64,000 nucleotides of DNA from a phage. Position 1 is the first letter of the stretch; each line of letters begins with the position of its first letter. Positions 1 through 64,000 of the stretch are shown piece after piece. The DNA is taken from sequence record PV730300.1. One strand, given 5' to 3'. The position numbers were made by a program, and so were the translations under genes. The notes beneath the pieces were generated by a model. It made no database searches. It had not been told where the DNA came from and was given only the letters and a program-made list of their open reading frames with translations.

Positions 1-31
1 AGATTTAAGTTCAGAGAAACTTTGGTTTAAA

Positions 32-1651
32 ATGGAAATTAGTCAAAACATGCCAGGTTTTAAAGAAGAACCTTTGGTGCCGACTTTGACTGTAACCCTC
101 CTGGATAAAAGTGTTCATTATGTCAGTTTAGGATTCTATGCTTCAGATATTTCAGAAGATGGTAAAACAGCCACAATCAAGCTAGATTTTGGTAATATCT
201 TTTCTGGCCCTAATAATGATATTCCTTTGGATATGAGTGCCGTAGACAATATTTTCTTCTCTTTGATTACAGCAAGGTATGAAAAAATAGAGGAGATTGT
301 ACCTATTGACAGTCAAGAGGCTTGGTTTACTTTCACTCTTCTTGAACCTACTTCTGGTTATAGTATGATGAAAGTCAGCAACCTTGTCCAGCCTGAACAT
401 GATATTCGCATGTGCACATCTTATGATGATATGTATAACCTGACTCCAGAGAGAGTTATTTATAATACATATGCACTAGGTTATCGTGGAATGATTAACC
501 ATTACAACGGAATGTCTCACTATTATGAGTTCTCATGGAACGGAACATCTTGGGCTTTAAATAGATCTGTTTTCCTGAATCCGGCTACAGAAGCTTGGCT
601 TAACAGTTTCCATTCTATAGCTAATGAAAATGGCTACACAATAATGAACTCTTTGAGTTTTGAGTTGATGAGCACAGTTTGTCCTGTTGAATGGGTCCAG
701 CATGATTGGAACGATGCTCTTGCAGCAACAGGGTATAAGCCTCCTAGTTACGTGTTGTCTCCAACTATTGACGAAGGCATGGAATATTTGCAAAATGTTA
801 TTAACAAAATAGCATCTATTTCTCAAGCTAATAACATTCCAGTCGTCATTCAAATTGGTGAACCTTGGTGGTGGTATAATACAGCAAGTAAAATGCCTTG
901 CATATACGATTACACTACCAAACTGGCATTCAACACAGAAACTGGCTTATTTGCACAAGATGCAGGAACAATAGATAATTATAAAACAGGAACGCCGTTT
1001 GACGAATACTATGCGTTTTTGTCTCGTAAACTAGGATTAAGAGTTACAAAGTTTGCAACAGACACTAGAGCAACTTATCCAGGAGCTAAAGTAACATTGC
1101 TGCCATTCTTACCATCAATTATCGGCAATGGTTTAATGGAGAAAGTTAACTTTCCGTCTGATTACTACATTCCTGAAGCTTTTGATTTTTATTGTTCAGA
1201 GTGTTACGACTGGCTTCTGGAAGGTAAAATGATGAAAGCATTTGATGCAATTACCATACCACATGAAAAATTAGGTTTTGAATATTCTGATATTCACTAT
1301 CTTGCAGGTTTTGTTCCAGATGCTACTCTTGCCCCTTTGTATGGCTTTGATCCTGAATCAAACTACCGCACGTATCTTTGGAAAATGATTATAGGTAACA
1401 TAGTGTTGAACGCCAATAAGTTTGACGGACTTACACAATATATATGGGCCTATCCTCAAATAATGCACGATTCTATCACGGTAGTTAATTCTCAATCCCA
1501 AGTTTTCTATATGGGTAACGTGCCTTTGAACGCTTATTTACAGGATATCACTCTTAAGCAGGTAAATGTTGAGATTGCCACCCTAAGTGGAATTACATTA
1601 GCCACTAAATCTGGAGAAGATTTAGTAACAACACAAAAATTTTATATATAG
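32..1651 (+). CDS. hypothetical protein, probably virion/tail-associated (539 aa)
   Basis: Long ORF opening a co-directional block of tail genes; next gene starts 9 nt after its stop; no catalytic motif recognised. Confidence 0.5.
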   Translation: MEISQNMPGFKEEPLVPTLTVTLLDKSVHYVSLGFYASDISEDGKTATIKLDFGNIFSGPNNDIPLDMSAVDNIFFSLITARYEKIEEIVPIDSQEAWFTFTLLEPTSGYSMMKVSNLVQPEHDIRMCTSYDDMYNLTPERVIYNTYALGYRGMINHYNGMSHYYEFSWNGTSWALNRSVFLNPATEAWLNSFHSIANENGYTIMNSLSFELMSTVCPVEWVQHDWNDALAATGYKPPSYVLSPTIDEGMEYLQNVINKIASISQANNIPVVIQIGEPWWWYNTASKMPCIYDYTTKLAFNTETGLFAQDAGTIDNYKTGTPFDEYYAFLSRKLGLRVTKFATDTRATYPGAKVTLLPFLPSIIGNGLMEKVNFPSDYYIPEAFDFYCSECYDWLLEGKMMKAFDAITIPHEKLGFEYSDIHYLAGFVPDATLAPLYGFDPESNYRTYLWKMIIGNIVLNANKFDGLTQYIWAYPQIMHDSITVVNSQSQVFYMGNVPLNAYLQDITLKQVNVEIATLSGITLATKSGEDLVTTQKFYI

Positions 1652-1659
1652 GAGTAAAA

Positions 1660-3300
1660 ATGTCAACTACAATTACTAATTTACCTGAAACATCAAAAGT
1701 TAATGGTTCTGATTACCTGGTTTTAGACCAACCTGATAAGACTGTTAAAAGCACAGTTTCCAACTTTCTTACTGACACTGGGGTGGTTTTAGCCACCCAG
1801 TTGAAAGATACAGATGGAGCAGGTTTAGTTAACACATCTAGCGGAGATTCAGTCCAAACCGTTATTGATTATCTGATAGATACTGACCTGGCTCATCTTA
1901 GTAATCTGGCTACTGCCAAAGCGTCTACCATTAAAGCCAACAACATTAATATTGCTTATAAATATGGTAATGTTTCTTATCTCTCTACCGGCACTACTGG
2001 TACGCCTTCAACTGGTAACGCACATACTTTTTATGATGCAACTGGTAAGGGGTTTAAGATAAATGCACCGCAACGGCAGAAAAACACTTCTGGTGTAATA
2101 GCATTCTCGGAAGTATGGACTAAGTTAGATTTAGACCCTACTCTATTCGAAAAAGCAATATCGCTAGGAATTGGTACATTCATGTTCTATACCTGGACAG
2201 CGCCAGTACAGACATATAAAGATTTCCTCGACCTTGCGAGTATTTACGGATTTGATGTTATTTTACAGGCAGTACCAAATAGTACGTATTCATCCGACCT
2301 GGACGCGGATTTCGCTAAACTGTCTCCTTTATTCGACCATGACGCTGTAGTAGGGTTATACCTATTCGACGAGCCGAACTTGTCTACATACCCTCTTACC
2401 CGCCAGGGTGAGATTATTGCTAAAGCGAAAACACTTAGTAACCTACCGCTGTACGCCGCTAGTAATGCAGAAGTTAACGGGGAATCTCTACCACTCCATA
2501 TGGATATTGATTACGTATTTACATCCCAGTACGCGCATTTCATAGGTGCAGTTGGTATCCGTCGATACGCTGCCTCTATGTGGTCGGCTATGGAGGAGGA
2601 GGGGATGAGGGCAGGACGTATCATCCCGTTACTAACAGCGTATTGGTATGAGAACGAGGCCCCAACTTTAAAATCCGCACAGATTACAGCGGTTAATAAC
2701 TTCATCTGTAAAAACTTTTCTAAGATTGGCATGTGGGCTTTCTATGCTAATAAAAATGGGCACTTTCTGGAAAACGATGACCAGATATATAATCTCGTGA
2801 AACAAAGTCTTGCCATCCGCAAGAGTAAAATAAAAGACTGTAAGTTGATACGTACACTATTCCGAAAGGCTAACGCCCTGCCCGCTAACTGCTATAAATA
2901 CCAGACAAAACCAACTGTCGTAGGGGATGTGTTCTGGCTAGATCCTGCATCAACCGCTACATGGAACGACCCCGCAGGAGTTATTCGAATTAAGACAGGG
3001 GAGCAATTCGCCATAAACTTTGGGCGACCAGTACGTCTGGAGGCGATTATAGCAGCTTTCACCGACAACAACGGTTCAAGTAACAGCGCCACCCTGTCCC
3101 TCACTTTCAACCCAACTATCGCATCTGGTAGGGTGTATGATACTACTGTCACAAAAGTAGGCGGCGGCGATTTTGAGTGGTTTTTTACGGATTTATCGAA
3201 CCCACCACATTTAGTTACTACAGTGGCTATAAAGGTTGTATCGTCTACTGGCTCTGACTATCTGATATTGGAGCGTATTGGTTTTGTAGTAACTGAGTAA
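1660..3300 (+). CDS. putative tail fiber/tailspike protein (546 aa)
   Basis: N-terminal LPETSKVNGSDYLVLDQ-type segment typical of fiber/spike anchor regions; sits in tail module; followed by terminator. Confidence 0.5.
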   Translation: MSTTITNLPETSKVNGSDYLVLDQPDKTVKSTVSNFLTDTGVVLATQLKDTDGAGLVNTSSGDSVQTVIDYLIDTDLAHLSNLATAKASTIKANNINIAYKYGNVSYLSTGTTGTPSTGNAHTFYDATGKGFKINAPQRQKNTSGVIAFSEVWTKLDLDPTLFEKAISLGIGTFMFYTWTAPVQTYKDFLDLASIYGFDVILQAVPNSTYSSDLDADFAKLSPLFDHDAVVGLYLFDEPNLSTYPLTRQGEIIAKAKTLSNLPLYAASNAEVNGESLPLHMDIDYVFTSQYAHFIGAVGIRRYAASMWSAMEEEGMRAGRIIPLLTAYWYENEAPTLKSAQITAVNNFICKNFSKIGMWAFYANKNGHFLENDDQIYNLVKQSLAIRKSKIKDCKLIRTLFRKANALPANCYKYQTKPTVVGDVFWLDPASTATWNDPAGVIRIKTGEQFAINFGRPVRLEAIIAAFTDNNGSSNSATLSLTFNPTIASGRVYDTTVTKVGGGDFEWFFTDLSNPPHLVTTVAIKVVSSTGSDYLILERIGFVVTE

Positions 3301-3309
3301 TAATACATT

Positions 3310-3335
3310 CCCCTCTTAGGAGGGGTCTTTTTCTT
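3310..3335 (+). terminator. rho-independent terminator
   Basis: CCCCTC-ttag-GAGGGG hairpin followed by a T-run, directly after the stop of 1660-3300. Confidence 0.6.
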
Positions 3336-3355
3336 AGAAAAACAAAGAGGTACTT

Positions 3356-3508
3356 ATGAACGAATTATTCTCCCAAGGCGGTATTGCCCCAGGTATTACT
3401 GCCATTGGTCTTAGTGCTGCCGGAGTATTAGTTCACTCTGCTGGTAATGTGGACCTTGGGGAATTAGCTGCATATCGTGATTTAAAAAGTAATGAGAACG
3501 CACTATGA
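3356..3508 (+). CDS. small hydrophobic protein (50 aa), not in ORF track
   Basis: ATG preceded by AAAGAGG RBS; hydrophobic GIAPGITAIGLSAAGVLV stretch; stop overlaps next ATG (ATGA). Confidence 0.35.
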   Translation: MNELFSQGGIAPGITAIGLSAAGVLVHSAGNVDLGELAAYRDLKSNENAL

Positions 3509-3747
3509 GAAAATTTTTAATAGGTATGTTCTGTACATATCCTGATAATAAAGTCAGTTCTACGAAAGTCTGGAACGCTGTAGGCATGTCGGTTATGACA
3601 GGCATGTTTATCTTTTTAGGAATAGAAAAAGAAATTCCTGAATGGATGGGTTGGGCTTTTGTTTTCATGATAACTCCTTCTCGCCTCATGAAAAATCTTA
3701 TTGATTTACGCTGGGGCAGATCACAATCTACCAAAGAGGATGACTAA
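3505..3747 (+). CDS. small membrane protein (80 aa), holin-like candidate
   Basis: Two hydrophobic segments; translationally coupled to flanking genes; the antisense ORF 3411-3734 is judged spurious. Confidence 0.4.
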   Translation: MRKFLIGMFCTYPDNKVSSTKVWNAVGMSVMTGMFIFLGIEKEIPEWMGWAFVFMITPSRLMKNLIDLRWGRSQSTKEDD

Positions 3748-5234
3748 TGGACGAATATGGTTTGACAGATGCGGGATTTGTAATCCCGACTTTTGACGAT
3801 GTTTTAAACAACTACATGACAGCAGTAAAAAACACATTTGGTGCAGATGCAGCCACTTCGGAAGATACTGTGATCGGACAACTGTTTAGAATAATTGCAT
3901 ACACAGATTACACATTGTGGGAAGGTATGCAAGGTGTTTATAATACTCAAACACTGGATGGTGCAGAAGGTATTTATCTTGATGAAATCTTTTCTAAACG
4001 CGGTTTCTATCGAGCAGGTGCAGCAGCAAGTACAGGTTATGCATATGTTAAGAGTAATAACAAAGCAGCTTGGACTTATGAGCTAGGCACGGATATTTAC
4101 TTCAACTCTGATAGTGATATGAACTACTATGTTAGCACACCAACCATGTTGAATGCTAAGATTGCAGCTTATCAAATCTCTCGTGCTAATGCAACTGCTA
4201 CAGGTGTTCCAAATATTACTTTTTATGCACAAAGTGCGGTCGATGGAGGACTAAACAGCAAAACACTTGCACCTGGTTCTTCTACATTTATAACCGATCT
4301 TGAAACTTTTATCAAGGCAAATTTAACAGAAGCTGATCGTAGTCTTGTATTTTCTGATTCAGGTAACTTATCAATTGGTTTTACTTCTTTAACCAGTGAT
4401 ACTCCAGTGGGGCTGGTAACTCCTATTAAATTTTATGCTAGTGTTCCGGTTGGAACCAAGTGGAGTGAGATTCCGGTAGTTGCAGCAGAGAAAGGATACA
4501 ATCCTGTTGGTGTGGAGTCTATTACAGGGATATCTTCTACCTTTACAGGTTATCTTGACAGTGGTAACTTCTATTCATTTTCTCCTGGTCGAGATGTTGA
4601 GACAGACGCAGAATTCCGCTCTCGTTTCAATGACAACGTTGATGAAGCTAACGCAGGGACACGAGCAGCTATTGTGAAAGCTCTGTTGCTTACAGATGGT
4701 GTTACTAAGGTGAAGATTTATGATAACCCTACGTTACATGATCAAGAACACGCTCCAGCTATGACTTTCCAGACTATAGTTTATGGTGGCAGTGCAGAAG
4801 AAATTGCAAATGTTATCTATAAAACCAAACCAATCAACACTTTGACACACGGAACAACTAACATAACAGTTACAACAGAAGATGGAGGACAAGAAATTAT
4901 TCGCTTCTCCCCTGGTGCTTCTGCTACGTATTCTGTAAAACTTGTTTATCAAACTGTCAACGGAACAACTTTAAGTGGAACAGAAAAACAAAACATCGTA
5001 GAAGCTTTACAAAACCTGCAAGCTTACTTTGAGTTAGGTTCTTCAGTAACGAACGATCAAATCAAAGGTGTTATTTATGCAGCACTTGCTTTTGGACGCT
5101 TGACTTCTCTTCGTGTTTATGTTAAACTTAATACTGAGGATGACAGTAAATATACAGAGAATAATATAGTTCCTGCTTATAATGTTGTCCCTTCTTTTGA
5201 CCTTGATAACATTTCTTACGAGTATGGAGTGTAA
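3747..5234 (+). CDS. baseplate J-like protein (495 aa)
   Basis: N-terminal segment resembles baseplate-J family N-termini; followed by the small protein / fiber / fiber-assembly gene order seen in P2-like tail modules. Confidence 0.5.
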   Translation: MDEYGLTDAGFVIPTFDDVLNNYMTAVKNTFGADAATSEDTVIGQLFRIIAYTDYTLWEGMQGVYNTQTLDGAEGIYLDEIFSKRGFYRAGAAASTGYAYVKSNNKAAWTYELGTDIYFNSDSDMNYYVSTPTMLNAKIAAYQISRANATATGVPNITFYAQSAVDGGLNSKTLAPGSSTFITDLETFIKANLTEADRSLVFSDSGNLSIGFTSLTSDTPVGLVTPIKFYASVPVGTKWSEIPVVAAEKGYNPVGVESITGISSTFTGYLDSGNFYSFSPGRDVETDAEFRSRFNDNVDEANAGTRAAIVKALLLTDGVTKVKIYDNPTLHDQEHAPAMTFQTIVYGGSAEEIANVIYKTKPINTLTHGTTNITVTTEDGGQEIIRFSPGASATYSVKLVYQTVNGTTLSGTEKQNIVEALQNLQAYFELGSSVTNDQIKGVIYAALAFGRLTSLRVYVKLNTEDDSKYTENNIVPAYNVVPSFDLDNISYEYGV

Positions 5235-5236
5235 AA

Positions 5237-5866
5237 ATGGCAGTGAGTGTTGACCATGTAACAACTTGGGCCAGTATCAACGAAGATGTTAAAAACCTTC
5301 TGATTGAAGATTTTAAATCTTCTCCTAACATTGTCAAGCTCCTCTACATCGTATCCAGTGAAAAGCAAAAGATAGATCAGGCAATGATCTATCTTGCTAA
5401 ACACCGCTTGATCTCTACAGCCACAGGCAAATACCTAGATATTCTAGGGGAAGAAATGGGGATCGAACGTAATGGCTCTGATGATGAAGAGTATAGAACA
5501 ATATTAAAAATCAGGGCTTACCGCGTAGCCTCATCGGGGACTCGTGGTGACATAATTGATATCTTCGCCCGTTTCACAGGAACAGAGCGTGAAACGCTTA
5601 ATACTTACGTAGGTTTGAATAAAACCTTTGATGTGTTTTTCTACAACCTGTGTCTTCAATCTGATCAAGCTTTAGAGCAGTTGCTAAGTGTTTTCCCTAT
5701 TATTAGTAGCTACCGTCTTGGAGCAAAAGCAGGATCAGCTTTTGGTTTTAGTTCTTATTATGCTACCAAACCGCCTCATGGTATTGGTGGTTTAGGTTCC
5801 CTGTACATGGAATCTACTGGGGATGAAACAGGACGCATGTGTACGCTTCTCAAGCAAATAGATTAA
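5237..5866 (+). CDS. tail/baseplate protein (209 aa), gpI-like position
   Basis: Position between J-like protein and tail fiber; GGAGTG RBS; function from context only. Confidence 0.4.
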   Translation: MAVSVDHVTTWASINEDVKNLLIEDFKSSPNIVKLLYIVSSEKQKIDQAMIYLAKHRLISTATGKYLDILGEEMGIERNGSDDEEYRTILKIRAYRVASSGTRGDIIDIFARFTGTERETLNTYVGLNKTFDVFFYNLCLQSDQALEQLLSVFPIISSYRLGAKAGSAFGFSSYYATKPPHGIGGLGSLYMESTGDETGRMCTLLKQID

Positions 5867-5875
5867 GGAGTTTAA

Positions 5876-6937
5876 ATGGCGAAGCCAATATATTATCCTG
5901 ACTGGGCTACACAAACTGTAACGCTCCCAGGAACTTTAAACACAAACAAAATTAGACCTAAAGAAACCATCCGCACAGTTGGTATGGATTATGGTCAAAT
6001 CATGACTTGCGAAGAAATGAACTGGATTCTTAATAATATCGGTTTATGGATTCGCTATTTGGTGGATGACTTTCTTCCAACTTTACCTAATACCTACTTG
6101 CCTTTAGTGGGAACTAAGATTACAATGGCAGGTGATGCTACTGGTGAGGCTACTTGGAACGGTAACAAAGAAGTTACTTTATCTATCCAAGTTCAAGATA
6201 ACAGTCATAATCACTTGTCGGCAAACATTACAGATGCCACTAGTTCAACAGTAACACCAAACGTGTTGGTAAAACGTGATGCGGGTGGTGCTATTTATGG
6301 TGGCGATGTTTATGTTAACGGTACTTCCACAACAGATCCTGCAACACTGTTCTTCAAAAACTTCGCAGGACAAACAAATGGTGAGATTTCTGCCGAGTAT
6401 CAAAGCGGAGGTCAGCTTTACATCTATCGTAGAAATCCTAGCACAGGTAATGTATCGGCAGGTGTTCGTTTATATGATGCAGGTTATGTTCTAATAGACA
6501 GTCCAAGATCAAACAGTGGGCAAGATACTTCTAACGGAAACGCTTTAGTTCGCTTAGATTATCTGAATTCTCGTTTGACTTCTCTTCAGAACACATTGCA
6601 GACGAATATTAACACTGTTCAAAACAACCTGAATAGTGTTAACAACAACCTCTCTTCTCGTATAAACAATGTAGAAAGTAATCATCAAAGTCAGATTACA
6701 AATAACTACAACTATGCTAACGGAACCTTTGTAAGAGATATTCGTTATACTAGCCAAGGTGTGTATTATCCCCCAGGGAACGAGGTTTCTTGGACTTATA
6801 TCTGTTCTTCTGGTTATGTTCTTTCTGGTATTATCGTACAGGAAACAGGACGTAGCTCTGCGGATAACATCGGTGGGGTTTACTTCAAACGCCTCCAGCG
6901 CAACGTTAACGGAAACTGGTACGATATTGGAGGCTAA
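5876..6937 (+). CDS. tail fiber protein (353 aa)
   Basis: Central N/Q/S/T-rich heptad-like segment (LQNTLQTNINTVQNNLNSVNNNL) typical of fiber shafts; immediately followed by a fiber-assembly chaperone gene. Confidence 0.6.
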   Translation: MAKPIYYPDWATQTVTLPGTLNTNKIRPKETIRTVGMDYGQIMTCEEMNWILNNIGLWIRYLVDDFLPTLPNTYLPLVGTKITMAGDATGEATWNGNKEVTLSIQVQDNSHNHLSANITDATSSTVTPNVLVKRDAGGAIYGGDVYVNGTSTTDPATLFFKNFAGQTNGEISAEYQSGGQLYIYRRNPSTGNVSAGVRLYDAGYVLIDSPRSNSGQDTSNGNALVRLDYLNSRLTSLQNTLQTNINTVQNNLNSVNNNLSSRINNVESNHQSQITNNYNYANGTFVRDIRYTSQGVYYPPGNEVSWTYICSSGYVLSGIIVQETGRSSADNIGGVYFKRLQRNVNGNWYDIGG

Positions 6938-7483
6938 ATGATATTTACAAACTTTAAAAAATATATTCCTGAAGACCCTGAACTAAAAGAATTGGTAGAA
7001 GCAGAGAACATTCTTTTTCTTCGTTGCGATCAAGGTTACGATTGGTATGATTTACGTAGCACAGAGTTCAATAACGATAAAATGAAAGTCGTTTTTGATG
7101 ATCAAAATCGTATTGTGTTTTGGAATACTGATCCTACACTACTTTGCCCTGAAGATCTTTCTATAGCACAAGTAGACTTTAATATAGATACTTTTGAGGA
7201 TATTAGGAACAAGGTTCTGGATTTAGAAACCTTAACTCTTAAGGATAAAGAGTATTCCCGTGAAGAGTTGATGACACAAGCTAGTGCAAAAATTCGCTCT
7301 TTACAAGAAACAGCGGTAGCACTTATAACACCTTTACAGTATGCTAAAGATTTAGAAATGGCTACTGAAGACGAATTAGCTTATCTTAAAAATCTTCAAG
7401 TTTATGTAGTTAAACTAAATCGTGTTCCGCTTCAAAAAGACTATCCTTACGCTATAGATTGGCCTACATTACCGACAGAATAA
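6938..7483 (+). CDS. tail fiber assembly chaperone (181 aa)
   Basis: C-terminal pattern ending KDYPYAIDWPTLP resembles Tfa-family C-termini; located directly after the fiber gene. Confidence 0.6.
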   Translation: MIFTNFKKYIPEDPELKELVEAENILFLRCDQGYDWYDLRSTEFNNDKMKVVFDDQNRIVFWNTDPTLLCPEDLSIAQVDFNIDTFEDIRNKVLDLETLTLKDKEYSREELMTQASAKIRSLQETAVALITPLQYAKDLEMATEDELAYLKNLQVYVVKLNRVPLQKDYPYAIDWPTLPTE

Positions 7484-7492
7484 GGGATCACT

Positions 7493-7828
7493 ATGGAATT
7501 TCAAGAAGCATGGGGACTTGCAAAGGATGCAATAATCCCTTTAATCGGAGTCATCTGGTTCTTTTTCAAACAAAAAATGGATAAATTCGGCTCTGATCTT
7601 GAGGAAATGGAGGAGAAAAGTCGAGAGCTAGAGAAGAAGTTGGTCTTTGTTGAATCAACTTATGCAACTAAAGCCGAACTTACCCAGATGCTAAATCAAA
7701 TTAACTCTACATTAATGGCAAATAATAACACCCTTGAGCAAAAAATTGAAAAGATTATGGACCTCAAGAATGCGACTATCCAAATGATGCTAGATGACAT
7801 AGTTAAACGTACACAGAATAAGGGGTAA
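7493..7828 (+). CDS. membrane-anchored coiled-coil protein (111 aa)
   Basis: One N-terminal hydrophobic helix (IIPLIGVIWFFF) then charged heptad-like region. Confidence 0.4.
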   Translation: MEFQEAWGLAKDAIIPLIGVIWFFFKQKMDKFGSDLEEMEEKSRELEKKLVFVESTYATKAELTQMLNQINSTLMANNNTLEQKIEKIMDLKNATIQMMLDDIVKRTQNKG

Positions 7829-7831
7829 TTA

Positions 7832-10800
7832 ATGGCAACATTCCCAACATATCCAGCAACGTCTCTCGAACAGGGCGTAGACCTGGTTATTTTCTCATCT
7901 AACCAACTCCATGATGTTATTAATGGAAGTGCTACAGAGAGTATTGAAACAGAATCAGGGTTGATACCAACCCTGAGAAAAGCCCTTGTTGACAACTTTT
8001 TCTTTAAAAGCCCATTGGATTGGGCGCAAGGCACAAACGAAACAGTTTTTAACCAACTTCGTTATTTCCAGAATGGAGTATTGAGCGGTTATTACTATGC
8101 CCCTAACGCTACATTGGTTAACCCAATCCCTATGCAAGGGACTCCAGTAGGAGATAACAACTGGGTATTGTGGGGACTGAAAACAGAACAACTAGCAACA
8201 GAAGTCACCCCGTGGGTATACTCTGGTGCAACGGGTTATGAAACAGTAATTAGTCCTCCTTACATCTTTGATAGTGCTATTGTTACGATCAATGGTGTTA
8301 TTCAGGTTCTGGGGGAAGCTTTCCGTATAGAAGATAGTAAGATCATCTTATCTGAACCTTTGGGACACGATCCTGCAACAGGACTGCCAAACAAGCTTTT
8401 TGCTTATATTGGTAAAATCGTAGCTTCAGCAGATACAGATCCTAACCTAGAGAATCGTCTTGTTAGTTTAGAAACAAAAACGGAAGAACTAACAGAAAGC
8501 ATGGATAAAGTCCCTCTGCAAACTATTGCTCGTAAATATGGTTTGTTAGATGATGAGGTGGCTTACGCAACAGCAGGTCAATCGTTAACAGGGATTAAAG
8601 CTCTGTATGATCCAGTAGCACAGTCTTCCTACACATTACCTCCTAACATCACAGGAACTTTAACATCCTTATCTGTTTCTGGAGTAATGACTTATTCTGG
8701 TGGGTCTGTAGATCTTTCTGCACTAGCTGTTGAACGTGGACAGTTTGTTCATTTGCCTACAAGCTTTGGTAATAACGTAACTCTGACAGCTAAAAATCAG
8801 ACGATTGGACGTGGTGCTGGTCGTTATCGTTGGGCTGGAAGTTTACCAAAAAGTATTTTGGCCTCCGATACATTGGAGACAAGCGGTGGATTAGGTCCAA
8901 ATGCATGGGTTCTGACCAATACAGAAGGACTGTTAACCCCTCGTGGTGGAACATACAACGACTTATTCGATGTTGTCTACTTGTCAGAATTTGCTAACAA
9001 CACAACAGCATATACCACACCAGAAGCAGCTTTCCAAGCAGCACTGTTAGCAGCAAAAGCTTCTAAAAGCAAGATTCTCGATGCTTACGGTTGTGATATG
9101 ACTTTCACGACAAGCTCTTTTGATATTCAAGGTATCACTTTGCGTGGGGGTGTGTTCCGTGGTCAACGCGACTATCGTGTGCAAAATGCTACAGTAGAAG
9201 GCACAACTTTCCGTAACTCTCGTGTTATGTATTGGGGTGGTGCTGTGCGCATGTTCGATTGTTTGTGGGACGGTGCTCCTCGCGCAGGTCAAGTTGGTAG
9301 CTTGGTATTCCAAGGCAACCCAATATCAGGTACTTTTGAAATTGATAACTGTACTTTTAAAAACGGGTTGTATGGCATCCTTCAACAAGGAACAGGGGAA
9401 CCAGTAACACGTGGTGTCTTCCGTAACCTTACCTTCATGGACATGCAAGGTGATGCAATAGAACTGAACGTCATCAATAAACATTATGACGATGGTTGTG
9501 TGATTGAGAATATTTACCTGTCTAATATCGATGGGACTAACGCTCCTATTCCTCTGTCCAACTGGGGTATCGGTATCGGTGTAGCTGGTAAAGGACCATA
9601 TGGTTACGGAATCCCTGATGATCAATATTGCAAGAATATTACAATTCGTAACGTTTTTGCAAAACGTTGTCGTCAGATTGTCCACGTAGAAGTTGGTCGT
9701 AATATCTCTATCGAAAACATTCATGGCGATCCAGACCAGACCGTATCTGTTGGGACAGGTTTGGCAACTGGCGCAGTTGTAATGTATGGAAGTAAAGATT
9801 TTACGATTGACGGTGTTTACGGAGAGCCTAAAACAGACGGTAGCACACTTGCAAGTAATATCCGTATGATTTATTTGGAGTGGGGAACTAACGCAGTTCT
9901 GGATGAAGAGGGTAATCCGGTAGTTCCGGCACAGGGCAGACCTTCAAATCCATGCTTTAACTATTCTGTTCGTAACATTCACACCAAAACTGGGCGTGTT
10001 TTTGCGGGAGTTTCCGCTGGACCAGGTTATGAAAACAGAGTTAGCTTTGAAAATATTCGTTGCGCTGCATTGCAGTTGTTCGGTATAGCTTCTTGGCTTT
10101 CAATGTCTAACATCACCTGTAATATCTTCGATTGTGTTGGTCAACCTGAATCTGGTCCAGGGACATTTTATGATGGATTCTTCCGTAGAGAAAAATCTGT
10201 TCTTGAAATGGTTAACGTAAACTGTTACCCAGATGGCAAGACGATGGTTACTGGTCGTCCACAGTGGAGCCGTTGCCGTTACTCTGATATTCATCGTGTC
10301 AACTGTAATGTTGAAGCTAATATGTATACCAATATCGCAGGTGGTATTGGAGCTATTGTAGGGACAACGGGCAAAGTTTATTACTTAGAGCCTAATCCTA
10401 GTCGAAACATTGATGGAATGCATTTCCCAACAGGGAAAGAGTTTGACAAAGGTGATATGATAGTCAAGGCGGATAATACGTTCTTCCTTGTAACAACAAG
10501 TGGGGCATATATTCCAGATATCCCAGCTTTCGGTATTCGAGCTACACAGGCAGGAGATACCTTCCTAACACAGAACTTGACTCCTAACGGGACAGCAACA
10601 AATGCTTCTTGGTTGTATCATTACCCTCTGTCAGCAGGGACACGTATCCGTATTCCTGGTGCTGGCGTAGGTGGAGCAGATTTGGACACAGTTATTACTC
10701 GTGCACCTTATCAAGATAATGATACGTGGACTAACCCAGTTAAAATAGACATTGCAGATCCAATTGTAACGCCTACAAGTGCTGGAGTTAGAATTAAAAC

Positions 10801-10885
10801 CATACCTAATGATTCCAGCAATGTTTCTGTAGGTAATACTGCGGTTATTCGCCCAACGCCAGTAGTAGATGTGCCAACAACCTAA
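7832..10885 (+). CDS. tailspike/tail fiber protein with predicted right-handed beta-helix (1017 aa)
   Basis: Largest ORF of the tail module; repeated N/G/T-rich rungs (NCTFKNGLYG, NISIENIHGD, NITIRNVF) as in pectate-lyase-fold depolymerases; terminator follows. Confidence 0.55.
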   Translation: MATFPTYPATSLEQGVDLVIFSSNQLHDVINGSATESIETESGLIPTLRKALVDNFFFKSPLDWAQGTNETVFNQLRYFQNGVLSGYYYAPNATLVNPIPMQGTPVGDNNWVLWGLKTEQLATEVTPWVYSGATGYETVISPPYIFDSAIVTINGVIQVLGEAFRIEDSKIILSEPLGHDPATGLPNKLFAYIGKIVASADTDPNLENRLVSLETKTEELTESMDKVPLQTIARKYGLLDDEVAYATAGQSLTGIKALYDPVAQSSYTLPPNITGTLTSLSVSGVMTYSGGSVDLSALAVERGQFVHLPTSFGNNVTLTAKNQTIGRGAGRYRWAGSLPKSILASDTLETSGGLGPNAWVLTNTEGLLTPRGGTYNDLFDVVYLSEFANNTTAYTTPEAAFQAALLAAKASKSKILDAYGCDMTFTTSSFDIQGITLRGGVFRGQRDYRVQNATVEGTTFRNSRVMYWGGAVRMFDCLWDGAPRAGQVGSLVFQGNPISGTFEIDNCTFKNGLYGILQQGTGEPVTRGVFRNLTFMDMQGDAIELNVINKHYDDGCVIENIYLSNIDGTNAPIPLSNWGIGIGVAGKGPYGYGIPDDQYCKNITIRNVFAKRCRQIVHVEVGRNISIENIHGDPDQTVSVGTGLATGAVVMYGSKDFTIDGVYGEPKTDGSTLASNIRMIYLEWGTNAVLDEEGNPVVPAQGRPSNPCFNYSVRNIHTKTGRVFAGVSAGPGYENRVSFENIRCAALQLFGIASWLSMSNITCNIFDCVGQPESGPGTFYDGFFRREKSVLEMVNVNCYPDGKTMVTGRPQWSRCRYSDIHRVNCNVEANMYTNIAGGIGAIVGTTGKVYYLEPNPSRNIDGMHFPTGKEFDKGDMIVKADNTFFLVTTSGAYIPDIPAFGIRATQAGDTFLTQNLTPNGTATNASWLYHYPLSAGTRIRIPGAGVGGADLDTVITRAPYQDNDTWTNPVKIDIADPIVTPTSAGVRIKTIPNDSSNVSVGNTAVIRPTPVVDVPTT

Positions 10886-10891
10886 TGGAAC

Positions 10892-10916
10892 AGAGGGGGA
10901 TTCCCCCTCTTCTTCC
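10892..10916 (+). terminator. rho-independent terminator (weak T tract)
   Basis: AGAGGGGG-att-CCCCCTCT hairpin then TCTTCC, just after the tailspike stop. Confidence 0.45.
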
Positions 10917-10946
10917 AATAGAATGGTCTAATGATAGGAGAGATAA

Positions 10947-12971
10947 ATGAATTTAACAAGACCTAATAGTGCGATAGCCGATCTGGTAGAAGCTACTTAT
11001 CGAAAACGTCGCAGCTTTGAGGCAGGTTTTACATTACGTAATTCCCGTGAAGTTTTGCTGTTAGCAGCAGAAGGGAATTATTACCAATGGAAAGGAACTT
11101 TTCCTAAAGTAGTTCCAGCAAACTCTACGCCAGCCACCACAGGTGGTATTTCTTCCCTTGCATGGCAAAGTGTTGGGACCGCTGATGATATAGCAATTAT
11201 CAATGCCAAGTTTACGGCAATGCAGCAACAGATTGATGATCTGTCGGAAACAATACCTGAAGCTGGTAAATCGGCTTATCAGATCGCACTTGATAATGGT
11301 TTTGTTGGAACAGAAGCACAATGGCTTGCTTCTTTGAAAGGGGATACTGGTGCTCAACTTAATATTAAAGGATCATTAGCAAGCACTAGTGAGCTACCAT
11401 CTACAGGTAACGTTGCAGGGGACGGTTATATCGTAGGCGATGTAATCTATGCTTGGGATGGTTCTGTTTGGAAGCTTATTTCTTCTCTTGGACCAGAAGG
11501 GAAATCAGCTTATGAGGTATGGTTGGCAGATGGTAATACAGGATCTGTTTATGATTTTCTTACCTCTATAAAAGGTGATAAAGGTGATGTTGGTCCTACA
11601 GGGCCACAGGGAGCACCTGGTGTTAACGCCAACGGTTTTGATTATCGTGGAGATTTGCCTTCTACAAGTAACTTACCACAACCTAACTCTGAAAACGTAA
11701 GCCAAGCTTATTCTATCAATGGTAATCTTTATGTCTCTAATGGGACAGCTTGGGTCAACATGGGTAATATTGTTGGTCCTCAAGGTCCACAAGGTGAGGC
11801 AGGTAAAGACGGTCTTGATGGAACAGATGGAGATGAAGGGAAATCTGCATATCAAAGTTGGCTGGATGCTGGTAATGAAGGGACAGAAGTAGATTTTATT
11901 GCCTCACTTAAAGGTCCAAAAGGAGACAAGGGTGATCAAGGAGAGCGAGGTCCACAAGGTGAACTAGGTCCACAAGGACCAGTGGGTGCAACAGGATCAG
12001 GCTTAGAGATTATCGGGGTTCTGAACAGTGAAGCTGAACTTCCTCCTACTGGAGAAGTAGGTGATGCATATAAAATTAATAATGATTTGTATGTTTGGAT
12101 TCAAGATGCTACGGAATGGATGAATGTTGGCAGTCTTGGAGGAACATCAATTACAGCTAAAGGTCATGTTCCGAACAGTGAAGCTCTCCCTGTTTATAAT
12201 AACTATGGTGATGCCTATTTAACTGAAGACACTAGTAATCTTTACATCTATACCTACGATCAAGACACCAATTCCGCATCTTTTGTTGACATGGGAAGTA
12301 TTAAAGGCGACAAAGGTGAAAAAGGGGATAAAGGAGATAAGGGTGATCCTGGAACAAACGGAACCAACGGTACTAATGGGACCAACGGTAAAGACGGCGC
12401 ACAGTGGTTTGTAGCAACAACTAATCCAGTCGCAGGTGATGGTGTTATCAATGATTACGCTTTCAACACTACCACTGGAGCAGTGTTTAAGAAAACAGAT
12501 TCTTCTACGTGGACACTTATAGGAACTCTTCCTAGTATACCAGAAGCACCTCAAGACGGCTTGACGTATGGTCGTTCTGATGGGAACTGGATCGAAATAT
12601 CAGGATCAGATCCTACAGAAGCTATAACACCAACTAAAGTTACAGCAGGTTTCATGGAACTTGAAACAACTACTGCCAACTCTGGAGCATCTTGGACTCC
12701 TTCTGGAACTTCCAATATGTATGTTGTTACAGTAACTGACGCTCTGACAGTTGGAGCATGGCCTGGTGTCACTGGCTCTACAAAGCCTAAAGCGTTTTCA
12801 GCAATGATTTATTTGATTCAAGATACAACGGGACACACGGTTACACTAGATGCGTCTTATGGAGCACTGAATGATACAGAAATAGCAACTACTGCTAACG
12901 CAGTAACAATTTTGCAATTAACGTATCCTGGTGTGGGTAATGTCGTGGACATGGTTGTTGTAACACGATAA
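10947..12971 (+). CDS. collagen-like repeat tail fiber protein (674 aa)
   Basis: Several Gly-X-Y blocks (GDKGDVGPTGPQGAPG; GPQGPQGEAGKDGLDGTDGDEG; GPKGDKGDQGERGPQGELGPQGPVGATG; GDKGEKGDKGDKGDPGTNGTNGTNGTNGKDG). Confidence 0.7.
   Translation: MNLTRPNSAIADLVEATYRKRRSFEAGFTLRNSREVLLLAAEGNYYQWKGTFPKVVPANSTPATTGGISSLAWQSVGTADDIAIINAKFTAMQQQIDDLSETIPEAGKSAYQIALDNGFVGTEAQWLASLKGDTGAQLNIKGSLASTSELPSTGNVAGDGYIVGDVIYAWDGSVWKLISSLGPEGKSAYEVWLADGNTGSVYDFLTSIKGDKGDVGPTGPQGAPGVNANGFDYRGDLPSTSNLPQPNSENVSQAYSINGNLYVSNGTAWVNMGNIVGPQGPQGEAGKDGLDGTDGDEGKSAYQSWLDAGNEGTEVDFIASLKGPKGDKGDQGERGPQGELGPQGPVGATGSGLEIIGVLNSEAELPPTGEVGDAYKINNDLYVWIQDATEWMNVGSLGGTSITAKGHVPNSEALPVYNNYGDAYLTEDTSNLYIYTYDQDTNSASFVDMGSIKGDKGEKGDKGDKGDPGTNGTNGTNGTNGKDGAQWFVATTNPVAGDGVINDYAFNTTTGAVFKKTDSSTWTLIGTLPSIPEAPQDGLTYGRSDGNWIEISGSDPTEAITPTKVTAGFMELETTTANSGASWTPSGTSNMYVVTVTDALTVGAWPGVTGSTKPKAFSAMIYLIQDTTGHTVTLDASYGALNDTEIATTANAVTILQLTYPGVGNVVDMVVVTR
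12304..12398 (+). repeat. tandem triplet-codon repeats (GXY block) inside the collagen-like fiber gene
   Basis: aaaggngan-type 9-nt units followed by four ggaaccaacgg-like units. Confidence 0.6.
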
Positions 12972-12975
12972 CAGA

Positions 12976-12999
12976 AGCCCCGAAAGGGGCTTTCTTTTT
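12976..12999 (+). terminator. rho-independent terminator
   Basis: AGCCCC-gaaa-GGGGCT hairpin followed by TTTCTTTTT. Confidence 0.65.
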
Positions 13000-13012
13000 A
13001 TGGAGGGTTTAA

Positions 13013-14773
13013 ATGTTTCCAATTCCAATATTTACTATTATGACTAGCACTGGTGTCGTTCCTCTGCCAGCAGGTATTGTTAAAAAAGTGATTACTTTAG
13101 ATTACCCAGATAACGCTGGTAATTCTAACAACAGTTTAGCAATTTTGCTTAATGATGGTAGATTGTTTACTCAAGGCGCAAACCTCTTTGGTGAGATTGC
13201 AGATGGAACTCGTAGTGCACGATTCAATAATTTCCACTTAGCTTCTACTGTAGTAGCGGACGTGTTTACCGCAGATCGTTGTTTTGTTATTAAAACTAAC
13301 AGTGGTGGATGGCAATATTCAGGATTGACAGCAGGGTTGGTAGGATCTATAGCAGCAGGTGGTACGGATGCATGTGTAACTACTTGGACCAGCTTTCCAT
13401 CTGTAATAACAGGGACTATTTCTTTAGCCAATCTTAAAGAGGTTAAAGGAGGGTATAACAATACTCTCTGGTTAATGAATAGTGGTGTTCTTTATGGATC
13501 GGGTCAAAACACAGTAGGTAGTTTAGGTGCAAGCACTACTAACGAAGTTTCTACTCCTCGTCAGATAACAAGCGCAGCAGTTGCTTTTGATGCAGGTTAC
13601 AACCAATGCTCTTATGTCAACAATGTGGGAACCTTGCGTGTTTGTGGAGCTAGTAAAGGTTTAGCAGGTAATAATAACACAACAACAGCTTTTGTCAATG
13701 CCAAGATATCCACTACTGAAACAGTGTATGTCAAAGATTACATCAATACAGTTTCCCAGACAATAGTTGTAGGAGATACCTCCGGTGGCACGGGTACAGT
13801 AAACTACTTATATGTTAGATCTAATACAGAAACAACCTACACTAAACTGGACACCTTTGCAGCAGGTTTTTCAACATGGAAATTTCCACCAAGCCGCCAC
13901 TCTTTTTTCGTTGGGATCAATAATTCCTTGTGGGCTATTGGTAAGAACTATACGGCAAACTTAGGTTTGGGATATGATTCTGCGAGCGGAGATCCACTCC
14001 AAGTGGGAAAACCAGTTAAACCTGAAGGAGTGGGTTCCTGGGATATAAACAAGCTCACAAGCGTTCATACGCTGAATATGGATATTACTAACCAATTAGG
14101 TTATCAAGGAACCTTTTTCGTTTATAACGGGAATATGTATTATTCCGGTATTTGGAAAGATGGGAAAGCCTCGTATCTGTTCAATAGTGGTCTAAACTAT
14201 AATAAATTCACACCAATAGCAAGCTCTGTGATTACAGGGGATGTGCTGGCGACTAGCTTAACTACAGATTCTTTAGGAATTTGTATTGTAGGTGGAACTA
14301 AACAGTTGACACATTCTGTTAGCCCAGAAGGAGGTAAACTTTTCAATATTAAATACACTTCTTCTGCCCCTGCAAACATGACAATATCATCTACTGGTTT
14401 AATGACTTTCCATGCAGAAGGTGGTTTTGATGCAGGTATGACAGCCTTAAACGCTGAAGGAACAATTTTATCAGATACCTCTGGAGGATATGCTTCAACA
14501 TTGAGTGTTTACACCCCTAGCTTATCTGCGATGGATGTAGGAACAACACAAACAATGGTAGCAGAAATAACGCCAACAGGGGCAGCAAGCTTACCTGGTA
14601 TGGTTGTTGAGTATACCACTACAGATCCTAGTGTTGCTACAGTAGATCCTACAACTGGTGTAATAACTGGTGTTGGTGACGGTGGTTGTAGGATTGGTTG
14701 CACAGCTACGTATCAAGGTGTTGTTACCGCTTCTGATAGTTCTTATTTAACGGTGAATGCTGTTGCGGGATAA
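13013..14773 (+). CDS. tail fiber / receptor-binding protein with C-terminal Ig-like (Big_2-type) domain (586 aa)
   Basis: C-terminus (...TTDPSVATVDPTTGVITGVGDGG...YQGVVTASDSSYLTVNAV) matches bacterial Ig-like group 2 pattern; last gene of tail block. Confidence 0.55.
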   Translation: MFPIPIFTIMTSTGVVPLPAGIVKKVITLDYPDNAGNSNNSLAILLNDGRLFTQGANLFGEIADGTRSARFNNFHLASTVVADVFTADRCFVIKTNSGGWQYSGLTAGLVGSIAAGGTDACVTTWTSFPSVITGTISLANLKEVKGGYNNTLWLMNSGVLYGSGQNTVGSLGASTTNEVSTPRQITSAAVAFDAGYNQCSYVNNVGTLRVCGASKGLAGNNNTTTAFVNAKISTTETVYVKDYINTVSQTIVVGDTSGGTGTVNYLYVRSNTETTYTKLDTFAAGFSTWKFPPSRHSFFVGINNSLWAIGKNYTANLGLGYDSASGDPLQVGKPVKPEGVGSWDINKLTSVHTLNMDITNQLGYQGTFFVYNGNMYYSGIWKDGKASYLFNSGLNYNKFTPIASSVITGDVLATSLTTDSLGICIVGGTKQLTHSVSPEGGKLFNIKYTSSAPANMTISSTGLMTFHAEGGFDAGMTALNAEGTILSDTSGGYASTLSVYTPSLSAMDVGTTQTMVAEITPTGAASLPGMVVEYTTTDPSVATVDPTTGVITGVGDGGCRIGCTATYQGVVTASDSSYLTVNAVAG

Positions 14774-14778
14774 GAAAA

Positions 14779-14804
14779 GGAGCCAAATGGCTCCTTTCTT
14801 TTAT
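14779..14804. terminator. bidirectional terminator between convergent gene blocks
   Basis: GGAGCC-aaat-GGCTCC hairpin flanked by A-run upstream and T-run downstream; lies between the plus-strand tail block and the minus-strand replication block. Confidence 0.6.
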
Positions 14805-15295
14805 TCAGCGTTCAACCCTTCCCCATGTTCTTGATGCCAAGCTTCATGGTGCAGAGGACACAGCCATAGAACATCTAACGGTTTATCATAATCACAATGA
14901 TGAGCATGAACATCAACAGACCCACACACTTGGCAAGGTTGTTTTATTAACTTTCCATCTCGGAGTGCGTTACCTACAGCTATATGAGCAGAACGTTTTT
15001 TCGGATTCTTTTCGATGTAACGTTTCTTAGCTTCATTAGCCTTATCTTTACCTTTCCCTTTTGCGTAAGCCTCTTTTAAAGCTTTGCGCTCTGGGGTCTG
15101 ATCTCTGTTTTTATCATACTCTTTGTAATATTCAGATTTATCTTTACGATTCTGTTTAACATCTTTCTTATTACATTCTTTGCATTTATTGACGTGACCG
15201 TCAGCCATAGCTTTATGTTTGTAAAATTCAGTGAGGGGCTTTAACACCCCACACTTGAAACAAACCTTAGAAGCAATGCAGGAAGTTTCGACCAT
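14801..15295 (-). CDS. HNH endonuclease (start uncertain; ATG at 15295 chosen)
   Basis: C-terminal CQVCGSVDVHAHHCDYDKPLDVLWLCPLHHEAWH is an HNH motif with zinc-ligand cysteines; the longest ORF (to 15493) overlaps the upstream gene and is probably over-extended. Confidence 0.6.
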   Translation of the reverse strand: MVETSCIASKVCFKCGVLKPLTEFYKHKAMADGHVNKCKECNKKDVKQNRKDKSEYYKEYDKNRDQTPERKALKEAYAKGKGKDKANEAKKRYIEKNPKKRSAHIAVGNALRDGKLIKQPCQVCGSVDVHAHHCDYDKPLDVLWLCPLHHEAWHQEHGEGLNAE

Positions 15296-16196
15296 ATTGC
15301 AGTCCAATAGGGGCAAAAGGAATATCTTCATCGAAGTCCATTGGAGGTTCTTCTTGATTACTTGGAGTTGGTTCTGGTTGTGGTTCAGGTTTCTTAACTT
15401 CTTTCTTCTCTTCTTTCTTAGGTTGTTCTGCGGAACCACGGATGGCAGCAGCAACTTTATCAGACAGAGCCAGAACTTTACGAGCAGAGTCAATCAGATC
15501 TTCTACAGATACAGTCTTAATGGTATGGTCTTTACAAGCATTGAGGATAGCGTGACCAACAGATGCCCCAAGATCATAATCATTAATATCAACGCCACGA
15601 GATTCAGCAATTTCCGATTTCAGTGTGACAGTTGCAGATTGAACAACCCCAGCGATATCGAAAGCATCGCCTTTAACACCATTACGAATCAGTTCCAGTG
15701 CACCATTTACTGCGTGACCAGTTTCCAGACCTACAGTATCACGTTTTTTATAGGATTGCTTAGGAGCATCGTTGGAACCTTTATTGCCAGAAGATTTGTT
15801 AGACTTCTGAACACCATCGGTAGACAATACTGTAATACGAGATTTTTTAGTATTGTAGTAAGTCTTACCGCCTTTATTATCAACGCGATCAATATCAATA
15901 CTTACTTCTACACCTTTTTCAATAGTGATCCAATTATCACCTTCTTTGACTTGCAGGTTTTCATAACCTTCTTTCAGTTCAATGTCACCAAGAGAAATCC
16001 AAACACCTTTCTCATCTGGTTTAGCACCTTTCTCTTTCAGAACAAGAGAAGCTCGGTGAGTTGAAACAATCGTTTTTCCTTCCCAATGAAAAGTTTTAGG
16101 TTCAGCGAATTTATCCAGTTTAACGTAGTCTACGATACCAGTTGCATAAGTTACGGTTTTGCCTTTACGATCAGTTTCAGTATTAATTACGGACAT
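15267..16196 (-). CDS. putative single-stranded DNA-binding protein (309 aa)
   Basis: Basic/Gly-rich linker then acidic DFDEDIPF motif resembling the bacterial SSB C-terminal tip; strong AGAGGAGA RBS; in replication module. Confidence 0.5.
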   Translation of the reverse strand: MSVINTETDRKGKTVTYATGIVDYVKLDKFAEPKTFHWEGKTIVSTHRASLVLKEKGAKPDEKGVWISLGDIELKEGYENLQVKEGDNWITIEKGVEVSIDIDRVDNKGGKTYYNTKKSRITVLSTDGVQKSNKSSGNKGSNDAPKQSYKKRDTVGLETGHAVNGALELIRNGVKGDAFDIAGVVQSATVTLKSEIAESRGVDINDYDLGASVGHAILNACKDHTIKTVSVEDLIDSARKVLALSDKVAAAIRGSAEQPKKEEKKEVKKPEPQPEPTPSNQEEPPMDFDEDIPFAPIGLQYGRNFLHCF

Positions 16197-16212
16197 TATT
16201 ATCTCCTCTATA

Positions 16213-16605
16213 TTACATTAATTTTGCACAGAAAGAGCGGAGTCTTTCCATATCATCTTGCTCTAACAGGTATTTACCTTTACCTATTCCAACTCCAATT
16301 TCACCATTAGGAAAATGAACTATTTGCACTGGGAAACCTCCGAGTTTAATTGTGGCAGCTTTGCCTTCTTCGTCTATAACGTTTCGGATTGTATCTTGCA
16401 GTGAAATGAATTCTTTGTTTGTAACAGTGGTTTCAATTATTTCAGATGTTTCAACACGAGCAGTTAGCTTCTTGTTTCCACCTTGAATAACCAAAATTTG
16501 AAAATAAAAAGAGTTGTCAAGACCTACAACATTTTTCTCAACTAGTGTCAAACTGGTATAGTTTCCATAAACAGTTTCAACAGCTATCTTAGAACGTTCA
16601 GTCAT
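16213..16605 (-). CDS. hypothetical protein (130 aa)
   Basis: ORF in co-directional block; no motif recognised. Confidence 0.45.
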   Translation of the reverse strand: MTERSKIAVETVYGNYTSLTLVEKNVVGLDNSFYFQILVIQGGNKKLTARVETSEIIETTVTNKEFISLQDTIRNVIDEEGKAATIKLGGFPVQIVHFPNGEIGVGIGKGKYLLEQDDMERLRSFCAKLM

Positions 16606-16650
16606 TGAATGCTATCCTATCATAAAATGTTTAATATTGTCAAGCTTTAA

Positions 16651-17244
16651 TTACCAAGGAATATCATCTTCTTCCAATCTGGCATCTACTTGAGGTGGAC
16701 GTGGAACCTTAACCTCTTTCACAAAACGAAGATATGGGAAACGTGTAGCAATTTTAATAACATGTTTGGCATCTTCTCTAACATCTTTGTGCAAGAAGCA
16801 GATCCCTGTTTCCAAGGTTGTTTCAAAATCTTTAGAATAATAACAGTCCTTCCCATCAAATGCAGCCTGGCAGATGGACAGATCGAACTCATTTAGAAAG
16901 GTTGTCATTACGCTTGGTTCCATAATCATAAGGTTGCAAAGCTGACCATCACGTTCAAACTCAAAAACGTGTTTAAGACCAGTAACACCTTCATAATTGT
17001 CAGAAGCCTCTTTGTTTCCTAGTTTACGAATATTGGTTCCCATTAAAGCAGATGCAATTAATCCTTGTATTTGTTCTTCAGTCTGATGTGCAGGAAGGGA
17101 TGTATAGAAATCCAGATCACGTCCAGCAATATCAAGAATACGCCAATCACGAACAGCACCGCCAGCCAAGACAGAATTAGGATCAGCGATCTTTAATACG
17201 GTAAGAATCTCTTTGGCAATATTGATTTGTTTTGATTTAGTCAT
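16651..17244 (-). CDS. minimal nucleotidyltransferase-fold protein (197 aa), CCA-adding-enzyme-like head domain
   Basis: LAGGAVRD...DLD matches the GGxVRD / DxD signature of class II tRNA nucleotidyltransferase / poly(A) polymerase heads; C-terminus ends EEDDIPW. Confidence 0.45.
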   Translation of the reverse strand: MTKSKQINIAKEILTVLKIADPNSVLAGGAVRDWRILDIAGRDLDFYTSLPAHQTEEQIQGLIASALMGTNIRKLGNKEASDNYEGVTGLKHVFEFERDGQLCNLMIMEPSVMTTFLNEFDLSICQAAFDGKDCYYSKDFETTLETGICFLHKDVREDAKHVIKIATRFPYLRFVKEVKVPRPPQVDARLEEDDIPW

Positions 17245-17455
17245 TGATACGCTCCACAGTTACTTTTACAACATCGTCCATATTAATCTCATCCCCCAAG
17301 ACCTCAATAACACCTTCCTCATAAAGTCGAGCACATTCTTCCCACACTTCAGCTTCCGTCATTCCACCTGCAATCTTATTTGCAAGACCTTTAATAACAT
17401 CTTCATTTTGTTCATCAACAAGAATTGAAACATTAAAGCTCACTAATTTACGCAT
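17237..17455 (-). CDS. hypothetical protein (72 aa)
   Basis: AAGGAG RBS upstream of ATG; no motif recognised. Confidence 0.45.
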   Translation of the reverse strand: MRKLVSFNVSILVDEQNEDVIKGLANKIAGGMTEAEVWEECARLYEEGVIEVLGDEINMDDVVKVTVERIND

Positions 17456-17465
17456 TGTTTTCTCC

Positions 17466-17633
17466 TTATACTTCTAAACGGAAAGTTTCTTTAGATACAA
17501 AATCGTATCCACCTTTTTCAAGCCAGTTATTGTAAACCTCATCGGCTTGAGACTCTATCATAAAATACCGAGTGGTAACTTCGTCTCCGACAATACGCAC
17601 AATTTTATAGCAAATCATGATACCATTTCCCAT
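17466..17633 (-). CDS. small hypothetical protein (55 aa), not in ORF track
   Basis: ATG overlaps the stop of the upstream gene (TAATG); fills an otherwise empty 170-nt gap. Confidence 0.35.
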   Translation of the reverse strand: MGNGIMICYKIVRIVGDEVTTRYFMIESQADEVYNNWLEKGGYDFVSKETFRLEV

Positions 17634-17824
17634 TAATCTTCCTCCAGATCAATTTCATTGTAACAATGTATGCAGAAACCATCATTGTGCATATGTTGTT
17701 CATAAGACATATCTTTACCACAAGACCAACAACGGATATCCCCATCGTCCCATTCACGTTCTTCTTCACCTTCAAATTCATCTGGTAGGTAAGGCATACC
17801 AAGACAATCTAAATCGTAATGCAT
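17633..17824 (-). CDS. small zinc-ribbon protein (63 aa)
   Basis: CWSCG...CIHC cysteine pairs; GGAGGAG RBS. Confidence 0.45.
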   Translation of the reverse strand: MHYDLDCLGMPYLPDEFEGEEEREWDDGDIRCWSCGKDMSYEQHMHNDGFCIHCYNEIDLEED

Positions 17825-17837
17825 ATCTCCTCCTATA

Positions 17838-17855
17838 AAGGGGCAGAAGCCCCTT
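17838..17855 (-). other. stem-loop between DNA polymerase and downstream gene (possible attenuator or processing site)
   Basis: AAGGGGC-agaa-GCCCCTT hairpin; no clear U tract on either strand. Confidence 0.3.
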
Positions 17856-17872
17856 ATAAAACAATGAGTTAA

Positions 17873-20470
17873 CTAGTGACAGGACGCCCAGGAATTACCC
17901 ACATCATACCCAGCAGTAAGCTGAACATTAAGATTGTAAAATTCTCCAGCCTTAGTAACAGCTAAAGCAGCAAGTTCACCTGCCCGACTATAAGCTGTAA
18001 ACCATCCACCTTTGGGAGATTCATGAATGTTAGCCCAAATTTGCCCTGTCTCTTTTTCCTTATTATGCTTCCATTCTTCGACTTTAGCAAGGCATTCTTT
18101 ATCAATTTTCTTTTGTTCTTCAGGATCGTCTACTTTCTTCCAACCTAATGATTCAGGTGAAAACCATTTAAATTCTACAAGGTTACGAGAAACTTCAAGC
18201 TGGGCTTCATCGTGATATGCAATCATTTGTTGCACGAAATCTTTATTCTTCCAGTCATCTTTAAAGAAGTCAACACTTAATCCTTCTTCTTCGATCATGT
18301 CGTCATAAATAACCATTGCACGTTTAGCACAGATAACCCCACCACTTTGGAACAGAGAGTTAAGAATCGCGTGAGCAGAACGAGTAGGAACCTTACGACC
18401 GTCAATACCCAAAACATATTGTTTACCAGTCTTAACCCAGAAATCGTTTAAACGTTCTTTAAGACGCGCCAATGGGAATGCAGCTTCCCAGAAAGCATCG
18501 AACACCAATTGACCTGTAAACTTATCGCTACCAATTGTTTTAGCAACCTTGTCGGCTTGTGCACCATAGGTAATACCATACTTAACAGATTTAGCAGGAC
18601 TACGTTCAAATTTACGTCCAATAGTTTCAGTGATACGTTTTGCCATCATTGTGTGAACATCGTTAGGTTTCTCTAACAACAGAGCGTTACAATATTCGTG
18701 TGGCTCCGGCTCGTACCGCCAACAGTAGTGTGATTCAATTTTTGCTTCCAAAGAGTCGAAGTCGTAGCCGATCTGGAAGTATTTAGGAACCTCCACACCA
18801 AACAAGTTACGCATCTCCCATCCAAACAAAGATGTGACACGAGGAATATTAGCTACAGATCTATGCTTCATACGAGAGGTTGCAGCATCACATGTAGCGG
18901 CTGGGGTAGGAATACGACCATCCGCCCTTACTGCGGCTAAGAAACCTTTATCGTATTCTTGATCTTCCTCATCTTCTTCCCAATCAGCACCACCACCTAA
19001 AATAGAATTCCTACGATGCTTATACGTTAAGTATTCTACAATCTGTGTAGCATAAGGGAATTTCTCACCCAAAGCTTGCAGGTTAGGACAGATTTCTTTT
19101 TCCTGACCTTTGGTAAAGCATGGGTTAGTCAATACTTTAAGACCGCGACCTTTACCTTTTGCTATACGCTCTTGAATCTTCCTCTCCAAGGTTTCCGGTG
19201 TGCACTCCAGATGATCACAACGATCCTGACAAAAATTAGAAGATAGAGTTTGCTCAACGTAAGCTCGAATACCTTTCTGAAGTTCTTCCTCGCTCTTTTT
19301 AATCTTGGTGCCAGATTTAAGAGTCAAGTCTTTATCTTTATATTCAGACGGTACCCAACCTAATCCTACAAGCCAGTTTTTAATATGGGTAGTATCGTTC
19401 AATGTTGCAGGTATGTTAGGATCACACAAAGGCTCATCTGCTGCAACTGGCAGTTTCCACTCTTTCCCCAACATCACTAACCACCAATCTCCATCCCTCT
19501 CTTCCAAATGACCATCATGTTTCTTAGCAAAATTGATCATATGGTTAGTTGGCTCTAAGTTCTTTTTAATTTGCAACTTAGGTGGAATAAAAGCCTTAAG
19601 ATAACCTTTTGTTGCTGGTTTAGGTGGCAAAATAGGCTCAACGAGTAAACGAAGACGCTCCATTTCTGCATCCAAAAAAGCAAGGTTCTCTTCTGCTTGC
19701 TTCATGTTAAAAGCAAACCCACGGTGTTCCTGGCGTGTAATAATGTCTGCTACACGTTGTTCAAGTTCAAATGGACCTTCCCATTTATCATAATCGCCCC
19801 ATTCTTCCATAAGGTAATTATATACGCTCGTATTGGCTTTGTTGTCATAGATACAGTAATAAAGCATATCCGCAGCAAAAGTCTTAAATCGATCTTCTTC
19901 TGGAATCTCTTTACGGAAATCTATTTTTACATCACCACCTGCCTTTCGAGAAAGTGCTGCCAAACTATGTCCTGATTTGCCCTCAATCTTTCGATCTGGG
20001 TTTAACACTTTACTCAAAATCAAGGAGTCAATAAGTTTTACCTTATTTTTGCCCCACGTGTTATATTTAACACTGTAATCTAAGCCATAAAACAGTTTTG
20101 TAGCCAACCAGTCGTAGTTGATACCGTTGTGAGCCACAGCCATTTCAACCAGATATTCAGGCTTATCTTTAAAATAACCTTCATGATTAATAAAGTCTGG
20201 GAAATCTTTTAGTTGAAAATGTGTGTAATCTTGCGCCACATATTCTTTAAGAACATATGTGTATTTACCATCTGACTCTTCATAAGGACGCCCATCAAAG
20301 ATGTATTTAGGGCCATCGTGGAAAGCTACTATTTCTCCTGTTTCATGGTTCTCTAAGACAATACAGTGCATTTGAAATGTGTCTTTGAGACGATAAGGAC
20401 TAGCTAAATAATCGATAGTGTCATTATTCAACAATCCGTTTGCTTCAATATCCCATGTAAACTTACTCAC
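17873..20470 (-). CDS. family-A DNA polymerase with 3'-5' exonuclease domain (865 aa)
   Basis: N-terminal WDIEANGL exo motif; GIDGRKVPTRSAHAILNSLFQSGGVICAKRAM and the C-terminal ...NSWASCH tail align by eye with T7 gp5-type polymerases. Confidence 0.9.
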   Translation of the reverse strand: MSKFTWDIEANGLLNNDTIDYLASPYRLKDTFQMHCIVLENHETGEIVAFHDGPKYIFDGRPYEESDGKYTYVLKEYVAQDYTHFQLKDFPDFINHEGYFKDKPEYLVEMAVAHNGINYDWLATKLFYGLDYSVKYNTWGKNKVKLIDSLILSKVLNPDRKIEGKSGHSLAALSRKAGGDVKIDFRKEIPEEDRFKTFAADMLYYCIYDNKANTSVYNYLMEEWGDYDKWEGPFELEQRVADIITRQEHRGFAFNMKQAEENLAFLDAEMERLRLLVEPILPPKPATKGYLKAFIPPKLQIKKNLEPTNHMINFAKKHDGHLEERDGDWWLVMLGKEWKLPVAADEPLCDPNIPATLNDTTHIKNWLVGLGWVPSEYKDKDLTLKSGTKIKKSEEELQKGIRAYVEQTLSSNFCQDRCDHLECTPETLERKIQERIAKGKGRGLKVLTNPCFTKGQEKEICPNLQALGEKFPYATQIVEYLTYKHRRNSILGGGADWEEDEEDQEYDKGFLAAVRADGRIPTPAATCDAATSRMKHRSVANIPRVTSLFGWEMRNLFGVEVPKYFQIGYDFDSLEAKIESHYCWRYEPEPHEYCNALLLEKPNDVHTMMAKRITETIGRKFERSPAKSVKYGITYGAQADKVAKTIGSDKFTGQLVFDAFWEAAFPLARLKERLNDFWVKTGKQYVLGIDGRKVPTRSAHAILNSLFQSGGVICAKRAMVIYDDMIEEEGLSVDFFKDDWKNKDFVQQMIAYHDEAQLEVSRNLVEFKWFSPESLGWKKVDDPEEQKKIDKECLAKVEEWKHNKEKETGQIWANIHESPKGGWFTAYSRAGELAALAVTKAGEFYNLNVQLTAGYDVGNSWASCH

Positions 20471-21264
20471 TATTCCTCCTTTCTAATGTTCTCCAGAACC
20501 CACTGAAGTTCTTTTAAACTTAAACTTCTTACTCCCGCAGTTTTACTAGCTTCAGCTTTAAGTAACGGGTAAGCCTCAATGATACGCGTTTTAAGATCAG
20601 AAGTCAAGGCTTTTAAAAAATAGGTAGATGCTTCAGATAAAGAATCTTCTTCTGATAACACTTTACCTGCACTTGCTCCCGCTCTCCTAACAGCTATATC
20701 GTAGTCTTTACTGTTACCTAATACGAATAATCGATTCTCTCCTAAAACAACGGGAGAACGCTTCTCGTTGCGTTTAATCCATACCTGGAATACACAAGGA
20801 ACATCCCAAGGTTCTCCATGAAGAATAAAAGATCCTTTTGGACATTCTTCTTCGTAAAGAAGATGCATATGGGGATTTAGTTTGTGTGCAAAAAAGATTT
20901 TTTGAAATGTGCGAGGCAAGATAAAACAAATACCACCTTCGTTATCCAGCATTTCAGCACAATGGTTAAAGAATTTAATGGCAAGACTAGCATTTTTTCC
21001 AAAAGGAGGATTACCGACAAAAGCAGTTACACTACCAACAGACTCAACAGATTGAGCTAAAAAATCTGCCTCAATACAATCTTCAAACTTAGGGTCAATA
21101 TCAAAAGAAGTTATGTTTTTAAAACAAGAAGAGAAAGCTCCTTCTCCCGCAGATGGTTCTACGTAGTTAGCTTCCTCTCCAAAAATTTCTTTGATCTTAT
21201 CACATAAGAACCCCGCATAAGCGGGGTTAGTGTAATATTGATCAAGTGTGTTCAACTTGCTCAA
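20470..21264 (-). CDS. DNA methyltransferase (N6-adenine or N4-cytosine class), no adjacent restriction enzyme recognised
   Basis: SAM-binding EPSAGEGAF and catalytic NPPFG motifs; its stop overlaps the polymerase start. Confidence 0.7.
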   Translation of the reverse strand: MSKLNTLDQYYTNPAYAGFLCDKIKEIFGEEANYVEPSAGEGAFSSCFKNITSFDIDPKFEDCIEADFLAQSVESVGSVTAFVGNPPFGKNASLAIKFFNHCAEMLDNEGGICFILPRTFQKIFFAHKLNPHMHLLYEEECPKGSFILHGEPWDVPCVFQVWIKRNEKRSPVVLGENRLFVLGNSKDYDIAVRRAGASAGKVLSEEDSLSEASTYFLKALTSDLKTRIIEAYPLLKAEASKTAGVRSLSLKELQWVLENIRKEE

Positions 21265-21273
21265 TAGTCCTCC

Positions 21274-21705
21274 TTAGTTGTTAGCGAACTCAATAGTGAG
21301 GTCAACTTTACCATCATCAGAAATAACCATGTTTTTAGTATTTTTAAAGATGATATCTACTTTACCTTCACTTACACGACAGAAGGCAACACCATCTGCA
21401 ACTTTATCGATATAATATTTGTAAGAAAGAATACCCACTTTACTACGACCAGCACCTTTTGTGAAAGAAGGGCTTACATCGAAACGGAAACCTTTGGAAG
21501 AAACAACACGGTAAGAACGTCCAGTTGGGATATGTTCAATAACAGAAACATTGTTCTCAACAACTTTTACAGCAAACTCTTCAGGATGATCCTCAACAAT
21601 CATATGTGGGATGGCAAATGCCAACGCTTGTTTGTGTTTAATAACACCAGCACCCAGAGCACCAGCAGCTTTAACTTTTGCATTCAGATCGATTGTCATA
21701 CGCAT
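21274..21705 (-). CDS. hypothetical protein (143 aa)
   Basis: ORF with its own promoter-like element upstream; no motif recognised. Confidence 0.45.
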   Translation of the reverse strand: MRMTIDLNAKVKAAGALGAGVIKHKQALAFAIPHMIVEDHPEEFAVKVVENNVSVIEHIPTGRSYRVVSSKGFRFDVSPSFTKGAGRSKVGILSYKYYIDKVADGVAFCRVSEGKVDIIFKNTKNMVISDDGKVDLTIEFANN

Positions 21706-21739
21706 TTTTACTTCTCCTCTTGTTTGGTTGATGAGACAA

Positions 21740-21767
21740 GTATAAGTCCCTTCCGCAAAGTTGTCAA
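21740..21767 (-). promoter_or_regulatory. sigma70-like promoter for 21274-21705
   Basis: On minus strand: TTGACA, 16-nt spacer, TTATAC. Confidence 0.4.
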
Positions 21768-21769
21768 CA

Positions 21770-21799
21770 GGTATTTTTAATAAAAGGGCCGAAGCCCTT
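21770..21799 (-). terminator. rho-independent terminator after primase-helicase gene
   Basis: AAGGGC-ttcg-GCCCTT hairpin followed on the minus strand by TTTATTAAAAA. Confidence 0.5.
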
Positions 21800-23576
21800 A
21801 ATAGTTGCTATCCGTAGGCAAATTAGCAGGATTGTTGAAATACTGCTCTTTGTCATGCAGAGTTGCAGTTCTAATGTCATAGTAAAACTGCCCTGCCGGA
21901 CCAGTTTCCGAGAACTCACGGTTTTTTAGGATAAAGCAATGAGTCGTATTTCGTTCTACAGGGTCTTCAGCGGCTTTATCTCGTTCCAAAGCCAAGGTAA
22001 TACCAGCGCCTTTAGCCAAGAAACTACTACCCATTGCATCGTCCTCTGTTAAGTGTTCATTGCCACCATTAGCCGATTTCTTAACGTGTGAGATGACGAT
22101 AATAGTTATAGCATACTCTTTCATGATGCGCTTCAACCATGTTGCTAACTCTTCCTGGGCTTGAACATCCATACCAGAAAGCAAATCAGAATAAGGGTCG
22201 ATAACAAGAATTGTTACTCCAAAATAGATGATCATCTCCAAAACTTTTTCTTTGATAGACTCCACATCTGCTCCACGATCATCACACACATAAAAACGTG
22301 GTGATCCATCTTCTCTTTCGTAAAAATCTAGGATTTTTTCTTTATTCTCTTCCAGGATTTGAAATTTCTCTTCCGGTGTTTTCCTATGTAGAGGAATATG
22401 CAGGAACGAGGACAACAGGTTACGAGAATATTTCTTATAAGTTGCTTCCAATGACAGAATACCAAGAGTATGTTCTGGGTGTGCAACGATAATATGTTTG
22501 GTGATCTCATTCACCATCAAAGTTTTACCGATACTGGTCTTTGCCAGAATGACTGTAATCTCTTCCTCTACTAAACCACCACCCAGCATATTTGCAGCAA
22601 CACGCATAAAAGGAGGCAAGGTAATCATCTTGGATTCCAAGCATTCTAATGCAGCTTCATACAAGACATTAGAAGCATAAACACCTGCTGGGGTGTATAG
22701 ACGAGCACTCCAAAAAGCTTTTACGAAATCCTTTGCACGACCTTCTTCCAGATACTGATTGGCATCCTTAAGATCCATCTGCATACGGTAGACTTTGTTA
22801 CGAGGCAACACCTTAACAATATTTTCAAATGCCTCATTACCCGCTTTGTCATTATCCATGCAAACAATAATCTTCTTAAATTTTTCAAAGAAAGGATATT
22901 GTGCCTGAACTTGTTTATACATACTGGTTTCACCAGTTGTGCCACTAACTACTGCTGGAAGTTCATATTTGTTGTCCAAGTTTTCAGACAGCATTTGATA
23001 AGCTGCCAGAGCATCGTGTTCACCACCTGTAATTACCACAGTATGAGAACGGTCTGCAAAACGAATTTGTCCAAAAAGATCTACATCTTTACCTACTTGA
23101 CCAATAGGTTTACTGAAATCTTTAGGATGGATACGACGCTTAAAACCAACCAATTCTTTACCGATGGTAGTTGGATATAAACAACTTTCTACTACCATCT
23201 GATCCCCTTCCTGACGGTATTCATAACGAACACCATAGAAAGATGAAACTTTTTCTTTAATGCCTCGATAACCACGTGGGTTGGTTGATGTTTCTTGAAC
23301 AATTTTACGATGAATCTGTTTATTAAATTCCGAACCCACAATCTCCTCCTCTTCTTCTAAAACTTCACCATTTTCTCGTAACCATTCTACGCTAGGAATA
23401 GTGTATTCACACGCAAAGCACTTAGCACCTTTATGCTCTCCATTAGAATCTAATCCATAAACCATCAAGTTATTACGAGAGCGATCCTTGCCATTTTTCA
23501 TGCAGCGCGGACAACCTGTATGCCCTTCCTTGCTAAGATCAACATCAAATCCATATTTAGTTATAATGTGCGACAC
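21798..23576 (-). CDS. bifunctional primase-helicase, T7 gp4-like (592 aa)
   Basis: N-terminal zinc finger (CPRC...CFAC), TOPRIM-like DNDKAGNEA, DnaB-family Walker A (GKT) region. Confidence 0.85.
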   Translation of the reverse strand: MSHIITKYGFDVDLSKEGHTGCPRCMKNGKDRSRNNLMVYGLDSNGEHKGAKCFACEYTIPSVEWLRENGEVLEEEEEIVGSEFNKQIHRKIVQETSTNPRGYRGIKEKVSSFYGVRYEYRQEGDQMVVESCLYPTTIGKELVGFKRRIHPKDFSKPIGQVGKDVDLFGQIRFADRSHTVVITGGEHDALAAYQMLSENLDNKYELPAVVSGTTGETSMYKQVQAQYPFFEKFKKIIVCMDNDKAGNEAFENIVKVLPRNKVYRMQMDLKDANQYLEEGRAKDFVKAFWSARLYTPAGVYASNVLYEAALECLESKMITLPPFMRVAANMLGGGLVEEEITVILAKTSIGKTLMVNEITKHIIVAHPEHTLGILSLEATYKKYSRNLLSSFLHIPLHRKTPEEKFQILEENKEKILDFYEREDGSPRFYVCDDRGADVESIKEKVLEMIIYFGVTILVIDPYSDLLSGMDVQAQEELATWLKRIMKEYAITIIVISHVKKSANGGNEHLTEDDAMGSSFLAKGAGITLALERDKAAEDPVERNTTHCFILKNREFSETGPAGQFYYDIRTATLHDKEQYFNNPANLPTDSNY

Positions 23577-23588
23577 TTTGTTCTCCTG

Positions 23589-23867
23589 TTAAAATGGTTC
23601 GTTAGTCTCCATCATATATTCTGCTTCTAGTTCTTCCATGTGCTTTCTAAATTGGAAAGCAATTTCTGCTACAGTTACATTTAAATCTTTTTCAAAAACT
23701 TCTGTAGAGCCTTCGTAAAAACGAATACCGTCAATTAAAAGCCCTCCGTGGTAATCCCAATCACTTTCACGAGAAAGCGGGTTAGGCTCTTCATAATAGT
23801 AATCCACCTCCACGACTAAAGCTTTCCCGTTACGAGTGGTGTATTCAAAATCAAAAGTGTTAATCAT
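23589..23867 (-). CDS. hypothetical protein (92 aa)
   Basis: ORF translationally coupled to neighbours. Confidence 0.45.
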   Translation of the reverse strand: MINTFDFEYTTRNGKALVVEVDYYYEEPNPLSRESDWDYHGGLLIDGIRFYEGSTEVFEKDLNVTVAEIAFQFRKHMEELEAEYMMETNEPF

Positions 23868-24811
23868 TATAGCTCCTCAAATAAAAGTCTACGACGCTCA
23901 TTCAACACATCAATGTGATAATGAGTCCTGACATACTTAGCTAATGCTAATCCTTTCTCCATGCAAACATCGGGAGCACTTAATAAGTATTCCGTAATAT
24001 CTTTCCACTCGGAAGGTGTTTCAGCAAAGAATAACAGATCTTTAAACTCTTGTGTATGATAATTCTCACGAGGAGAACAGATCAAAGGTAAACCCTTAGC
24101 ACCTGCCTCAAGAATTTTAAGATTGCTTTTTGCATTATTAAACACGTTATCAATCAATGGCGCAAGACTGATTTGATGACCATCGTAAGATTCCATGTAG
24201 TTGGCATATGGTCTTACACCTTCATAAACACAAGTTGGTGCTACATTTTCCCTGATTACAGACCATTCACGACTACTTAAAACTTCAGAATCCCTACGAA
24301 AACCACATATTGTAAGATCTTTACCAAAATCGGGCAAGATAGCCAAATCTTGTTTATGTGTTTCACTTCCAGCCCAGACTAATGGAGTTTTGGAGTAGCG
24401 ATCACGGGTCAACACAAATTGACCTTCATCGTAAGGAAGTCCATTAGGGATTATGTGCACATTATCATTGTATTGTGAAAGTTCAACTTGCAAGGCAGGT
24501 GTCGTAGTTGTAACAAGGTCACTGTGCTCTAAAAACCATTTTAAATGTTCACGAATACCTGATTCAAAAATACCTTCTAACATGTGTCCTTTTGGAATAA
24601 CTAAAGAGTCATCCAAATCCATAACCATTTTAAAGCCTAGGTTTTTAAGGGCTAAAAAGCCCTCTTTACCTTTTGTTGGCACTCCGTTAAAAACGAAAAC
24701 GTTGTGTTTAGGTTGTGAAGAGAACTGCCTTGAGTAAGGCAGCACTACCCTATGGAAATCGCAGACACTATAATTGATTCCGTTACGATTGTCAAGAATT
24801 ATTTGTCCCAT
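23867..24811 (-). CDS. glycosyltransferase-like protein, paralog 1 (314 aa)
   Basis: Alignable by eye over its length with the adjacent gene (shared CD-HR-V-P, VWAG, SNLKILEAGAKG-P segments); C-terminal E/G-rich segment resembles GT-B donor-binding region. Confidence 0.4.
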   Translation of the reverse strand: MGQIILDNRNGINYSVCDFHRVVLPYSRQFSSQPKHNVFVFNGVPTKGKEGFLALKNLGFKMVMDLDDSLVIPKGHMLEGIFESGIREHLKWFLEHSDLVTTTTPALQVELSQYNDNVHIIPNGLPYDEGQFVLTRDRYSKTPLVWAGSETHKQDLAILPDFGKDLTICGFRRDSEVLSSREWSVIRENVAPTCVYEGVRPYANYMESYDGHQISLAPLIDNVFNNAKSNLKILEAGAKGLPLICSPRENYHTQEFKDLLFFAETPSEWKDITEYLLSAPDVCMEKGLALAKYVRTHYHIDVLNERRRLLFEEL

Positions 24812-24818
24812 ACTTCAC

Positions 24819-25766
24819 CTACAAACTTTCAATAACCTGGCGTCGCAATTCGTTTGCATCTGCCAGATTGTAGTGTGTTCGAACATGTTCCGCTAAGAAC
24901 AAGCCACGATCTTCCCGATAGTTTGGATTGCGAAGAAGCTTAACAATTTCGTAATGCCATTCTGCTTTATTCTCTGCGTAAGCAACAGCACGAGCATCTA
25001 CAGGGTTAAAATAAGGTAACACCTTAGAACAAACAATCGGAATACCTTTTGCCCCAGCTTCCAGGATTTTGAGATTACTTTTGCAATTATTAAAATCATT
25101 ATCTACCAAAGGAGCTATAGCAATAGCATGACTTTCGTAAACACTCATGTAATTATCTAAATCTTTTACAGCAGCTTTATATTTGGCATTTGGTAAATTT
25201 CTGCGAATCTTAATCCACTCTTGTCCCGTGATGCTCTGCGATGCTTCATATCCCGCAATAGTAAGAAGTTCATCATCGAAAGTATTAGAGACTAGTCGTA
25301 AATCGGGTTCGTGACTAGCACCGCCAGCCCATACAACAGGGGTACCGGATGAACGATCATTTGACAAAGTGAATTGTCCACTATCAAAAGGAAGTGCATT
25401 TCGGATCACAACAACATTCCTATTTAAGTGACGGATCTTATATGCCAAGTATTCCGTAGTCACAATAACCACATCAGCAAGTTTAACCATAGCCACAATA
25501 GCATGAGTGTTTGACTCGTATAGACTTGCTAAATAATGTTCTGGATTAAGTTGGTAGAAATCATCTAAATCTACAACAATCTTAACACCTTGACGTTTCA
25601 AAGATAAAACGTATTCTGCACCTTTAGAGTGGATACGGTTAAACACAACAACATCTTTCTTAGGTTGAAGATTATGGTTGTTAAATGGCATAACAATACG
25701 ATGATAGTCACAACCGCTGTGAGGTTTTGCATCAATTTTTAGTTTAGACCATTTTTTATTTGACAT
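24819..25766 (-). CDS. glycosyltransferase-like protein, paralog 2 (315 aa)
   Basis: Tandem paralog of 23867-24811. Confidence 0.4.
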   Translation of the reverse strand: MSNKKWSKLKIDAKPHSGCDYHRIVMPFNNHNLQPKKDVVVFNRIHSKGAEYVLSLKRQGVKIVVDLDDFYQLNPEHYLASLYESNTHAIVAMVKLADVVIVTTEYLAYKIRHLNRNVVVIRNALPFDSGQFTLSNDRSSGTPVVWAGGASHEPDLRLVSNTFDDELLTIAGYEASQSITGQEWIKIRRNLPNAKYKAAVKDLDNYMSVYESHAIAIAPLVDNDFNNCKSNLKILEAGAKGIPIVCSKVLPYFNPVDARAVAYAENKAEWHYEIVKLLRNPNYREDRGLFLAEHVRTHYNLADANELRRQVIESL

Positions 25767-26439
25767 GTGCTAGTGCCTCCTCATAGGAAATTCGGATTTT
25801 CCCATTTTTAATATCCTCTAAAGATGCTTTATATTCTTCCCAGTTAATCCCGATAGCAGCTTCTTTCTCTTCTTTTGTCAGATTAGCAAAAGGCATAGGA
25901 TTGTTTCCAAAAACATCGTCTGGGTGGATATAAGCCATGATACGAAGTGGACAAGGTGTTGCCTGAATACCATGATTCAAACCAGCAGCTTTCAAACGGT
26001 GTCCCCATTCGGCATCTTCAAAACCATAACCGTGAGTGTAAGGGCGGAAATAACCCATCTTCTCAACAACGGCACGAGAATACATTGCAAATTGACACAT
26101 TGCAAGTTCCCAGAGAATAACTTCTCCTTTGCTTCCAACAACTTTATCTTTGAAGTACTCCGGCATACCAAAGAAATCCCATCCTCCAGAAACAGCCTGA
26201 TCTACAAAATATGTTTCCCATCCTTCCATGACTGGGTAGCAATCATCGTCAAAAATAAACCAATAATCATAACCTTCTTCATAGAACTGGTGCATAAGTT
26301 CATTCCTGGCATAAGCTACACCTTTACGATCTGGATCGTTGAATACTCGAAAATCTGCACGTGGATCTGTTACAAGGTAGTCTTTAAGTGGACGGACACC
26401 TACAGTGATAACACCCACTCCGATTTTAATATTTTCCAT
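25756..26439 (-). CDS. glycosyltransferase-like protein with DxD-type motif (227 aa)
   Basis: WFIFDDDCYP resembles the GT-A DxD metal/donor-binding motif. Confidence 0.35.
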   Translation of the reverse strand: MENIKIGVGVITVGVRPLKDYLVTDPRADFRVFNDPDRKGVAYARNELMHQFYEEGYDYWFIFDDDCYPVMEGWETYFVDQAVSGGWDFFGMPEYFKDKVVGSKGEVILWELAMCQFAMYSRAVVEKMGYFRPYTHGYGFEDAEWGHRLKAAGLNHGIQATPCPLRIMAYIHPDDVFGNNPMPFANLTKEEKEAAIGINWEEYKASLEDIKNGKIRISYEEALAHVK

Positions 26440-26447
26440 TTTCTCTC

Positions 26448-27011
26448 CTAAATAGTTTTACTGTGATCATGACAGTGTAATAAATGATGTATAGACCGTT
26501 GAGGATTTGTTTGACCTAATCTGTAAATGTGAAACAGATACATTCCCCGCATCAATCCTAACCTCTTTCCTTTTTCATGTAAAGTGCGAGAGAAAATTAA
26601 GTCAAATTGGATAGATTTTTCTTCGAAAGGAATTTCATTCCACAGTGATTTCCTAAAAAGCAAAAAGAAACCAGCTAAAGGTGTTCCAAAAGGAACTTCT
26701 TCAACGTTTGTTTTATGATATTCCCGTGCAATTTTAGCATATTCTATGTGATTTAGAATGTCTGGGTCATCATTAATTTGGTTAGAGAAAAGCTGATAAC
26801 CACTACCCAGCCTATTACAAGTTGCACCTATTACATCAAAAGGTGGGTTTGACATAATAAGCTCTTCAAGCATAGATGGTTGATCAGGTAGGAGGAACAT
26901 TGTATCGGTATCTCTTAAACACACCCAACTATCATCTGGAAGAACGGCAATAGCTTCATTAATAGCCTTGCCGATATTTCCTGTCAGATAGGGAGTAATA
27001 TAATAAATCAT
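26448..27011 (-). CDS. glycosyltransferase-like protein (187 aa)
   Basis: CLRDTDTMF DxD-like motif; same operon as the other three GT-like genes. Confidence 0.3.
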   Translation of the reverse strand: MIYYITPYLTGNIGKAINEAIAVLPDDSWVCLRDTDTMFLLPDQPSMLEELIMSNPPFDVIGATCNRLGSGYQLFSNQINDDPDILNHIEYAKIAREYHKTNVEEVPFGTPLAGFFLLFRKSLWNEIPFEEKSIQFDLIFSRTLHEKGKRLGLMRGMYLFHIYRLGQTNPQRSIHHLLHCHDHSKTI

Positions 27012-27027
27012 TCTCCCCTCCGTTATA

Positions 27028-27219
27028 TTAACTGTCAGCTACAATCCCACGTTTAATCATTTCTTGTTGGATTTGGATCACACGATCTCGTGCTTCCATA
27101 TATTCTTTAAAAGATTCTTGAAGATGGTCACGAGCTACGTCTCGTAGCTTAATCAGTTTGTCGTTTGTCACTTCTTGAAGAGAGATTTCGCCAGTTTCAT
27201 TGGTCCCAAGCGTTTTCAT
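27028..27219 (-). CDS. hypothetical protein (63 aa)
   Basis: Small ORF in co-directional block. Confidence 0.4.
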   Translation of the reverse strand: MKTLGTNETGEISLQEVTNDKLIKLRDVARDHLQESFKEYMEARDRVIQIQQEMIKRGIVADS

Positions 27220-27475
27220 TTACAACCTCCTTAATAGCTACTGCACAGTTCTTACAAATACATTGACCTTTGTTCTTAGAAATTTCAATGTAAGGTTCAT
27301 TTTCGTTTTCTCCGCGTCGTGAGTCGTATATTACTGTATTGAAGCAGACAACGCAAATGTTTTTAATAACGACATATTTTTGCACTTTCTGTTTAGTGCG
27401 AAAATTGACTTCAATGACTTCTCCCATCAGTGAATCTCCCCTAAAATGTTGTTTTGAGACATTACTGCGGAGCAT
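27197..27475 (-). CDS. small cysteine-rich protein, possible zinc ribbon (start uncertain)
   Basis: CVVCF...CICKNC cysteine pairs; N-terminus may start at the internal MGEV. Confidence 0.35.
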   Translation of the reverse strand: MLRSNVSKQHFRGDSLMGEVIEVNFRTKQKVQKYVVIKNICVVCFNTVIYDSRRGENENEPYIEISKNKGQCICKNCAVAIKEVVNENAWDQ

Positions 27476-27774
27476 TCTACAGCATCATGAGTCCTTGCAA
27501 AACGCTCCCACAACACAGCATCTACTTTAAGAACCATACAAGGATAAATACTGTCGTTGATCATATCAATGCTATATTTATCTACATCCTTTTCATCTTC
27601 CATAAACAAAGTAGCGTATGCTTCTAAATGCTTACGGGTGTAGTATACATCCTCTTCGGTAAGACCGACAACCAGGTAACTTGCTACAACAACAGTATTA
27701 TCTTCTTGCATTTTAACTCCCCTTTGGTAGATAGAAACCATGCACTTTATCTCGATAAACAAGACGCATATCAC
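27427..27774 (-). CDS. hypothetical protein (start uncertain)
   Basis: ORF overlapping its neighbours at both ends; real start probably internal. Confidence 0.3.
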   Translation of the reverse strand: MICVLFIEIKCMVSIYQRGVKMQEDNTVVVASYLVVGLTEEDVYYTRKHLEAYATLFMEDEKDVDKYSIDMINDSIYPCMVLKVDAVLWERFARTHDAVECSAVMSQNNILGEIH

Positions 27775-28234
27775 GTTCCCAGTGTGTCCTTATATTCCGT
27801 TTCTTGAAGTATAGAGCACCTTTAGTAACATCTAAAACAGACCGCAATTCAGGAAAATGTTTCTCTAAATAAAGTAAACGCTCCGCTATTGCTTTTGCTT
27901 CCTGCCACTTATCTTTCTCTGTTACGTTAAAAGTTTTCGCATATGAGAATTGTCCTTTCTGGAACAAGACTCCTCTGACTGTGTTAGGGAAGTAGGTATC
28001 ATTTCTTCTGTTGATTACCACATTCCCAACGGCATTCATTCCTTTTTTACCCAGACCGCGACCTTCTGCGTAAATTGCACAAGCTAATAGAATTTTATCA
28101 TTATATTGCTTTGTACATTTGTGAACTACTTTAGCGGTTTTTACGTTTGCAGCTTCGGCTTTCGCCACAACAGGTGTAAATGTAAAAGCAGTTAAGGATA
28201 GTAACGCAACTGTTACAAAGTTTTTTATCAGCAA
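27713..28234 (-). CDS. secreted SleB/CwlJ-like cell-wall hydrolase (endolysin candidate), TTG start
   Basis: N-terminal signal-like hydrophobic segment ending AKA; YAEGRGLG...NAVGNVVINRRND...FPNTVRGVLFQKGQFSYA matches cell-wall hydrolase family 2 pattern; AGGAGG RBS 7 nt before TTG. Confidence 0.6.
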   Translation of the reverse strand: MLIKNFVTVALLSLTAFTFTPVVAKAEAANVKTAKVVHKCTKQYNDKILLACAIYAEGRGLGKKGMNAVGNVVINRRNDTYFPNTVRGVLFQKGQFSYAKTFNVTEKDKWQEAKAIAERLLYLEKHFPELRSVLDVTKGALYFKKRNIRTHWERDMRLVYRDKVHGFYLPKGS

Positions 28235-28334
28235 ATTTTGCCTCCTTTTTAAGTTAACGAATTTCTAGTATAACACGATAGAGGCTTTATTGCAAGAGGG
28301 GGGATTTCTCCCCCTCAAAATCATTTGTTAATTA

Positions 28335-28937
28335 TTATGGACATTCATACCATTCTTTTTTACCACCGAAGGCCATCACCACATCACAAATATCCAGACC
28401 AGCTTTACCTACACCATATGCTTTCAGCTTCCATTCCCCATCTTCACGAACCAAGGAAGCCACGTGGCAGATTGTGTTGCCAGCTACTTCAGGAGCCAGG
28501 AAGTCAAAATCCAGAATTTCCACATTGCGCTCGGAGTCGAAGATTTTAAGCATACCTTCAGAAGCATGACCAAAACGTTTCAGACCTGTATCATCATCAA
28601 TGGTCAGGACAAAGGCAATCTCTTGTGCATCAGGAGAGATTTTAGCCAGAGTAATATCAATCTGCTCCATGCTGCCAGTTCCATCACGAACATCGTCACC
28701 AGCGAAGGTAGAACGTTCAGGATCAAACTTGTTAGCATAGCAAACCAGGTGACGTGCAGACAGCATTTCAGGATTGCCAGCGGCATTGTGACGACAAACC
28801 AGTGCACTTACATCCAGATCCAGTTTAGAATCAGATTTCCAAGAGAATTCCAGGCGCAGTTCTTTCAGAGCCGGAGCAACTTTCTTCAGGGAAATTTTTT
28901 CGCTAGAGCCTTTTTTCAGGGAAATTTTATCAGTCAT
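28335..28937 (-). CDS. TerD-family protein (200 aa)
   Basis: N-terminal ISLKK repeats and GDDVRDGTGSMEQIDI...LTIDDD Ca-binding-like acidic motifs typical of TerD domains. Confidence 0.65.
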   Translation of the reverse strand: MTDKISLKKGSSEKISLKKVAPALKELRLEFSWKSDSKLDLDVSALVCRHNAAGNPEMLSARHLVCYANKFDPERSTFAGDDVRDGTGSMEQIDITLAKISPDAQEIAFVLTIDDDTGLKRFGHASEGMLKIFDSERNVEILDFDFLAPEVAGNTICHVASLVREDGEWKLKAYGVGKAGLDICDVVMAFGGKKEWYECP

Positions 28938-28952
28938 CTTTTGTCTCCTCTA

Positions 28953-29222
28953 TTATTTAAGTGTAATACCAGTTACAGTCAATTCTACTTCCAAAAGCTT
29001 AGATGTGTTTTGGATTGATACTAATTGTGCATGATGGTTTAGTTCTACAGCAGAACAATCATTTTCCCCATCATCTACTTTTAAATAAACAATGATTTCA
29101 CTAAGGTCTAAACCATTTTCGTCAAATGCATTTTCATAGACGAAAGTATCTCCTACATCCAAATCTTTAATGGTAAGGCATCGTTTATTTACTTTTTGCT
29201 CATCAATTTCGAAGTTTAACAC
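28953..29222 (-). CDS. hypothetical protein, paralog of 30244-30522 (89 aa)
   Basis: Shares KDLDVGDTF...LEVELTVTGITLK pattern with 30244-30522. Confidence 0.45.
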   Translation of the reverse strand: MLNFEIDEQKVNKRCLTIKDLDVGDTFVYENAFDENGLDLSEIIVYLKVDDGENDCSAVELNHHAQLVSIQNTSKLLEVELTVTGITLK

Positions 29223-29451
29223 TTCTTCCTCCTAATGTTATCTCCGGTTTGTATATACGAAGAATTATAGCATTTTCATTTTCTTTGTCAACCCATTCTT
29301 CATAATCGGGCCATACATGAATCTCTACTCTACTTACAATATCTTCCATTCGCACAGTCCCAATGAAATACTCTTTGAGACTGCGTATAATGAAAGCTTC
29401 TCTCTCGCGCCAATAATTTTCTATGACTTGAGAGGCAAGCTCGTCGATCAT
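29203..29451 (-). CDS. hypothetical protein (82 aa)
   Basis: ORF coupled to neighbours. Confidence 0.4.
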   Translation of the reverse strand: MIDELASQVIENYWREREAFIIRSLKEYFIGTVRMEDIVSRVEIHVWPDYEEWVDKENENAIILRIYKPEITLGGRSVKLRN

Positions 29452-30242
29452 TTTTTAGCACCTACTTTAACAACCCACTCTCCGAACTCTTCAGATAAGA
29501 GTTTGTCATAAAGCTCTGAATCTGTCAAGTCTAAATCTTTAATGCCAATAAAACCAACATTATCATAAGCATTTGCCAGTTCTTTCAGGAAGCCAAACTT
29601 CTCATTACCAACGCCAACCATGAACCAATAGATAGGCTTATTCTTATTTTCTTCAATAAGACGACGAACAGCACTAGGATCACCATTCTCACCATCCGTC
29701 TGGAAGAATACAACACCAGGGGTAACGTCAGCACCTGGTTCAGATACAGCTACAACTTTTTCACGCTCTACAGACACTGTTTCAGTTTTACCAAGCAGAC
29801 GATTAAAGAAGCCTTTCTTTGGAGCCTCCTCTTGTACCACTTGTTTAGTGGTAATATATTTAGTAACAGTGCCAAAATACTCATCGTAGATATCCGCCAT
29901 TACAGGGGCGTAATTTGTTCCACCTCCGATACGAACATTACGCATACATTTACCAACATAGTCATCGTAAACATCTGCTGTTGCTGGAGTAAGCTCTTGG
30001 GAACTCGTATTGAAGGCCCACATATCAATTTGTTGATTATCGTCGAACAGCATACCAAAAGGAAGCAGTTTACCTACAAAATCACTCACTACCCCACTAG
30101 AATATAGACCATGCATACTACCAGAAATATCTAGAGCACATGCTACACGAAGAACAATCTTACCTTCATTCAGGTTCTTATTCTTTTTCAGAGAGAAAGC
30201 AAGGTTTTCTTGACGTTTTTTCAGGCTGATTTTCTCGGACAT
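29448..30242 (-). CDS. vWA-domain protein (TerY/TerF-like) with TerD-like N-terminus (264 aa)
   Basis: MIDAS-type DISGSM motif; N-terminal EKISLKK as in TerD family. Confidence 0.55.
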   Translation of the reverse strand: MSEKISLKKRQENLAFSLKKNKNLNEGKIVLRVACALDISGSMHGLYSSGVVSDFVGKLLPFGMLFDDNQQIDMWAFNTSSQELTPATADVYDDYVGKCMRNVRIGGGTNYAPVMADIYDEYFGTVTKYITTKQVVQEEAPKKGFFNRLLGKTETVSVEREKVVAVSEPGADVTPGVVFFQTDGENGDPSAVRRLIEENKNKPIYWFMVGVGNEKFGFLKELANAYDNVGFIGIKDLDLTDSELYDKLLSEEFGEWVVKVGAKK

Positions 30243-30243
30243 A

Positions 30244-30522
30244 TTATTTCTCCTTCTTAAGTGTAATATTGGTAACTTCTAAATCTACTTCCACCATATT
30301 TGTATCTGGTGGGATGCAATGAGTATAGCCTCGTTGTGCTAGTGATCCATTAATACAAATCGCACTGTTTGTGGAATTTTTAATGAACACCAAGTTACGG
30401 TAGGTATCCAACCCTGCGTCTTCATAGGCATCATAATACATGAATGTGGCCCCTACGTCAAGATCTTCGAAAGCAATAGGTAAATCCTGACACTTTTCTT
30501 CTTGAATATTGAATCTAAACAC
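30244..30522 (-). CDS. hypothetical protein, paralog of 28953-29222 (GTG start)
   Basis: GGAGG then GTG start gives an N-terminus aligned with its paralog; longer track ORF would overlap the upstream gene by about 70 nt. Confidence 0.45.
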   Translation of the reverse strand: MFRFNIQEEKCQDLPIAFEDLDVGATFMYYDAYEDAGLDTYRNLVFIKNSTNSAICINGSLAQRGYTHCIPPDTNMVEVDLEVTNITLKKEK

Positions 30523-31078
30523 GCATACCTCCTCTACCAATTTTGAAGCCCAAATCGTAAGCTTCCTTAGTGATCTTTTGTAACTCACTTATAGGAAGTG
30601 TTACAAGAGGATCATCTTCTTCAATTTCCATCTTGTCATCTTCTGTTTCAATGAGAGTATTATGCACTTTGTGATAAGGGTTGTCAACACGTTTAAACTT
30701 ATTCTTTTCTGTGCTGAAAAAACAATCTGGATCTTCTTCACCATCACCCCAACCTTGATTAGGATCTCCGTCAGATTGTTCTGTAGGGATTTCACCTGTA
30801 AAGTACTCTTCCAGCACCATAGCGATACCGTCCCTTGGATTTGAGGAATGCATTAAATCACAAACCTTACCCCAATCCATAGCCCATTCGAACCGTTCAC
30901 GAACGCCATTTTCATCCTCCTTTCCAGAGAAAACACAACCATAACTATCATAGTTGCCATACATCTCTTCAATAACAGCACCGTCCTTCAAAAGAAAGAG
31001 ATAACAAGGTGATCCGTCGAAAGAAGTAGAAAGGGCAGCTTTGCCCGATTCCTTACACAAAAAACTAAAACAACCCAT
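30515..31078 (-). CDS. hypothetical acidic protein (187 aa)
   Basis: ORF; Asp/Glu-rich C-terminal half. Confidence 0.45.
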   Translation of the reverse strand: MGCFSFLCKESGKAALSTSFDGSPCYLFLLKDGAVIEEMYGNYDSYGCVFSGKEDENGVRERFEWAMDWGKVCDLMHSSNPRDGIAMVLEEYFTGEIPTEQSDGDPNQGWGDGEEDPDCFFSTEKNKFKRVDNPYHKVHNTLIETEDDKMEIEEDDPLVTLPISELQKITKEAYDLGFKIGRGGMRV

Positions 31079-31281
31079 TACAAACCCTCCTTCAGATTAT
31101 CAAGAGCTACAGTGGTTTCACAAAAGTCTCCATACGTTTTATGATGTTCCAGAAAAGCTTCGGGTCCACCCCAATCATTGTCTTGTGTATTCCAGCCATC
31201 AATAAAAGCATCTTCAATGATTGTGATCAGTTCTTGTCGGGTTAACTGGATAATATTAGGGTCGTTATCGTAGTTAAACAT
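31078..31281 (-). CDS. hypothetical protein (67 aa)
   Basis: ORF coupled to neighbours. Confidence 0.4.
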   Translation of the reverse strand: MFNYDNDPNIIQLTRQELITIIEDAFIDGWNTQDNDWGGPEAFLEHHKTYGDFCETTVALDNLKEGL

Positions 31282-31447
31282 CCTCTTCCTCCTCTAAAAT
31301 ATGGAACCCGTAATTACAATAGTCCTGAAAGGTTTCGTGCGCAAGATCTTCTATATCCTCTTGAGACATATCATCTTCAATTTCGATATCCACAACCTCA
31401 TTGCATCCACACCAAGCAGTTTCAATACTCACTCGTAATATTTTCAT
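31274..31447 (-). CDS. small acidic protein (57 aa), not in ORF track
   Basis: ATG overlaps the upstream stop (TAATG); ends overlapping the next start. Confidence 0.3.
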   Translation of the reverse strand: MKILRVSIETAWCGCNEVVDIEIEDDMSQEDIEDLAHETFQDYCNYGFHILEEEEDV

Positions 31448-31641
31448 TACTCCTCCTCATTGAAGTCAATATCTGCAAGGAGTTGGAATTTACGGAAGTT
31501 ACGACAACCTTCATAAATATAACAATCACGACAAACTGCTAGAACACTTGGGGGATATATGCCTCCCATCGGTGCGAATCGTTTTTCGTCATCATAACGG
31601 ACACCAATGTCTTCATCAATTATATAGATACGGATTCTCAT
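31447..31641 (-). CDS. hypothetical protein (64 aa)
   Basis: ORF coupled to neighbours. Confidence 0.4.
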   Translation of the reverse strand: MRIRIYIIDEDIGVRYDDEKRFAPMGGIYPPSVLAVCRDCYIYEGCRNFRKFQLLADIDFNEEE

Positions 31642-32750
31642 TTACCAAGCCCTCGTTTCACAGCAGCTACCATCCCGTCTTCCAGAGATTGAACTTCATT
31701 AATATAATCAACACGAGCAGCACGGGCTTCCGTATTGATGCGGTTAGTTTCTTCCAACATCTTAACCAAGTTTTCCTGATCGTGACGCAGAGTTTCAATA
31801 TCCAACACTTGACGGTTAGCCAGTGCTGCTGCTTCGATTTGATTCTGTGTGGCAAGATCGCTACCCAGTTTAATTGCCAGGTTAAATTCATCAAGAACGT
31901 TATTCTGCGTCTCTGCTGCTTTCATTTGACGTAAGCTTTCGATATACATTGAGAAGTTAGCAGAGTAAGCAGGAATAACATTATTTACTATGTTACGCGC
32001 AGATCGCATTAAGCTTGCAGAAACTTTTTGCATACCTTGTACACGCGGTCCCATTTGGACACACAGTAGGCGCAATGCTTTTAAATCTGCAATACGAATC
32101 TCCAGAAGATCCAAAGTATCTCGGATCACTTGTCGCTGTTCTACTGCATCTTCTGGAAGAGCAGCCAAAACTTGTTCTTCTTTTTCATAGGTTGCTGTTA
32201 GAAGCTGCATATCTCGGTTCAAACTTGCAGCATATTGTCCAATAGCTTGATGTAGCTTTTCAAGATATACCAAGGAATCTTCTTCTTTGCGAATATCCAT
32301 TTGAAGGTTCTTTACCAACTCTTCAATACGGTTATTAACATTATCAAACTCCCCGAACAGGTCTTCTTTCATACCCATAACTTTTTTAATGAGTTTAGTA
32401 ATACCTTTGCTTTGTTTAATAGAGTTTGGATCAAGTTGTTTTGCCTGTTTAATCAAAGCTGTGAGTCGTTCACTCATCTGATCGCCTTGATTACTACGTT
32501 GATGTTTTAATACCTCGGCATTCAAGGAACGCAAGGTTGTTCCTGCCTCTGCCCCAATCTCTTCGATCTCTTGTCGGGTCATAGAAGGCAAAACTGGAAC
32601 TTCTTGCGGTGCTGCTGGTGCGTAAACAGGACTGGCATCTAACACGCTTGGAGCGAATACAGATTTACTTGCATCTGTTGTTGCAGCGAATACACTCATT
32701 TCAGACTTCTTCTGACCACCAGTAGCTGCTTTTAAAAATGGACTTGTCAT
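31638..32750 (-). CDS. TelA-like (toxic anion resistance family) protein (370 aa)
   Basis: Size and extended coiled-coil character typical of TelA/KlaA proteins; sits with TerD, vWA and TerC genes. Confidence 0.5.
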   Translation of the reverse strand: MTSPFLKAATGGQKKSEMSVFAATTDASKSVFAPSVLDASPVYAPAAPQEVPVLPSMTRQEIEEIGAEAGTTLRSLNAEVLKHQRSNQGDQMSERLTALIKQAKQLDPNSIKQSKGITKLIKKVMGMKEDLFGEFDNVNNRIEELVKNLQMDIRKEEDSLVYLEKLHQAIGQYAASLNRDMQLLTATYEKEEQVLAALPEDAVEQRQVIRDTLDLLEIRIADLKALRLLCVQMGPRVQGMQKVSASLMRSARNIVNNVIPAYSANFSMYIESLRQMKAAETQNNVLDEFNLAIKLGSDLATQNQIEAAALANRQVLDIETLRHDQENLVKMLEETNRINTEARAARVDYINEVQSLEDGMVAAVKRGLGK

Positions 32751-33337
32751 TCTTCATTCTCCTCTTCTGCATCTCTTATATATGGTGAAACACCGTACTC
32801 TTTAGCTACTTTAACCCAATCATCCCATTTATACAACCATAATTTTCCTTCAGTTCCTTCTTTATCTGATTTCAACCACATATTAGGTTGCTTGCCTGGA
32901 TACATGCGATTAGGTTTACGATTATAACCTCTGACACATCTTGTCGCAAACCTATCTACCAGAACAAGAACATACTTATATTCGTGGTTCAACGGTTCTT
33001 TGGAAGTGGCTTTAGGATTAGCCCCTAATTCTGCTGCCAGTTTTTGCCAATGAGCACCGTGTCTACTAAATTTACCCATACAACCATCAATAGCATGAGC
33101 AATTTCGTGCTTCATTGTATCCACGATCATATCTCTTGTAGAGTTCTTATGCAAGTGCCAATTTACAACAACAATTTTATCTCGGTAGTTGCACCAACCG
33201 AAAGAGTTATTCACTTTGTTTCTAACACAAGCTTTATATCCTGCTTCACGTAACATGTTGTAGTAAACAGGAAAATCTTCTTTTATTTCCTGCATCACTT
33301 CCCACCACAAGAGTTGCAAGTCTCTCTCGGTATGCAT
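32747..33337 (-). CDS. SprT-like zinc metallopeptidase (196 aa)
   Basis: HEIAH (HExxH) motif in a SprT-like setting; overlaps the TelA-like gene stop. Confidence 0.5.
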   Translation of the reverse strand: MHTERDLQLLWWEVMQEIKEDFPVYYNMLREAGYKACVRNKVNNSFGWCNYRDKIVVVNWHLHKNSTRDMIVDTMKHEIAHAIDGCMGKFSRHGAHWQKLAAELGANPKATSKEPLNHEYKYVLVLVDRFATRCVRGYNRKPNRMYPGKQPNMWLKSDKEGTEGKLWLYKWDDWVKVAKEYGVSPYIRDAEEENEE

Positions 33338-33340
33338 AAC

Positions 33341-33934
33341 TTACACCTTAAAAGCGAAATACGTGGTCGTGGCTTCAAAATCAGGGCCAGATAAACTTGC
33401 ACTGAAATCTGAAATATTTGTAATTAAAAAGCTTTTATGCATACCTAACACAGCCACGCTTTCAATATCTTCTACTAACATTTCAATCATGTTAGAAACA
33501 TGGCTGAACGTAGAGTTTTGTTTTTTGATGGTGTAGAAAGAAAGATTCCCACCTGCTGTATAAGATACCTCTTCAAAATCTTTAATCGTATATTGTGTGC
33601 CATCAGTAAAGAAAATGGTAGCTTTATTAGTAGCACGTTTCTTGTTTTTTGGTCCTTTTTTACGTTTACTGCGAGTAGGCAAACCGTTTGGAAATACCGT
33701 AGCTACAAATTCTTCAGGAGAAACCTCCTTACCGAAATCATAACCGTAAGAAACAGCGTCTATAAACTCGTCGTCTTCATTTTTAAAATAATGAAAATAG
33801 GGCCAATTTGAGAGATTATCGAGCATCTTATGCTCATCCACAGCAGAGAACGTATCCCTCAAAGCACGTGTGATTTGTAAAGCATTAGGCAAACTTTTAA
33901 CACCTGTAATGGAAGTACGAATAGAAATTGTCAT
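33341..33934 (-). CDS. hypothetical protein (197 aa)
   Basis: ORF; basic KRKKGPKNKKR patch. Confidence 0.45.
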   Translation of the reverse strand: MTISIRTSITGVKSLPNALQITRALRDTFSAVDEHKMLDNLSNWPYFHYFKNEDDEFIDAVSYGYDFGKEVSPEEFVATVFPNGLPTRSKRKKGPKNKKRATNKATIFFTDGTQYTIKDFEEVSYTAGGNLSFYTIKKQNSTFSHVSNMIEMLVEDIESVAVLGMHKSFLITNISDFSASLSGPDFEATTTYFAFKV

Positions 33935-33948
33935 TGTTTTTCTCCTTA

Positions 33949-34386
33949 TTAACGTCGCTTGCTACGAGATGAACTCTTTTTACTTAAAGGGCTATTGTAA
34001 GATTTACGAGTTGTATAGCTACTATTTGTTTTAAAAGTTTGTCTCGGCTTTTCATAAGTTTTTATCTCTTGCTTAGGCTTACCATAAAAATTAGTTTTCG
34101 GTTTAGGTGTATTATAATGCTTATTAATAATCGTTCTGTTATCGTTATAATCCCCACTGTTACGATTACCACCACCACTCATCATATGCCCTAACAACAT
34201 ACCTGTAGCAAACTCACCAACACCGCTACTACTAGAACCGCCACCATTGTTGATAATAGTTGTATCTCCGTCAGATCCTTGTTGAGCGTATTGTTGAGGA
34301 GGTTGTTGGTATTGTGCAGGATTTGTTTCATCCTCGCAAGCTGTTAAAAAGATACAACCAATTAAAATCAGTGCTAGTTTTTTCAT
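33949..34386 (-). CDS. lipoprotein, Gly/Ser-rich (start at internal ATG)
   Basis: MKKLALILIGCIFLTAC signal peptide with lipobox cysteine; GAGGAAAG RBS before this ATG. Confidence 0.5.
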   Translation of the reverse strand: MKKLALILIGCIFLTACEDETNPAQYQQPPQQYAQQGSDGDTTIINNGGGSSSSGVGEFATGMLLGHMMSGGGNRNSGDYNDNRTIINKHYNTPKPKTNFYGKPKQEIKTYEKPRQTFKTNSSYTTRKSYNSPLSKKSSSRSKRR

Positions 34387-34573
34387 ATTTGCTTTCCTCA
34401 TTTTGACTATTAATACACCTGTGTTTGAAATCTCCAGAGAAGCAATAAAGTTGCTCTCCATCTCGGTATAAACTCACTTTACTGCCGTTGATTACGCTTG
34501 TCAATACAAAAATTACAACAAACAACCCTATTGCAAAACAAATATTTTCAAACACAACCAACAAGTATTTCAT
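34328..34573 (-). CDS. small membrane protein (81 aa)
   Basis: One hydrophobic helix; overlaps the lipoprotein gene start. Confidence 0.3.
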   Translation of the reverse strand: MKYLLVVFENICFAIGLFVVIFVLTSVINGSKVSLYRDGEQLYCFSGDFKHRCINSQNEESKYEKTSTDFNWLYLFNSLRG

Positions 34574-34920
34574 TTTAAAAATACCTCATCATCAGTTTCA
34601 TTATCCCAGAAGAACAAATCCCAACCATTCGGATCATTCCATTTGGCTGCTGGAGAAGTCCATATTTGTTCGATATCAATATTCAAAACTTCACCGTTTC
34701 GTTTTGAAACAGCTTTAGTTAATTCCCAACGAGATACAGGCTCTACTTCTCCTGAACCACTTCCACAACAAGCTACAACATTAGGAGGCAAATTAATTGG
34801 ATCTTTGGTCACAATCATAACGCTTACCCCAGGGTAAACTTTTGAAAGATAATCTAAAACGTAATCCACATCACCAGATAAATCCCAAATAAGTTCTTGA
34901 ATTTCATCAAAATTATTCAT
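34570..34920 (-). CDS. hypothetical protein (116 aa)
   Basis: ORF following the TerC gene. Confidence 0.45.
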   Translation of the reverse strand: MNNFDEIQELIWDLSGDVDYVLDYLSKVYPGVSVMIVTKDPINLPPNVVACCGSGSGEVEPVSRWELTKAVSKRNGEVLNIDIEQIWTSPAAKWNDPNGWDLFFWDNETDDEVFLK

Positions 34921-34962
34921 AAGTCTCTCCTATAAAATAGCCTCCCGAAGGAGGCTCATCTA

Positions 34963-35937
34963 TTAAACAGCAGCTTCTTCTTTTTCAGGGAAGATAAAGC
35001 TTGCAATAACACCCAGAGCTAATGTGCCTAGAACAATCATCAGACTTACGTTAGGGGAAATATCATGCGGGAGGAATGACCACTTGGCATGAAGTGTTTC
35101 ACCGAACGGGTGATACATAAGTTTAGCACCAACAAACACCAGAACCACAGCAACAGCTTTCTCTAAGTGAACCAGATATTTCACAGCTACACTCAACACA
35201 AAGAAAAGTGCACGTAAACCAAGAACAGCCATCAGCATTGCAGAATAAACTAGCAGAGGTTCTTGTGTCACACCGATCACAGCCGGAACTGAATCAAAAG
35301 AGAAGACAATATCTGTAAGCTCAATAACAAACACACAAAGAAGAGCAGGAGTTGCATATTTAATACCATTCTTAATGGTGATGAACTTTTCACCATCCAG
35401 CGCATTGTGCACAGGCAGAACTTTACCTACTAAACGAACAGCCCAATGCTTAGAGTAATCAATATCCTCTTCTTCGTCACCACCTTTGATGATAGCCACG
35501 GCAGACCAAGCTACAATCAAACCGAACAACACTTGGACCGACCAATGAAGGTTAAACAAAGCGGTCCCTGCTGCAACAAAAATACCTCGGAAGACAATGG
35601 CTCCTGCAATCCCCCAAAGTAAAATCTTATGTTGGAGATGTGTACTCTTAATTCCAAAGCTTGCAAAAATTGCCATGAACACCATCAGGTTATCTACAGA
35701 AAGACTCTTTTCCAACACATAGCCACTTAAGAAAAGCGCGGCAAACTCTTTACCATGTTCTACCCAAATGAATGCGTAATATCCTAAAGCTAAAGCAATC
35801 CAAAAAACAGACCAAAGCAAAGCAGATTTAATTCCAATTTCTTTATTCTCTTTATGACCAAAGAAATCGATACCAATAGACAATGCCAAAATACCAACTA
35901 AAACAACTACATCAATAATTGGGAAACCGAGTTGCAT
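34963..35937 (-). CDS. TerC-family integral membrane protein (324 aa)
   Basis: Multiple transmembrane segments and the TerC-type EKSLSVDNLMVF motif; preceded by an early-type promoter-hairpin cassette. Confidence 0.75.
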   Translation of the reverse strand: MQLGFPIIDVVVLVGILALSIGIDFFGHKENKEIGIKSALLWSVFWIALALGYYAFIWVEHGKEFAALFLSGYVLEKSLSVDNLMVFMAIFASFGIKSTHLQHKILLWGIAGAIVFRGIFVAAGTALFNLHWSVQVLFGLIVAWSAVAIIKGGDEEEDIDYSKHWAVRLVGKVLPVHNALDGEKFITIKNGIKYATPALLCVFVIELTDIVFSFDSVPAVIGVTQEPLLVYSAMLMAVLGLRALFFVLSVAVKYLVHLEKAVAVVLVFVGAKLMYHPFGETLHAKWSFLPHDISPNVSLMIVLGTLALGVIASFIFPEKEEAAV

Positions 35938-36013
35938 TCTTTTCTCCTCTCTTTGCGGGGAACTATTCCCCGCTTCATGTGATATATCTTACTCTTTTTA
36001 AGAACTGTGTCAA
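35938..36013 (-). promoter_or_regulatory. early-type promoter-hairpin-RBS cassette driving the TerC gene
   Basis: On minus strand: TTGACA, 16-nt spacer, TAAGAT, ATATCACAT, GCGGGGAA-tag-TTCCCCGC hairpin, AAAGAGAGGAGAAAAGA, ATG; same layout as the 57.6-64 kb cassettes. Confidence 0.6.
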
Positions 36014-36016
36014 CAC

Positions 36017-36238
36017 TTATTTTGTTGAATGAGAGGAAAAGATTCCTCGTAATACCGCCAGAATAAACGAAACACAAACCACGGTCCAGAAGGTTACTGG
36101 GACAGTGATATCTGCATGACCCATAACTTCAGCAACATAGTTGTAAGCCAGCAACAGTAACCAAGCTGGAATCAAACTAAGCATAAAAGCAATAACAAAA
36201 AAGCTTACCACTGCAACAATACCTGCAAAAACACCCAT
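36017..36238 (-). CDS. small membrane protein (73 aa)
   Basis: Two hydrophobic helices. Confidence 0.4.
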   Translation of the reverse strand: MGVFAGIVAVVSFFVIAFMLSLIPAWLLLLAYNYVAEVMGHADITVPVTFWTVVCVSFILAVLRGIFSSHSTK

Positions 36239-36250
36239 ACTAATCTCCTC

Positions 36251-36724
36251 TTAAAGTTTATAAATAGTTACATCGTGACCTGTTTTTACTAAAGTTTCTT
36301 CAATCATCACTTGGATGATAGCCCAATTACCTCCAGCATATCCAGCGCCAATCATAGGTAAGCCGATCTTACATTTTTGGTCACGGAGAAGCAAATCATT
36401 AGCCATAGCTATTAGTGCATCGTAAAGTGCATCATAGTCCAACTGACGACCTTTAGCATTGTATCCGTAACGGTATTGCCCGTATAGATTATATACCAAA
36501 GGGTCTGATTGTTCGTCTGGCACCCCTAAACTAAAAGAACCTAACTTACTTTGATCACCAGCCATTGTGTCTAAATCTGCCGCATATGCATAAGGGAATG
36601 CTCGTTTAATTTGCGGAGCAATTCCTGCTCCCATGTTACACATACAATTGCAACAATGAGCAATAACAGTTACTTCACCTGCTTTAGCGGCATCAATAAG
36701 ATTACCTGTTTTCGTTTTAAGCAT
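36251..36724 (-). CDS. macrodomain protein, TARG1/OARD1-like (157 aa)
   Basis: IAHCCNCMCNMGAGIA and C-terminal IGLPMIGAGYAGGNW...DVTIYKL align by eye with TARG1 (LAHCISEDCRMGAGIA ... LSMPRIGCGLDRLQW...DIKITVYTL). Confidence 0.6.
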   Translation of the reverse strand: MLKTKTGNLIDAAKAGEVTVIAHCCNCMCNMGAGIAPQIKRAFPYAYAADLDTMAGDQSKLGSFSLGVPDEQSDPLVYNLYGQYRYGYNAKGRQLDYDALYDALIAMANDLLLRDQKCKIGLPMIGAGYAGGNWAIIQVMIEETLVKTGHDVTIYKL

Positions 36725-36736
36725 TTTAGCTCCTTA

Positions 36737-37564
36737 TTACAGAATGTGTTGTTTTGTGTAACGATCCAAGAATTCAAAGTTTTCAGCATACTTTGAAATT
36801 CGGTTGTAACCTTCTCCCAAGCATCCAAAGAAAAGTTGCTCTACATAGTAGTGTGGCAATTGACTAAGAATGATTTTGAAGTCTTCATGATTTTGGCCCA
36901 TAAGATATTTAATAGGACGAACAAGACACTGTGCATCACGTTCTTCATTAATCATTTTAACAAATGCTTCTGGTGTATTAATGTAGTTAAAATTCAGTTT
37001 AGCTTCGGTATCTGCTTGATTACCTTCATATTTTGCAAAATACAGGAAGTAAACATCATTTTTAACTTGATTTTCATCAAGAATCTCAATCAGTTTGTCT
37101 TCATGCGTTCCAGTGATATTTACATCATCAATGAATACAAGCTTCTTATCACCCCAGAATTCTTTGTTGCAGTAGAATGTATCCCCATCAATAAGTTTCT
37201 TACGACTAGCTTTATCCAAGAAACCATAATCGTTGATATAGCTAACTTTACGATGAATAATGTCCAGTTCTGCTGAACGACCTTGATCATATTGTGATTG
37301 CAACATGTTAAAGTAATTAATAAAATGATCTGTCATCATTGTTGCAGCATTATGCACATGGTTGTAAGGAGAAGGAATGATAACAAATTGTTCCCCAATA
37401 TGTTTCATTGCCACTTGAGCAAAAAACTGAAGTGCCAATTCTTTACCCATACGACGCGCGGCTTGGTTACTACCAAATTTCAATTTTGAATAATCTTGGA
37501 TATCAAAAGTAGCAGTTTCCAGGTCATCAAATTTATTTGCAAAAATTTGAGTTTGATTACGCAT
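36737..37564 (-). CDS. phosphoribosyltransferase-domain protein (275 aa)
   Basis: KLVFIDDVNITGTHED resembles the PRPP-binding motif of type I PRTases. Confidence 0.55.
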   Translation of the reverse strand: MRNQTQIFANKFDDLETATFDIQDYSKLKFGSNQAARRMGKELALQFFAQVAMKHIGEQFVIIPSPYNHVHNAATMMTDHFINYFNMLQSQYDQGRSAELDIIHRKVSYINDYGFLDKASRKKLIDGDTFYCNKEFWGDKKLVFIDDVNITGTHEDKLIEILDENQVKNDVYFLYFAKYEGNQADTEAKLNFNYINTPEAFVKMINEERDAQCLVRPIKYLMGQNHEDFKIILSQLPHYYVEQLFFGCLGEGYNRISKYAENFEFLDRYTKQHIL

Positions 37565-38213
37565 TTACAATTTCTCCTCTTTTAAGTTTCTCTAGTAAGT
37601 CGTTAGGGTTCTTAATATGACAGAAGTTAAATCCTAAGTCAACACATTTTCCATCATATTCTTCACTATCGCCTACGTGCAATACTTCGTGCCCTAACAG
37701 AGGGATCGGAGAATACGTGAGCGTGCGAGCAAAGAATCGCGGATCTGGTTTACAAAGTAAAGCTTCATCCGAGAAATGGGTGAACTCAAAACAATTCCAA
37801 CTATCAAACTTACAAGCACGACGCAGGATATCCCCTGATATAAAGTTGGTATTGCTCTTAATACTCAAATCATAACGTCCCGAAAGATACAGCAAGTACA
37901 TCGGCAGATCCACGGCTACGTGTGGTGGAAACTTAAGGAACCACTGTTCACACTCAAAACGAAGCTTTGCAGACTTCCAAGGCGTTATCCCAAGTTCAGA
38001 ACCAAGTCTTTCCCAGGCGTATGCTGCACACTCGGCTTTGCCTTGAAGTGCTGCATTATCCAGTTCCTTTTTGATCTTCTTATAAGCTGCTCTTGCTTCC
38101 ACTTCTGTAATATCTCCATATTTTGCGATAGTCCAGGCTCGCATATCTGCGTAATTGGAGTTTGCTGTGATCAGTGTGTTCCATACATCAAAAGAGATAT
38201 GTTTAATAGTCAT
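37557..38213 (-). CDS. HAD-superfamily hydrolase-like protein (218 aa)
   Basis: N-terminal FDVWNTL (haloacid-dehalogenase-type motif I variant) and distal HVGDS motif. Confidence 0.5.
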   Translation of the reverse strand: MTIKHISFDVWNTLITANSNYADMRAWTIAKYGDITEVEARAAYKKIKKELDNAALQGKAECAAYAWERLGSELGITPWKSAKLRFECEQWFLKFPPHVAVDLPMYLLYLSGRYDLSIKSNTNFISGDILRRACKFDSWNCFEFTHFSDEALLCKPDPRFFARTLTYSPIPLLGHEVLHVGDSEEYDGKCVDLGFNFCHIKNPNDLLEKLKRGEIVNA

Positions 38214-38214
38214 A

Positions 38215-38820
38215 TTAAGCCCACCATGCGTCTAAGTTAAGATTACTGTCCACTACCACTTGTTCTATGTGGTAGCCTTTTATCTGTATCCCACTGTTCA
38301 AGAGCATATCATACGCTTCATTGAAACGCAACTTATCTTCTGCGGAATATAAGCGAGCATTATAAAATCGGTAATCAATTTCTTCAGCATTAGAAGAAAT
38401 ACGGAAGAAGTTTGTTTCTACTTCGGGGTCACTTGCTGAAGTCTTAATGTGAACTTCTCCGTAATTTTCTTTACTTAGATCCATGAAAAGAACACAGGCA
38501 ACATGTTTAAACATTCGTTCCAGTTTGTAACGAACAACATTGAAACCTGCATTCTCAAGTTTTTCTACACACTGCAACATTAAAGTAGTGTCGAGATCGC
38601 TTTGATACTTTGTTAACATACGATCACGTTGAGACTTTGTATCCCGATGTAAATCAATTGTTGTGCATTTGGCACCAATAATCTTAGCTGCTTTCATCAA
38701 CTCTTCAGAACTAACGTTAGATAAAGTAAGATGAAAATGGGCTTTCCACACTTTTTTAGCAGGGACACCAAAAGATTTATCCCCACTATTCGGCATGTTG
38801 ACTACTACACTATGTTGCAT
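38215..38820 (-). CDS. hypothetical protein (201 aa)
   Basis: ORF between the HAD-like gene and nrdG operon; no motif recognised. Confidence 0.45.
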   Translation of the reverse strand: MQHSVVVNMPNSGDKSFGVPAKKVWKAHFHLTLSNVSSEELMKAAKIIGAKCTTIDLHRDTKSQRDRMLTKYQSDLDTTLMLQCVEKLENAGFNVVRYKLERMFKHVACVLFMDLSKENYGEVHIKTSASDPEVETNFFRISSNAEEIDYRFYNARLYSAEDKLRFNEAYDMLLNSGIQIKGYHIEQVVVDSNLNLDAWWA

Positions 38821-38835
38821 TACTTATCTCCTCAC

Positions 38836-39027
38836 TTAAAATGGAAGTCTTTGAAGTTCATCTCCTCCGATATCAAGTAATTTAGCAACATCTTGATCAG
38901 AAAGCAACTCTTTTCTTTGTAAAATATCTACAAGGGTTGCAAGAATGTCCTTAACGTCCCGATCACTGTTCTTCAAAAGTTCTCCTGCCGTCCCTACTCT
39001 ATCTCCTACAGCAAAATATGTAACCAT
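38836..39027 (-). CDS. small hypothetical protein (63 aa, start at internal ATG)
   Basis: AGGAGG RBS before internal ATG; longer form would overlap nrdG. Confidence 0.35.
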   Translation of the reverse strand: MVTYFAVGDRVGTAGELLKNSDRDVKDILATLVDILQRKELLSDQDVAKLLDIGGDELQRLPF

Positions 39028-39040
39028 GAAACCTCCTAAG

Positions 39041-39511
39041 TTAATCTGATTGCCAACCACTTGCCGTTTTGGTCCATAATCTTTGATTATCTGACCCTCT
39101 GAAAGGTTTTGTAGTTGGATTGTTTATTTCATACTTTCCGTCTACAATAATGTCAACAAGATTTTTAATATACAAAGGCACTTCCTCAAAAGTATATCCT
39201 GTATACACCATTATATCTTTGCTTGACCCATAAACATCTCTAACCTTTTCTATAAGGTTTTTAACATTGTAAATATTCTGCGGATCTAATGGCTCTCCTC
39301 CTAAAATTGTTAAACCTTTTACAAACGGTCTTGACAAATCTTTTAAAACTTGCTCTACATTTTCGTGAGTAAACGGTTTCCCATAAGAATAAGACCAGGC
39401 TTTTTGGTTAAAACAGCCACGACAACCGTGGCTACAACCACTAACCCAGAGGGAGCACCTAACTCCCTCACCATTAATAAGATCTACAGGTTCGTATCCT
39501 GCAAAATTCAA
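39041..39511 (-). CDS. nrdG: anaerobic ribonucleotide reductase activating protein (radical SAM)
   Basis: CSLWVSGCSHGCRGC (CxxxCxxC-type cluster) near N-terminus; size and position next to nrdD. Confidence 0.85.
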   Translation of the reverse strand: MNFAGYEPVDLINGEGVRCSLWVSGCSHGCRGCFNQKAWSYSYGKPFTHENVEQVLKDLSRPFVKGLTILGGEPLDPQNIYNVKNLIEKVRDVYGSSKDIMVYTGYTFEEVPLYIKNLVDIIVDGKYEINNPTTKPFRGSDNQRLWTKTASGWQSD

Positions 39512-41334
39512 AAATGTTTCTCCCTTTGCAAAACTTCCTGCATTTTACCTTTGTTATAAGGCCGTGAATTAGGGGCAGAAAGATACCCTGATACACGTCT
39601 AACTACAGAAATAGTTTCTTCTTCATGGTTGCCACAATCAGGACACTCAAACCCTTTAGCCGTTGCCTTAAATTCCCCATGAAAACCACACTTAAAGCAT
39701 TGATCCACGGGCTGATTAATACCAAAATAGTGAATATGTTCATAAGCGTAGTCTACTAAAGTCTCCAAAGCTTCTAAGTTATTCTTTAAGTTTGGTGTTT
39801 CGACATAACTTATGTTACCACCATTACTAATCTGTGCAAAACCTGCTTCATAATCCCATTTTTCAAAAGGATTTGTTACCAACCATACAGGTTGATGAAA
39901 AGAGTTAGTAAGATAGTCTCTTTCTACCAAACCTGGGTATTTTTCATTTAAAGCTGTTGCAAACTTATAGCACAAAGATTCTGCTGGAGTTCCATAGAGA
40001 CTAAACGCCAAATTAGATCGTTCTTTAAACACAGCACACACATCTTTCATATGTTGCAGAATGTTTTTACCAAGTTCCTTTTTATCTTTTTCTTCTGGAT
40101 AAAGGATTTCCAAAGCTTCGGCAAGACCTACATAACCAATACTAATAGAAGCATAACCACCTTCAAACAAAACACCAATTTCATCGTTGGCATTTAAACG
40201 CGCTAAAGCCCCTTCCATGAAAAGAATAGGGTTTTCAGATGCTTTGGTATGTCTGATACGGTTTACACGTAGCATGTGAGCATCGTAGGCTATCTCCATA
40301 TGTTTATTAAGAAGATCGGTGAAAGATTCTCCTTTACTTCTCGCTTCCGCAGCGATCAGAGGTAAGTTGATAGAAACTACTCCAAGGTTGAATCGTCCAT
40401 CGTATTTTTCTCCTTGTTCGGTGGCATAGTGAGAAAGGAAGCTTCTGCAACCCATGCTTGTAACCTTGCCATCTGAAGATCCTGTGACTTCCATGTTCAG
40501 TGGAACAGAGATGAAATCAGGGTAAATCCTTTCTGCACAACATTCCATTGCCAGTTGCTTGAGATCGTAATTCGGGTCACCCGGTTTCATATTCACCCCG
40601 TCTTTCAGGAAGAACACGACTTTCGGGAATACTGGGGTCACGCGATCCTTCCCAAGACCTCCTGTATGAACCTTTAAATAGTTCTTAGTGATCATTCGTC
40701 CAAAAACAGAGGTGTCCAAGCCGAGGCTGATAGTGATGAATGGTGATTGACCATTCACACTCATCAAGGTATTAACTTGATACAGAAGTGTTTGCATTGC
40801 GTCATAAACAAGACTGTCCACCACTTCCATCGCCCTTTTCTCTAAGTCCTCTGTATTAGGACCACGATAATTTTTGCTGAGATTATTAAAGATTTTGTTG
40901 TAGCTTTTTTCTACGTATTGTTTTAATCCCTCGTCAATATGCGCACAAGTCTGTCCACCATACTGGCTCGATGCTACAGCTTGGATGATTTGAGTTAGCA
41001 CTGTGGTAGCTACTCCAATAGATTTTGGTTTTTCTATCTGTGCAGCACCGATCTTAAAACCATTTTCTAACATATCTTGGTAATTAACAAGACAACAGTT
41101 TGTAAGAGGAGAGAGCAGATAATCCAAGTCGTGAATATGTCCAAAACCTTCTGTATGCCATTCTGACAAGTTTTTTGGCAGTATCTGTGTCATTGCCATA
41201 TGTTTGCTTAAAATCCCCGCCAAGAGATCCCTGTGTGTGTTAACGAGGTGGGAAGGTTTGTTTGCATTCTCTCTAGTGTATGTTTCTGAAGTGCGATCTA
41301 AAAAAGAAAAAACATCTTGGTACAAATCTTTCAT
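39508..41334 (-). CDS. nrdD: anaerobic ribonucleoside-triphosphate reductase (class III)
   Basis: C-terminal zinc ribbon (CFKCGFHGEF...CPDCGNHEEE) followed by the glycyl-radical motif RRVSGYL. Confidence 0.85.
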   Translation of the reverse strand: MKDLYQDVFSFLDRTSETYTRENANKPSHLVNTHRDLLAGILSKHMAMTQILPKNLSEWHTEGFGHIHDLDYLLSPLTNCCLVNYQDMLENGFKIGAAQIEKPKSIGVATTVLTQIIQAVASSQYGGQTCAHIDEGLKQYVEKSYNKIFNNLSKNYRGPNTEDLEKRAMEVVDSLVYDAMQTLLYQVNTLMSVNGQSPFITISLGLDTSVFGRMITKNYLKVHTGGLGKDRVTPVFPKVVFFLKDGVNMKPGDPNYDLKQLAMECCAERIYPDFISVPLNMEVTGSSDGKVTSMGCRSFLSHYATEQGEKYDGRFNLGVVSINLPLIAAEARSKGESFTDLLNKHMEIAYDAHMLRVNRIRHTKASENPILFMEGALARLNANDEIGVLFEGGYASISIGYVGLAEALEILYPEEKDKKELGKNILQHMKDVCAVFKERSNLAFSLYGTPAESLCYKFATALNEKYPGLVERDYLTNSFHQPVWLVTNPFEKWDYEAGFAQISNGGNISYVETPNLKNNLEALETLVDYAYEHIHYFGINQPVDQCFKCGFHGEFKATAKGFECPDCGNHEEETISVVRRVSGYLSAPNSRPYNKGKMQEVLQREKHF

Positions 41335-41434
41335 TATTAATCCTTATTTTGTGAGTAGAACTATTATTCTACCTCTTCCAACCGAAAAAAGCTTTGAGGA
41401 AAATCAAAAAAGGCGCAAAGTGCGCCTTTAAGTT

Positions 41435-42784
41435 TTATCGTTTGGAGAGGAATTGTCTTCCCATGATCTTACCGTTCTTTACAGCGGTCCCATCGTGTCC
41501 ATTATAATCCCAAGTTCCATCAATGTTACGCAAGAAGCTATCACGAACAGTGTAGGCTTTACCGTTCTCTACTTTACTTTCTTCAACAATGATTGCCATA
41601 ACAAGCTTATTTTCAATTTCGGTAGTAACCGATTCTTTAATACCCTCTGTAACTTCACGATCATATTGGATATAAACTCGCTCCTCGGTCACTTGCACGT
41701 CTACCACATTTTTAAATGTGTATGTCTGCTGTGTAGTGTAAAGGACACGAACAACACTCTTCTTACCTACTGGCGGCTTCTTACGAGGCTTACGGTAACG
41801 TGGAGACGGGTTAAGTTTAATATAGCCTACAATGTCTGATCCATCTCCAGAGTGGCTCCAATAAAGTGTCTCTGCCAACAAACCTTTTCCTTGGTCCCCA
41901 TTTCGAAAAAGAACATCAACAGGACCATCACAAGGGCGTTTACCTCCGATGTGGGCTTGGTATTTTGCTGTTCTTGGGAGAACAAAATATTCTTCAATCT
42001 GCCATTCACTATCGTATTTCTCCCATTCAAAGTGGTTGGCTTTGCATACTTCTAAAACACCATTTTTGTAACGGACTTGAACAAAGTCCTCACAAGGTTG
42101 AATACCTGTATTAGGAATATAGGTAGGCTCTGTGTCTTCTGGTTCAAAAGTCTTTTTTTGTTGTTCCACATCTTCCACTTTTCTTACATGCTTAGTATAA
42201 AACATATCTTTAAACTCCTGTGCTTCAACCTCAACTGCAAATTCATGTTCTCTGACCGCCGGAGGCACAAGACTTCCACACTCAAGATGTAGAGCATCCA
42301 GACCTGCCATTTTATCGTAAAAGATAACTTTTCGATACTTCTTACCGTCTTCTGGAATAGCAGGGTCTACTCGTTTAAGACGGGAAGCATCGCTTTTAGT
42401 CCAAAAACTCTTCCCTGTTGTATTATTGAAAGTAGTAATCATTTCTCCAATTTCTTCTTCAGAAAGGTTACTAGTGTCTGTGTAAACATCTTCAATTTTT
42501 AGCATTTTAGTTTTCTTAAAAATTAAATCTAGCATTGCATCTCCTGTAAAACGTAGTTCATTATCTCCTACTGTCGGCTCTCCATTAAATTCATCGGTCC
42601 CGACTGTGTGACAGATGTATGGAAAATTTGTGCAACCGTGTAAAAGAGCATATTGTCCTGTAAGTTTAGGATCTGTCTCTTTAGTCCAACCATATGCAAT
42701 CTCAATAGCTTTGCAAAGCCTATCGAACAAGCCCCGATTGTTTGCCGCTGTTACCAAATCTTGCTTATGTGCATATACATTCAT
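41435..42784 (-). CDS. hypothetical protein (449 aa)
   Basis: Large ORF; no motif recognised by eye. Confidence 0.5.
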   Translation of the reverse strand: MNVYAHKQDLVTAANNRGLFDRLCKAIEIAYGWTKETDPKLTGQYALLHGCTNFPYICHTVGTDEFNGEPTVGDNELRFTGDAMLDLIFKKTKMLKIEDVYTDTSNLSEEEIGEMITTFNNTTGKSFWTKSDASRLKRVDPAIPEDGKKYRKVIFYDKMAGLDALHLECGSLVPPAVREHEFAVEVEAQEFKDMFYTKHVRKVEDVEQQKKTFEPEDTEPTYIPNTGIQPCEDFVQVRYKNGVLEVCKANHFEWEKYDSEWQIEEYFVLPRTAKYQAHIGGKRPCDGPVDVLFRNGDQGKGLLAETLYWSHSGDGSDIVGYIKLNPSPRYRKPRKKPPVGKKSVVRVLYTTQQTYTFKNVVDVQVTEERVYIQYDREVTEGIKESVTTEIENKLVMAIIVEESKVENGKAYTVRDSFLRNIDGTWDYNGHDGTAVKNGKIMGRQFLSKR

Positions 42785-43335
42785 AATAACCCTCCTCGTT
42801 TTATTGCAATAGATGCCCTAGGCTCTGCGATACCAGTGGCGTATAAATATGGATGACCTTGTGGAGAAGTTCTCATCCCAAACGAACCTAATTCTAACCC
42901 ATACATATCTTCCACGTCAAGACCAATATCTGTCTCTATGATTTGAGTTTGAACTTTGTAATACGTCCAAAAGAAATAGCGCATAGTTTCGGCATATTCT
43001 TTGACGGACGCTCCTGGATAAAACTCAATAATTTCCAACTTTAAGAAAATGTTAAAATGAGCATCATCCAATTCTTCTTCTGTTCGGTAGCAAGGTGTTA
43101 GAGCCATATAAGGATGATCTGTTGAAAATTCAAACCCATCTTTCTCCATCTGGAGGAAAGACTGCTCTGCACTGGCTACGTAGAACTTACCATTAGGATG
43201 CCCCAAGGGGCGATCCTCTTTACCTTCTGGTAATGTATATGCAAGGATATCCGCATCTACAAGATAAGGGACTTCCAACATCTCCGCAAATCGCCCGTAG
43301 TAATCAATAGCTTGAGCAATAACAGCTACGTTCAT
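42781..43335 (-). CDS. hypothetical protein (184 aa)
   Basis: ORF coupled to neighbours. Confidence 0.45.
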   Translation of the reverse strand: MNVAVIAQAIDYYGRFAEMLEVPYLVDADILAYTLPEGKEDRPLGHPNGKFYVASAEQSFLQMEKDGFEFSTDHPYMALTPCYRTEEELDDAHFNIFLKLEIIEFYPGASVKEYAETMRYFFWTYYKVQTQIIETDIGLDVEDMYGLELGSFGMRTSPQGHPYLYATGIAEPRASIAIKRGGLL

Positions 43336-43583
43336 GATCTTCCTCCTGTGCGGAAAGCGCGTTTAGTAATGTTGGACATAATGATTAAATCTTGTAAAGT
43401 CATATCTGGGAACTGTTGTTCTAAAACTCCCTCAACAGCACCTATAATATCTGACAATTCAACAAGTTGCATTATTTTGCAATCCTGCGCAACAGCATCA
43501 AAAAGTTCTTCTACTTCCTCTTTAATCTTTTCTATGCTGCCGTAAGGTTGTTTCTTAATGTCTGTTATGTGATACCCTGCCAT
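43332..43583 (-). CDS. MazG-like nucleotide pyrophosphohydrolase candidate (83 aa)
   Basis: Small helical protein with clustered acidic residues (EKIKEEVEEL...ELSDIIGAVEGVLE) as in MazG-type dimeric NTP-PPases. Confidence 0.35.
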   Translation of the reverse strand: MAGYHITDIKKQPYGSIEKIKEEVEELFDAVAQDCKIMQLVELSDIIGAVEGVLEQQFPDMTLQDLIIMSNITKRAFRTGGRS

Positions 43584-45176
43584 TTAACGATCCTCTCTGA
43601 TTTGATTAATCTTACGAGCAAGGGCAGCTATAAGCTTATCTTCTTCAGATACAGGAGCCGTGCTCTTACCTAAACGATGCATGTCTAAAATCTCTTGAAC
43701 AGTCCGGTTCCATTGCAGACATTTAATACAACGTGTATGTGCAACATACAGAAGATTTCGTTCTGATTCTTCAAGACCTACCCACTCACCCTTCTTATCA
43801 TAATTAGAAGGGAAGTCATTTGCAACAATAACCTGATCCCATTCCAAACCTTTTGATTTGTGGGCTGTAGTTAAAGTAACTTTAGCCGTTGGAGAGTTAC
43901 GGTGCATACGTAAAGTGTATGCAATATTATTAGCTTTACCAGAAACAACAATGTTTAAAAGTCGTTTTGCATCAGGATCTGATTCTGCACACTCTACAAA
44001 TTCTTCCCAAGAAGTGTAAGGGAGAACTGTCTCATGCTTAACTTTGTCCAAATCACCTCTACGTAAAGCATTAACACTATCAACCATAGAAATGAAATCT
44101 TTGGTATCTACGTTAATAATAATCTCTTCTCCGTTAGCGATTCGGTCCATAGCTTCGAGCAACAGAGTCAAATTCTTACGGAAAATAATGGTGTAAGGTT
44201 TACTATAATCTACCACATCAGAATGAAAACTTCCAGTGACAGTATCATAACCTTTGCCTACCAGCGGATGCTTCAGAGGTGAGCGATCAGAAAGGATCGC
44301 ATTAGCAATGTCCGCAACTTTAGGACCAAAGCGAAAACAAGCTGTCAGAGGCAACTCAACCCCATATGTAGCCGTTTGCTTCATCATGTTCTGGCTTCCA
44401 CGGAACTGATAAATACTCTGAAACTCATCACCCACAACAACAATACGTTTAGCCGATTTAGCATTGCGAAGGATAGACAGGAATGCAGGGTTAACATCCT
44501 GGAATTCATCTCCAAAAATAATATCGTATCCTAAATCTTCTTTACTCAATTCAAAGAGTTTCACATAGGTGTCATGAGTCATAATGGTTTCTGATTTAGG
44601 ATCAATACGCTCCCGCCAAAGTTGCTTCGCATATTTAACAACTTCGTTAATAAGTTTTTGTTCGTTGATGTTCTTACGTTTAAGATCTGACATATGCACT
44701 TTAGGAAAATGTTTATGTCCAATATGTTCATCGTCAGAAAACTCGTATTTAGCTAAAGTTTGTTTTACCATTAACCCGATCATTGCACGAGTCAGTAGCA
44801 CTTTACCATTCTTATCGATCAAGTTCTGAATCTTGAATTTTTTAGCAATCTCACTACCAGTTCCAGCTACGTTAACATATTGACCTTCTGGACGAGACAA
44901 TTTGTGTCGAAGGTTTTGTGGAAGACGCTGGTAGCAGATAGAATGTAGCGTTCGGCACATAACATTAGGCGGCATTTTACGTCGAGCTTCCTCTGCCATA
45001 CTTTTGTTAAACGCCAAGTATAGAATACTATCATTTGTGCCATTAGCCAACATATACAGTGTTGACGTTTTACCTGATCCAGATTTAGCTTGAATTGTAA
45101 CGAAACGATTTTCTTTATACCCGCTTTCAATAGCGTATTGTTCCTCGGTAGGTGTAAAACTCAATTGTGTAGACAC
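43584..45176 (-). CDS. superfamily-1 DNA helicase, UvrD/Dda-like (530 aa)
   Basis: Walker A AKSGSGKTS; GDEFQD; VVVGDEFQSIY; C-terminal TTAHKSKGLEWDQV and YVAHTRC motifs. Confidence 0.8.
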   Translation of the reverse strand: MSTQLSFTPTEEQYAIESGYKENRFVTIQAKSGSGKTSTLYMLANGTNDSILYLAFNKSMAEEARRKMPPNVMCRTLHSICYQRLPQNLRHKLSRPEGQYVNVAGTGSEIAKKFKIQNLIDKNGKVLLTRAMIGLMVKQTLAKYEFSDDEHIGHKHFPKVHMSDLKRKNINEQKLINEVVKYAKQLWRERIDPKSETIMTHDTYVKLFELSKEDLGYDIIFGDEFQDVNPAFLSILRNAKSAKRIVVVGDEFQSIYQFRGSQNMMKQTATYGVELPLTACFRFGPKVADIANAILSDRSPLKHPLVGKGYDTVTGSFHSDVVDYSKPYTIIFRKNLTLLLEAMDRIANGEEIIINVDTKDFISMVDSVNALRRGDLDKVKHETVLPYTSWEEFVECAESDPDAKRLLNIVVSGKANNIAYTLRMHRNSPTAKVTLTTAHKSKGLEWDQVIVANDFPSNYDKKGEWVGLEESERNLLYVAHTRCIKCLQWNRTVQEILDMHRLGKSTAPVSEEDKLIAALARKINQIREDR

Positions 45177-45190
45177 GTATTTCTCCTCTC

Positions 45191-45706
45191 TTAATAAAAA
45201 CTCTTGACAATCCTCATCATTTCCTTAGCTCTGTTGGCATAAGGTTCTTTTAGATTAGGTGGCAAATGTGCATTAATGTACCCCATTTGTTTTTCCCATG
45301 TCCACTTATCTTTAAATCTTGGCATGGTGTCTCCTGCTAAACTGTTTTCTTTTCGTGTTTGAATAATCCAATTACATGGAAAATGCACACCACCTTTACG
45401 GAAGGGAATATAATGTCCCAATGTGAATGCCTTATTGTTCTTTAAACGTCCAGCTAAATTAAGATTAACAATAAGACTACGAAACACGTAGTATTGATAA
45501 AGATTGTCAACAGTATATACAGAGTAGTATGCTCTAAGTGCATTATCTCGACTAAGATTACCAACATCCAAACTGCACCAGTTTAAATTACTTGGATCGT
45601 AGTTGTGATTATCAATCCATTCTTCTCTTTCCTCAAATTCTGCATTAACAGCGGATTGCCCTGCCGTAGATACAAAAAGAGAATTTGCATCAAAGAACAT
45701 ACTCAC
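45191..45706 (-). CDS. hypothetical protein (171 aa)
   Basis: ORF in block. Confidence 0.45.
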   Translation of the reverse strand: MSMFFDANSLFVSTAGQSAVNAEFEEREEWIDNHNYDPSNLNWCSLDVGNLSRDNALRAYYSVYTVDNLYQYYVFRSLIVNLNLAGRLKNNKAFTLGHYIPFRKGGVHFPCNWIIQTRKENSLAGDTMPRFKDKWTWEKQMGYINAHLPPNLKEPYANRAKEMMRIVKSFY

Positions 45707-45714
45707 TCCCCCTT

Positions 45715-46068
45715 TTAGTTTACATCGTTTAGAGCATTACCAATTTTTAAGATAATAACATCGTTAAGAGCTTCTTCTCCATTAAGGCCAGAGAAAGCAG
45801 GAGTAACGAAAGTTACCATATAATAATGGTCTTCTTGTAGGATTGCGATAACGCCGTCTAGTTTAACATCTCCTGTGAAACGAAAAACTTTCAACTTTTG
45901 TTCTAAAGGAAGATCTCCTTCAACATTTAAAACCATATCTCCGACACCAAACTTTTCTGCCCCGATGTAGATGTAAGCTTGGTCCTCTTTTTTATGGTAA
46001 TACAATGTTGCTTGTTTGTCTTGTAGTGTTGTGATACCAAACACATCTACATCAATAATATTTTTCAA
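45715..46068 (-). CDS. hypothetical protein (TTG start chosen)
   Basis: GGAGGAGAA then TTG overlapping the upstream stop; longer track ORF would overlap the upstream gene by 60 nt. Confidence 0.4.
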   Translation of the reverse strand: MKNIIDVDVFGITTLQDKQATLYYHKKEDQAYIYIGAEKFGVGDMVLNVEGDLPLEQKLKVFRFTGDVKLDGVIAILQEDHYYMVTFVTPAFSGLNGEEALNDVIILKIGNALNDVN

Positions 46069-46433
46069 AAATTCTCCTCCCAAATCCAATAATTGTCTAC
46101 ATAAGTAGGATGCCTTTTGTCCCACTCTTTTCTAGCCCAGGCCACGGCTGCTACCAATACATCTCCATGACAAGGTTGAGGTGAGCAGTAGCAAACTAAA
46201 TCTTTCCCTTCTAACTCTAATAAATCTTCAAGAGTGATCTTACCACAACGAATTTGCTCCCACAACCACTCTTTATACCTTTGTATGGTTGATCCTCGTG
46301 GTTCATCATCTTTTAACTTAAAAGGATTTGCAAACTTAGAGGCTTTTAGTCCCATATGTGGCATTGCTCTACCAATATAAACAGCACCCTCTGGGATTGT
46401 TTTGCCTAAATGGTAAAAGTTTAATACCTTCAT
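46065..46433 (-). CDS. conserved-looking hypothetical protein with cysteine/histidine cluster (122 aa)
   Basis: GRAMPHMGLKASKFANPF...LVCYCSPQPCHGDVL motif block; family not identified. Confidence 0.45.
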   Translation of the reverse strand: MKVLNFYHLGKTIPEGAVYIGRAMPHMGLKASKFANPFKLKDDEPRGSTIQRYKEWLWEQIRCGKITLEDLLELEGKDLVCYCSPQPCHGDVLVAAVAWARKEWDKRHPTYVDNYWIWEENF

Positions 46434-46434
46434 A

Positions 46435-46797
46435 TTAACCTAAACACATACGTGCGATCAGACCTTGGATGAGTTTATCTGCTTCTTCACGATCATAGTC
46501 GGTATCTTCTATACCACCATCTTCGTCACGATAAACTTTACCTTCCAGGTACCCAGCATCGATCAAACCAATAATCAAATCAAACTGCCAGCAAGAGTTA
46601 CCGAAAGGGCGTTTTCCACTGAAACTGTCTTCTTCTTCCCAAAGTGTAGAGAGCAGTCGTCTGAAATATTCACGCACAGTAACAGTGCCAAGATCATCGT
46701 CTTCAAAAACAACATCTAAAGCATCTGGTTCAGCTTTCTCTACAACAGGCACATAACGTTGACCATTAATAACAACATCTACGATTGTTTCTCTCAT
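46435..46797 (-). CDS. hypothetical protein (120 aa)
   Basis: ORF in block. Confidence 0.45.
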   Translation of the reverse strand: MRETIVDVVINGQRYVPVVEKAEPDALDVVFEDDDLGTVTVREYFRRLLSTLWEEEDSFSGKRPFGNSCWQFDLIIGLIDAGYLEGKVYRDEDGGIEDTDYDREEADKLIQGLIARMCLG

Positions 46798-47156
46798 TTT
46801 TCCTCCTTTTTGTATTCAATGAACATATCTGCATAGTAAGCTTTACGTTCTTCAAATTTAGCAGGGTTTACCACAATGAACAACACCTTTCTGTTGTCTT
46901 GTGGTTCTTTGACTGTAATATATAAATCTTTTGTGCAATAGAAACCTGTGGCTTTGTAAGCGTCACCCCAATTATCCACTCCACGATCTATACGATCAAA
47001 CTTACAGTTATACTTTTTATCATCCACCTGGTAGACAGCTTCACCACCATACCAAGTGAAGAATTGGCTACCTTCCACCCCAATCTTGAAACCATCACGG
47101 GCGGCTGTAGCATTGGTGGCAATCATCAACATCAGGACACAAAGTAGCCTTTTCAT
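46794..47156 (-). CDS. secreted protein (120 aa)
   Basis: N-terminal signal peptide MKRLLCVLMLMIATNATAA. Confidence 0.5.
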   Translation of the reverse strand: MKRLLCVLMLMIATNATAARDGFKIGVEGSQFFTWYGGEAVYQVDDKKYNCKFDRIDRGVDNWGDAYKATGFYCTKDLYITVKEPQDNRKVLFIVVNPAKFEERKAYYADMFIEYKKEEK

Positions 47157-47462
47157 TTAGAATTCCTCTTCAGTCTTCTGTCGGTTTTTGAAGAATACTA
47201 CGTCATATACCTCTCCGTAACCATCATTTACACAAAACATAATAAAACGATCATCTTCTGCTGTTGGTGCACGATGTTCAAGTTCAAAACTTTCAATAAA
47301 ACCGCGTGAATTTACGTAGTAGATTTCATCCTCACCAGAGAACATCCAATCCCTGTCTATCAGATAGAAAGCTAAACTCACAGGCGACAACTCATCCTTC
47401 ACAGAATCATTGTACAGCATGTGGGCTGCAACTGCCAAGCTTAAAGTCGGATTATACAACAT
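47157..47462 (-). CDS. hypothetical protein, tandem paralog A (101 aa)
   Basis: Alignable with 47462-47770 (shared DEIY...FIM-FCVN-G-GE...VVF-K pattern). Confidence 0.5.
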   Translation of the reverse strand: MLYNPTLSLAVAAHMLYNDSVKDELSPVSLAFYLIDRDWMFSGEDEIYYVNSRGFIESFELEHRAPTAEDDRFIMFCVNDGYGEVYDVVFFKNRQKTEEEF

Positions 47463-47770
47463 TACACCTCCTCGTCAGACTCATCTGCTTTAGAGAATAC
47501 AACATTAAACGTTTCACCGCAACCATTATTTACGAAATACATGATAAAGTTTTCATCTTCGTCTACAGGGCCACGGTATTCCAGTTCGTAGCTATACAGA
47601 GAACTATCGCTTGTGGCTCCCTGCGGATACCAGAAATAGATCTCATCGAAAGATTTAACCCACTTCAAACCTGTACGATCCTCAAACACTAATGAGGAAG
47701 GATTGTCAGCATCTTTGACAGCTTCTTCATAATCCTGGTGGAACTTGACTGCTGTTGATAATGTGCTCAT
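47462..47770 (-). CDS. hypothetical protein, tandem paralog B (start at internal ATG)
   Basis: GGAGG RBS before internal ATG gives 102 aa matching its paralog; track start is a GTG 13 codons upstream. Confidence 0.5.
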   Translation of the reverse strand: MSTLSTAVKFHQDYEEAVKDADNPSSLVFEDRTGLKWVKSFDEIYFWYPQGATSDSSLYSYELEYRGPVDEDENFIMYFVNNGCGETFNVVFSKADESDEEV

Positions 47771-47943
47771 TATGCCTCCTCGTAATGTTTGCAAACAACG
47801 TGTCTCCACGTCTTCTTATAATGTTCTCGCTTCGTCATAGCTTCTTGATAAGAGGGAATACGCTGTAACAGAAGTCTCCATTCGCAGTCTACGCCCATAC
47901 GTCCGTACAAAGCATAACGAACATTGTTTTTCTTGTCTTGCAT
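47770..47943 (-). CDS. small basic protein (57 aa), not in ORF track
   Basis: GGAGGG RBS; stop overlaps the next ATG (TAATG). Confidence 0.35.
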   Translation of the reverse strand: MQDKKNNVRYALYGRMGVDCEWRLLLQRIPSYQEAMTKREHYKKTWRHVVCKHYEEA

Positions 47944-47962
47944 ACTCCCTCCGATCAGTTAA

Positions 47963-48160
47963 TTAAACTTTTTCCCAAGTACCAAAAGCACAGGAAGGGT
48001 AGATTCCAACTTGAGGGTTTCCGTTATCATCTTTGAAAGTAAAACTGTTGTTGTCTTTATCAAGAACTGTAGAATAAATCTTACCAACAGTAACGCAGTT
48101 GGAAGCTTGACCCAGTTCAGTGAGAGTAAGACATTTCATTTTCTGTTTCTTTGTAGCCAT
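47963..48160 (-). CDS. hypothetical protein (65 aa)
   Basis: AAGGAG RBS; own promoter upstream. Confidence 0.45.
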   Translation of the reverse strand: MATKKQKMKCLTLTELGQASNCVTVGKIYSTVLDKDNNSFTFKDDNGNPQVGIYPSCAFGTWEKV

Positions 48161-48190
48161 TTATAAAATCTCCTTAGTAAGTGAATCTTT

Positions 48191-48220
48191 ATTCTACACA
48201 AAGAGCTTTGCACATGTCAA
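48191..48220 (-). promoter_or_regulatory. sigma70-like promoter for 47963-48160, flanked by an 8-bp inverted repeat
   Basis: On minus strand: TTGACA, 18-nt spacer, TAGAAT; ACAAAGAG / CTCTTTGT inverted repeat brackets the -35. Confidence 0.4.
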
Positions 48221-48242
48221 GTAACTCTTTGTCAGATTAGTC

Positions 48243-48512
48243 TTAATGATTAGTGATGTTGATGACAATCTTAGTTTCAACCTTAGCCCAACAGTAGTCT
48301 GCTTCATTAAAACGACTAGTCACAATGTATTCTCCTGCACGAGAACCTGTTAAGCACACTGCACCTGTATCTGTAGCTAAGTAGTAGTCCCGTTCTTGTT
48401 CACTTACTTCTGAATCGTAGTAGTAGAAAACAGACATAGGTTCAATTTCATCTAAACGATATAATTTTGGAACAGGGGATTTCTCGATAAACTCGATAGA
48501 AGTCTTACTCAT
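48243..48512 (-). CDS. hypothetical protein (89 aa)
   Basis: ORF coupled to downstream gene. Confidence 0.45.
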   Translation of the reverse strand: MSKTSIEFIEKSPVPKLYRLDEIEPMSVFYYYDSEVSEQERDYYLATDTGAVCLTGSRAGEYIVTSRFNEADYCWAKVETKIVINITNH

Positions 48513-48706
48513 TTGTTTTCTCCTAGATCTAAACTAATTAAGAAGTCACGAAGGATGATCATTTGTTCTGTAGATAATGATAATACACCTTCTCCATAAA
48601 TATCACCAGACCATTCAGCAGTTAGATCTAGTGTACCAGTACCAGGAAACCAATCAATAGTGATCTGATTACCATTAGAGTCAGGTAGTATTTCACTGAC
48701 TAACAT
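48509..48706 (-). CDS. hypothetical protein (start at internal ATG, 65 aa)
   Basis: AGGAGAG RBS before internal ATG. Confidence 0.4.
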   Translation of the reverse strand: MLVSEILPDSNGNQITIDWFPGTGTLDLTAEWSGDIYGEGVLSLSTEQMIILRDFLISLDLGENK

Positions 48707-48875
48707 AACACACTCTCCTATTATTGTTCTTGATCTTACGATCATCTACCGATAAGAACAAGTACTTAAATCTCTGTTCTTCGAACATCTAACGATAGAG
48801 ATTAATCTATTACATAATCTATACTCGCTATCGCTCGACCCTTCGGGGTTAGGGTAGCATATTTTTTGAAAAAAG

Positions 48876-49199
48876 TCAACACTTATTTTTGGTAAGTAGA
48901 TAAATCAATTGTTCACCTGCCTCTGGTGCATATAGTGCTTTAGTATCGAAGTCAAAGAAGTGAGTGACTCCTGTTACTTTGGATGCATGAATAGATAATC
49001 GTGCAAGCTTAAGCAGATTATCCATTTCCGCAATCTTTGCACGAAATACTGCACGTGTAGCGTCAAAAGCTGCATGTGGCATGTATTTACGATTTAGACT
49101 ACTACGTTTAAATTTACGATAATCTGCAATGATCTTGTTACGTTCTTTGTTCAAGTGCTTTACCAGTGCAGTATATACATGTGGTTCTTTGTTAGCCAT
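48876..49199 (-). CDS. hypothetical protein (start at internal ATG, 107 aa)
   Basis: GAGGAG RBS before MANKEPHV. Confidence 0.4.
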   Translation of the reverse strand: MANKEPHVYTALVKHLNKERNKIIADYRKFKRSSLNRKYMPHAAFDATRAVFRAKIAEMDNLLKLARLSIHASKVTGVTHFFDFDTKALYAPEAGEQLIYLLTKNKC

Positions 49200-49404
49200 T
49201 GTTAATCTCCTCTTCATATGTTGGTAGTGCATGGTATGCGATCACAGGTGCCAAGTCAAAATAAAAATGACCATTGATAACAGCTATCGTGCCATTGCGT
49301 GTTTTGTTAACTTCACAGAATCCCTTCTTGCCGTTTGCCATGATTACAAGCCACTCTCCGATAGGAACATCCTCAGTACCAGATACTTTAATCCATCCAC
49401 TCAC
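49192..49404 (-). CDS. hypothetical protein (70 aa)
   Basis: ORF coupled to neighbours. Confidence 0.4.
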   Translation of the reverse strand: MSGWIKVSGTEDVPIGEWLVIMANGKKGFCEVNKTRNGTIAVINGHFYFDLAPVIAYHALPTYEEEINNG

Positions 49405-49724
49405 TTTACTTCCCCTTTGTAATCGGACACTATACCAGGTCTTACTTTTGCCTTAAGATGTTTCAACTCTGCCATAGGAGTTGCCACTTGTATAAGGTTA
49501 ATAATTTCAACCTCGTAGATAGTATACTCATAACCCGCATACTTCCCAATGGAATGCAGGTATTTGATAGCATGTTCAGGTGAATCTGCTTCAACATACC
49601 CCAAATCTTTTGTAGTGCGGCCTTCACAGTCGCCTTCTGTAGTTACGTGATAAAGTGTCATAAAACCTCCTCGTAGTAAGGCAAAGCTTTGATTAACTGT
49701 TCTGAAGTGCCATTCTCTGTCCAT
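49401..49724 (-). CDS. hypothetical protein (start uncertain)
   Basis: ORF; possible internal start at MTLYHV. Confidence 0.4.
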   Translation of the reverse strand: MDREWHFRTVNQSFALLRGGFMTLYHVTTEGDCEGRTTKDLGYVEADSPEHAIKYLHSIGKYAGYEYTIYEVEIINLIQVATPMAELKHLKAKVRPGIVSDYKGEVK

Positions 49725-49803
49725 GTAACCCCGTTGTCAAGAGAAACAAACCCTTTCTTATCGATAAATTTACGGAGACAACCAGTGAACTTGTTTTTGT
49801 AGA

Positions 49804-50247
49804 TCATTTCTTCTTTCCTTTCTTTAATTTGTTGTGACCTTTACCCTTATAAAGCTTGTGATTACGAGCAGAGGGGTTATTTTGGTTCTCCAGTCGGCTA
49901 ACAGGTGTATTCCAAAGATTTCCTGCTACAAAAGATGCTGCCACAAGTTCTTCCAGGTATACAAAATCCAAAACAGGTATCTTTGTTTCCCTCATCTTGC
50001 GTTCTACATTAGACAACACGCCTTCTTCCTGACTGTCTTCTTTTTCAATTACAGACCAACCCTCTTCCTGCCAAGCTTCCCCTCTGAACCAAGTTTCCAT
50101 GTTATAACCTTGTTCGTCGAGAATAACACCATCTCGCATCTCAAACCATTCGCCACCACAAAAATGGCGGTGCTCAACACGTCTACCTTCCTTCATTGCT
50201 TCTTTAGCTTCGGGCCAAGTCAGTTTGATGTTTTGGATGTTTTGCAT
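49804..50247 (-). CDS. hypothetical protein with basic C-terminal tail (147 aa)
   Basis: First gene after the divergent promoter; Trp-rich N-terminal half, KGKGHNKLKKGKKK tail. Confidence 0.5.
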   Translation of the reverse strand: MQNIQNIKLTWPEAKEAMKEGRRVEHRHFCGGEWFEMRDGVILDEQGYNMETWFRGEAWQEEGWSVIEKEDSQEEGVLSNVERKMRETKIPVLDFVYLEELVAASFVAGNLWNTPVSRLENQNNPSARNHKLYKGKGHNKLKKGKKK

Positions 50248-50277
50248 TTGTTTTCTCCTTTTGTTTGGTAGGAGTTG

Positions 50278-50336
50278 ATCTTAACAAGATTAAAAAGTAT
50301 GTCAATACTTGATCTGAAATTATTTTCAGGTATCAT
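50278..50336. promoter_or_regulatory. divergent back-to-back sigma70-like promoters
   Basis: Minus strand: TTGACA-16-TAAGAT (same type as the early cassettes); plus strand: TTGATC-16-TATCAT; the two -35 boxes are a few bp apart. Confidence 0.5.
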
Positions 50337-50361
50337 GTATGAACATTAACAAGAGAGGTAG

Positions 50362-50655
50362 ATGATGAACATTACTTTAGCAACTAAGAATATTTCTGAA
50401 ACAATTAACGGTTTTGGTGTGATTGTAGCCTTGCACGGTAACAATGAGAAATGGTTGGCTTCTTTTGAAGAGGATCGTCAACACAACATTATTTTAGATG
50501 CCCCTATAAAAGTTATGCATATCGTTGGTGAAAGCAAAGTGCTCACTTCCTCCCGTTCAAAAGAACAAATTACAAATGAATTAGTAAAACTGCTTGACAA
50601 TGTTCTTAACATGTTTGATAATGCACCCATCGATACAAAACGTGTCTTAATGTGA
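50362..50655 (+). CDS. hypothetical protein (97 aa)
   Basis: AGAGAGG RBS; first gene of plus-strand block. Confidence 0.5.
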   Translation: MMNITLATKNISETINGFGVIVALHGNNEKWLASFEEDRQHNIILDAPIKVMHIVGESKVLTSSRSKEQITNELVKLLDNVLNMFDNAPIDTKRVLM

Positions 50656-50667
50656 GAGGAGAACAAA

Positions 50668-50955
50668 ATGTACTATTCACAAGACGAAGTAGCAAACATT
50701 AAACTGGCAGTGGGAGATCTTATTGTGTCACCTAACTACTATTGGGATAACACAGATTTGGTTGAAGTAGTAACCCATGTTGGAGTTGAAGGTATTGTGC
50801 TCTACACACTAGGTGGAGGTGTTGTTGGGGAAATGGAACGTTATACGACAACGAAGAAACTGGTAAGCTCTTATCACATGTTTTTACACCAAGGTTCGGA
50901 AGAGTATACAGCTTTCTTGTTGAAATTAGATGCAGATCGGGAGAAGGCACGATGA
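50668..50955 (+). CDS. hypothetical protein (95 aa)
   Basis: ORF with GAGGAG RBS. Confidence 0.45.
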   Translation: MYYSQDEVANIKLAVGDLIVSPNYYWDNTDLVEVVTHVGVEGIVLYTLGGGVVGEMERYTTTKKLVSSYHMFLHQGSEEYTAFLLKLDADREKAR

Positions 50956-51308
50956 AAATTGTACACGATGAAATTCAAATAGAAGAAAGTGACCTGATGG
51001 ATTTGGATGCAGTTTTGGGAAAGGTAATCTATGCAGGAATTAAAGCCTTCCGTGAGAAGGCAAACAATAGCACGTTTGTCATGATCCCCACTAAACTGAT
51101 GCGTGTTTTGTATCCAAATAGAAGTGCGCCGTATACAGATGAAGAAGAGGAGACAGGTAGAAGAGAGTGGTTAAATATTTTAGAAAAGATGGAGAATGCT
51201 TTTATTGATAGTGGTAATCCAGAAATCGTGTATGCTGAAGATCAAAGGAAGGCACGATTAGAGGGCCGTCTTTTATTCGCTAGTTATTTTGATAATCTTT
51301 GGAGCTAA
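50952..51308 (+). CDS. hypothetical protein (118 aa)
   Basis: Translationally coupled (ATGA overlap). Confidence 0.45.
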   Translation: MKIVHDEIQIEESDLMDLDAVLGKVIYAGIKAFREKANNSTFVMIPTKLMRVLYPNRSAPYTDEEEETGRREWLNILEKMENAFIDSGNPEIVYAEDQRKARLEGRLLFASYFDNLWS

Positions 51309-51487
51309 ATATGTCTGAATTCTTCACAATGGCTTTCTTAGGGATCTATCTGATTATTAGTGCTGTTGGCTTAATCATGTCTCTAATAGAGGGAATGGGA
51401 ATTAAGTGGAATTGTGCATTCGGTATAGCTCTTATGCTCACTCCGGTTTGGATCTACATCTGCAAAGCAGTTGAACTCATTGGTTAA
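51299..51487 (+). CDS. small membrane protein (62 aa)
   Basis: Two hydrophobic helices. Confidence 0.4.
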   Translation: MELNMSEFFTMAFLGIYLIISAVGLIMSLIEGMGIKWNCAFGIALMLTPVWIYICKAVELIG

Positions 51488-51836
51488 TGGAGGTAATATG
51501 TTTAGTAAAGAAATGAGAGAGGTGATCGCTACTCTGGTAGTAGATCATGGTGTTGAAGTTGAGCGTCACGTTTGGAAAGATGAGCCTCCTTTCTTTGATT
51601 TGGCATCACGGGCTAAAAGTCACATGTATCTCCTTGAAGATGATAAGGATTTTATTCTGCGTATGCGTTATGATCGAGAGTTTAGAATTCCTCTTGACAC
51701 AGATCCTGATGATGTAGTATTGTGGTTGGCAGAGCATTTCGCATTTAACGCTCTACATGGAAGAAGTTTTGGTAATGAACGTTGGGATACCATTTGTCGT
51801 AAACATAATATTGAACCAGAATACGGGAGTATGTAA
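51471..51836 (+). CDS. hypothetical protein (121 aa)
   Basis: ORF in block. Confidence 0.45.
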   Translation: MNSLVNGGNMFSKEMREVIATLVVDHGVEVERHVWKDEPPFFDLASRAKSHMYLLEDDKDFILRMRYDREFRIPLDTDPDDVVLWLAEHFAFNALHGRSFGNERWDTICRKHNIEPEYGSM

Positions 51837-52087
51837 TGTTAAGCGTTAAGCCTAAGATGATCAGTGAAGACCAGAAAGATTTCATTTACAAGTGTGGACG
51901 AATCTGGAGAGAGTATACCAAGGGTAACGAGGTCGTGGTGGTTACTGAACACCAGATTGAAATCTCTGATCTTTTCGGTGATTATTTGCAAGTGATCAAA
52001 TTAGGCATTGACAGAGGTTTGGTGCAGGTGTTAACATTATCCCAAGTTGAAGCAGAACACTTAGACAAAATCATTGTCGAGTTCTAA
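51836..52087 (+). CDS. hypothetical protein (83 aa)
   Basis: ORF coupled to neighbours. Confidence 0.45.
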   Translation: MLSVKPKMISEDQKDFIYKCGRIWREYTKGNEVVVVTEHQIEISDLFGDYLQVIKLGIDRGLVQVLTLSQVEAEHLDKIIVEF

Positions 52088-52100
52088 GAGGAGAAAGAAT

Positions 52101-52265
52101 ATGATCTCTTTAGAATCAATAGCTTTTAAGAAAGGGTATACCGCAGGGTTCAAGTTTGGTATGTTTAATAAAGTAAATCCATACTGTCCAATGACACACA
52201 AAAAGGAATTCGAAGAATGGGAAGATGGATTTTCTAAAGGCTACCAGGCAAAGGGTTGGTTGTAA
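52101..52265 (+). CDS. hypothetical protein (54 aa, start at internal ATG)
   Basis: AGAGGAGAAAG RBS before ATG at 52101. Confidence 0.4.
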   Translation: MISLESIAFKKGYTAGFKFGMFNKVNPYCPMTHKKEFEEWEDGFSKGYQAKGWL

Positions 52266-52274
52266 GGAGAGAAT

Positions 52275-52439
52275 ATGATTTTAAACTTCATCATCAACTT
52301 GTGTTTGACATTGGGACTACTCTGTGCAATAGTATCCCCTCTGGTTGGTGAATATTATTCTGAACTGGCGATGTTTATAGTTCTTGGTGCGGCTATTGCT
52401 AATATGTTTGTCGCTGCGATTTGTATGTTGTGGGAATAG
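52275..52439 (+). CDS. small membrane protein (54 aa), not in ORF track
   Basis: AAGGAGAG RBS; two hydrophobic segments. Confidence 0.35.
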   Translation: MILNFIINLCLTLGLLCAIVSPLVGEYYSELAMFIVLGAAIANMFVAAICMLWE

Positions 52440-52450
52440 GAGGGAAGTTT

Positions 52451-52807
52451 ATGAAAAAATTAATCTTAGCCACATTGCTGGCTACCGTAAGCTTCACCAC
52501 TTACGCTCAAAAATTTGTAGCAGTTAAAACGGATATTGGTAAAGATGTTGTGATCACAGGCAACAAATTTTACTATACACCTGGAAATGGTGTTCTAGAA
52601 GAGTGCCAAGATGTTGAGGCATATACAGGAAAAGAAGATAACACGGAACGTCCTTTTTATTCTATTATAGCTACTTGCAAAAATGAAATAGTAGCTATTA
52701 AACAATACAAAGATGCCCCTGGAGGAGAGTACTTATTAATCAAGAATATTAAGAGTGAAAAAACTGCAAAGTTTACAGTAATTATTTTAAAAGGAGAAAC
52801 GTTCTAA
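52451..52807 (+). CDS. secreted protein (start at internal ATG)
   Basis: Signal peptide MKKLILATLLATVSFTTYA; AGGAGGG RBS. Confidence 0.5.
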   Translation: MKKLILATLLATVSFTTYAQKFVAVKTDIGKDVVITGNKFYYTPGNGVLEECQDVEAYTGKEDNTERPFYSIIATCKNEIVAIKQYKDAPGGEYLLIKNIKSEKTAKFTVIILKGETF

Positions 52808-53946
52808 TGAAATACACTATTTTTGGAGATGTGGCTGTTGTAAATAAGGAATATGGTGTTGAAGCTAATAAACTTCCTGCTGGAGTTTGGGTTGTCAACT
52901 GCGATCCGCACGGTAACTACTCTTTAGTGCGTGGCGAAAGTTTCTCTCTTCCGAACACTCTTTATGGGGAAACTAAAGACCGCGCCGCACATGTTATTAA
53001 AACATTTGCTCGTCGTAGTAAAGAAGGTAAAAATACTGGGGTGTTACTGACAGGGACAAAGGGCAGTGGTAAGACGATGTTAGCTAAACTGATTAGCATG
53101 TCCCTAATGTCCACAGAAGGTTTAGGTATTCCAACCATTTTGGTTACACAGCCTTACACAGATGCTGGCTTCTTAGAATTTATGAGTAAAATTACAGATC
53201 GTGCTGTTGTTTTATTTGACGAATTTGATAAAGTGTACGCTAAGAAAGAAGATCAGGAAGCACTGTTGACCTTGTTGGATGGAACAGGAAGTGGGAATAA
53301 ACTTTACATCCTAACTAAAAATAGTGGTTATATCTCGGAATATTTTGTAAACCGTCCTAGTCGTATCTATTATAGTTTCAATTACGATAAACTGTCTAGT
53401 GAAACTATGTTAGATTACTTGGATAAGAACTTGGTAAATAAAAAACACGTAGATAACTTCCAACGTTTATGGGATGTTAGTACAGAGTTGTCTTTTGATG
53501 TTATTCAAGGTATTGTAGAAGAATTGAATTTCTATCCAAAAATGACTTTTAAAGAATGTCTGGAAATGATGGGTATTTCTTTAGGCAACGATGCTAAATG
53601 GAATGTGGCTTCTATCGTAGCTAATGGCAAAACGCTGAAGGTGAATTGGATCAATAACTGGCACGACTTCACCCCTACTAAGTTTTTGTCGGGTGCTTGT
53701 TCCTTGAACATCTATCTACAAAGCTTGAAAGATGATGAAGTGGAAGCAATGGAAACCAATAGTTATGTTATCCTAGACGAAGATGGCGACCCACATATTG
53801 ATCTATGTGCAACTGCTGATGGTCTAACTTGTGATCTGATTGAAGGTGGTAAGATCCTGGTGATGAGCACTACACCAGGAAACACTCTGCGAGTGGTGCT
53901 GGAGCCTGTAACGCAGCGATCTACCACACTGGGTAGCGTATTCTGA
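52807..53946 (+). CDS. AAA+ / P-loop ATPase (379 aa)
   Basis: Walker A GTKGSGKT and Walker B VVLFDEFD. Confidence 0.65.
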   Translation: MKYTIFGDVAVVNKEYGVEANKLPAGVWVVNCDPHGNYSLVRGESFSLPNTLYGETKDRAAHVIKTFARRSKEGKNTGVLLTGTKGSGKTMLAKLISMSLMSTEGLGIPTILVTQPYTDAGFLEFMSKITDRAVVLFDEFDKVYAKKEDQEALLTLLDGTGSGNKLYILTKNSGYISEYFVNRPSRIYYSFNYDKLSSETMLDYLDKNLVNKKHVDNFQRLWDVSTELSFDVIQGIVEELNFYPKMTFKECLEMMGISLGNDAKWNVASIVANGKTLKVNWINNWHDFTPTKFLSGACSLNIYLQSLKDDEVEAMETNSYVILDEDGDPHIDLCATADGLTCDLIEGGKILVMSTTPGNTLRVVLEPVTQRSTTLGSVF

Positions 53947-53962
53947 TACAGCACAAATAGCT

Positions 53963-53988
53963 AAACCCGCTTCGGCGGGTTTTGTTAT
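53963..53988 (+). terminator. rho-independent terminator
   Basis: AAACCCGC-ttcg-GCGGGTTT hairpin followed by TGTTATATT. Confidence 0.6.
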
Positions 53989-54015
53989 ATTGATTTCAGT
54001 TTAATAGGAAGAGAA

Positions 54016-55023
54016 TTGTTAGATATGCCAGTAAAGAAGAGTATTGAAACATATATGGAAGAATGTAAGCCGATAGCTGAGGCTAAAGGGATTACCATTC
54101 TCGGCACGTATGGAGAAGATAAAGGTGTGCATACGAAGATGATCAATCGTTGTGAGCATGGTCATGAATGGAATACTACAACGTTTCACAGTTTTAAAGA
54201 TGGTCGAGGTTGTCCTAAGTGCGCCTACAGAGAACGTTCGAAAAAGAGAAGCAAAGCTATCACTATTCCAGACCAGCAACACATACAAGATTTTATGAAG
54301 GTAGGTAAATTTAAGGAAGGCACTATTTTCACCAATACAGGGGAACGTAAAGGGTGTGATATAGTATGGATGGTTGAATGTCCTGTTTGCTCTCATGATG
54401 AATATGTGGAAGCTGGGGTGTGTGATGGTAAATTCTATGCTACCGGAAGTCATCTTAAACGTGGGTGTCTCCCTTGCCGCTGTTCTACGAGTTACAAATA
54501 CACAGAGGATCAGACCACCTATAGAACAAGAAAGGAAGTAGAAAGGAGAGGATATATATGGGTAGGATGGATCGGTAAACCTTCAACAATGGGTAAGTTT
54601 AAATATGGATGTAAGGAGCACGGGGAACAGATAGGGCGTGCAGATGGTTTGCTACATAAGGGGAGTGGGTGTCCGCAGTGCGGGGGCCAAAACCAACAAC
54701 AATGTTACATTAATCATATTTATGATGAAGATGGTATTCTTTGTGCACTGAAGTTTGGTATTGCCAATAGTAGTGATCGCCGTATCAAAGAACAGAATAG
54801 CCGCAATGTGTTTACTATGAGACAAGTTCAAGTGTGGCAGTTCCCCACTGTGAAGCAGTGCAAAAATTCAGAAAAGTATTGCAAAAAGGTGTTAGACACA
54901 GAAGCAGTGAGCAAATATGCTATGCCAGACGGCTACACAGAAACAGTGGAGCTATCTTGTTTGGCCTCAATACAAAACATTTATAAACTTTATGGTGGAA
55001 CATTACAGGAGGAAACATGTTAG
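54016..55023 (+). CDS. cysteine-rich multi-zinc-finger protein (335 aa)
   Basis: Several CxxC pairs (GCPKCAY, CPVCSHDE, CLPCRC, GCPQCGG, CKEHG). Confidence 0.45.
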   Translation: MLDMPVKKSIETYMEECKPIAEAKGITILGTYGEDKGVHTKMINRCEHGHEWNTTTFHSFKDGRGCPKCAYRERSKKRSKAITIPDQQHIQDFMKVGKFKEGTIFTNTGERKGCDIVWMVECPVCSHDEYVEAGVCDGKFYATGSHLKRGCLPCRCSTSYKYTEDQTTYRTRKEVERRGYIWVGWIGKPSTMGKFKYGCKEHGEQIGRADGLLHKGSGCPQCGGQNQQQCYINHIYDEDGILCALKFGIANSSDRRIKEQNSRNVFTMRQVQVWQFPTVKQCKNSEKYCKKVLDTEAVSKYAMPDGYTETVELSCLASIQNIYKLYGGTLQEETC

Positions 55024-55382
55024 TTGACGTTCAAATTATGCGCAACGAAAGAATGGACTTCTTTGAAGCAGTAGAGAAACATCTGATCAGATGGGACTAT
55101 GAATTTGTTCCTGCTGGATGTGGACCAGTAGAGCATTTAGCGGAAGACGACGATGTATACATGATCATTCGTCAAGTGTACCAGACAGACCAGTGTGAAG
55201 AAACTCCCGAACTGATTTTGTTTGAGTGTAAAGATCTTGCAAAATATTTTGACTATGGCGGAAAAGAGGGTCATAATCTCTCCAGATACAATAAACGTCT
55301 ACTTATCTTAGACTACATGCGGAACAACAAACACAAACTCATCGACGCAGACGCAGTTTATGGCTACTGGTGGATGGACTAA
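55017..55382 (+). CDS. hypothetical protein (121 aa)
   Basis: ORF coupled to upstream gene. Confidence 0.45.
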   Translation: MLVDVQIMRNERMDFFEAVEKHLIRWDYEFVPAGCGPVEHLAEDDDVYMIIRQVYQTDQCEETPELILFECKDLAKYFDYGGKEGHNLSRYNKRLLILDYMRNNKHKLIDADAVYGYWWMD

Positions 55383-55395
55383 CAAAGGAGAAACT

Positions 55396-55584
55396 ATGGC
55401 ACGTTTAGCAGATAACCCTGTATTCTACCCCGTTCTTGATCTTTATGATGAATTGACATATGTTGTGGAGCGGTATAACTACAATGAAGATCTTTTGGAG
55501 ACAAACCTTAAAGTGGTCCTGATGAAAGCCTATCAGAAAGGGCAACGTGAAATTTTGGAGAGTATGAAAAATGCGAATAACTGA
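55396..55584 (+). CDS. hypothetical protein (62 aa, start at internal ATG)
   Basis: AAGGAGAAA RBS before ATG at 55396. Confidence 0.4.
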   Translation: MARLADNPVFYPVLDLYDELTYVVERYNYNEDLLETNLKVVLMKAYQKGQREILESMKNANN

Positions 55585-56113
55585 TGATTATGTATTCTTC
55601 TTTTCACATAAAGATGTGTTTAGTAATTGGTATATTGCACCCTTTACAGAAACCGAACCAGGTTACAATCAAACATTTAATTGTGTCGAACAATATATGA
55701 TGTGGCGTAAAGCTTTGCTTTTTAATGACCACAACACTGCACAGGCTATTCTGACTCATAGCTTGATACGGAAAGATGAGAAGATCCAAGCTTATTACAA
55801 ACGTATGGGTAGGGCAGTGTCGGATTTTGATAACAACGTATGGGAAGAGAACCGTGAGCGTATTGTTATGCGAGGTTTATGCTTGAAATATGTACAGAAT
55901 CCAGATTTGTATGCAGACTTACACCTTTACCAATATAAAACGTTTGTTGAAGCAAGCCCCTACGATAAGGTTTACGGAATTGGAATGGGGATGTATGAAC
56001 CAGGGGTGCTAAACCCTGCCACCTGGAAAGGGCAGAATCTTTTAGGCAAATATCATAATAAACTGATCGAAATACTTTTCCCAGACAAAATACCGCAAAG
56101 ACGATATTTGTGA
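55571..56113 (+). CDS. NADAR (YbiA-like) domain protein (180 aa)
   Basis: FFFSHKDVFSNWY, CVEQYMMWRKA, NVWEE and FVEASPYDKVYGIGMG match the conserved NADAR blocks. Confidence 0.6.
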   Translation: MRITDDYVFFFSHKDVFSNWYIAPFTETEPGYNQTFNCVEQYMMWRKALLFNDHNTAQAILTHSLIRKDEKIQAYYKRMGRAVSDFDNNVWEENRERIVMRGLCLKYVQNPDLYADLHLYQYKTFVEASPYDKVYGIGMGMYEPGVLNPATWKGQNLLGKYHNKLIEILFPDKIPQRRYL

Positions 56114-56167
56114 TATTTTAACTTTTTTCATTTTTAGAACAAAGGTGTCACTTTGTAGCACAGAAAT

Positions 56168-56207
56168 AAGGCTCCTACAGCACCGTAGAGAGCCTGTTAT
56201 TTTGTCT
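56168..56207 (+). terminator. rho-independent terminator closing the plus-strand block
   Basis: AGGCTC...GAGCCT extended hairpin with internal CTAC/GTAG pairing, followed by GTTATTTTGTCTT. Confidence 0.5.
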
Positions 56208-56355
56208 TATACAAACACTTATCTTTTTCAGTTTGCATCACTAGAATTAGATCTAGGTGGGTTCCTGAAGGTTTACCAATAAGATTAAAGGTTATCTCAA
56301 ATTACCACTACCTGTTATCTCAAAAAATCCCTCAAATTATTTAAACTTTTTAAGA

Positions 56356-56543
56356 ATTTACAAAAGTGAAAGTTGAAAACCAAAATTTAAAGTTTAGGAA
56401 AATTATCTTAAAATGTCAGATACAAAACAAAACTCAAAAGTCAAGGAAAATTTTAAAAATTTTGCGCGCCCACAGTATTTAAAGTTTTTTTGCTTTTACA
56501 AAAATGAAAGTACAAAAGCAAAATTTAAAGTTTACAAAAATTT
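56356..56543. repeat. two copies of a ~45-bp AT-rich direct repeat (about 56356-56405 and 56493-56543)
   Basis: acaaaagtgaaagttgaaaaccaaaatttaaagtttaggaaaatta vs acaaaaatgaaagtacaaaagcaaaatttaaagtttacaaaaattta. Confidence 0.6.
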
Positions 56544-56554
56544 ATGCAGATGGG

Positions 56555-56664
56555 AATGAGAAGAGTTCTCATATGGAAATGCAAATGATAATGATTCGCA
56601 TTTAGGTTTATAAATGAGATTGATTCTTATTTGATAAGGTAAATGATAAGCATTCTCATTTAGA
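56555..56664. repeat. four iteron-like imperfect palindromes, about 27-bp periodicity
   Basis: gaatgagaagagttctcatatgg / aaatgataatgattcgcatttagg / aaatgagattgattcttatttga / aaatgataagcattctcatttaga. Confidence 0.6.
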
Positions 56665-56895
56665 GAATGACGCGCAGGGGTGGTGTTTGTCTCGCGCTCC
56701 CGTGTCCCCTCGCCATGTAATAAGAATAACAGATCCAGCCAGGAAAGCAAGCGATTATTTTTATCTTTACATTTCTTTACAAATATATAGCGCCCAGCCT
56801 CCCGGCGATCGACCTTCCAACCGGTGCCCCTGGTATGTTAGCCCCGCCTTTACGCCGTGGGGGTGGCGCTTCCTCTTCTGTATGTAAAACAGTAT

Positions 56896-56935
56896 AAGCC
56901 CGATCCCTGGGCTTGTCAAGATTATTTTTTGTTTT
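56896..56935. terminator. bidirectional hairpin terminator in GC-rich block
   Basis: AAGCCC-gatccctg-GGGCTT hairpin; T-run downstream on plus strand, TGTTTT downstream on minus strand after the stop of 56922-57188. Confidence 0.4.
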
Positions 56936-57188
56936 CTTGCCAGGATAAGACACCTAACCAAAAATGCATATCGCCCCGCGCCCCTGGTGGGATCTTGCTT
57001 TCCCCGCCGCCACTGCAAGCCCATAAATAACCATCAGCGAACGGATCAAAGTTTTCTATCTCTTCCACCTTATGATCGCCCAGGTTGAGAACGGTTTCAA
57101 CCTTTAAGCCCGTTGCGCTTGCTACCTGGTGCACCGTGCCGCCTTGCCAGCCCAATGAGTGCATAAGGTGTAATGTAGTATTTGTCAT
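56922..57188 (-). CDS. small hypothetical protein (88 aa), divergent from the early array
   Basis: Coherent GC-rich codon usage; upstream TTGCTG-17-TATCAT, then GCGCC...GGCGC hairpin and AAAGGG RBS, a diverged version of the early cassette. Confidence 0.4.
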   Translation of the reverse strand: MTNTTLHLMHSLGWQGGTVHQVASATGLKVETVLNLGDHKVEEIENFDPFADGYLWACSGGGESKIPPGARGDMHFWLGVLSWQENKK

Positions 57189-57296
57189 GGTATCGCCCTT
57201 TCTTTGTTGTGCGCCCTGGTTGGCGCGGTAGAAAGATGATAGCCGTTTCCTTTATATACAGCAAGCAAAAAAGAAAATAAAAAAGATTAAAAAATG

Positions 57297-57325
57297 GTTG
57301 ACGTTCCCCAGGGGGTAGCGTATTA
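57297..57325 (+). promoter_or_regulatory. sigma70-like promoter with about 135-nt leader for first early-array gene
   Basis: TTGACG, 17-nt spacer containing CCCCAGGGGG, TATTAT. Confidence 0.4.
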
Positions 57326-57461
57326 TTCATCTTGTCGAGGGGGGCGAGGCACAACGACAATAAACAAAAGGCGGGCGCGATGCAGGACGGGCAAAGGTGA
57401 GGATCTCCATAATCCACCGTCCACCAACAAAAAACATCATTCATAACCTGGAATTAAGATC

Positions 57462-57659
57462 ATGGCAACATTGCACATAGTAGCGAAAGCAGGACAAATC
57501 AGCGTAATTGTAAACGGTTTTACTGAATTCAGTCATCCCCAGGATGATCATGAAACGGTTTTATCTTTTATTGATTCCTTGTTAGAAATGGGAGTCATTA
57601 CAGAAGATCAGCACGCTACAAAATGCAAGCGCGTTAATCAAATTGCAGAAATAGAATAA
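57462..57659 (+). CDS. early small protein (65 aa)
   Basis: ORF ends 6 nt before the next cassette -35. Confidence 0.5.
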   Translation: MATLHIVAKAGQISVIVNGFTEFSHPQDDHETVLSFIDSLLEMGVITEDQHATKCKRVNQIAEIE

Positions 57660-57665
57660 AAAGTA

Positions 57666-57746
57666 TTGACAACGTTTTTTAATCTGATAAGATGTATCAC
57701 ATAGGGCGGGAAATGGTTTCCCGCCCACAATAGAAGAGAAATCATC
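57666..57746 (+). promoter_or_regulatory. early promoter-hairpin-RBS cassette 1
   Basis: TTGACA-16-TAAGAT, GTATCACAT, GGGCGGGAAA-tgg-TTTCCCGCCC hairpin, AGAAGAGAAATC, ATG. Confidence 0.65.
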
Positions 57747-57899
57747 ATGGCATCATATAGCGCAACAATGATCGTAGCTGGCATCACTGGTAAACCTATG
57801 AGCGGTGGCGGATCTTTCGCTAATATCAATATCGACGGACGTTTATCCCTGGACGCAGCGATCGCCATTGCACGGGATACATTCAAAAAAAGAATGTAA
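57747..57899 (+). CDS. early small protein (50 aa as written; probably continues to 58020 in the +1 frame)
   Basis: ATG defined by cassette 1; ends just after an A7 run (57885-57891); +1 frame stays open to 58020, immediately before the next cassette. Confidence 0.45.
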   Translation: MASYSATMIVAGITGKPMSGGGSFANINIDGRLSLDAAIAIARDTFKKRM

Positions 57900-58023
57900 A
57901 TTCAACAAACAAAATTATCTCGGTTTTGCTATTGAAAAAACCGCGCGTTTTGTGGATTATAAAAGCCCGAAAATGGTTGATACTACACTAAAAGCGCAAG
58001 ATGTAGCGTTTTTGCTTTAAGGC

Positions 58024-58096
58024 TTGACGCTAACGAATAATTTGTTAATATGTTACATAACGCGGGAATAGTTCCCGCTGTTTGTAAGGTGATACA
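58024..58096 (+). promoter_or_regulatory. early promoter-hairpin-RBS cassette 2 (diverged)
   Basis: TTGACG-16-TAATAT, GTTACATAA, GCGGGAA-tag-TTCCCGC hairpin, ATG. Confidence 0.55.
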
Positions 58097-58354
58097 ATGT
58101 TTTACATCAAATTAAAAGGTCACGTTATCGCGTTCAAGGATAAAGCTTTTTACCGGTTAGCTAAATATGCTTTGATCCATCCTCATTATGTTTACATAAG
58201 GGGGCGCGATGAGATAAATATCTTTGATCAAACAACATGCGAAAACATCGAGATCCGCAAGGTTGGCGTACGTGATTATCGTACATCTTTCTACCCTTGC
58301 AAGGATTCCGCAAGTCTTTTTAAGGTGTGCCGATTATTGAAAAAAGGTGGGTAA
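58097..58354 (+). CDS. early small protein (85 aa)
   Basis: ORF defined by cassette 2. Confidence 0.5.
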   Translation: MFYIKLKGHVIAFKDKAFYRLAKYALIHPHYVYIRGRDEINIFDQTTCENIEIRKVGVRDYRTSFYPCKDSASLFKVCRLLKKGG

Positions 58355-58355
58355 T

Positions 58356-58925
58356 ATGGGCCGCGAATATGTGATCCAAACCTGGGTAAAACATGAAGCA
58401 GATGATCCGCGCATCATTCCCGATCATCTTGTCGATGAATCCACGGGCTATAGCGGGGAGCAAATAGGCAACAGATTAGCACGCAGTAACGGCAACGTAA
58501 AAGCGCGCTATGTGCGCCCTGGTTGGCTGGCGAATGGTACCGCTGATTTATCCAGTGCGGAAGATACGAGCGACGGCGCGAAAGATAATCCCTTGTACAA
58601 AATTGATCCGGCTTTTCGTGTCCTGGATGAATATCCCAGCAAGATAGCGGCGCTCGATCAGGCCCTGGAAAGTAAGCGCATCACCTGGACCGCTTACAAC
58701 ATGGCAAAAAACGTACTTGATGGTAAGCTGATCCAGGCTGAAAGGAAATTAGCCAAAATTGCAGCCATAGCCCAGGAGGAAGACGAGGAAACAACGGAAG
58801 AGGAAGAGTACGAAGAGATCCCGCCGTTGTTGTGTGTTGATGCTTTTCCTGATTATCAACCGACAGAGGAAGAAAAAAGGATCGCCCTAGAAAACTTTGA
58901 AAATATTATTGACAACATTTTTTAA
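58356..58925 (+). CDS. early protein (189 aa), acidic C-terminal region
   Basis: ATG 2 nt after upstream stop with GGTGGG RBS; C-terminal codons (IIDNIF) are the -35 and spacer of the next cassette. Confidence 0.5.
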   Translation: MGREYVIQTWVKHEADDPRIIPDHLVDESTGYSGEQIGNRLARSNGNVKARYVRPGWLANGTADLSSAEDTSDGAKDNPLYKIDPAFRVLDEYPSKIAALDQALESKRITWTAYNMAKNVLDGKLIQAERKLAKIAAIAQEEDEETTEEEEYEEIPPLLCVDAFPDYQPTEEEKRIALENFENIIDNIF

Positions 58926-58991
58926 TCTGATAAGATGTATCACATAGGGCGGCGGAATGGTCCACCGCTCAAAACAGAAGAGAGAAAAATC
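58909..58991 (+). promoter_or_regulatory. early promoter-hairpin-RBS cassette 3
   Basis: TTGACA-16-TAAGAT, GTATCACAT, GGCGG...CCGC hairpin with AATGG loop, AACAGAAGAGAGAAAAATC, ATG. Confidence 0.65.
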
Positions 58992-59237
58992 ATGAAACAC
59001 TTATCATCTATCACCAACCACAATGAAATTTTCGTTAATGAAAAAGGTTTCGCCTGGATTCAGTTAAAAGAGATGAAAAATAACCGTCATGTAACGGTTG
59101 TTCGTAAAATTAAAAGCAAGCCTTTTAGTAACTTCTCGATTGATACCGTGCGGATCAAGAATGAAGAATACTTGATCGATAGTCAAATCACTTGGAGCTT
59201 AACGGCATCAGCCGCCGCGCCATATTTCGCAAACTAA
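58992..59237 (+). CDS. early small protein (81 aa)
   Basis: ATG set by cassette; track ORF starts upstream inside the promoter and is over-extended. Confidence 0.5.
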   Translation: MKHLSSITNHNEIFVNEKGFAWIQLKEMKNNRHVTVVRKIKSKPFSNFSIDTVRIKNEEYLIDSQITWSLTASAAAPYFAN

Positions 59238-59247
59238 GAAAAAACGT

Positions 59248-59327
59248 TTGACACTGTTTAAAGTTCTGTTATAGTTTATCACGTAGGGCGGCAATGGTGC
59301 CGCCAACAATGAAAAAAGGTTATCATC
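59248..59327 (+). promoter_or_regulatory. early promoter-hairpin-RBS cassette 4
   Basis: TTGACA-16-TATAGT, TTATCACGT, GGCGGCA-atgg-TGCCGCC hairpin, AAAAAAGG, ATG. Confidence 0.6.
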
Positions 59328-59693
59328 ATGGCTATTAATATCAATGTTTCCTCTTATGCTACCCTGGCTGACACGGCTAAAATCGAATTATCTAGCATTG
59401 AGGCGGTGCATATTAGCGCCCGCCGCTGGTTTCAAAAGTCTTATGGTAATACTTATTTCTCTTTGATGGTTGACGTTGAGATCGGCGGTAAACTGATCGA
59501 GGTGGTTAACGTTCCGTTTCAATATGGCTATGGTGATCATTTTGATACCGTTGCCCTGGAAGAGTTTAGCAAGGTTGTTAATATGGAAGGTAAAGAGTTT
59601 TCGCGCGGCGCGTATCTTTCCCGTTTTTGCCGTGACAATGGGATCACTGTATACAGTCATGCAAGCGATGTTAAACGTAAAAAAGATCTATAA
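59328..59693 (+). CDS. early protein (121 aa)
   Basis: ORF defined by cassette 4. Confidence 0.5.
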   Translation: MAININVSSYATLADTAKIELSSIEAVHISARRWFQKSYGNTYFSLMVDVEIGGKLIEVVNVPFQYGYGDHFDTVALEEFSKVVNMEGKEFSRGAYLSRFCRDNGITVYSHASDVKRKKDL

Positions 59694-59699
59694 AAAGCA

Positions 59700-59781
59700 T
59701 TGACAGCACGAATAAAAAGAGTAAACTGTATTACATCAAGGCGGCGGAATGGTCCACCGCCTAACAAAGAGAGAAATAAAA
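59700..59781 (+). promoter_or_regulatory. early promoter-hairpin-RBS cassette 5
   Basis: TTGACA-16-TAAACT, GTATTACAT, GGCGG...CCGCC hairpin with AATGG loop, AACAAAGAGAGAAATAAAA, ATG. Confidence 0.6.
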
Positions 59782-59964
59782 ATGGCTAAATGCACTATCT
59801 GCAAAAAAGAAATAGTATTAGTTCCAAGTGCAAGTGAACGCGCCGCGCGTTTCGGTGGGAAAGCGTCAGACTACACGAAAATGTTTACTACTCATGCAGA
59901 TTGCCAGGTGGCAAAACGTTCACAAGAAAGCATAGAATTAATGCGTAAACTTTCCAAAAAATAA
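59782..59964 (+). CDS. early small cysteine-containing protein (60 aa)
   Basis: CTIC...HADC; ATG set by cassette. Confidence 0.5.
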   Translation: MAKCTICKKEIVLVPSASERAARFGGKASDYTKMFTTHADCQVAKRSQESIELMRKLSKK

Positions 59965-59966
59965 TA

Positions 59967-60049
59967 TTGACAAAGTATCTTATTACTATATAATGTTTTA
60001 CATAGGGCGCGGGAATAGTTCCCGCCCCACTGAAAAAGAGAGAAAAATC
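59967..60049 (+). promoter_or_regulatory. early promoter-hairpin-RBS cassette 6
   Basis: TTGACA-16-TATAAT, GTTTTACAT, GCGGGAA-tag-TTCCCGC hairpin, AAAAAGAGAGAAAAATC, ATG. Confidence 0.65.
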
Positions 60050-60289
60050 ATGGCTAAATCTAAAATGTACAACGGTCACAAAAACAAAACTCATTGGAAT
60101 GTAAGCCTTTGGATTAATAACGATCCAGGTTTTTATAATATGGCAAAAGAATTTATAGCCGTGAACAACAATAAAGATAACGCCGCGCGTGAAATGATGT
60201 CACTACTTAACGAAATGGGCCAAAATACTACGCCAGATGGCTATAAATTCAGCAAAACCAGTATCCGCGCCGCTATGGTAGGAATGTAA
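60050..60289 (+). CDS. early small protein (79 aa)
   Basis: ATG set by cassette. Confidence 0.5.
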   Translation: MAKSKMYNGHKNKTHWNVSLWINNDPGFYNMAKEFIAVNNNKDNAAREMMSLLNEMGQNTTPDGYKFSKTSIRAAMVGM

Positions 60290-60298
60290 TAAAAGCAG

Positions 60299-60380
60299 TT
60301 GACAACGTTTTTTAATCTGGTAAAGTGTATCACATAGGGCGGGAAATGGTTTCCCGCCAAATGAAAGAAAGGTTATCATT
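60299..60380 (+). promoter_or_regulatory. early promoter-hairpin-RBS cassette 7
   Basis: TTGACA-16-TAAAGT, GTATCACAT, GGCGGGAAA-tgg-TTTCCCGCC hairpin, ATG. Confidence 0.65.
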
Positions 60381-60608
60381 ATGGCTATCGTTATTGTTCG
60401 CGTATCCGGCACGGTTGGAATCTCCCAGGTAGTAGCAGTTATCACCGAGAAGAAAGGGGATGATCTTCACTCCTCCTTGAATAGCTGGGCGGTCGCTAAC
60501 TTTGGGCAATGGTCGAGCGTTGAGTACATCGAATCCTACCAGGTGCCAACGATTAGCCTGACCGATCTCAACGTTGATCGTCTGTTATGCCTGGATGAAT
60601 TAATCTGA
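60381..60608 (+). CDS. early small protein (75 aa)
   Basis: ORF defined by cassette 7. Confidence 0.5.
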   Translation: MAIVIVRVSGTVGISQVVAVITEKKGDDLHSSLNSWAVANFGQWSSVEYIESYQVPTISLTDLNVDRLLCLDELI

Positions 60609-60617
60609 AAAAGATTG

Positions 60618-60698
60618 TTGACACGGGAAAGAAAAAGAGTAAACTGTATTACGTAGGGCGGCAATAGTGCCGCTCATAACAGAAGAGAGATTATCACG
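60618..60698 (+). promoter_or_regulatory. early promoter-hairpin-RBS cassette 8
   Basis: TTGACA-16-TAAACT, GTATTACGT, GGCGGCA-atag-TGCCGC hairpin, AACAGAAGAGAGA, ATG. Confidence 0.6.
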
Positions 60699-60914
60699 AT
60701 GGCTAATATCCGCACACTGTTAAAAAATGCAAAGCAAGTTTTATTTTCAGATGACGAATATTTCAATAAAGACATTACGGGCGTAAAAAATCTTAAAGAT
60801 GTGAAAGATGTGATAGGTATTCGCGGATCTTTACGTAAAGGTGACACATGCGGTAACAAGGTGCAATATAAATTAGATCAGTTTTATGATTTTACTTTGA
60901 CAATTATTTCATAA
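60699..60914 (+). CDS. early small protein (71 aa)
   Basis: ORF defined by cassette 8. Confidence 0.5.
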   Translation: MANIRTLLKNAKQVLFSDDEYFNKDITGVKNLKDVKDVIGIRGSLRKGDTCGNKVQYKLDQFYDFTLTIIS

Positions 60915-60920
60915 AACTAC

Positions 60921-61005
60921 TTGCAAACCTGGTAAAATAAAGTAAACTATATTCATCAAGGCGGTGGAATAGCCCACCGCCTAACAAAGAGAAGAGGAAA
61001 ATATC
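60921..61005 (+). promoter_or_regulatory. early promoter-hairpin-RBS cassette 9
   Basis: TTGCAA-16-TAAACT, TATATTCAT, GGCGGTGG...CCACCGCC hairpin, AACAAAGAGAAGAGGAAAA, ATG. Confidence 0.6.
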
Positions 61006-61176
61006 ATGATCACTTTCGCTACCCGTGAAGCCGCTCGCAACGTTGCACGTAAAGTTAACGCCGCCAACCTGGGCGCTACGCTTAAAGCACCGGTGAAAGA
61101 TGAATCAGGAAAATGGATCTTTCCTGGTCTGCATCACGCTGATAAGCTGGGAACATTAACGCTAAAAAATAAATAA
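61006..61176 (+). CDS. early small protein (56 aa), not in ORF track
   Basis: ATG set by cassette 9; ends 8 nt before the next -35. Confidence 0.45.
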   Translation: MITFATREAARNVARKVNAANLGATLKAPVKDESGKWIFPGLHHADKLGTLTLKNK

Positions 61177-61183
61177 TATCCGC

Positions 61184-61260
61184 TTGACAGTAGCATCATT
61201 TATAAGTAAAGTAACAACAACGGCGGGAAATGGTTTCCCGCTCAAAAAGAGAGAAAAACC
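61184..61260 (+). promoter_or_regulatory. early promoter-hairpin-RBS cassette 10
   Basis: TTGACA-17-TAAAGT, GGCGGGAAA-tgg-TTTCCCGC hairpin, AAAAAGAGAGAAAAACC, ATG. Confidence 0.6.
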
Positions 61261-61614
61261 ATGAAAGCACAAAATGCAATTAAAGAGTACATCCTTGCCG
61301 CTATTGATTATAGCGAGTATGGCATCACGGAAGAGAAAGAGAAGATCGCGGAATTGATGCGCTGTTTTAATTCCGAATACTGGTACCCTGATAATCAAAA
61401 ACGGTACGATCATAGTATTATTAAAGCAATAGCATCATGGTTACAAGGTTTGCCATCAAATATTAATATCGCTTTCGAGTATTGGGAAGTAGATCGGTTG
61501 TTAACATCCTGGGGATACATTACAGAGAATAGCAGAGACGATAAAATCCAACGAGAAAGGGAAAATTATTGGCTTTATATTGCAGGCGTGATCCTTGCTT
61601 GCTCTTATGAATGA
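61261..61614 (+). CDS. early protein (117 aa)
   Basis: ORF defined by cassette 10. Confidence 0.5.
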   Translation: MKAQNAIKEYILAAIDYSEYGITEEKEKIAELMRCFNSEYWYPDNQKRYDHSIIKAIASWLQGLPSNINIAFEYWEVDRLLTSWGYITENSRDDKIQRERENYWLYIAGVILACSYE

Positions 61615-61620
61615 TAAACC

Positions 61621-61693
61621 TTGACAATTTTACAAAACAGTTTAAATTAATAATATAGCGGCAATGGTGCCGCTCATATAAAGAGGAAACAAA
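61621..61693 (+). promoter_or_regulatory. early promoter-hairpin-RBS cassette 11
   Basis: TTGACA, AT-rich -10 region, GCGGCA-atgg-TGCCGC hairpin, AAAGAGGAAAC, ATG. Confidence 0.5.
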
Positions 61694-61840
61694 ATGAATA
61701 CATCTAATCGCGCAGAAAAAATCCAATCTTCCAAGATCCGCAAGGCCTGGAACGAGGAAGTGATCCGCAAAGGCGACAAGCGCAATAAAACAAAGCGCGG
61801 GAAGAGTGACAAATATAATTGGATGGATTTAGAGGATTAA
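61694..61840 (+). CDS. early small basic protein (48 aa), not in ORF track
   Basis: ATG set by cassette 11; followed by a terminator. Confidence 0.45.
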   Translation: MNTSNRAEKIQSSKIRKAWNEEVIRKGDKRNKTKRGKSDKYNWMDLED

Positions 61841-61847
61841 CATAACA

Positions 61848-61874
61848 AGGGCGCAAATAGCGCCCTTTCTTTTT
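61848..61874 (+). terminator. rho-independent terminator inside the early array
   Basis: AGGGCGC-aaata-GCGCCCT hairpin followed by TTCTTTTT. Confidence 0.65.
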
Positions 61875-61895
61875 ACATGCAGAGGATAAACAAAG

Positions 61896-62081
61896 ATGAC
61901 TTTAAACGAGCTTAAAACAGCCTACAACGCAACATTAAAAATAGCCGTGCATTACCGTGATGAATATGGTTTTATCACGCAGGGCGTGATCCTGGGCTTT
62001 TCTGACGATGGTTTGATCTATGTTGATGCACATTATAACAAGGTAAAACCTGAAAACGTCATTAGCATAAAATATCTTTAA
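61896..62081 (+). CDS. early small protein (61 aa)
   Basis: GAGGA RBS; the only array gene with a terminator rather than a cassette upstream. Confidence 0.45.
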   Translation: MTLNELKTAYNATLKIAVHYRDEYGFITQGVILGFSDDGLIYVDAHYNKVKPENVISIKYL

Positions 62082-62087
62082 AAGTGG

Positions 62088-62166
62088 TTGACACCATAAC
62101 CGGACCTGTTAAACTGTATTACATCAGGCGGGGAATAGTTCCCCACCATACAAAAAGGTAAATATT
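62088..62166 (+). promoter_or_regulatory. early promoter-hairpin-RBS cassette 12
   Basis: TTGACA-16-TAAACT, GTATTACAT, GGGGAA-tag-TTCCCC hairpin, AAAAAGG, ATG. Confidence 0.6.
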
Positions 62167-62373
62167 ATGATCACCGCAAAACAAGAGAAAATCATTATCG
62201 ACGTTGCAGCCGTTGCCGCTATTGCTATTATTGGATCTTATTATGATACCCGTTTCCCGTCGGCTATGCATGAGATCGCCGCCGTTGCATCAGTTGGCGT
62301 ACTGTTTTACGTTGGTAAACGCTATTTATCACCAATGATTAACAAGCTGACACCGTGGAAAAATAAAGGTTGA
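62167..62373 (+). CDS. early small membrane protein (68 aa)
   Basis: Hydrophobic helices (IIIDVAAVAAIAIIG, AAVASVGVLFYVG). Confidence 0.5.
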   Translation: MITAKQEKIIIDVAAVAAIAIIGSYYDTRFPSAMHEIAAVASVGVLFYVGKRYLSPMINKLTPWKNKG

Positions 62374-62445
62374 TCCTGTTTTATATTGTGTTATAGTTAT
62401 CGTGTAGGGCGGCAATGGTGCCGCGCCCCCTTTGAGGATGCAATC
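62370..62445 (+). promoter_or_regulatory. early promoter-hairpin-RBS cassette 13 (diverged -35)
   Basis: TTGATC-16-TATAGT, TATCGTGT, GGCGGCA-atgg-TGCCGC hairpin, ATG. Confidence 0.5.
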
Positions 62446-62730
62446 ATGAGTAAAGCTAACACCGTGCTAATGTTTTCCCTGATTAATGATCCCGCTTACT
62501 TGTCCAACATGACGCAGGAGGGTAACACATTAACGGCAACATTCACCAATAAGCTTGACCGAGTGATCATCATCTCACTGAAAACAGTTGGTAAAGGCTT
62601 TTACTCGTTAGCTTATCATTGGATCACTGATACCGATGAGACAAGCCAGGACTATAGCGCCCCATTCCCTGAATCAATGGCGCGGGAGATCATCGCCGCC
62701 GTTGTAAATGATGGTTTGTTTACTGCATAA
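62446..62730 (+). CDS. early protein (94 aa)
   Basis: ATG set by cassette; track ORF over-extended into the promoter. Confidence 0.5.
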   Translation: MSKANTVLMFSLINDPAYLSNMTQEGNTLTATFTNKLDRVIIISLKTVGKGFYSLAYHWITDTDETSQDYSAPFPESMAREIIAAVVNDGLFTA

Positions 62731-62745
62731 AAATTTAGAAAAGGC

Positions 62746-62825
62746 TTGCAATAATTTTGAGATAGTGTATATTTAATTCATAGGGCGGCGGGAATAGTTC
62801 CCAAAGCAAACGAGAGGATTACACG
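62746..62825 (+). promoter_or_regulatory. early promoter-hairpin-RBS cassette 14
   Basis: TTGCAA-16-TATATT, GGGAA-tag-TTCCC hairpin, AACGAGAGGATTACACG, ATG. Confidence 0.5.
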
Positions 62826-62945
62826 ATGAGCAAGTACACAGTAGAATACACGGTAGAAAATCCGGCAGTATCCGAAGGTAAAAAGATGACATTTGCCATC
62901 AGTATAATCGCTTTCGTTGTCACTATCTTATCAATCATCTTATAA
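62826..62945 (+). CDS. early small membrane protein (39 aa), not in ORF track
   Basis: ATG set by cassette 14; C-terminal hydrophobic helix FAISIIAFVVTILSIIL. Confidence 0.4.
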   Translation: MSKYTVEYTVENPAVSEGKKMTFAISIIAFVVTILSIIL

Positions 62946-62955
62946 GGTGCACACC

Positions 62956-63117
62956 ATGAAAACAACAAATATTATCAAAGAGATCGCCCTTGCCGCTGGC
63001 GTTGAGATCGAGGAAGTGATCGCGCTCAATCTTACAGAAAACGATCTGCGCAACTATGAAACGGAAAGCGTGAAAGCGAGCGGCGCGGTCCTGGCATATA
63101 ATCCGGCTAACAAGTAA
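62956..63117 (+). CDS. early small protein (53 aa, start at internal ATG)
   Basis: AAGGTG RBS before ATG at 62956. Confidence 0.4.
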   Translation: MKTTNIIKEIALAAGVEIEEVIALNLTENDLRNYETESVKASGAVLAYNPANK

Positions 63118-63126
63118 GGGCGCAAC

Positions 63127-63333
63127 ATGTTAAGCAATGCAGACAAGAAAAAGATCCAGGCACTGGTAAAGCGTCAACGGTTGGCAAAAAAGGCGGTAAA
63201 AGTTAGTTTGCAACGTGTAATAGACGGAATCATCACAGCAAGCGAACAAGCCGACAACATGCAATATAACAGCAAGCCGCTTAACCTGGTTTGCAGTAGT
63301 CCGGCAAGTAATATTATTTACGCGACACGTTAA
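63127..63333 (+). CDS. early small protein (68 aa)
   Basis: ORF coupled to upstream gene; ends 6 nt before the next -35. Confidence 0.45.
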   Translation: MLSNADKKKIQALVKRQRLAKKAVKVSLQRVIDGIITASEQADNMQYNSKPLNLVCSSPASNIIYATR

Positions 63334-63339
63334 AAAGTA

Positions 63340-63415
63340 TTGACAAGCTGAATCAACCTAATAAGATGTATCACATAGGGGCGACAAGCGCCCCGCCTAA
63401 CAGAGAGATAGAATC
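63340..63415 (+). promoter_or_regulatory. early promoter-hairpin-RBS cassette 15
   Basis: TTGACA-16-TAAGAT, GTATCACAT, GGGGCG-acaa-GCGCCCC hairpin, AACAGAGAGATAGAATC, ATG. Confidence 0.6.
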
Positions 63416-63694
63416 ATGACCATCGCCAAATTATCCGCCGAAGAAATCGAACAAGTGTTAACTACTAACCTGGAACAATGGAAACGTGAGGCAGATATAC
63501 AATCAGCACAACGGCTTAACGAGAAGTTAACACCGGATGATCTGAGTAAGATTATAGATCCTCAATTCTATGAAGATATTCACGACACCGTTTTAAGCGT
63601 CGAGGATGTACTTGATAAGCATTACATTGCTACTGATTTGCAGGTTTACGGGCGTAAAAACTTTATCACTATTCACGACATTTACAATAATTAA
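63416..63694 (+). CDS. early protein (92 aa)
   Basis: ORF defined by cassette 15. Confidence 0.5.
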   Translation: MTIAKLSAEEIEQVLTTNLEQWKREADIQSAQRLNEKLTPDDLSKIIDPQFYEDIHDTVLSVEDVLDKHYIATDLQVYGRKNFITIHDIYNN

Positions 63695-63704
63695 AGGCGC
63701 TAAC

Positions 63705-63815
63705 ATGAATCCGAAAGACATGCAAGCCTGGAAAGGGTATGATGATCTAAGCGCCTTGCGCAATAAGTCCAGCCGTAACCTTAGACGATTGAAAGCAAAG
63801 AAAAAGAAAAAATAG
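63705..63815 (+). CDS. early small basic protein (36 aa, start at internal ATG)
   Basis: ATG after AAAGG; Lys-rich C-terminus; ends 1 nt before the next -35. Confidence 0.35.
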   Translation: MNPKDMQAWKGYDDLSALRNKSSRNLRRLKAKKKKK

Positions 63816-63816
63816 T

Positions 63817-63893
63817 TTGACAAGTCCGCTTAATCTGGTAATATGTATCTTGTAGGGCGGCAATGGTGCCGCTCACAAGAAGAGAGAAAAATC
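63817..63893 (+). promoter_or_regulatory. early promoter-hairpin-RBS cassette 16
   Basis: TTGACA-16-TAATAT, GTATCTTGT, GGCGGCA-atgg-TGCCGC hairpin, AAGAAGAGAGAAAAATC, ATG. Confidence 0.6.
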
Positions 63894-64000
63894 ATGAAAA
63901 TCACAAAAAGCCTAACTAATTATGCAGCACGTCGCGGATTATGTTTAACCGTTGAAAACTTAGGGAAAGAAGACTTTTTGTGTTTTTGGGAGCTTGAAAA
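63894..64000 (+). CDS. early small protein, 3'-truncated by window end
   Basis: ATG set by cassette 16; ORF open to the last base of the window. Confidence 0.45.
   Translation, partial: MKITKSLTNYAARRGLCLTVENLGKEDFLCFWELE

What the first reader, a model, noticed from the sequence alone, without database searches (positions are those of the whole stretch)
20470..21264. DNA methyltransferase without a recognisable partner restriction enzyme, overlapping the polymerase start
The ORF has SAM-binding and NPPF-type catalytic motifs of amino-methyltransferases and no adjacent restriction endonuclease was recognised. Solitary methyltransferases of this kind in phages typically protect the genome from host restriction.
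Basis: partly seen in the sequence, partly recalled or inferred. Interest (0 to 1): 0.4.

Follow-up and report, generated by a model that had tools for sequence, protein, structure and literature searches.

The report
Orphan phage DNA adenine methyltransferase
This is an ordinary gene of a phAPEC8-like coliphage, already annotated in public records: a DNA adenine methyltransferase with no restriction-enzyme partner, sitting just upstream of the DNA polymerase gene, and its target sequence is still unknown.

Summary
Window 20470..21264 (- strand) is a 264-aa ORF with a TTG start and a strong ribosome-binding site. Its TAG stop shares one base with the GTG start of the family-A DNA polymerase.

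- **Source and annotation.** The window is a Phapecoctavirus, 98.4-98.7% identical to phAPEC8 relatives. In phAPEC8 this gene is gp188, 'putative DNA N6-adenine methyltransferase'. The rV5 homologue (54% identity) carries the same name.
- **Sequence and structure.** All gamma-class motifs are present in order, including GNPPFGK. A confident AlphaFold model (pLDDT 94.8) matches M.BseCI, MmeI, M.TaqI and CamA over both domains. RNA methylases such as METTL5 match only the catalytic core.
- **Family membership.** Pfam and NCBIfam have no model for the family. PADLOC's Type II methyltransferase model matches at 3.6e-36.
- **Bacterial relatives.** In 18 of 79 loci the homologue is followed directly by a conserved, uncharacterised ~215-aa protein whose predicted fold matches PD-(D/E)XK restriction enzymes. 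In 2 loci the neighbour belongs to the R.PabI family. Neither protein has a homologue in the window, so the phage gene is an orphan.
- **Open points.** The target site was not determined; GTAC is the best lead. The anti-restriction role is inferred.

Verdict: already known, low interest.

The parts
20470..21264 (-). Coding sequence of the 264-aa orphan gamma-class N6-adenine DNA methyltransferase homologue (equivalent to phAPEC8 gp188). TTG start, TAG stop.
21223..21246 (-). Motif X, LDQYYTNP (residues 7-14). This N-terminal helix motif is typical of gamma-class enzymes.
   Evidence: Translation; D8, Y11 and T12 are conserved or invariant; aligns with LEQYPT of Ta1320 and METTL5.
21133..21162 (-). 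Motif I, VEPSAGEGAF (residues 35-44), the SAM-binding loop.
   Evidence: E36, G40 and G42 invariant; P37, S38, A39 and F44 at least 90% conserved.
21091..21105 (-). Motif II, FDIDP (residues 54-58). The acidic residue D55 is expected to contact the SAM ribose.
   Evidence: D55 and P58 invariant. The role is inferred from established knowledge of class I methyltransferases.
21058..21069 (-). Motif III, ADFL (residues 66-69).
   Evidence: D67 and F68 at least 90% conserved.
20995..21015 (-). Motif IV, GNPPFGK (residues 84-90), the catalytic NPPF loop that receives the flipped adenine.
   Evidence: N85, P86, P87 and G89 invariant; codons GGT AAT CCT CCT TTT GGA AAA read.
20473..20754 (-). C-terminal domain (residues ~171-264), equivalent to the target-recognition domain. 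Conserved RRxG (193-196) and TxGxxS (242-247).
21262..21275 (-). Ribosome-binding site AAGGAGG, 4-nt spacer and TTG start of the methyltransferase gene. It overlaps the TAA stop of the upstream ORF.
   Evidence: Sequence.
20468..20480 (-). Junction AGGAGGAATAGTG: the polymerase ribosome-binding site lies inside the methyltransferase coding sequence, and the TAG stop and the polymerase GTG start share base 20470. This suggests translational coupling.
   Evidence: Sequence; ORF coordinates; same 1-nt overlap in the phAPEC8 annotation.
17873..20470 (-). Family-A (T7-like) DNA polymerase, the downstream gene in the same transcription unit.
   Evidence: Pfam DNA_pol_A 1.4e-13; PHROG 17 2.7e-111.
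21274..21705 (-). 143-aa ORF of unknown function (PHROG 9938), immediately upstream. A homologue is also adjacent to the rV5 methyltransferase.
   Evidence: PHROG 9938 2e-62; BLASTP 2e-13 to rV5 gp097; no Pfam, PADLOC or PDB match; not related to the bacterial restriction partner (hhalign probability 1.4%).
21739..21767 (-). Sigma-70-like promoter TTGACA-17-TATACT (11 of 12 matches) upstream of the 143-aa ORF. It is the likely start of the transcript 143-aa ORF - methyltransferase - polymerase.
   Evidence: Consensus scan, with no terminator-like site anywhere in 17700-22000; phAPEC8 annotates a 'putative host dependent promoter' at the equivalent place. The scan found no more promoter-like sites than shuffled sequence, so this is a consensus match only.
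21798..23576 (-). T7-like primase/helicase, the upstream flank of the variable slot that holds the 143-aa ORF and the methyltransferase.
   Evidence: Pfam Toprim_2 and DnaB_C; PHROG 239 2.4e-164.

Best explanation
The ORF encodes a stand-alone ('orphan') Type II, gamma-class, SAM-dependent DNA N6-adenine methyltransferase.

**Expression.** It is transcribed with the replication genes, apparently from a sigma-70-like promoter upstream of the 143-aa ORF. It is translated from a TTG start, and its stop codon is coupled to the start of the DNA polymerase gene. The enzyme would therefore be made while phage DNA is being replicated.

**Mechanism.** By analogy with M.TaqI-type enzymes, the N-terminal Rossmann domain binds SAM through EPSAGxGxF, D55 and D67/F68. 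The short C-terminal domain reads a short DNA site. The target adenine is flipped into the N85-P-P-F88 pocket and methylated at N6.

**Consequence.** Progeny genomes would carry m6A at that site and resist restriction enzymes of the same specificity in the next host. The phage's main anti-restriction strategy appears to be avoiding restriction sites altogether, and this methylation would supplement it.

**Shown:** gene, motifs, fold, family membership, restriction partners in bacteria, absence of a partner in the phage.

**Inferred:** catalytic activity, DNA as the in vivo substrate, timing of expression, the protective role, and the target site. The best lead for the site is GTAC, at roughly 35-40% likelihood.
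For: **Identity of the phage and the gene**
- The window is 98.4-98.7% identical to Phapecoctavirus genomes.
- The protein is 99% identical to phAPEC8 gp188 and 54% identical to rV5 gp096, both annotated as putative DNA N6-adenine methyltransferases.

**Sequence and structure**
- Motifs X, I, II, III and IV occur in gamma order and are invariant across 113 homologues.
- The AlphaFold model has pLDDT 94.8 and pTM 0.90.
- PADLOC Type II methyltransferase models match at 3.6e-36 and 2.2e-28 over nearly the full length.

**Bacterial relatives**
- In 18 of 79 bacterial or archaeal loci the homologue is followed on the same strand, from a 22-nt overlap to a 10-nt gap (88-nt overlap in L029), by a conserved ~215-aa protein.
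- Two further loci have an R.PabI-family neighbour (Pfam 8.3e-16).
- Three loci show fusion to Eco57I-type or N6_N4 DNA methyltransferase domains.
- The family is scattered sporadically across phyla, as restriction-modification genes are.

**Orphan status and selection in phages**
- No partner homologue is in the window or in the annotation of a close relative.
- The neighbours differ in rV5 and in Pseudomonas phage KIL1.
- The sister genus (PHB05) lacks the gene at the same position.
- Alleles differ mainly at synonymous codons.

**GTAC lead**
- R.PabI-family systems target GTAC, and their methyltransferases are gamma-type with a C-terminal recognition domain (PMC4615327, PMC2588503).
- The C-terminal domain of the R.PabI-linked homologue L047 is up to 47% identical to that of homologues linked to the PD-(D/E)XK partner.
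- GTAC counts, observed over expected: relatives lacking the gene in this slot 0/38; genomes with the gene 69/228, 4/23.5 and 89/185.
Against: - No biochemical or methylome data for this protein or any close homologue were found in the searchable literature.
- By sequence alone, the best solved relatives are RNA methylases: Ta1320 at 4.6e-5 and METTL5 at 5.5e-4, against M.TaqI at 0.11.
- Pfam gives only a sub-threshold Eco57I match (15.6 bits against a 25.3 cut-off). NCBIfam gives nothing.
- rV5-like phages and relatives that encode the homologue are reported as exceptionally sensitive to EcoKI, EcoCFT_I, EcoRI, EcoRV, EcoCFT_II and EcoP1_I. Any protection is therefore narrow.
- GTAC is the most depleted palindromic tetramer in the window (observed/expected 0.33). 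A fully protected site would not be expected to be depleted.
- Comparing site avoidance between genomes gave conflicting candidates, AAGCTT and GTAC.
Confidence: 0.78

Rival explanations
1. The enzyme methylates DNA, but its main job is not anti-restriction. It could provide an epigenetic signal for the phage itself, for example for replication, packaging, gene-expression timing, or marking phage DNA apart from host DNA.
For: - The gene is embedded in, and translationally coupled to, the replication genes.
- In rV5 and KIL1 it again sits among replication and nucleotide-metabolism genes.
- Phages carrying it remain highly sensitive to restriction-modification systems.
- The phage already removes most restriction sites from its genome.
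Against: - The gene is dispensable across close lineages. It is absent from the same slot in PHB05 and in metagenomic relatives, as expected for an accessory defence gene.
- Its bacterial relatives are components of restriction-modification systems.
Confidence: 0.15
2. The methyltransferase and the adjacent 143-aa protein (PHROG 9938) work as a two-gene module, so the gene is not an orphan. The small protein could be a novel nuclease, a specificity or regulatory subunit, or an accessory factor.
For: - Homologues of both genes are adjacent in Phapecoctavirus, in Klebsiella phage 05F01 and in rV5. In rV5 the pair sits at a different genome position and in the opposite order.
- PHB05 lacks the methyltransferase in all 95 kb read, and lacks the small protein at the primase-polymerase slot and in the 90-140 kb segment searched.
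Against: - Metagenomic relatives have the small protein (50% identity) between the primase/helicase and the polymerase with an unrelated 112-aa ORF in place of the methyltransferase.
- No homologue of the small protein lies beside any of the 79 bacterial methyltransferase genes or in KIL1.
- It has no nuclease motifs and no Pfam, PADLOC or PDB match, and it is unrelated to the bacterial restriction partner.
Confidence: 0.1
3. It is an RNA N6-adenine methyltransferase of the METTL5 / COG2263 type, modifying host or phage rRNA or tRNA.
For: - The best sequence matches among solved structures are Ta1320 and METTL5.
- JGI names several homologues 'predicted RNA methylase'.
- A tRNA nucleotidyltransferase homologue is encoded nearby at 16651..17244.
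Against: - The RNA-enzyme matches cover only the ~150-residue catalytic core. The extra C-terminal domain aligns with the recognition domains of DNA enzymes.
- Bacterial homologues are paired with restriction-enzyme-like proteins and fused to DNA methyltransferase domains.
- The distribution is sporadic, not that of a housekeeping gene.
Confidence: 0.04
4. The gene is a decaying, catalytically inactive remnant.
For: It has an unusual TTG start. Several genome annotations call it 'hypothetical protein', and the 05F01 record annotates it as split.
Against: - Every catalytic and SAM-binding residue is intact and invariant.
- 196 phage records carry at least 80% of the protein's length.
- Allelic differences are mostly synonymous.
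- The 05F01 reading frame is in fact intact at 261 aa.
- The 'hypothetical' labels reflect the absence of a Pfam or NCBIfam model.
Confidence: 0.03

Closest known systems
phAPEC8 gp188 (AFU62759) and rV5 gp096 (YP_002003598), annotated 'putative DNA N6-adenine methyltransferase'
   Same: phAPEC8 gp188 is the same gene. It is 264 aa, ~99% identical, has the same neighbours, and has the same 1-nt overlap with the polymerase gene. rV5 gp096 is 54% identical over 98% of the length.
   Different: There is no difference from gp188. In rV5 the gene sits after the polymerase exonuclease subunit instead of before PolA, and the small PHROG-9938 gene follows it rather than preceding it. Neither protein has been characterised experimentally, as far as the searchable literature shows.
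M.TaqI / M.BseCI / CamA-type gamma-class Type II DNA N6-adenine methyltransferases (solved structures)
   Different: Sequence identity is only 13-19%, and the profile E-value to M.TaqI is 0.11. This protein is much smaller, at 264 aa against 421-580 aa, and its recognition domain is only ~95 residues. Its specificity is unknown.
M.PabI / M.HpyAXII family (methyltransferases of the GTAC-specific restriction-glycosylase systems)
   Same: These are described as gamma-type adenine methyltransferases with a C-terminal recognition domain that is short in the bacterial members. The M.HpyAXII catalytic Asn is residue 87 (PMC4615327, PMC2588503); here it is N85. Two bacterial members of this protein's family (35-37% identical) lie directly upstream of R.PabI-family genes.
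   Different: A direct sequence comparison with M.PabI or M.HpyAXII could not be made. M.HpyAXII is 331 aa. The phage has no R.PabI homologue (no restriction enzyme is annotated in the close relative; the window was not searched with an R.PabI profile). GTAC is strongly depleted in the phage rather than neutral.
METTL5 / Ta1320 / PH1948 (rRNA m6A methyltransferases, COG2263)
   Different: They are single-domain proteins of ~200 aa with no C-terminal recognition-type domain. METTL5 works with TRMT112 on 18S rRNA. The family described here is sporadic, linked to restriction enzymes and fused to DNA methyltransferase domains.
Classical phage orphan methyltransferases (T4 Dam, P1 Dam/Dmt, T1/Drexlerviridae Dam)
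   Same: They share the same biological logic: a phage-encoded methyltransferase without a matching nuclease. This comparison rests on established knowledge.
   Different: Those enzymes are alpha-class, Dam-like and GATC-specific. This one is gamma-class and unrelated in motif order. GATC is neither avoided nor enriched in the window (observed/expected 1.02).

Membership tests
Gamma-class (TaqI-like) DNA N6-adenine methyltransferases | Linear order: motif X, then I (SAM loop), II, III, IV (catalytic), V-VIII, then a C-terminal target-recognition domain | tested here: met
   LDQYYTNP (7-14), VEPSAGEGAF (35-44), FDIDP (54-58), ADFL (66-69), GNPPFGK (84-90), then a separate C-terminal domain.
Gamma-class (TaqI-like) DNA N6-adenine methyltransferases | Catalytic (N/D)PP(Y/F/W) tetrapeptide | tested here: met
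   N85-P86-P87-F88. N85, P86 and P87 are invariant and F88 is at least 90% conserved in 113 homologues.
Gamma-class (TaqI-like) DNA N6-adenine methyltransferases | Two-domain fold superimposable on solved members | tested here: met
Gamma-class (TaqI-like) DNA N6-adenine methyltransferases | Sequence-specific transfer of methyl from SAM to N6 of adenine in duplex DNA | not testable with these tools
   This needs a methylome or biochemistry. No published data were found.
Type II restriction-modification methyltransferase (PADLOC MTase_II models) | Significant, near-full-length match to a Type II methyltransferase profile | tested here: met
   PDLC03255 at 3.6e-36, residues 21-254 against profile positions 15-250 of 269. 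PDLC03256 at 2.2e-28.
Type II restriction-modification methyltransferase (PADLOC MTase_II models) | Matching restriction endonuclease encoded next to it | tested here: not met
   Met for bacterial homologues: 18 of 79 loci have a PD-(D/E)XK-like partner and 2 have an R.PabI-family partner. Not met in the phage: the PD-(D/E)XK-like partner has no homologue in the window (the R.PabI-family partner was not searched against it), none is annotated in a close relative, and the neighbours vary between phages. The gene is therefore an orphan member.
Pfam PF07669 (Eco57I restriction-modification methylase) | Score at or above the Pfam gathering threshold | tested here: not met
   15.6 bits against a 25.3 cut-off, E = 0.017. 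NCBIfam gives no match. The family has no curated Pfam or NCBIfam model.
METTL5 / COG2263 rRNA m6A methyltransferases | Single-domain ~200-aa enzyme with no DNA-recognition domain, conserved as a housekeeping gene | tested here: not met
   An extra ~95-residue C-terminal domain aligns with the recognition domains of DNA methyltransferases. The distribution is sporadic, the gene is linked to restriction enzymes, and it is fused to DNA methyltransferase domains.
M.PabI / M.HpyAXII (GTAC) methyltransferases | Adjacent to an R.PabI-family restriction glycosylase | tested here: not met
   No restriction enzyme is annotated in the close relative; the window was not searched with an R.PabI profile. 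Two bacterial homologues (L046, L047) do have such a neighbour.
M.PabI / M.HpyAXII (GTAC) methyltransferases | Sequence homology to M.PabI or M.HpyAXII, and GTm6AC methylation (resistance to RsaI) | not tested
The RsaI test is described in PMC2588503.

The most novel reading that the evidence does not exclude
The methyltransferase may not be a true orphan. It and the adjacent 143-aa PHROG-9938 protein may form a conserved two-gene phage module. The two genes are adjacent in Phapecoctavirus, in Klebsiella phage 05F01 and in rV5, where the pair sits at a different locus and in the reverse order. PHB05, of the sister genus Justusliebigvirus, lacks the methyltransferase in the 95 kb read and the small protein in the parts searched. 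The small protein could be a new kind of nuclease, a specificity factor or a methylation reader.

A milder version is that the enzyme is GTAC-specific and covers the few GTAC sites that extreme site avoidance cannot remove.
Probability: 0.1. Interest if true: 0.45.

Novelty: already known. Interest (0 to 1): 0.15.

Why it matters
There is little new here. The gene has been annotated as a putative DNA N6-adenine methyltransferase since rV5 and phAPEC8 were deposited, and orphan methyltransferases are commonplace in phages.

Three modest points of value remain:

1. **Annotation gap.** The family has no Pfam or NCBIfam model, so many recent genome records call the gene 'hypothetical protein'. The fold match and the restriction-system context in bacteria put the annotation on firmer ground.
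2. **Phage therapy relevance.** Phapecoctavirus and rV5-like phages are popular therapy and biocontrol candidates. Their host range is partly set by restriction, so knowing the methylated site would help in choosing production hosts. A simple RsaI digest would test GTAC.
3. **A new bacterial restriction candidate.** The bacterial relatives reveal an uncharacterised ~215-aa family of PD-(D/E)XK restriction-enzyme candidates.

Tried and rejected
1. **Curated family models.** Pfam and NCBIfam scans of the protein and its homologues gave only sub-threshold hits. The precomputed PF26055 label on some homologues could not be reproduced or identified.

2. **RNA-methylase reading.** This was prompted by the PDB sequence hits. 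It was rejected on the two-domain fold match and the restriction-enzyme context.

3. **Target site from site avoidance in bacterial flanks.** Tetramers showed no difference between loci with and without the restriction partner. For hexamers, only AGTACT stood out, and taxonomic composition confounds that comparison. Inconclusive.

4. **Target site from phages with and without the gene.**
   - AAGCTT looked striking: 53 sites in the window, 0 in 95 kb of PHB05, 24 in rV5.
   - PHB05 has three other unrelated methyltransferases.
   - Metagenomic relatives that lack the gene in this slot keep AAGCTT.
   - The AAGCTT inference was therefore dropped in favour of a weaker GTAC lead.

5. **Literature.** Searches for methylome or restriction-digest data on rV5 or phAPEC8-like phages found nothing relevant.

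6. **The 143-aa neighbour as a restriction enzyme.**
   - There is no family or PDB match, and no relation to the bacterial partner.
   - The word-indexed homology search found only 5 close clusters.

7. **AlphaFold-database fold search.** The library was unavailable.

8. **PHB05 gp154.** The gene in the same slot was tested as a homologue of the 143-aa ORF. It is not one (E = 1.4).

Full report
**1. What is there**

Window 20470..21264 on the - strand is a 264-aa ORF. It starts with TTG, and AAGGAGG lies 4 nt upstream, overlapping the TAA stop of the preceding 143-aa ORF. Its TAG stop shares base 20470 with the GTG start of an 865-aa ORF (17873..20470). That ORF is a family-A DNA polymerase (Pfam DNA_pol_A 1.4e-13, PHROG 17 2.7e-111). 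The junction reads AGGAGGAATAGTG, so the polymerase ribosome-binding site lies inside the last codons of the methyltransferase gene.

Upstream are the 143-aa ORF (21274..21705) and a T7-like primase/helicase (21798..23576). A sigma-70-like site, TTGACA-17-TATACT at 21767..21739, precedes the 143-aa ORF. No terminator-like site lies between 22000 and 17700. phAPEC8 annotates a promoter at the same place.

**2. Where the window comes from**

The 5.8 kb around the gene is 98.4-98.7% identical to about 65 Phapecoctavirus genomes, including phAPEC8, anhysbys, ETEC-TG and DE16.

- In phAPEC8 the ORF is gp188, 'putative DNA N6-adenine methyltransferase', with the same 1-nt overlap with the polymerase gene.
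- tblastn finds the protein in 228 phage records. There are 65 at 95% identity or more. The hits below 60% identity that were listed are mostly rV5-like Vequintavirus at about 54%. A few distant hits are in jumbo phages, Pseudomonas phages and cyanophages.
- rV5 gp096 carries the same annotation.
- Several newer records call the gene 'hypothetical protein'. The reason is that no curated model covers the family. Pfam gives only a sub-threshold Eco57I hit (15.6 against 25.3 bits), and NCBIfam gives nothing. PHROG 5172 is labelled 'unknown function'.

**3. Is it really a DNA adenine methyltransferase?**

*Sequence.* The motifs occur in gamma-class order: X (LDQYYTNP), I (VEPSAGEGAF), II (FDIDP), III (ADFL), IV (GNPPFGK). 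T12, E36, G40, G42, D55, P58, N85, P86, P87 and G89 are invariant in 113 homologues of 37-90% identity.

*Structure.* An AlphaFold model built on that alignment is confident (pLDDT 94.8, pTM 0.90).
- By sequence profile alone the RNA enzymes lead (Ta1320 4.6e-5, METTL5 5.5e-4, M.TaqI 0.11). This explains the 'predicted RNA methylase' label JGI gives some homologues.

*Family model.* PADLOC's Type II methyltransferase models match over nearly the full length (3.6e-36 and 2.2e-28).

**4. Context in cellular genomes**

A scan of one genome per species found 287 relatives. The best 79 loci are scattered across Sphingomonadales, Paracoccaceae, Dehalococcoidia, Burkholderia, Leclercia, Poribacteria, Verrucomicrobia and a Nitrosopumilus. 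This is the sporadic pattern of mobile restriction-modification genes, not of a housekeeping enzyme.

- **A conserved PD-(D/E)XK-like partner.** In 18 loci the gene is followed on the same strand, from a 22-nt overlap to a 10-nt gap (88-nt overlap in L029), by a conserved ~215-aa protein.
  - This protein has no Pfam, NCBIfam or PDB-sequence match.
  - It has E15, D41/D47, S55-x-K57 and a QRRLQCS motif, invariant or at least 90% conserved.
  - Its model has pLDDT 93.8.
  - It matches PADLOC REase_II at 2.5e-14.
- **An R.PabI-family partner.** In two further loci (L046, L047) the downstream neighbour belongs to this family (Pfam 8.3e-16).
- **Fusions.** In Burkholderia anthina and Paraburkholderia the domain is fused to an Eco57I-type N6 methylase. 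In one Sphingomonas it is fused to an N6_N4 methylase.

Together these results place the family among the methyltransferases of Type II restriction-modification systems and argue strongly for DNA as the substrate.

**5. Orphan status in the phage**

- The PD-(D/E)XK-like partner family has no homologue in the six-frame translation of the 64-kb window (best E = 2.4).
- Only one copy of the methyltransferase family is present.
- In ETEC-TG, 50 kb that covers most of the window has no annotated nuclease or second methyltransferase.
- The neighbours differ in rV5 (polymerase exonuclease subunit upstream) and in KIL1 (ribonucleotide reductase upstream).
- In the sister genus Justusliebigvirus (PHB05), the slot between primase/helicase and polymerase holds an unrelated 131-aa ORF and no methyltransferase. 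A profile search of 95 kb of that genome found no orthologue. PHB05 instead has three unrelated methyltransferases: a C5 type, a small NPPF type and a beta-class DPPY type.
- The gene is therefore an accessory, swappable orphan. Alleles differ mainly at synonymous codons (7-12 synonymous against 1-4 non-synonymous), and 196 records carry at least 80% of the protein's length. This argues that it is functional.

**6. The small neighbour**

The 143-aa ORF (PHROG 9938) is homologous to rV5 gp097 (BLASTP 2e-13, phmmer 2e-7). In rV5 that gene overlaps the 3' end of the methyltransferase gene, at a different genome position and in the opposite order.

In Klebsiella phage 05F01 the order is primase/helicase, small protein, methyltransferase, polymerase. 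The methyltransferase reading frame there is intact even though the record annotates it as split.

This suggested a two-gene cassette. However:
- Metagenomic relatives carry the small protein (50% identity) in the same slot with an unrelated 112-aa ORF in place of the methyltransferase.
- No bacterial locus has the small protein.
- It shows no nuclease signature and no relation to the bacterial partner.

I keep this as a low-probability rival and an unexplained observation.

**7. Target site (not resolved)**

The window shows extreme palindrome avoidance. Twenty of the 64 hexamer palindromes are absent. GTAC is the most depleted tetramer (69 observed against 209.5 expected).

*AAGCTT.* The count is 53 in the window, 24 in rV5 and 0 in 95 kb of PHB05. 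This weakened once PHB05's other methyltransferases were seen, and once relatives lacking the gene in this slot were found to keep AAGCTT.

*GTAC.* This is the better lead, for four reasons:
- R.PabI-family systems are GTAC-specific.
- Their methyltransferases are gamma-type with short C-terminal recognition domains. The M.HpyAXII catalytic Asn is residue 87, against N85 here (PMC4615327, PMC2588503).
- The C-terminal domain of the R.PabI-linked homologue is up to 47% identical to that of homologues linked to the PD-(D/E)XK partner, which suggests one shared specificity.
- Relatives lacking the gene in this slot have no GTAC sites at all (0 of 38 expected). Genomes with the gene retain 17-48% of the expected sites.

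Against the GTAC lead, a fully protected site would not be expected to remain the most depleted one.

I put GTAC at roughly 35-40%. An RsaI digest of virion DNA would settle it.

**8. Function**

The most likely role is narrow anti-restriction protection that supplements site avoidance. The BASEL study found rV5-like phages and relatives 'exceptionally susceptible' to six restriction-modification systems: EcoKI, EcoCFT_I, EcoRI, EcoRV, EcoCFT_II and EcoP1_I. It concluded that they lack effective general protection (PMC8594841). The tested rV5-like phages encode a 54%-identical homologue (for example HeinrichReichert). The enzyme therefore does not cover those sites. No methylome or digest data for these phages were found.

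**9. Verdict**

The feature is an already-annotated, ordinary orphan gamma-class DNA N6-adenine methyltransferase. Interest is low. The residual open points are its target site and the meaning of the recurrent 143-aa neighbour.

Noticed in passing
window 1-64000: Restriction-site avoidance is extreme. Twenty of the 64 hexamer palindromes are completely absent, including CTGCAG, GGATCC, CCATGG and CAGCTG, each expected about 4-13 times. GTAC (observed/expected 0.33), GGCC (0.39), CCGG (0.48) and CTAG (0.55) are depleted. GAATTC (13 sites), GATATC (16) and AAGCTT (53) are not avoided.
   Followed up: partly
window 21274-21705 (-); L085 4782-5240 (rV5 gp097); L093 3501-3926; L094 5001-5432: The 143-aa ORF of unknown function (PHROG 9938, conserved motif PS[FY]TKGxGR) lies next to the methyltransferase in Phapecoctavirus, in Klebsiella phage 05F01 and in rV5, where the order and the locus differ. 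In metagenomic relatives it occurs without the methyltransferase.
   Followed up: partly
L003 6805-7404, L058 5800-6456 and 16 other loci (alignments A2, A3): An uncharacterised family of ~215-aa bacterial proteins sits directly downstream of the methyltransferase homologues. It has no Pfam or NCBIfam model and about 374 database members. It has the predicted fold of a PD-(D/E)XK Type II restriction enzyme, so it is a candidate new restriction endonuclease family of unknown specificity.
   Followed up: partly
window 23867-~27010 (-): Four consecutive glycosyltransferase-like genes lie immediately upstream of the primase/helicase. Relatives annotate them as glycosyltransferases, and the cluster is conserved in PHB05. 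Their substrate (DNA, a host surface glycan, or something else) is unknown.
   Followed up: no
L090 and L092 (PHB05, NC_052652: 1-45000 and 90000-139900): The sister-genus phage PHB05 has no AAGCTT and no GGWCC sites in 95 kb, where about 32 and about 71 are expected. It hardly avoids GTAC (270 observed against 322 expected). It carries three methyltransferases unrelated to the one studied here: gp038 (C5 type), gp050 (169-aa NPPF type) and gp148 (beta-class DPPY type).
   Followed up: partly
L094-L096: Metagenomic relatives that lack the methyltransferase in the primase-polymerase slot have no GTAC sites (38 expected) and no GGWCC sites (about 11 expected) in 8.5-10 kb.
   Followed up: no
window 17800-23600 compared with anhysbys, vB_Ec-G1, REC and Ro121c4YLVW: Several Phapecoctavirus genomes match this stretch in two pieces spanning about 6537 bp instead of 5801 bp. 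This implies an insertion of about 736 bp that is absent from the window. It could be a homing-endonuclease-type element.
   Followed up: no
L093 3907-4689 (Klebsiella phage 05F01): The methyltransferase homologue is annotated as two genes, gene_139 (34 aa) and gene_140 (200 aa). The stop-to-stop reading frame is nevertheless intact at 261 aa. This is probably a mis-annotation caused by a non-ATG start like the TTG seen here.
   Followed up: yes
phage collection records MG0656xx: About 20-25 records named 'Campylobacter phage' (host given as C. jejuni) carry rV5-like or phAPEC8-like versions of these genes at coliphage-level identity. Their organism or host labels look doubtful.
   Followed up: no
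window 16651-17244 (-): A 197-aa tRNA nucleotidyltransferase / poly(A) polymerase-like gene lies three small ORFs downstream of the polymerase. It is annotated as such in phAPEC8.
   Followed up: no

What the first reader, a model, noticed from the sequence alone, without database searches (positions are those of the whole stretch)
23867..27011. Operon of four glycosyltransferase-like genes, including a tandem paralog pair, inside the DNA replication module
Two adjacent ~315-aa paralogs with GT-B-like C-terminal signatures are followed by two smaller proteins with DxD-like motifs (DDDCYP, RDTDTM), all co-directional between the primase-helicase and the lysis/Ter region. In virulent phages, glycosyltransferases placed among replication genes often glycosylate modified DNA bases to block restriction; alternatives are virion-protein glycosylation or host envelope modification. 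No hydroxymethylase or thymidylate-synthase homolog was recognised here, so any base-modification step would be encoded elsewhere or be novel.
Basis: inference. Interest (0 to 1): 0.6.

Follow-up and report, generated by a model that had tools for sequence, protein, structure and literature searches.

The report
Phage four-glycosyltransferase glycan-building gene cassette
This E. coli phage (phAPEC8 type) does carry four sugar-transferring enzyme genes in a row, but published and comparative evidence suggests they build a sugar chain on something other than its DNA, most likely virion proteins, and the true target is still untested.

Summary
Four tightly packed minus-strand genes (26448-27011, 25756-26439, 24819-25766, 23867-24811) encode a minimal GT-A enzyme (187 aa), a second GT-A (227 aa) and two GT4-like GT-B paralogs (41% identical). 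The window is a Phapecoctavirus (98.9% identical to Shigella phage SF1-1). RefSeq and BASEL already annotate these genes as glycosyltransferases, so the gene identification is not new.

phi92-like BASEL phages carry the same cluster yet are described as exceptionally restriction-sensitive, and no Phapecoctavirus or Justusliebigvirus isolate is among the three phages HincII failed to cut. No hydroxymethylase or TET was found: relatives have ThyX, not a ThyA homolog.

New here: the first three genes form a mobile cassette (187-like, 227-like, GT-B) that recurs in the same order in temperate prophages. There it sits beside terminase or capsid genes. In small viral contigs the pair often travels with sugar O-methyltransferases and extra GT2s. 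Relatives also encode RmlC/RmlD.

Best reading (about 40%): cytoplasmic assembly of a probably rhamnose-containing glycan on virion proteins. Rivals are host-envelope remodelling, another cytoplasmic target, and DNA. The acceptor is inferred, not shown.

The parts
26448..27011 (-). Gene 1: 187-aa minimal GT-A glycosyltransferase, first gene of the conserved three-GT cassette
26904..26912 (-). DxD motif (D34-T-D36) of the 187-aa GT-A
   Evidence: Translates to DTD. D34 and D36 are invariant in 22 homologs.
25756..26439 (-). Gene 2: 227-aa GT-A glycosyltransferase, which overlaps the next gene by 11 nt
   Evidence: phrog_2456 E 9e-79. Weak sub-threshold Pfam hits to TAGT, GT2 and Glyco_transf_7C. 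37-43% identical partners sit next to GT-B in four prophages. GT-B is adjacent in 69 of 80 viral loci. The fold itself was not modelled.
26242..26250 (-). DDD (D64-D66) metal/nucleotide-sugar motif of the 227-aa GT-A; a second conserved E141-D142 lies at 26014-26019
   Evidence: Translations checked. Invariant in 21 homologs.
24819..25766 (-). Gene 3: 315-aa GT4-like GT-B glycosyltransferase, the ancestral partner of the GT-A genes
23867..24811 (-). Gene 4: 314-aa GT-B paralog, a diverged tandem duplicate that retains all invariant residues
   Evidence: 41% identical to gene 3. phrog_7162 E 2e-145. Pfam Glyco_trans_1_2 at 25.2 bits against a cutoff of 25. 36-39% identical to prophage singletons. 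It is included in A1, so all invariant columns hold for it.
23589..23867 (-). 92-aa acidic ORF (pI 4.2), translationally coupled to gene 4; membership of the system is uncertain
   Evidence: ATGA overlap. phrog_4240, function unknown. Syntenic in the myovirus relatives L009, L010 and Bas61. Absent from the prophage cassette.
29264..29291 (-). Perfect sigma-70-like promoter (TTGACA, 16 nt, TG-TATAAT), a candidate start of the long transcription unit containing the cluster
   Evidence: 12/12 match. The scan reports no minus-strand terminator-like site between it and the cluster. This is a consensus match only.

Best explanation
The four genes are a cytoplasmic glycan-assembly set: an ancient mobile phage cassette of three glycosyltransferases (187-aa GT-A, 227-aa GT-A, GT4-like GT-B) plus a duplicated, diverged GT-B. 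Shown: all four are soluble glycosyltransferase-fold proteins with intact conserved motifs. Shown: they are co-transcribable. Shown: the cassette recurs in the same gene order in unrelated temperate phages. Inferred: the enzymes act in sequence, with one initiating on an acceptor and the others extending, to build a short oligosaccharide of up to four steps. Inferred: they use host nucleotide sugars plus dTDP-L-rhamnose, which relatives can make from the host's dTDP-4-keto-6-deoxyglucose pool with phage RmlC and RmlD. Inferred, and the weakest step: the acceptor is one or more virion structural proteins (capsid, tail or fibre), giving a glycan coat analogous to those of mycobacteriophages and chloroviruses. 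The confidence given is for the whole statement including the acceptor. That these are real glycosyltransferases forming one glycan-building module I put at about 0.95.
For: Enzyme identity.
Soluble: no TM-like segment (max 19-residue Kyte-Doolittle score below 1.7) and three of the four are acidic.
Conserved three-GT cassette in the same order in prophages: Enterobacter (L006), Serratia (L012), P. alliivorans (L013) and Paraburkholderia (L024). Four further Pseudomonas prophages carry the GT-A/GT-B pair.
Position in those prophages is the packaging/head module: directly upstream of (HNH)-TerS-TerL (L005, L006, L012, L019-L021); directly after the major capsid gene (L013); between the head-completion and gp10-like genes, next to a collagen-repeat protein and a Big_1 tail tube (L024); directly upstream of portal (Chitinophaga L031); upstream of TerS in Streptomyces phage KimJongPhill.
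The validated Che8 virion-glycosylation genes occupy the equivalent spot next to HNH at the cos end (function cited from PMC11256854 and PMC12363180).
The most recurrent neighbours in 67 small-phage loci are FkbM/TylF-type O-methyltransferases and extra GT2s, which points to a glycan cluster.
Chromosomal GT-B homologs in Burkholderia and Trinickia are linked to intimin/invasin adhesins, which suggests protein substrates.
RmlC (E 8e-67) and RmlD (E 6e-74) are present in the closest relative.
Evidence against DNA as the target.
Against: No glycoprotein data exist for any phage carrying this cassette, so the acceptor is wholly inferred.
In this phage the cluster lies in the replication module next to primase-helicase and DNA polymerase, not among structural genes. 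In some small phages the pair sits at the replication/packaging boundary (L104, L086).
DNA-modifying enzymes can also sit in head modules: SF1-1 has an annotated methyltransferase between portal and scaffold.
There is no detectable homology to Che8 gp108-110 (hhalign probability below 1%), so the precedent is only an analogy.
RmlC and RmlD are not in this window, and their link to these GTs is by co-occurrence only.
Confidence: 0.4

Rival explanations
1. Host-envelope remodelling. The GTs act on lipid-linked (undecaprenyl-PP) or LPS-core/ECA intermediates at the inner face of the membrane. Phage RmlC and RmlD divert the ECA/O-antigen precursor dTDP-4-keto-6-deoxyglucose. Together these alter or deplete the phage's own receptors (ECA and the LPS outer-core glucose), limiting superinfection or loss of progeny on cell debris.
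For: The closest structural neighbours include GT4 enzymes with lipid-linked acceptors (PglA 8dqd, WlaC 6eji, PimA/PimB', WbnH, WaaG). These phages depend on ECA and LPS core (PMC8594841). The ZCKP1 authors proposed surface-polysaccharide modification to impede superinfection (PMC6141743). RmlC and RmlD consume an ECA precursor (pathway from established knowledge).
Against: There are no membrane segments and no flippase or polymerase partner. In temperate relatives the cassette lies in late structural operons that are normally silent in lysogens, which is the wrong place for lysogenic conversion. Outer-membrane glycan turnover is slow relative to a lytic cycle (general knowledge). FkbM/GT2-rich neighbourhoods lack export genes.
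Confidence: 0.2
2. Another cytoplasmic acceptor. The enzymes glycosylate a host protein (for example a translation or defence factor), a non-structural phage protein, or a small molecule, as host takeover or anti-defence.
For: The enzymes are soluble. In this phage they are co-transcribed with early/middle replication genes. The GT-B structural neighbours include protein-glycosylating enzymes (GtfA 4pqg, SdgB 7ec1, OGT-like 5djs and 2jlb) and small-molecule GTs (BshA, SenB, LmbT). PHROGs files these families under 'moron, auxiliary metabolic gene and host takeover'.
Against: No specific candidate target emerges. A three- or four-enzyme set plus O-methyltransferases in relatives suggests an oligosaccharide, which would be unusual for regulatory protein modification. 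The recurrent head-module location in temperate phages is not explained.
Confidence: 0.15
3. DNA glycosylation. The GTs add sugars to phage DNA bases, possibly at sparse or sequence-specific sites, or on an unrecognised hydroxylated base.
Against: Phages with the same cluster are exceptionally RM-sensitive in vivo, and Stephanstirmvirinae are targeted by Druantia III and ARMADA II, which the authors think recognise unmodified DNA (PMC13463889). Phapecoctavirus and Justusliebigvirus isolates are not among the HincII-uncut phages. There is no ThyA-type hydroxylase or hydroxymethylase: the relative has ThyX. Neither TET/JBP nor ThyA is among the 25 families listed for the neighbour clusters, and none is recorded within 10 kb in the prophage loci. 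TAGT falls below the gathering score. The T4 DNA GTs rank only 21st and 37th. The relative encodes at least five annotated DNA methyltransferases.
Confidence: 0.12

Closest known systems
Mycobacteriophage virion glycosylation (Che8 gp108-110, Corndog, Myrna; Freeman et al. 2023, cited via PMC11256854 and PMC12363180)
   Same: A phage-encoded set of two or three cytoplasmic glycosyltransferases. In Che8 it lies immediately upstream of the HNH/terminase end of the genome, the same position the cassette takes in the Enterobacter and Serratia prophages. Methyltransferases accompany the GTs in relatives.
   Different: No detectable sequence or profile homology (hhalign probability below 1%). Gram-negative hosts. 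In this phage the cluster lies in the replication module. No virion glycan has been demonstrated.
Chlorovirus PBCV-1 capsid glycosylation machinery (e.g. A064R rhamnosyltransferase/methyltransferase; review PMC7019647)
   Same: Virus-encoded, cytoplasmic, multi-GT assembly of a glycan containing rhamnose and O-methylated sugars on a capsid protein, independent of host secretory machinery (from established knowledge of that system).
   Different: A eukaryotic algal virus. No sequence relationship was tested. The glycan structure and acceptor are known there and unknown here.
T-even and related DNA glycosyltransferase systems (T4 AGT/BGT; T2/T6 beta-glucosyl-HMC alpha-GT; arabinosyl-5hoC systems of RB69, DLP3 and HY126, PMC13326640)
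   Same: GT-B and GT-A enzymes encoded among DNA-metabolism genes of virulent myoviruses. A dedicated nucleotide-sugar supply is encoded elsewhere in the genome.
   Different: Those systems need a ThyA-homolog hydroxymethylase or hydroxylase and give restriction-resistant DNA. Here the relative has ThyX only and the DNA of phages with this cluster is restriction-sensitive. Structural similarity is generic (rank 21 and below).
TET-associated glycosyltransferases (Pfam PF20691, TAGT)
   Same: The best, though weak, Pfam hit of the 227-aa GT-A and of its prophage homologs. A small phage GT-A with a DxD motif.
   Different: Score of 19.3 bits against a gathering cutoff of 27.5, covering only about 37 residues around the DxD. 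No TET/JBP partner was seen in any locus examined.
GT4 family retaining glycosyltransferases (PimA, PglA/PglH, BshA, WaaG, sucrose-phosphate synthase)
   Different: Only 9-15% identity. Compact at 315 aa. Pfam thresholds are barely met or missed. The second Glu of the canonical EX7E motif is not present (read from sequence). There is an invariant N-terminal C-x-x-H-R and D-x-D-D signature of unknown role.

Membership tests
GT-B fold, GT4-like glycosyltransferases (Pfam Glyco_trans_1_2 / Glyco_trans_1_4) | Two Rossmann-like domains with an inter-domain cleft | tested here: met
GT-B fold, GT4-like glycosyltransferases (Pfam Glyco_trans_1_2 / Glyco_trans_1_4) | Score at or above Pfam's gathering threshold | tested here: inconclusive
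   The 314-aa protein scores 25.2 bits on PF13524 against a cutoff of 25, so it just passes. The 315-aa protein scores 20.4 (cutoff 25) and 22.8 on PF13692 (cutoff 27), so it misses.
GT-B fold, GT4-like glycosyltransferases (Pfam Glyco_trans_1_2 / Glyco_trans_1_4) | C-terminal EX7E motif (definition from general knowledge of GT4) | tested here: not met
   The first Glu (E236 in KSNLKILEAGAKG) is invariant. Eight residues on, the residue is Ile, not Glu (sequence).
GT-A fold, DxD glycosyltransferases | Single Rossmann-like alpha/beta/alpha domain | tested here: met
GT-A fold, DxD glycosyltransferases | Conserved DxD after a beta-strand | tested here: met
   D34-x-D36 is invariant in 22 sequences. 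D64-D65-D66 is invariant in 21 sequences. Coordinates verified.
TET-associated glycosyltransferase (PF20691) | Profile match above gathering score | tested here: not met
   19.3 bits against 27.5, covering residues 32-68 only. The prophage homologs score 20.9 and 16.5 bits.
TET-associated glycosyltransferase (PF20691) | Genomic association with a TET/JBP dioxygenase | tested here: not met
   No TET_JBP is recorded in the window's relatives or the prophage loci. It is not among the 25 families listed for 145 neighbour clusters. Families matched by a single cluster may not have been listed.
T-even-type DNA base glycosylation system | ThyA-homolog dCMP/dUMP hydroxymethylase or 5-hydroxy-dCMP synthase | tested here: not met
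   None in the window. The only thymidylate-synthase-like gene of the closest relative is ThyX (Pfam Thy1, E 1.7e-8) with no match to any solved ThyA.
T-even-type DNA base glycosylation system | Virion DNA resistant to restriction | not testable with these tools
   The literature argues the opposite. BASEL reports exceptional RM sensitivity of the group that includes Bas61, which has the same cluster. HincII failed only on ESCO10, ESCO47 and ESCO58, none of which is a Phapecoctavirus or Justusliebigvirus.
Mycobacteriophage virion-glycosylation GTs (Che8 gp108-110) | Sequence/profile homology to the validated enzymes | tested here: not met
   hhalign of A1, A2 and A3 against gp108, gp109 and gp110 gave probability 0.1-0.6%.
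Mycobacteriophage virion-glycosylation GTs (Che8 gp108-110) | Glycans covalently attached to capsid or tail proteins | not testable with these tools
   Needs glycoprotein staining or MS of virions.
GtrABC-type seroconversion systems | Membrane-embedded flippase (GtrA), bactoprenol GT (GtrB) and a polytopic serotype-specific GT | tested here: not met
   No hydrophobic segment in any of the four proteins (maximum 19-residue Kyte-Doolittle mean 0.76-1.65).
dTDP-L-rhamnose-dependent glycosylation | Phage-encoded RmlC and RmlD (with or without RmlA/RmlB) co-occurring with the GTs | tested here: inconclusive
   RmlC (PF00908, E 8e-67) and RmlD (PF04321, E 6e-74) are present in the 98.9%-identical relative SF1-1 but outside the region matching this window. 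RmlA and RmlB are variable among phapecoctaviruses. The donor specificity of the GTs is untested.

The most novel reading that the evidence does not exclude
A mobile three-glycosyltransferase cassette (223 relatives of its GT-A gene in IMG/VR; GT-B adjacent in 69 of the 80 loci examined) lets phages of Gram-negative bacteria coat their virion proteins with a rhamnose-containing, sometimes O-methylated glycan made from hijacked host nucleotide sugars. The carriers include the therapeutic-candidate E. coli genera Phapecoctavirus and Justusliebigvirus. This would extend virion glycosylation, so far shown only in actinobacteriophages and giant or algal viruses, to coliphages.
Probability: 0.4. Interest if true: 0.6.

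Novelty: new member of a known kind. Interest (0 to 1): 0.38.

Why it matters
Phapecoctavirus and phi92-like phages are broad-host-range candidates for phage therapy. If their virions carry a glycan coat, that would affect antibody recognition and neutralisation, as reported for mycobacteriophages. It could also affect particle stability, mucus or surface adherence and host range, and it would make these genes targets for engineering. If the enzymes instead remodel the host envelope or modify DNA sparsely, that would be a new exclusion or anti-defence route. Either way, the open question of what the dTDP-rhamnose genes and four glycosyltransferases of these phages are for becomes directly testable with a deletion mutant and mass spectrometry. 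As a gene-finding result, however, it is already in public annotation.

Tried and rejected
(1) Direct sequence search of three of the four proteins (315, 227 and 187 aa) against PDB and of all four against NCBIfam: nothing useful.
(2) The 'thymidylate synthase' of relatives as a possible hydroxymethylase or 5-hydroxy-dCMP synthase: rejected, since it is ThyX-like with no ThyA match, so the D169N signature test does not apply.
(3) RmlA/RmlB or other sugar-nucleotide genes inside the window: none found.
(5) EarP-like arginine rhamnosyltransferase: not among the 60 hits listed.
(6) Homology to Che8 gp108-110: none.
(7) The 92-aa downstream ORF as part of the mobile cassette: conserved only in myovirus relatives.
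(8) The ~560-aa protein next to the Burkholderia/Trinickia GT-B as a fused GT-A: no similarity and no Pfam domain.
(9) Collagen-like and Ig-like domains as shared acceptor candidates: present in the window's fibres and in the Paraburkholderia prophage, but these domains are common in phage fibres, so this is suggestive at most.
(10) Charge as a DNA-binding hint: three of the four proteins are acidic; this is not decisive.
(11) The Freeman et al. 2023 paper could not be retrieved.
(12) Not used: the exhaustive representative search, because it returns no annotation or context.
Full report
**What the window is.** The 3.8 kb around the finding is 98.9% identical to Shigella phage SF1-1 and about 98% identical to phAPEC8 and some 60 other Phapecoctavirus genomes (Stephanstirmvirinae). 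In RefSeq phAPEC8 the four genes are gp071-gp074, each annotated 'glycosyltransferase'. BASEL annotates the orthologs in phi92-like phages as 'putative glycosyltransferase' (twice) and 'putative disaccharide synthase' (twice). At the level of 'these are glycosyltransferase genes' the finding is already public.

**Checking the observation.** Four minus-strand ORFs lie at 26448-27011 (187 aa), 25756-26439 (227 aa), 24819-25766 (315 aa) and 23867-24811 (314 aa).
- The junctions are 8 nt, an 11-nt overlap and 7 nt, then a 1-nt ATGA overlap into a 92-aa acidic ORF, then 12 nt to the primase-helicase. Every start has a Shine-Dalgarno-like sequence.
- The scan found no minus-strand terminator-like site in 22697-29500. 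The only one, a weak 5-pair stem at 22696-22681, lies inside the primase-helicase gene, below the cluster. A perfect sigma-70 consensus sits at 29291-29264. The four genes are therefore part of a longer co-directional unit.
- The two ~315-aa proteins are 41% identical (E 1e-77).
- PHROG matches are overwhelming: phrog_7162 for both paralogs, phrog_2456 and phrog_14179, at E 1e-79 to 1e-149. Pfam is weak or sub-threshold, and PDB and NCBIfam sequence searches were empty.
D64-D65-D66 is invariant in 21 homologs of the 227-aa protein, along with E141-D142. D34-x-D36 is invariant in 22 homologs of the 187-aa protein.
- Both GT-B paralogs keep every invariant residue of the family (C19, H22, R23, D66, D68, D69, K229, E236 and others), so both are probably active.
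- None of the four has a transmembrane-like segment.

**Anatomy and evolution of the cluster.** The 315-aa copy overlaps the 227-aa GT-A gene and is 43-51% identical to single-copy homologs in prophages. The 314-aa copy is only 36-39% identical to them. The 314-aa gene is therefore the diverged duplicate.

'Bacterial' homologs of the GT-B turned out to be prophage genes. In each case a homolog of the 227-aa GT-A (37-43% identity) lies immediately upstream.

A homolog of the 187-aa GT (40-46% identity) precedes the pair in five places: Enterobacter, Serratia, P. alliivorans and Paraburkholderia prophages, and a distant 135-kb myovirus contig. A Devosia MAG also carries all three types, in a different order.

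The conserved unit is thus a three-GT cassette in the order 187-like, 227-like, GT-B. The window carries that cassette plus one extra GT-B.

In IMG/VR, 223 contigs encode a relative of the GT-A. Of the 80 best loci, 69 have a GT-B relative adjacent.

**Where the cassette sits.** In Stephanstirmvirinae and their relatives it lies next to primase-helicase and DNA polymerase. In temperate phages it lies in the packaging/head module:
- directly upstream of (metallopeptidase or HNH)-TerS-TerL in three Pseudomonas prophages plus the Enterobacter and Serratia prophages;
- directly after the major capsid gene in P. alliivorans;
- between the head-completion protein and the HK97 gp10-like gene in Paraburkholderia, flanked by a 581-aa collagen-repeat protein and a tail-tube protein with Big_1 domains;
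- as GT2 plus GT-B directly upstream of portal in Chitinophaga;
- as UDP-glucose dehydrogenase, methyltransferase and GT directly upstream of TerS in Streptomyces phage KimJongPhill.

In 67 small-phage loci the most recurrent neighbours are FkbM-type O-methyltransferases (several clusters, each in up to 13 loci) and extra GT2 enzymes. Terminase, capsid and DnaB also recur.

A Pfam tally over 145 de-duplicated neighbour clusters is led by Glycos_transf_2 (8) and Methyltransf_21 (5). It also contains TylF, terminase, portal and capsid. Neither TET_JBP nor thymidylate synthase is among the 25 families listed, out of 69 that matched. This is the gene content of a methylated-glycan cluster.

A non-phage variant exists in Burkholderia, Trinickia and related genomes. 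There the GT-B homolog follows an intimin/invasin-type adhesin (IAT_beta, Big_1) and a ~560-aa unknown protein.

**Sugar supply.** The closest relative encodes bona fide RmlC and RmlD outside the region covered by this window, but no RmlA or RmlB. Other phapecoctaviruses also have RmlA and RmlB (PMC10269720). From the established pathway, RmlC and RmlD convert dTDP-4-keto-6-deoxy-D-glucose into dTDP-L-rhamnose. All Enterobacterales make that precursor for ECA. It is therefore reasonable, though untested, that at least one of the four GTs is a rhamnosyltransferase. Distant relatives and two prophages instead place an NDP-sugar epimerase/dehydratase directly beside the GTs.

**The DNA hypothesis.** It has been published as a speculation for these phages (PMC7552041). 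Several points count against it.
[quoted passage not shown] Its phi92-like isolates, such as Bas61, have the same four-gene cluster in the same synteny at about 71% identity.
- Stephanstirmvirinae are also targeted by Druantia III and ARMADA II, which the authors believe recognise unmodified DNA (PMC13463889).
- In an APEC phage set, HincII failed only on ESCO10, ESCO47 and ESCO58. None of these is a Phapecoctavirus or Justusliebigvirus isolate.
- Known routes to glycosylated pyrimidines start from ThyA homologs or TET (PMC13326640). The only thymidylate-synthase-like protein of the relative is ThyX, and no TET was seen anywhere.
- The TAGT hit (19.3 bits against a cutoff of 27.5) and the match to the T-even alpha-GT PHROG cover only the DxD region.
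- The T4 DNA glucosyltransferases rank 21st and 37th among structural neighbours.
- BFVD neighbours of the 187-aa protein include no DNA glycosyltransferase.

Sparse or sequence-specific DNA modification is not excluded. I give this reading about 0.12.

**Most likely mechanism.**
- *Shown:* four soluble glycosyltransferases with intact motifs; three of them form a mobile, order-conserved cassette.
- *Inferred:* they act in sequence to build a short glycan from host UDP-sugars and phage-completed dTDP-rhamnose.
- *Inferred, weakest:* the acceptor is a virion protein.

The acceptor inference rests on five things: the repeated embedding of the cassette in head and packaging operons of temperate phages; the positional match with the validated Che8 system; the sugar O-methyltransferase company; the adhesin-linked chromosomal homologs; and the evidence against DNA.

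The window itself encodes plausible surface-exposed acceptors. One is a tail-spike/fibre protein with four collagen-like G-X-Y runs, including (GTN)4 (10947-12971). Another has an RCC1-like domain and two Big_2 domains (13013-14773). Such domains are common in phage fibres, so this is only suggestive.

Counter-evidence remains:
- here the cluster sits with the replication genes;
- there is no homology to Che8 gp108-110;
- DNA methyltransferases can also sit in head modules;
- GT4 neighbours include many enzymes with lipid-linked acceptors.

I therefore put virion-protein glycosylation at about 0.4, host-envelope remodelling at about 0.2, another cytoplasmic target at about 0.15 and DNA at about 0.12.

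**Comparison with known systems and novelty.** By fold the proteins belong to the GT-A (DxD) and GT4-like GT-B superfamilies. They fail membership of TAGT, of T-even-type DNA glycosylation systems, of GtrABC seroconversion systems and of the Che8 enzyme families. Functionally the nearest analogues are mycobacteriophage and chlorovirus virion glycosylation.

The genes and their generic annotation are already public, and the DNA idea has already been raised and questioned. This analysis adds four things: the definition of the conserved three-GT cassette, its duplication in Stephanstirmvirinae, its structural-module contexts, and its O-methyltransferase company. I rate it a new member of a known kind (phage-encoded glycan-assembly clusters), of moderate interest (0.38). 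A testable reading would raise the interest to about 0.6 if confirmed.

Noticed in passing
window 10947-12971 (+) and 13013-14773 (+): A tail-spike/fibre protein with a Tail_spike_N domain and four collagen-like G-X-Y runs, including GTNGTNGTNGTN. Its neighbour has an RCC1-like propeller and two Big_2 Ig-like domains. A Paraburkholderia prophage with the same GT cassette has a 581-aa collagen-repeat protein and a Big_1 tail tube beside it (L024). These are possible glycan acceptors, but such domains are common in phage fibres.
   Followed up: partly
window 20470-21264 (-): A 264-aa protein between the DNA polymerase and the primase-helicase region with an NPPF motif. It has weak Eco57I-methylase and DNA-methyltransferase PHROG similarity and is annotated as a putative N6-adenine methyltransferase in phAPEC8. 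The relative SF1-1 carries at least five annotated DNA methyltransferases, so methylation may be this lineage's DNA-modification strategy.
   Followed up: partly
window 28335-32750 (-): A tellurite-resistance-like set in a virulent phage, just upstream of the endolysin and GT cluster: TerD (28335-28937), a vWA-domain protein (29448-30242) and a TelA-like protein (31638-32750). It is conserved in a soil metagenome relative (L010). Its function in the phage is unknown.
   Followed up: no
L008, L014, L022, L025, L026 (Burkholderia dolosa, Trinickia spp.): A conserved non-phage locus in which a GT-B homolog (41-45% identity) follows an intimin/invasin-type inverse autotransporter (IAT_beta, Big_1, Invasin_D3) and a ~560-aa protein with no Pfam domain. 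Two further conserved unknowns lie on the opposite strand. This may be an adhesin-glycosylation system.
   Followed up: partly
protein P0020 (314 aa, from a 144.8-kb contig); Klebsiella phages KP2025, KP13-26 and 05F01 have a single GT-B copy: P0020 is 76% identical to the 314-aa paralog and 66% identical to the 315-aa paralog, although the two paralogs are only 41% identical to each other. It looks like a recombinant or hybrid of the two copies in phages that carry one GT-B.
   Followed up: no
window 29264-29291 (-): A perfect extended -10 sigma-70 promoter consensus (TTGACA, 16 nt, TG-TATAAT) lying inside or at the end of the small ORF 29203-29451. It may drive the long transcription unit that includes the lysis, GT and primase genes.
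   Followed up: no
SF1-1 record 40781-42183 (L004), outside the window: Relatives carry RmlC and RmlD but only some carry RmlA and RmlB. The phage can therefore depend on the host's ECA/O-antigen dTDP-4-keto-6-deoxyglucose pool, and ECA is also the primary receptor of these phages. Diverting the receptor's own precursor during infection would be worth testing.
   Followed up: partly
L052-L118 (IMG/VR small-phage contigs): Distant relatives of the GT-A/GT-B pair (25-33% identity, gene order reversed) are accompanied by one to three FkbM-family methyltransferases, extra GT2 genes and a recurrent 262-aa protein with no Pfam domain (19 loci). These often lie about 4-5 kb upstream of the large terminase. 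They form an uncharacterised and apparently common phage glycan cluster.
   Followed up: partly
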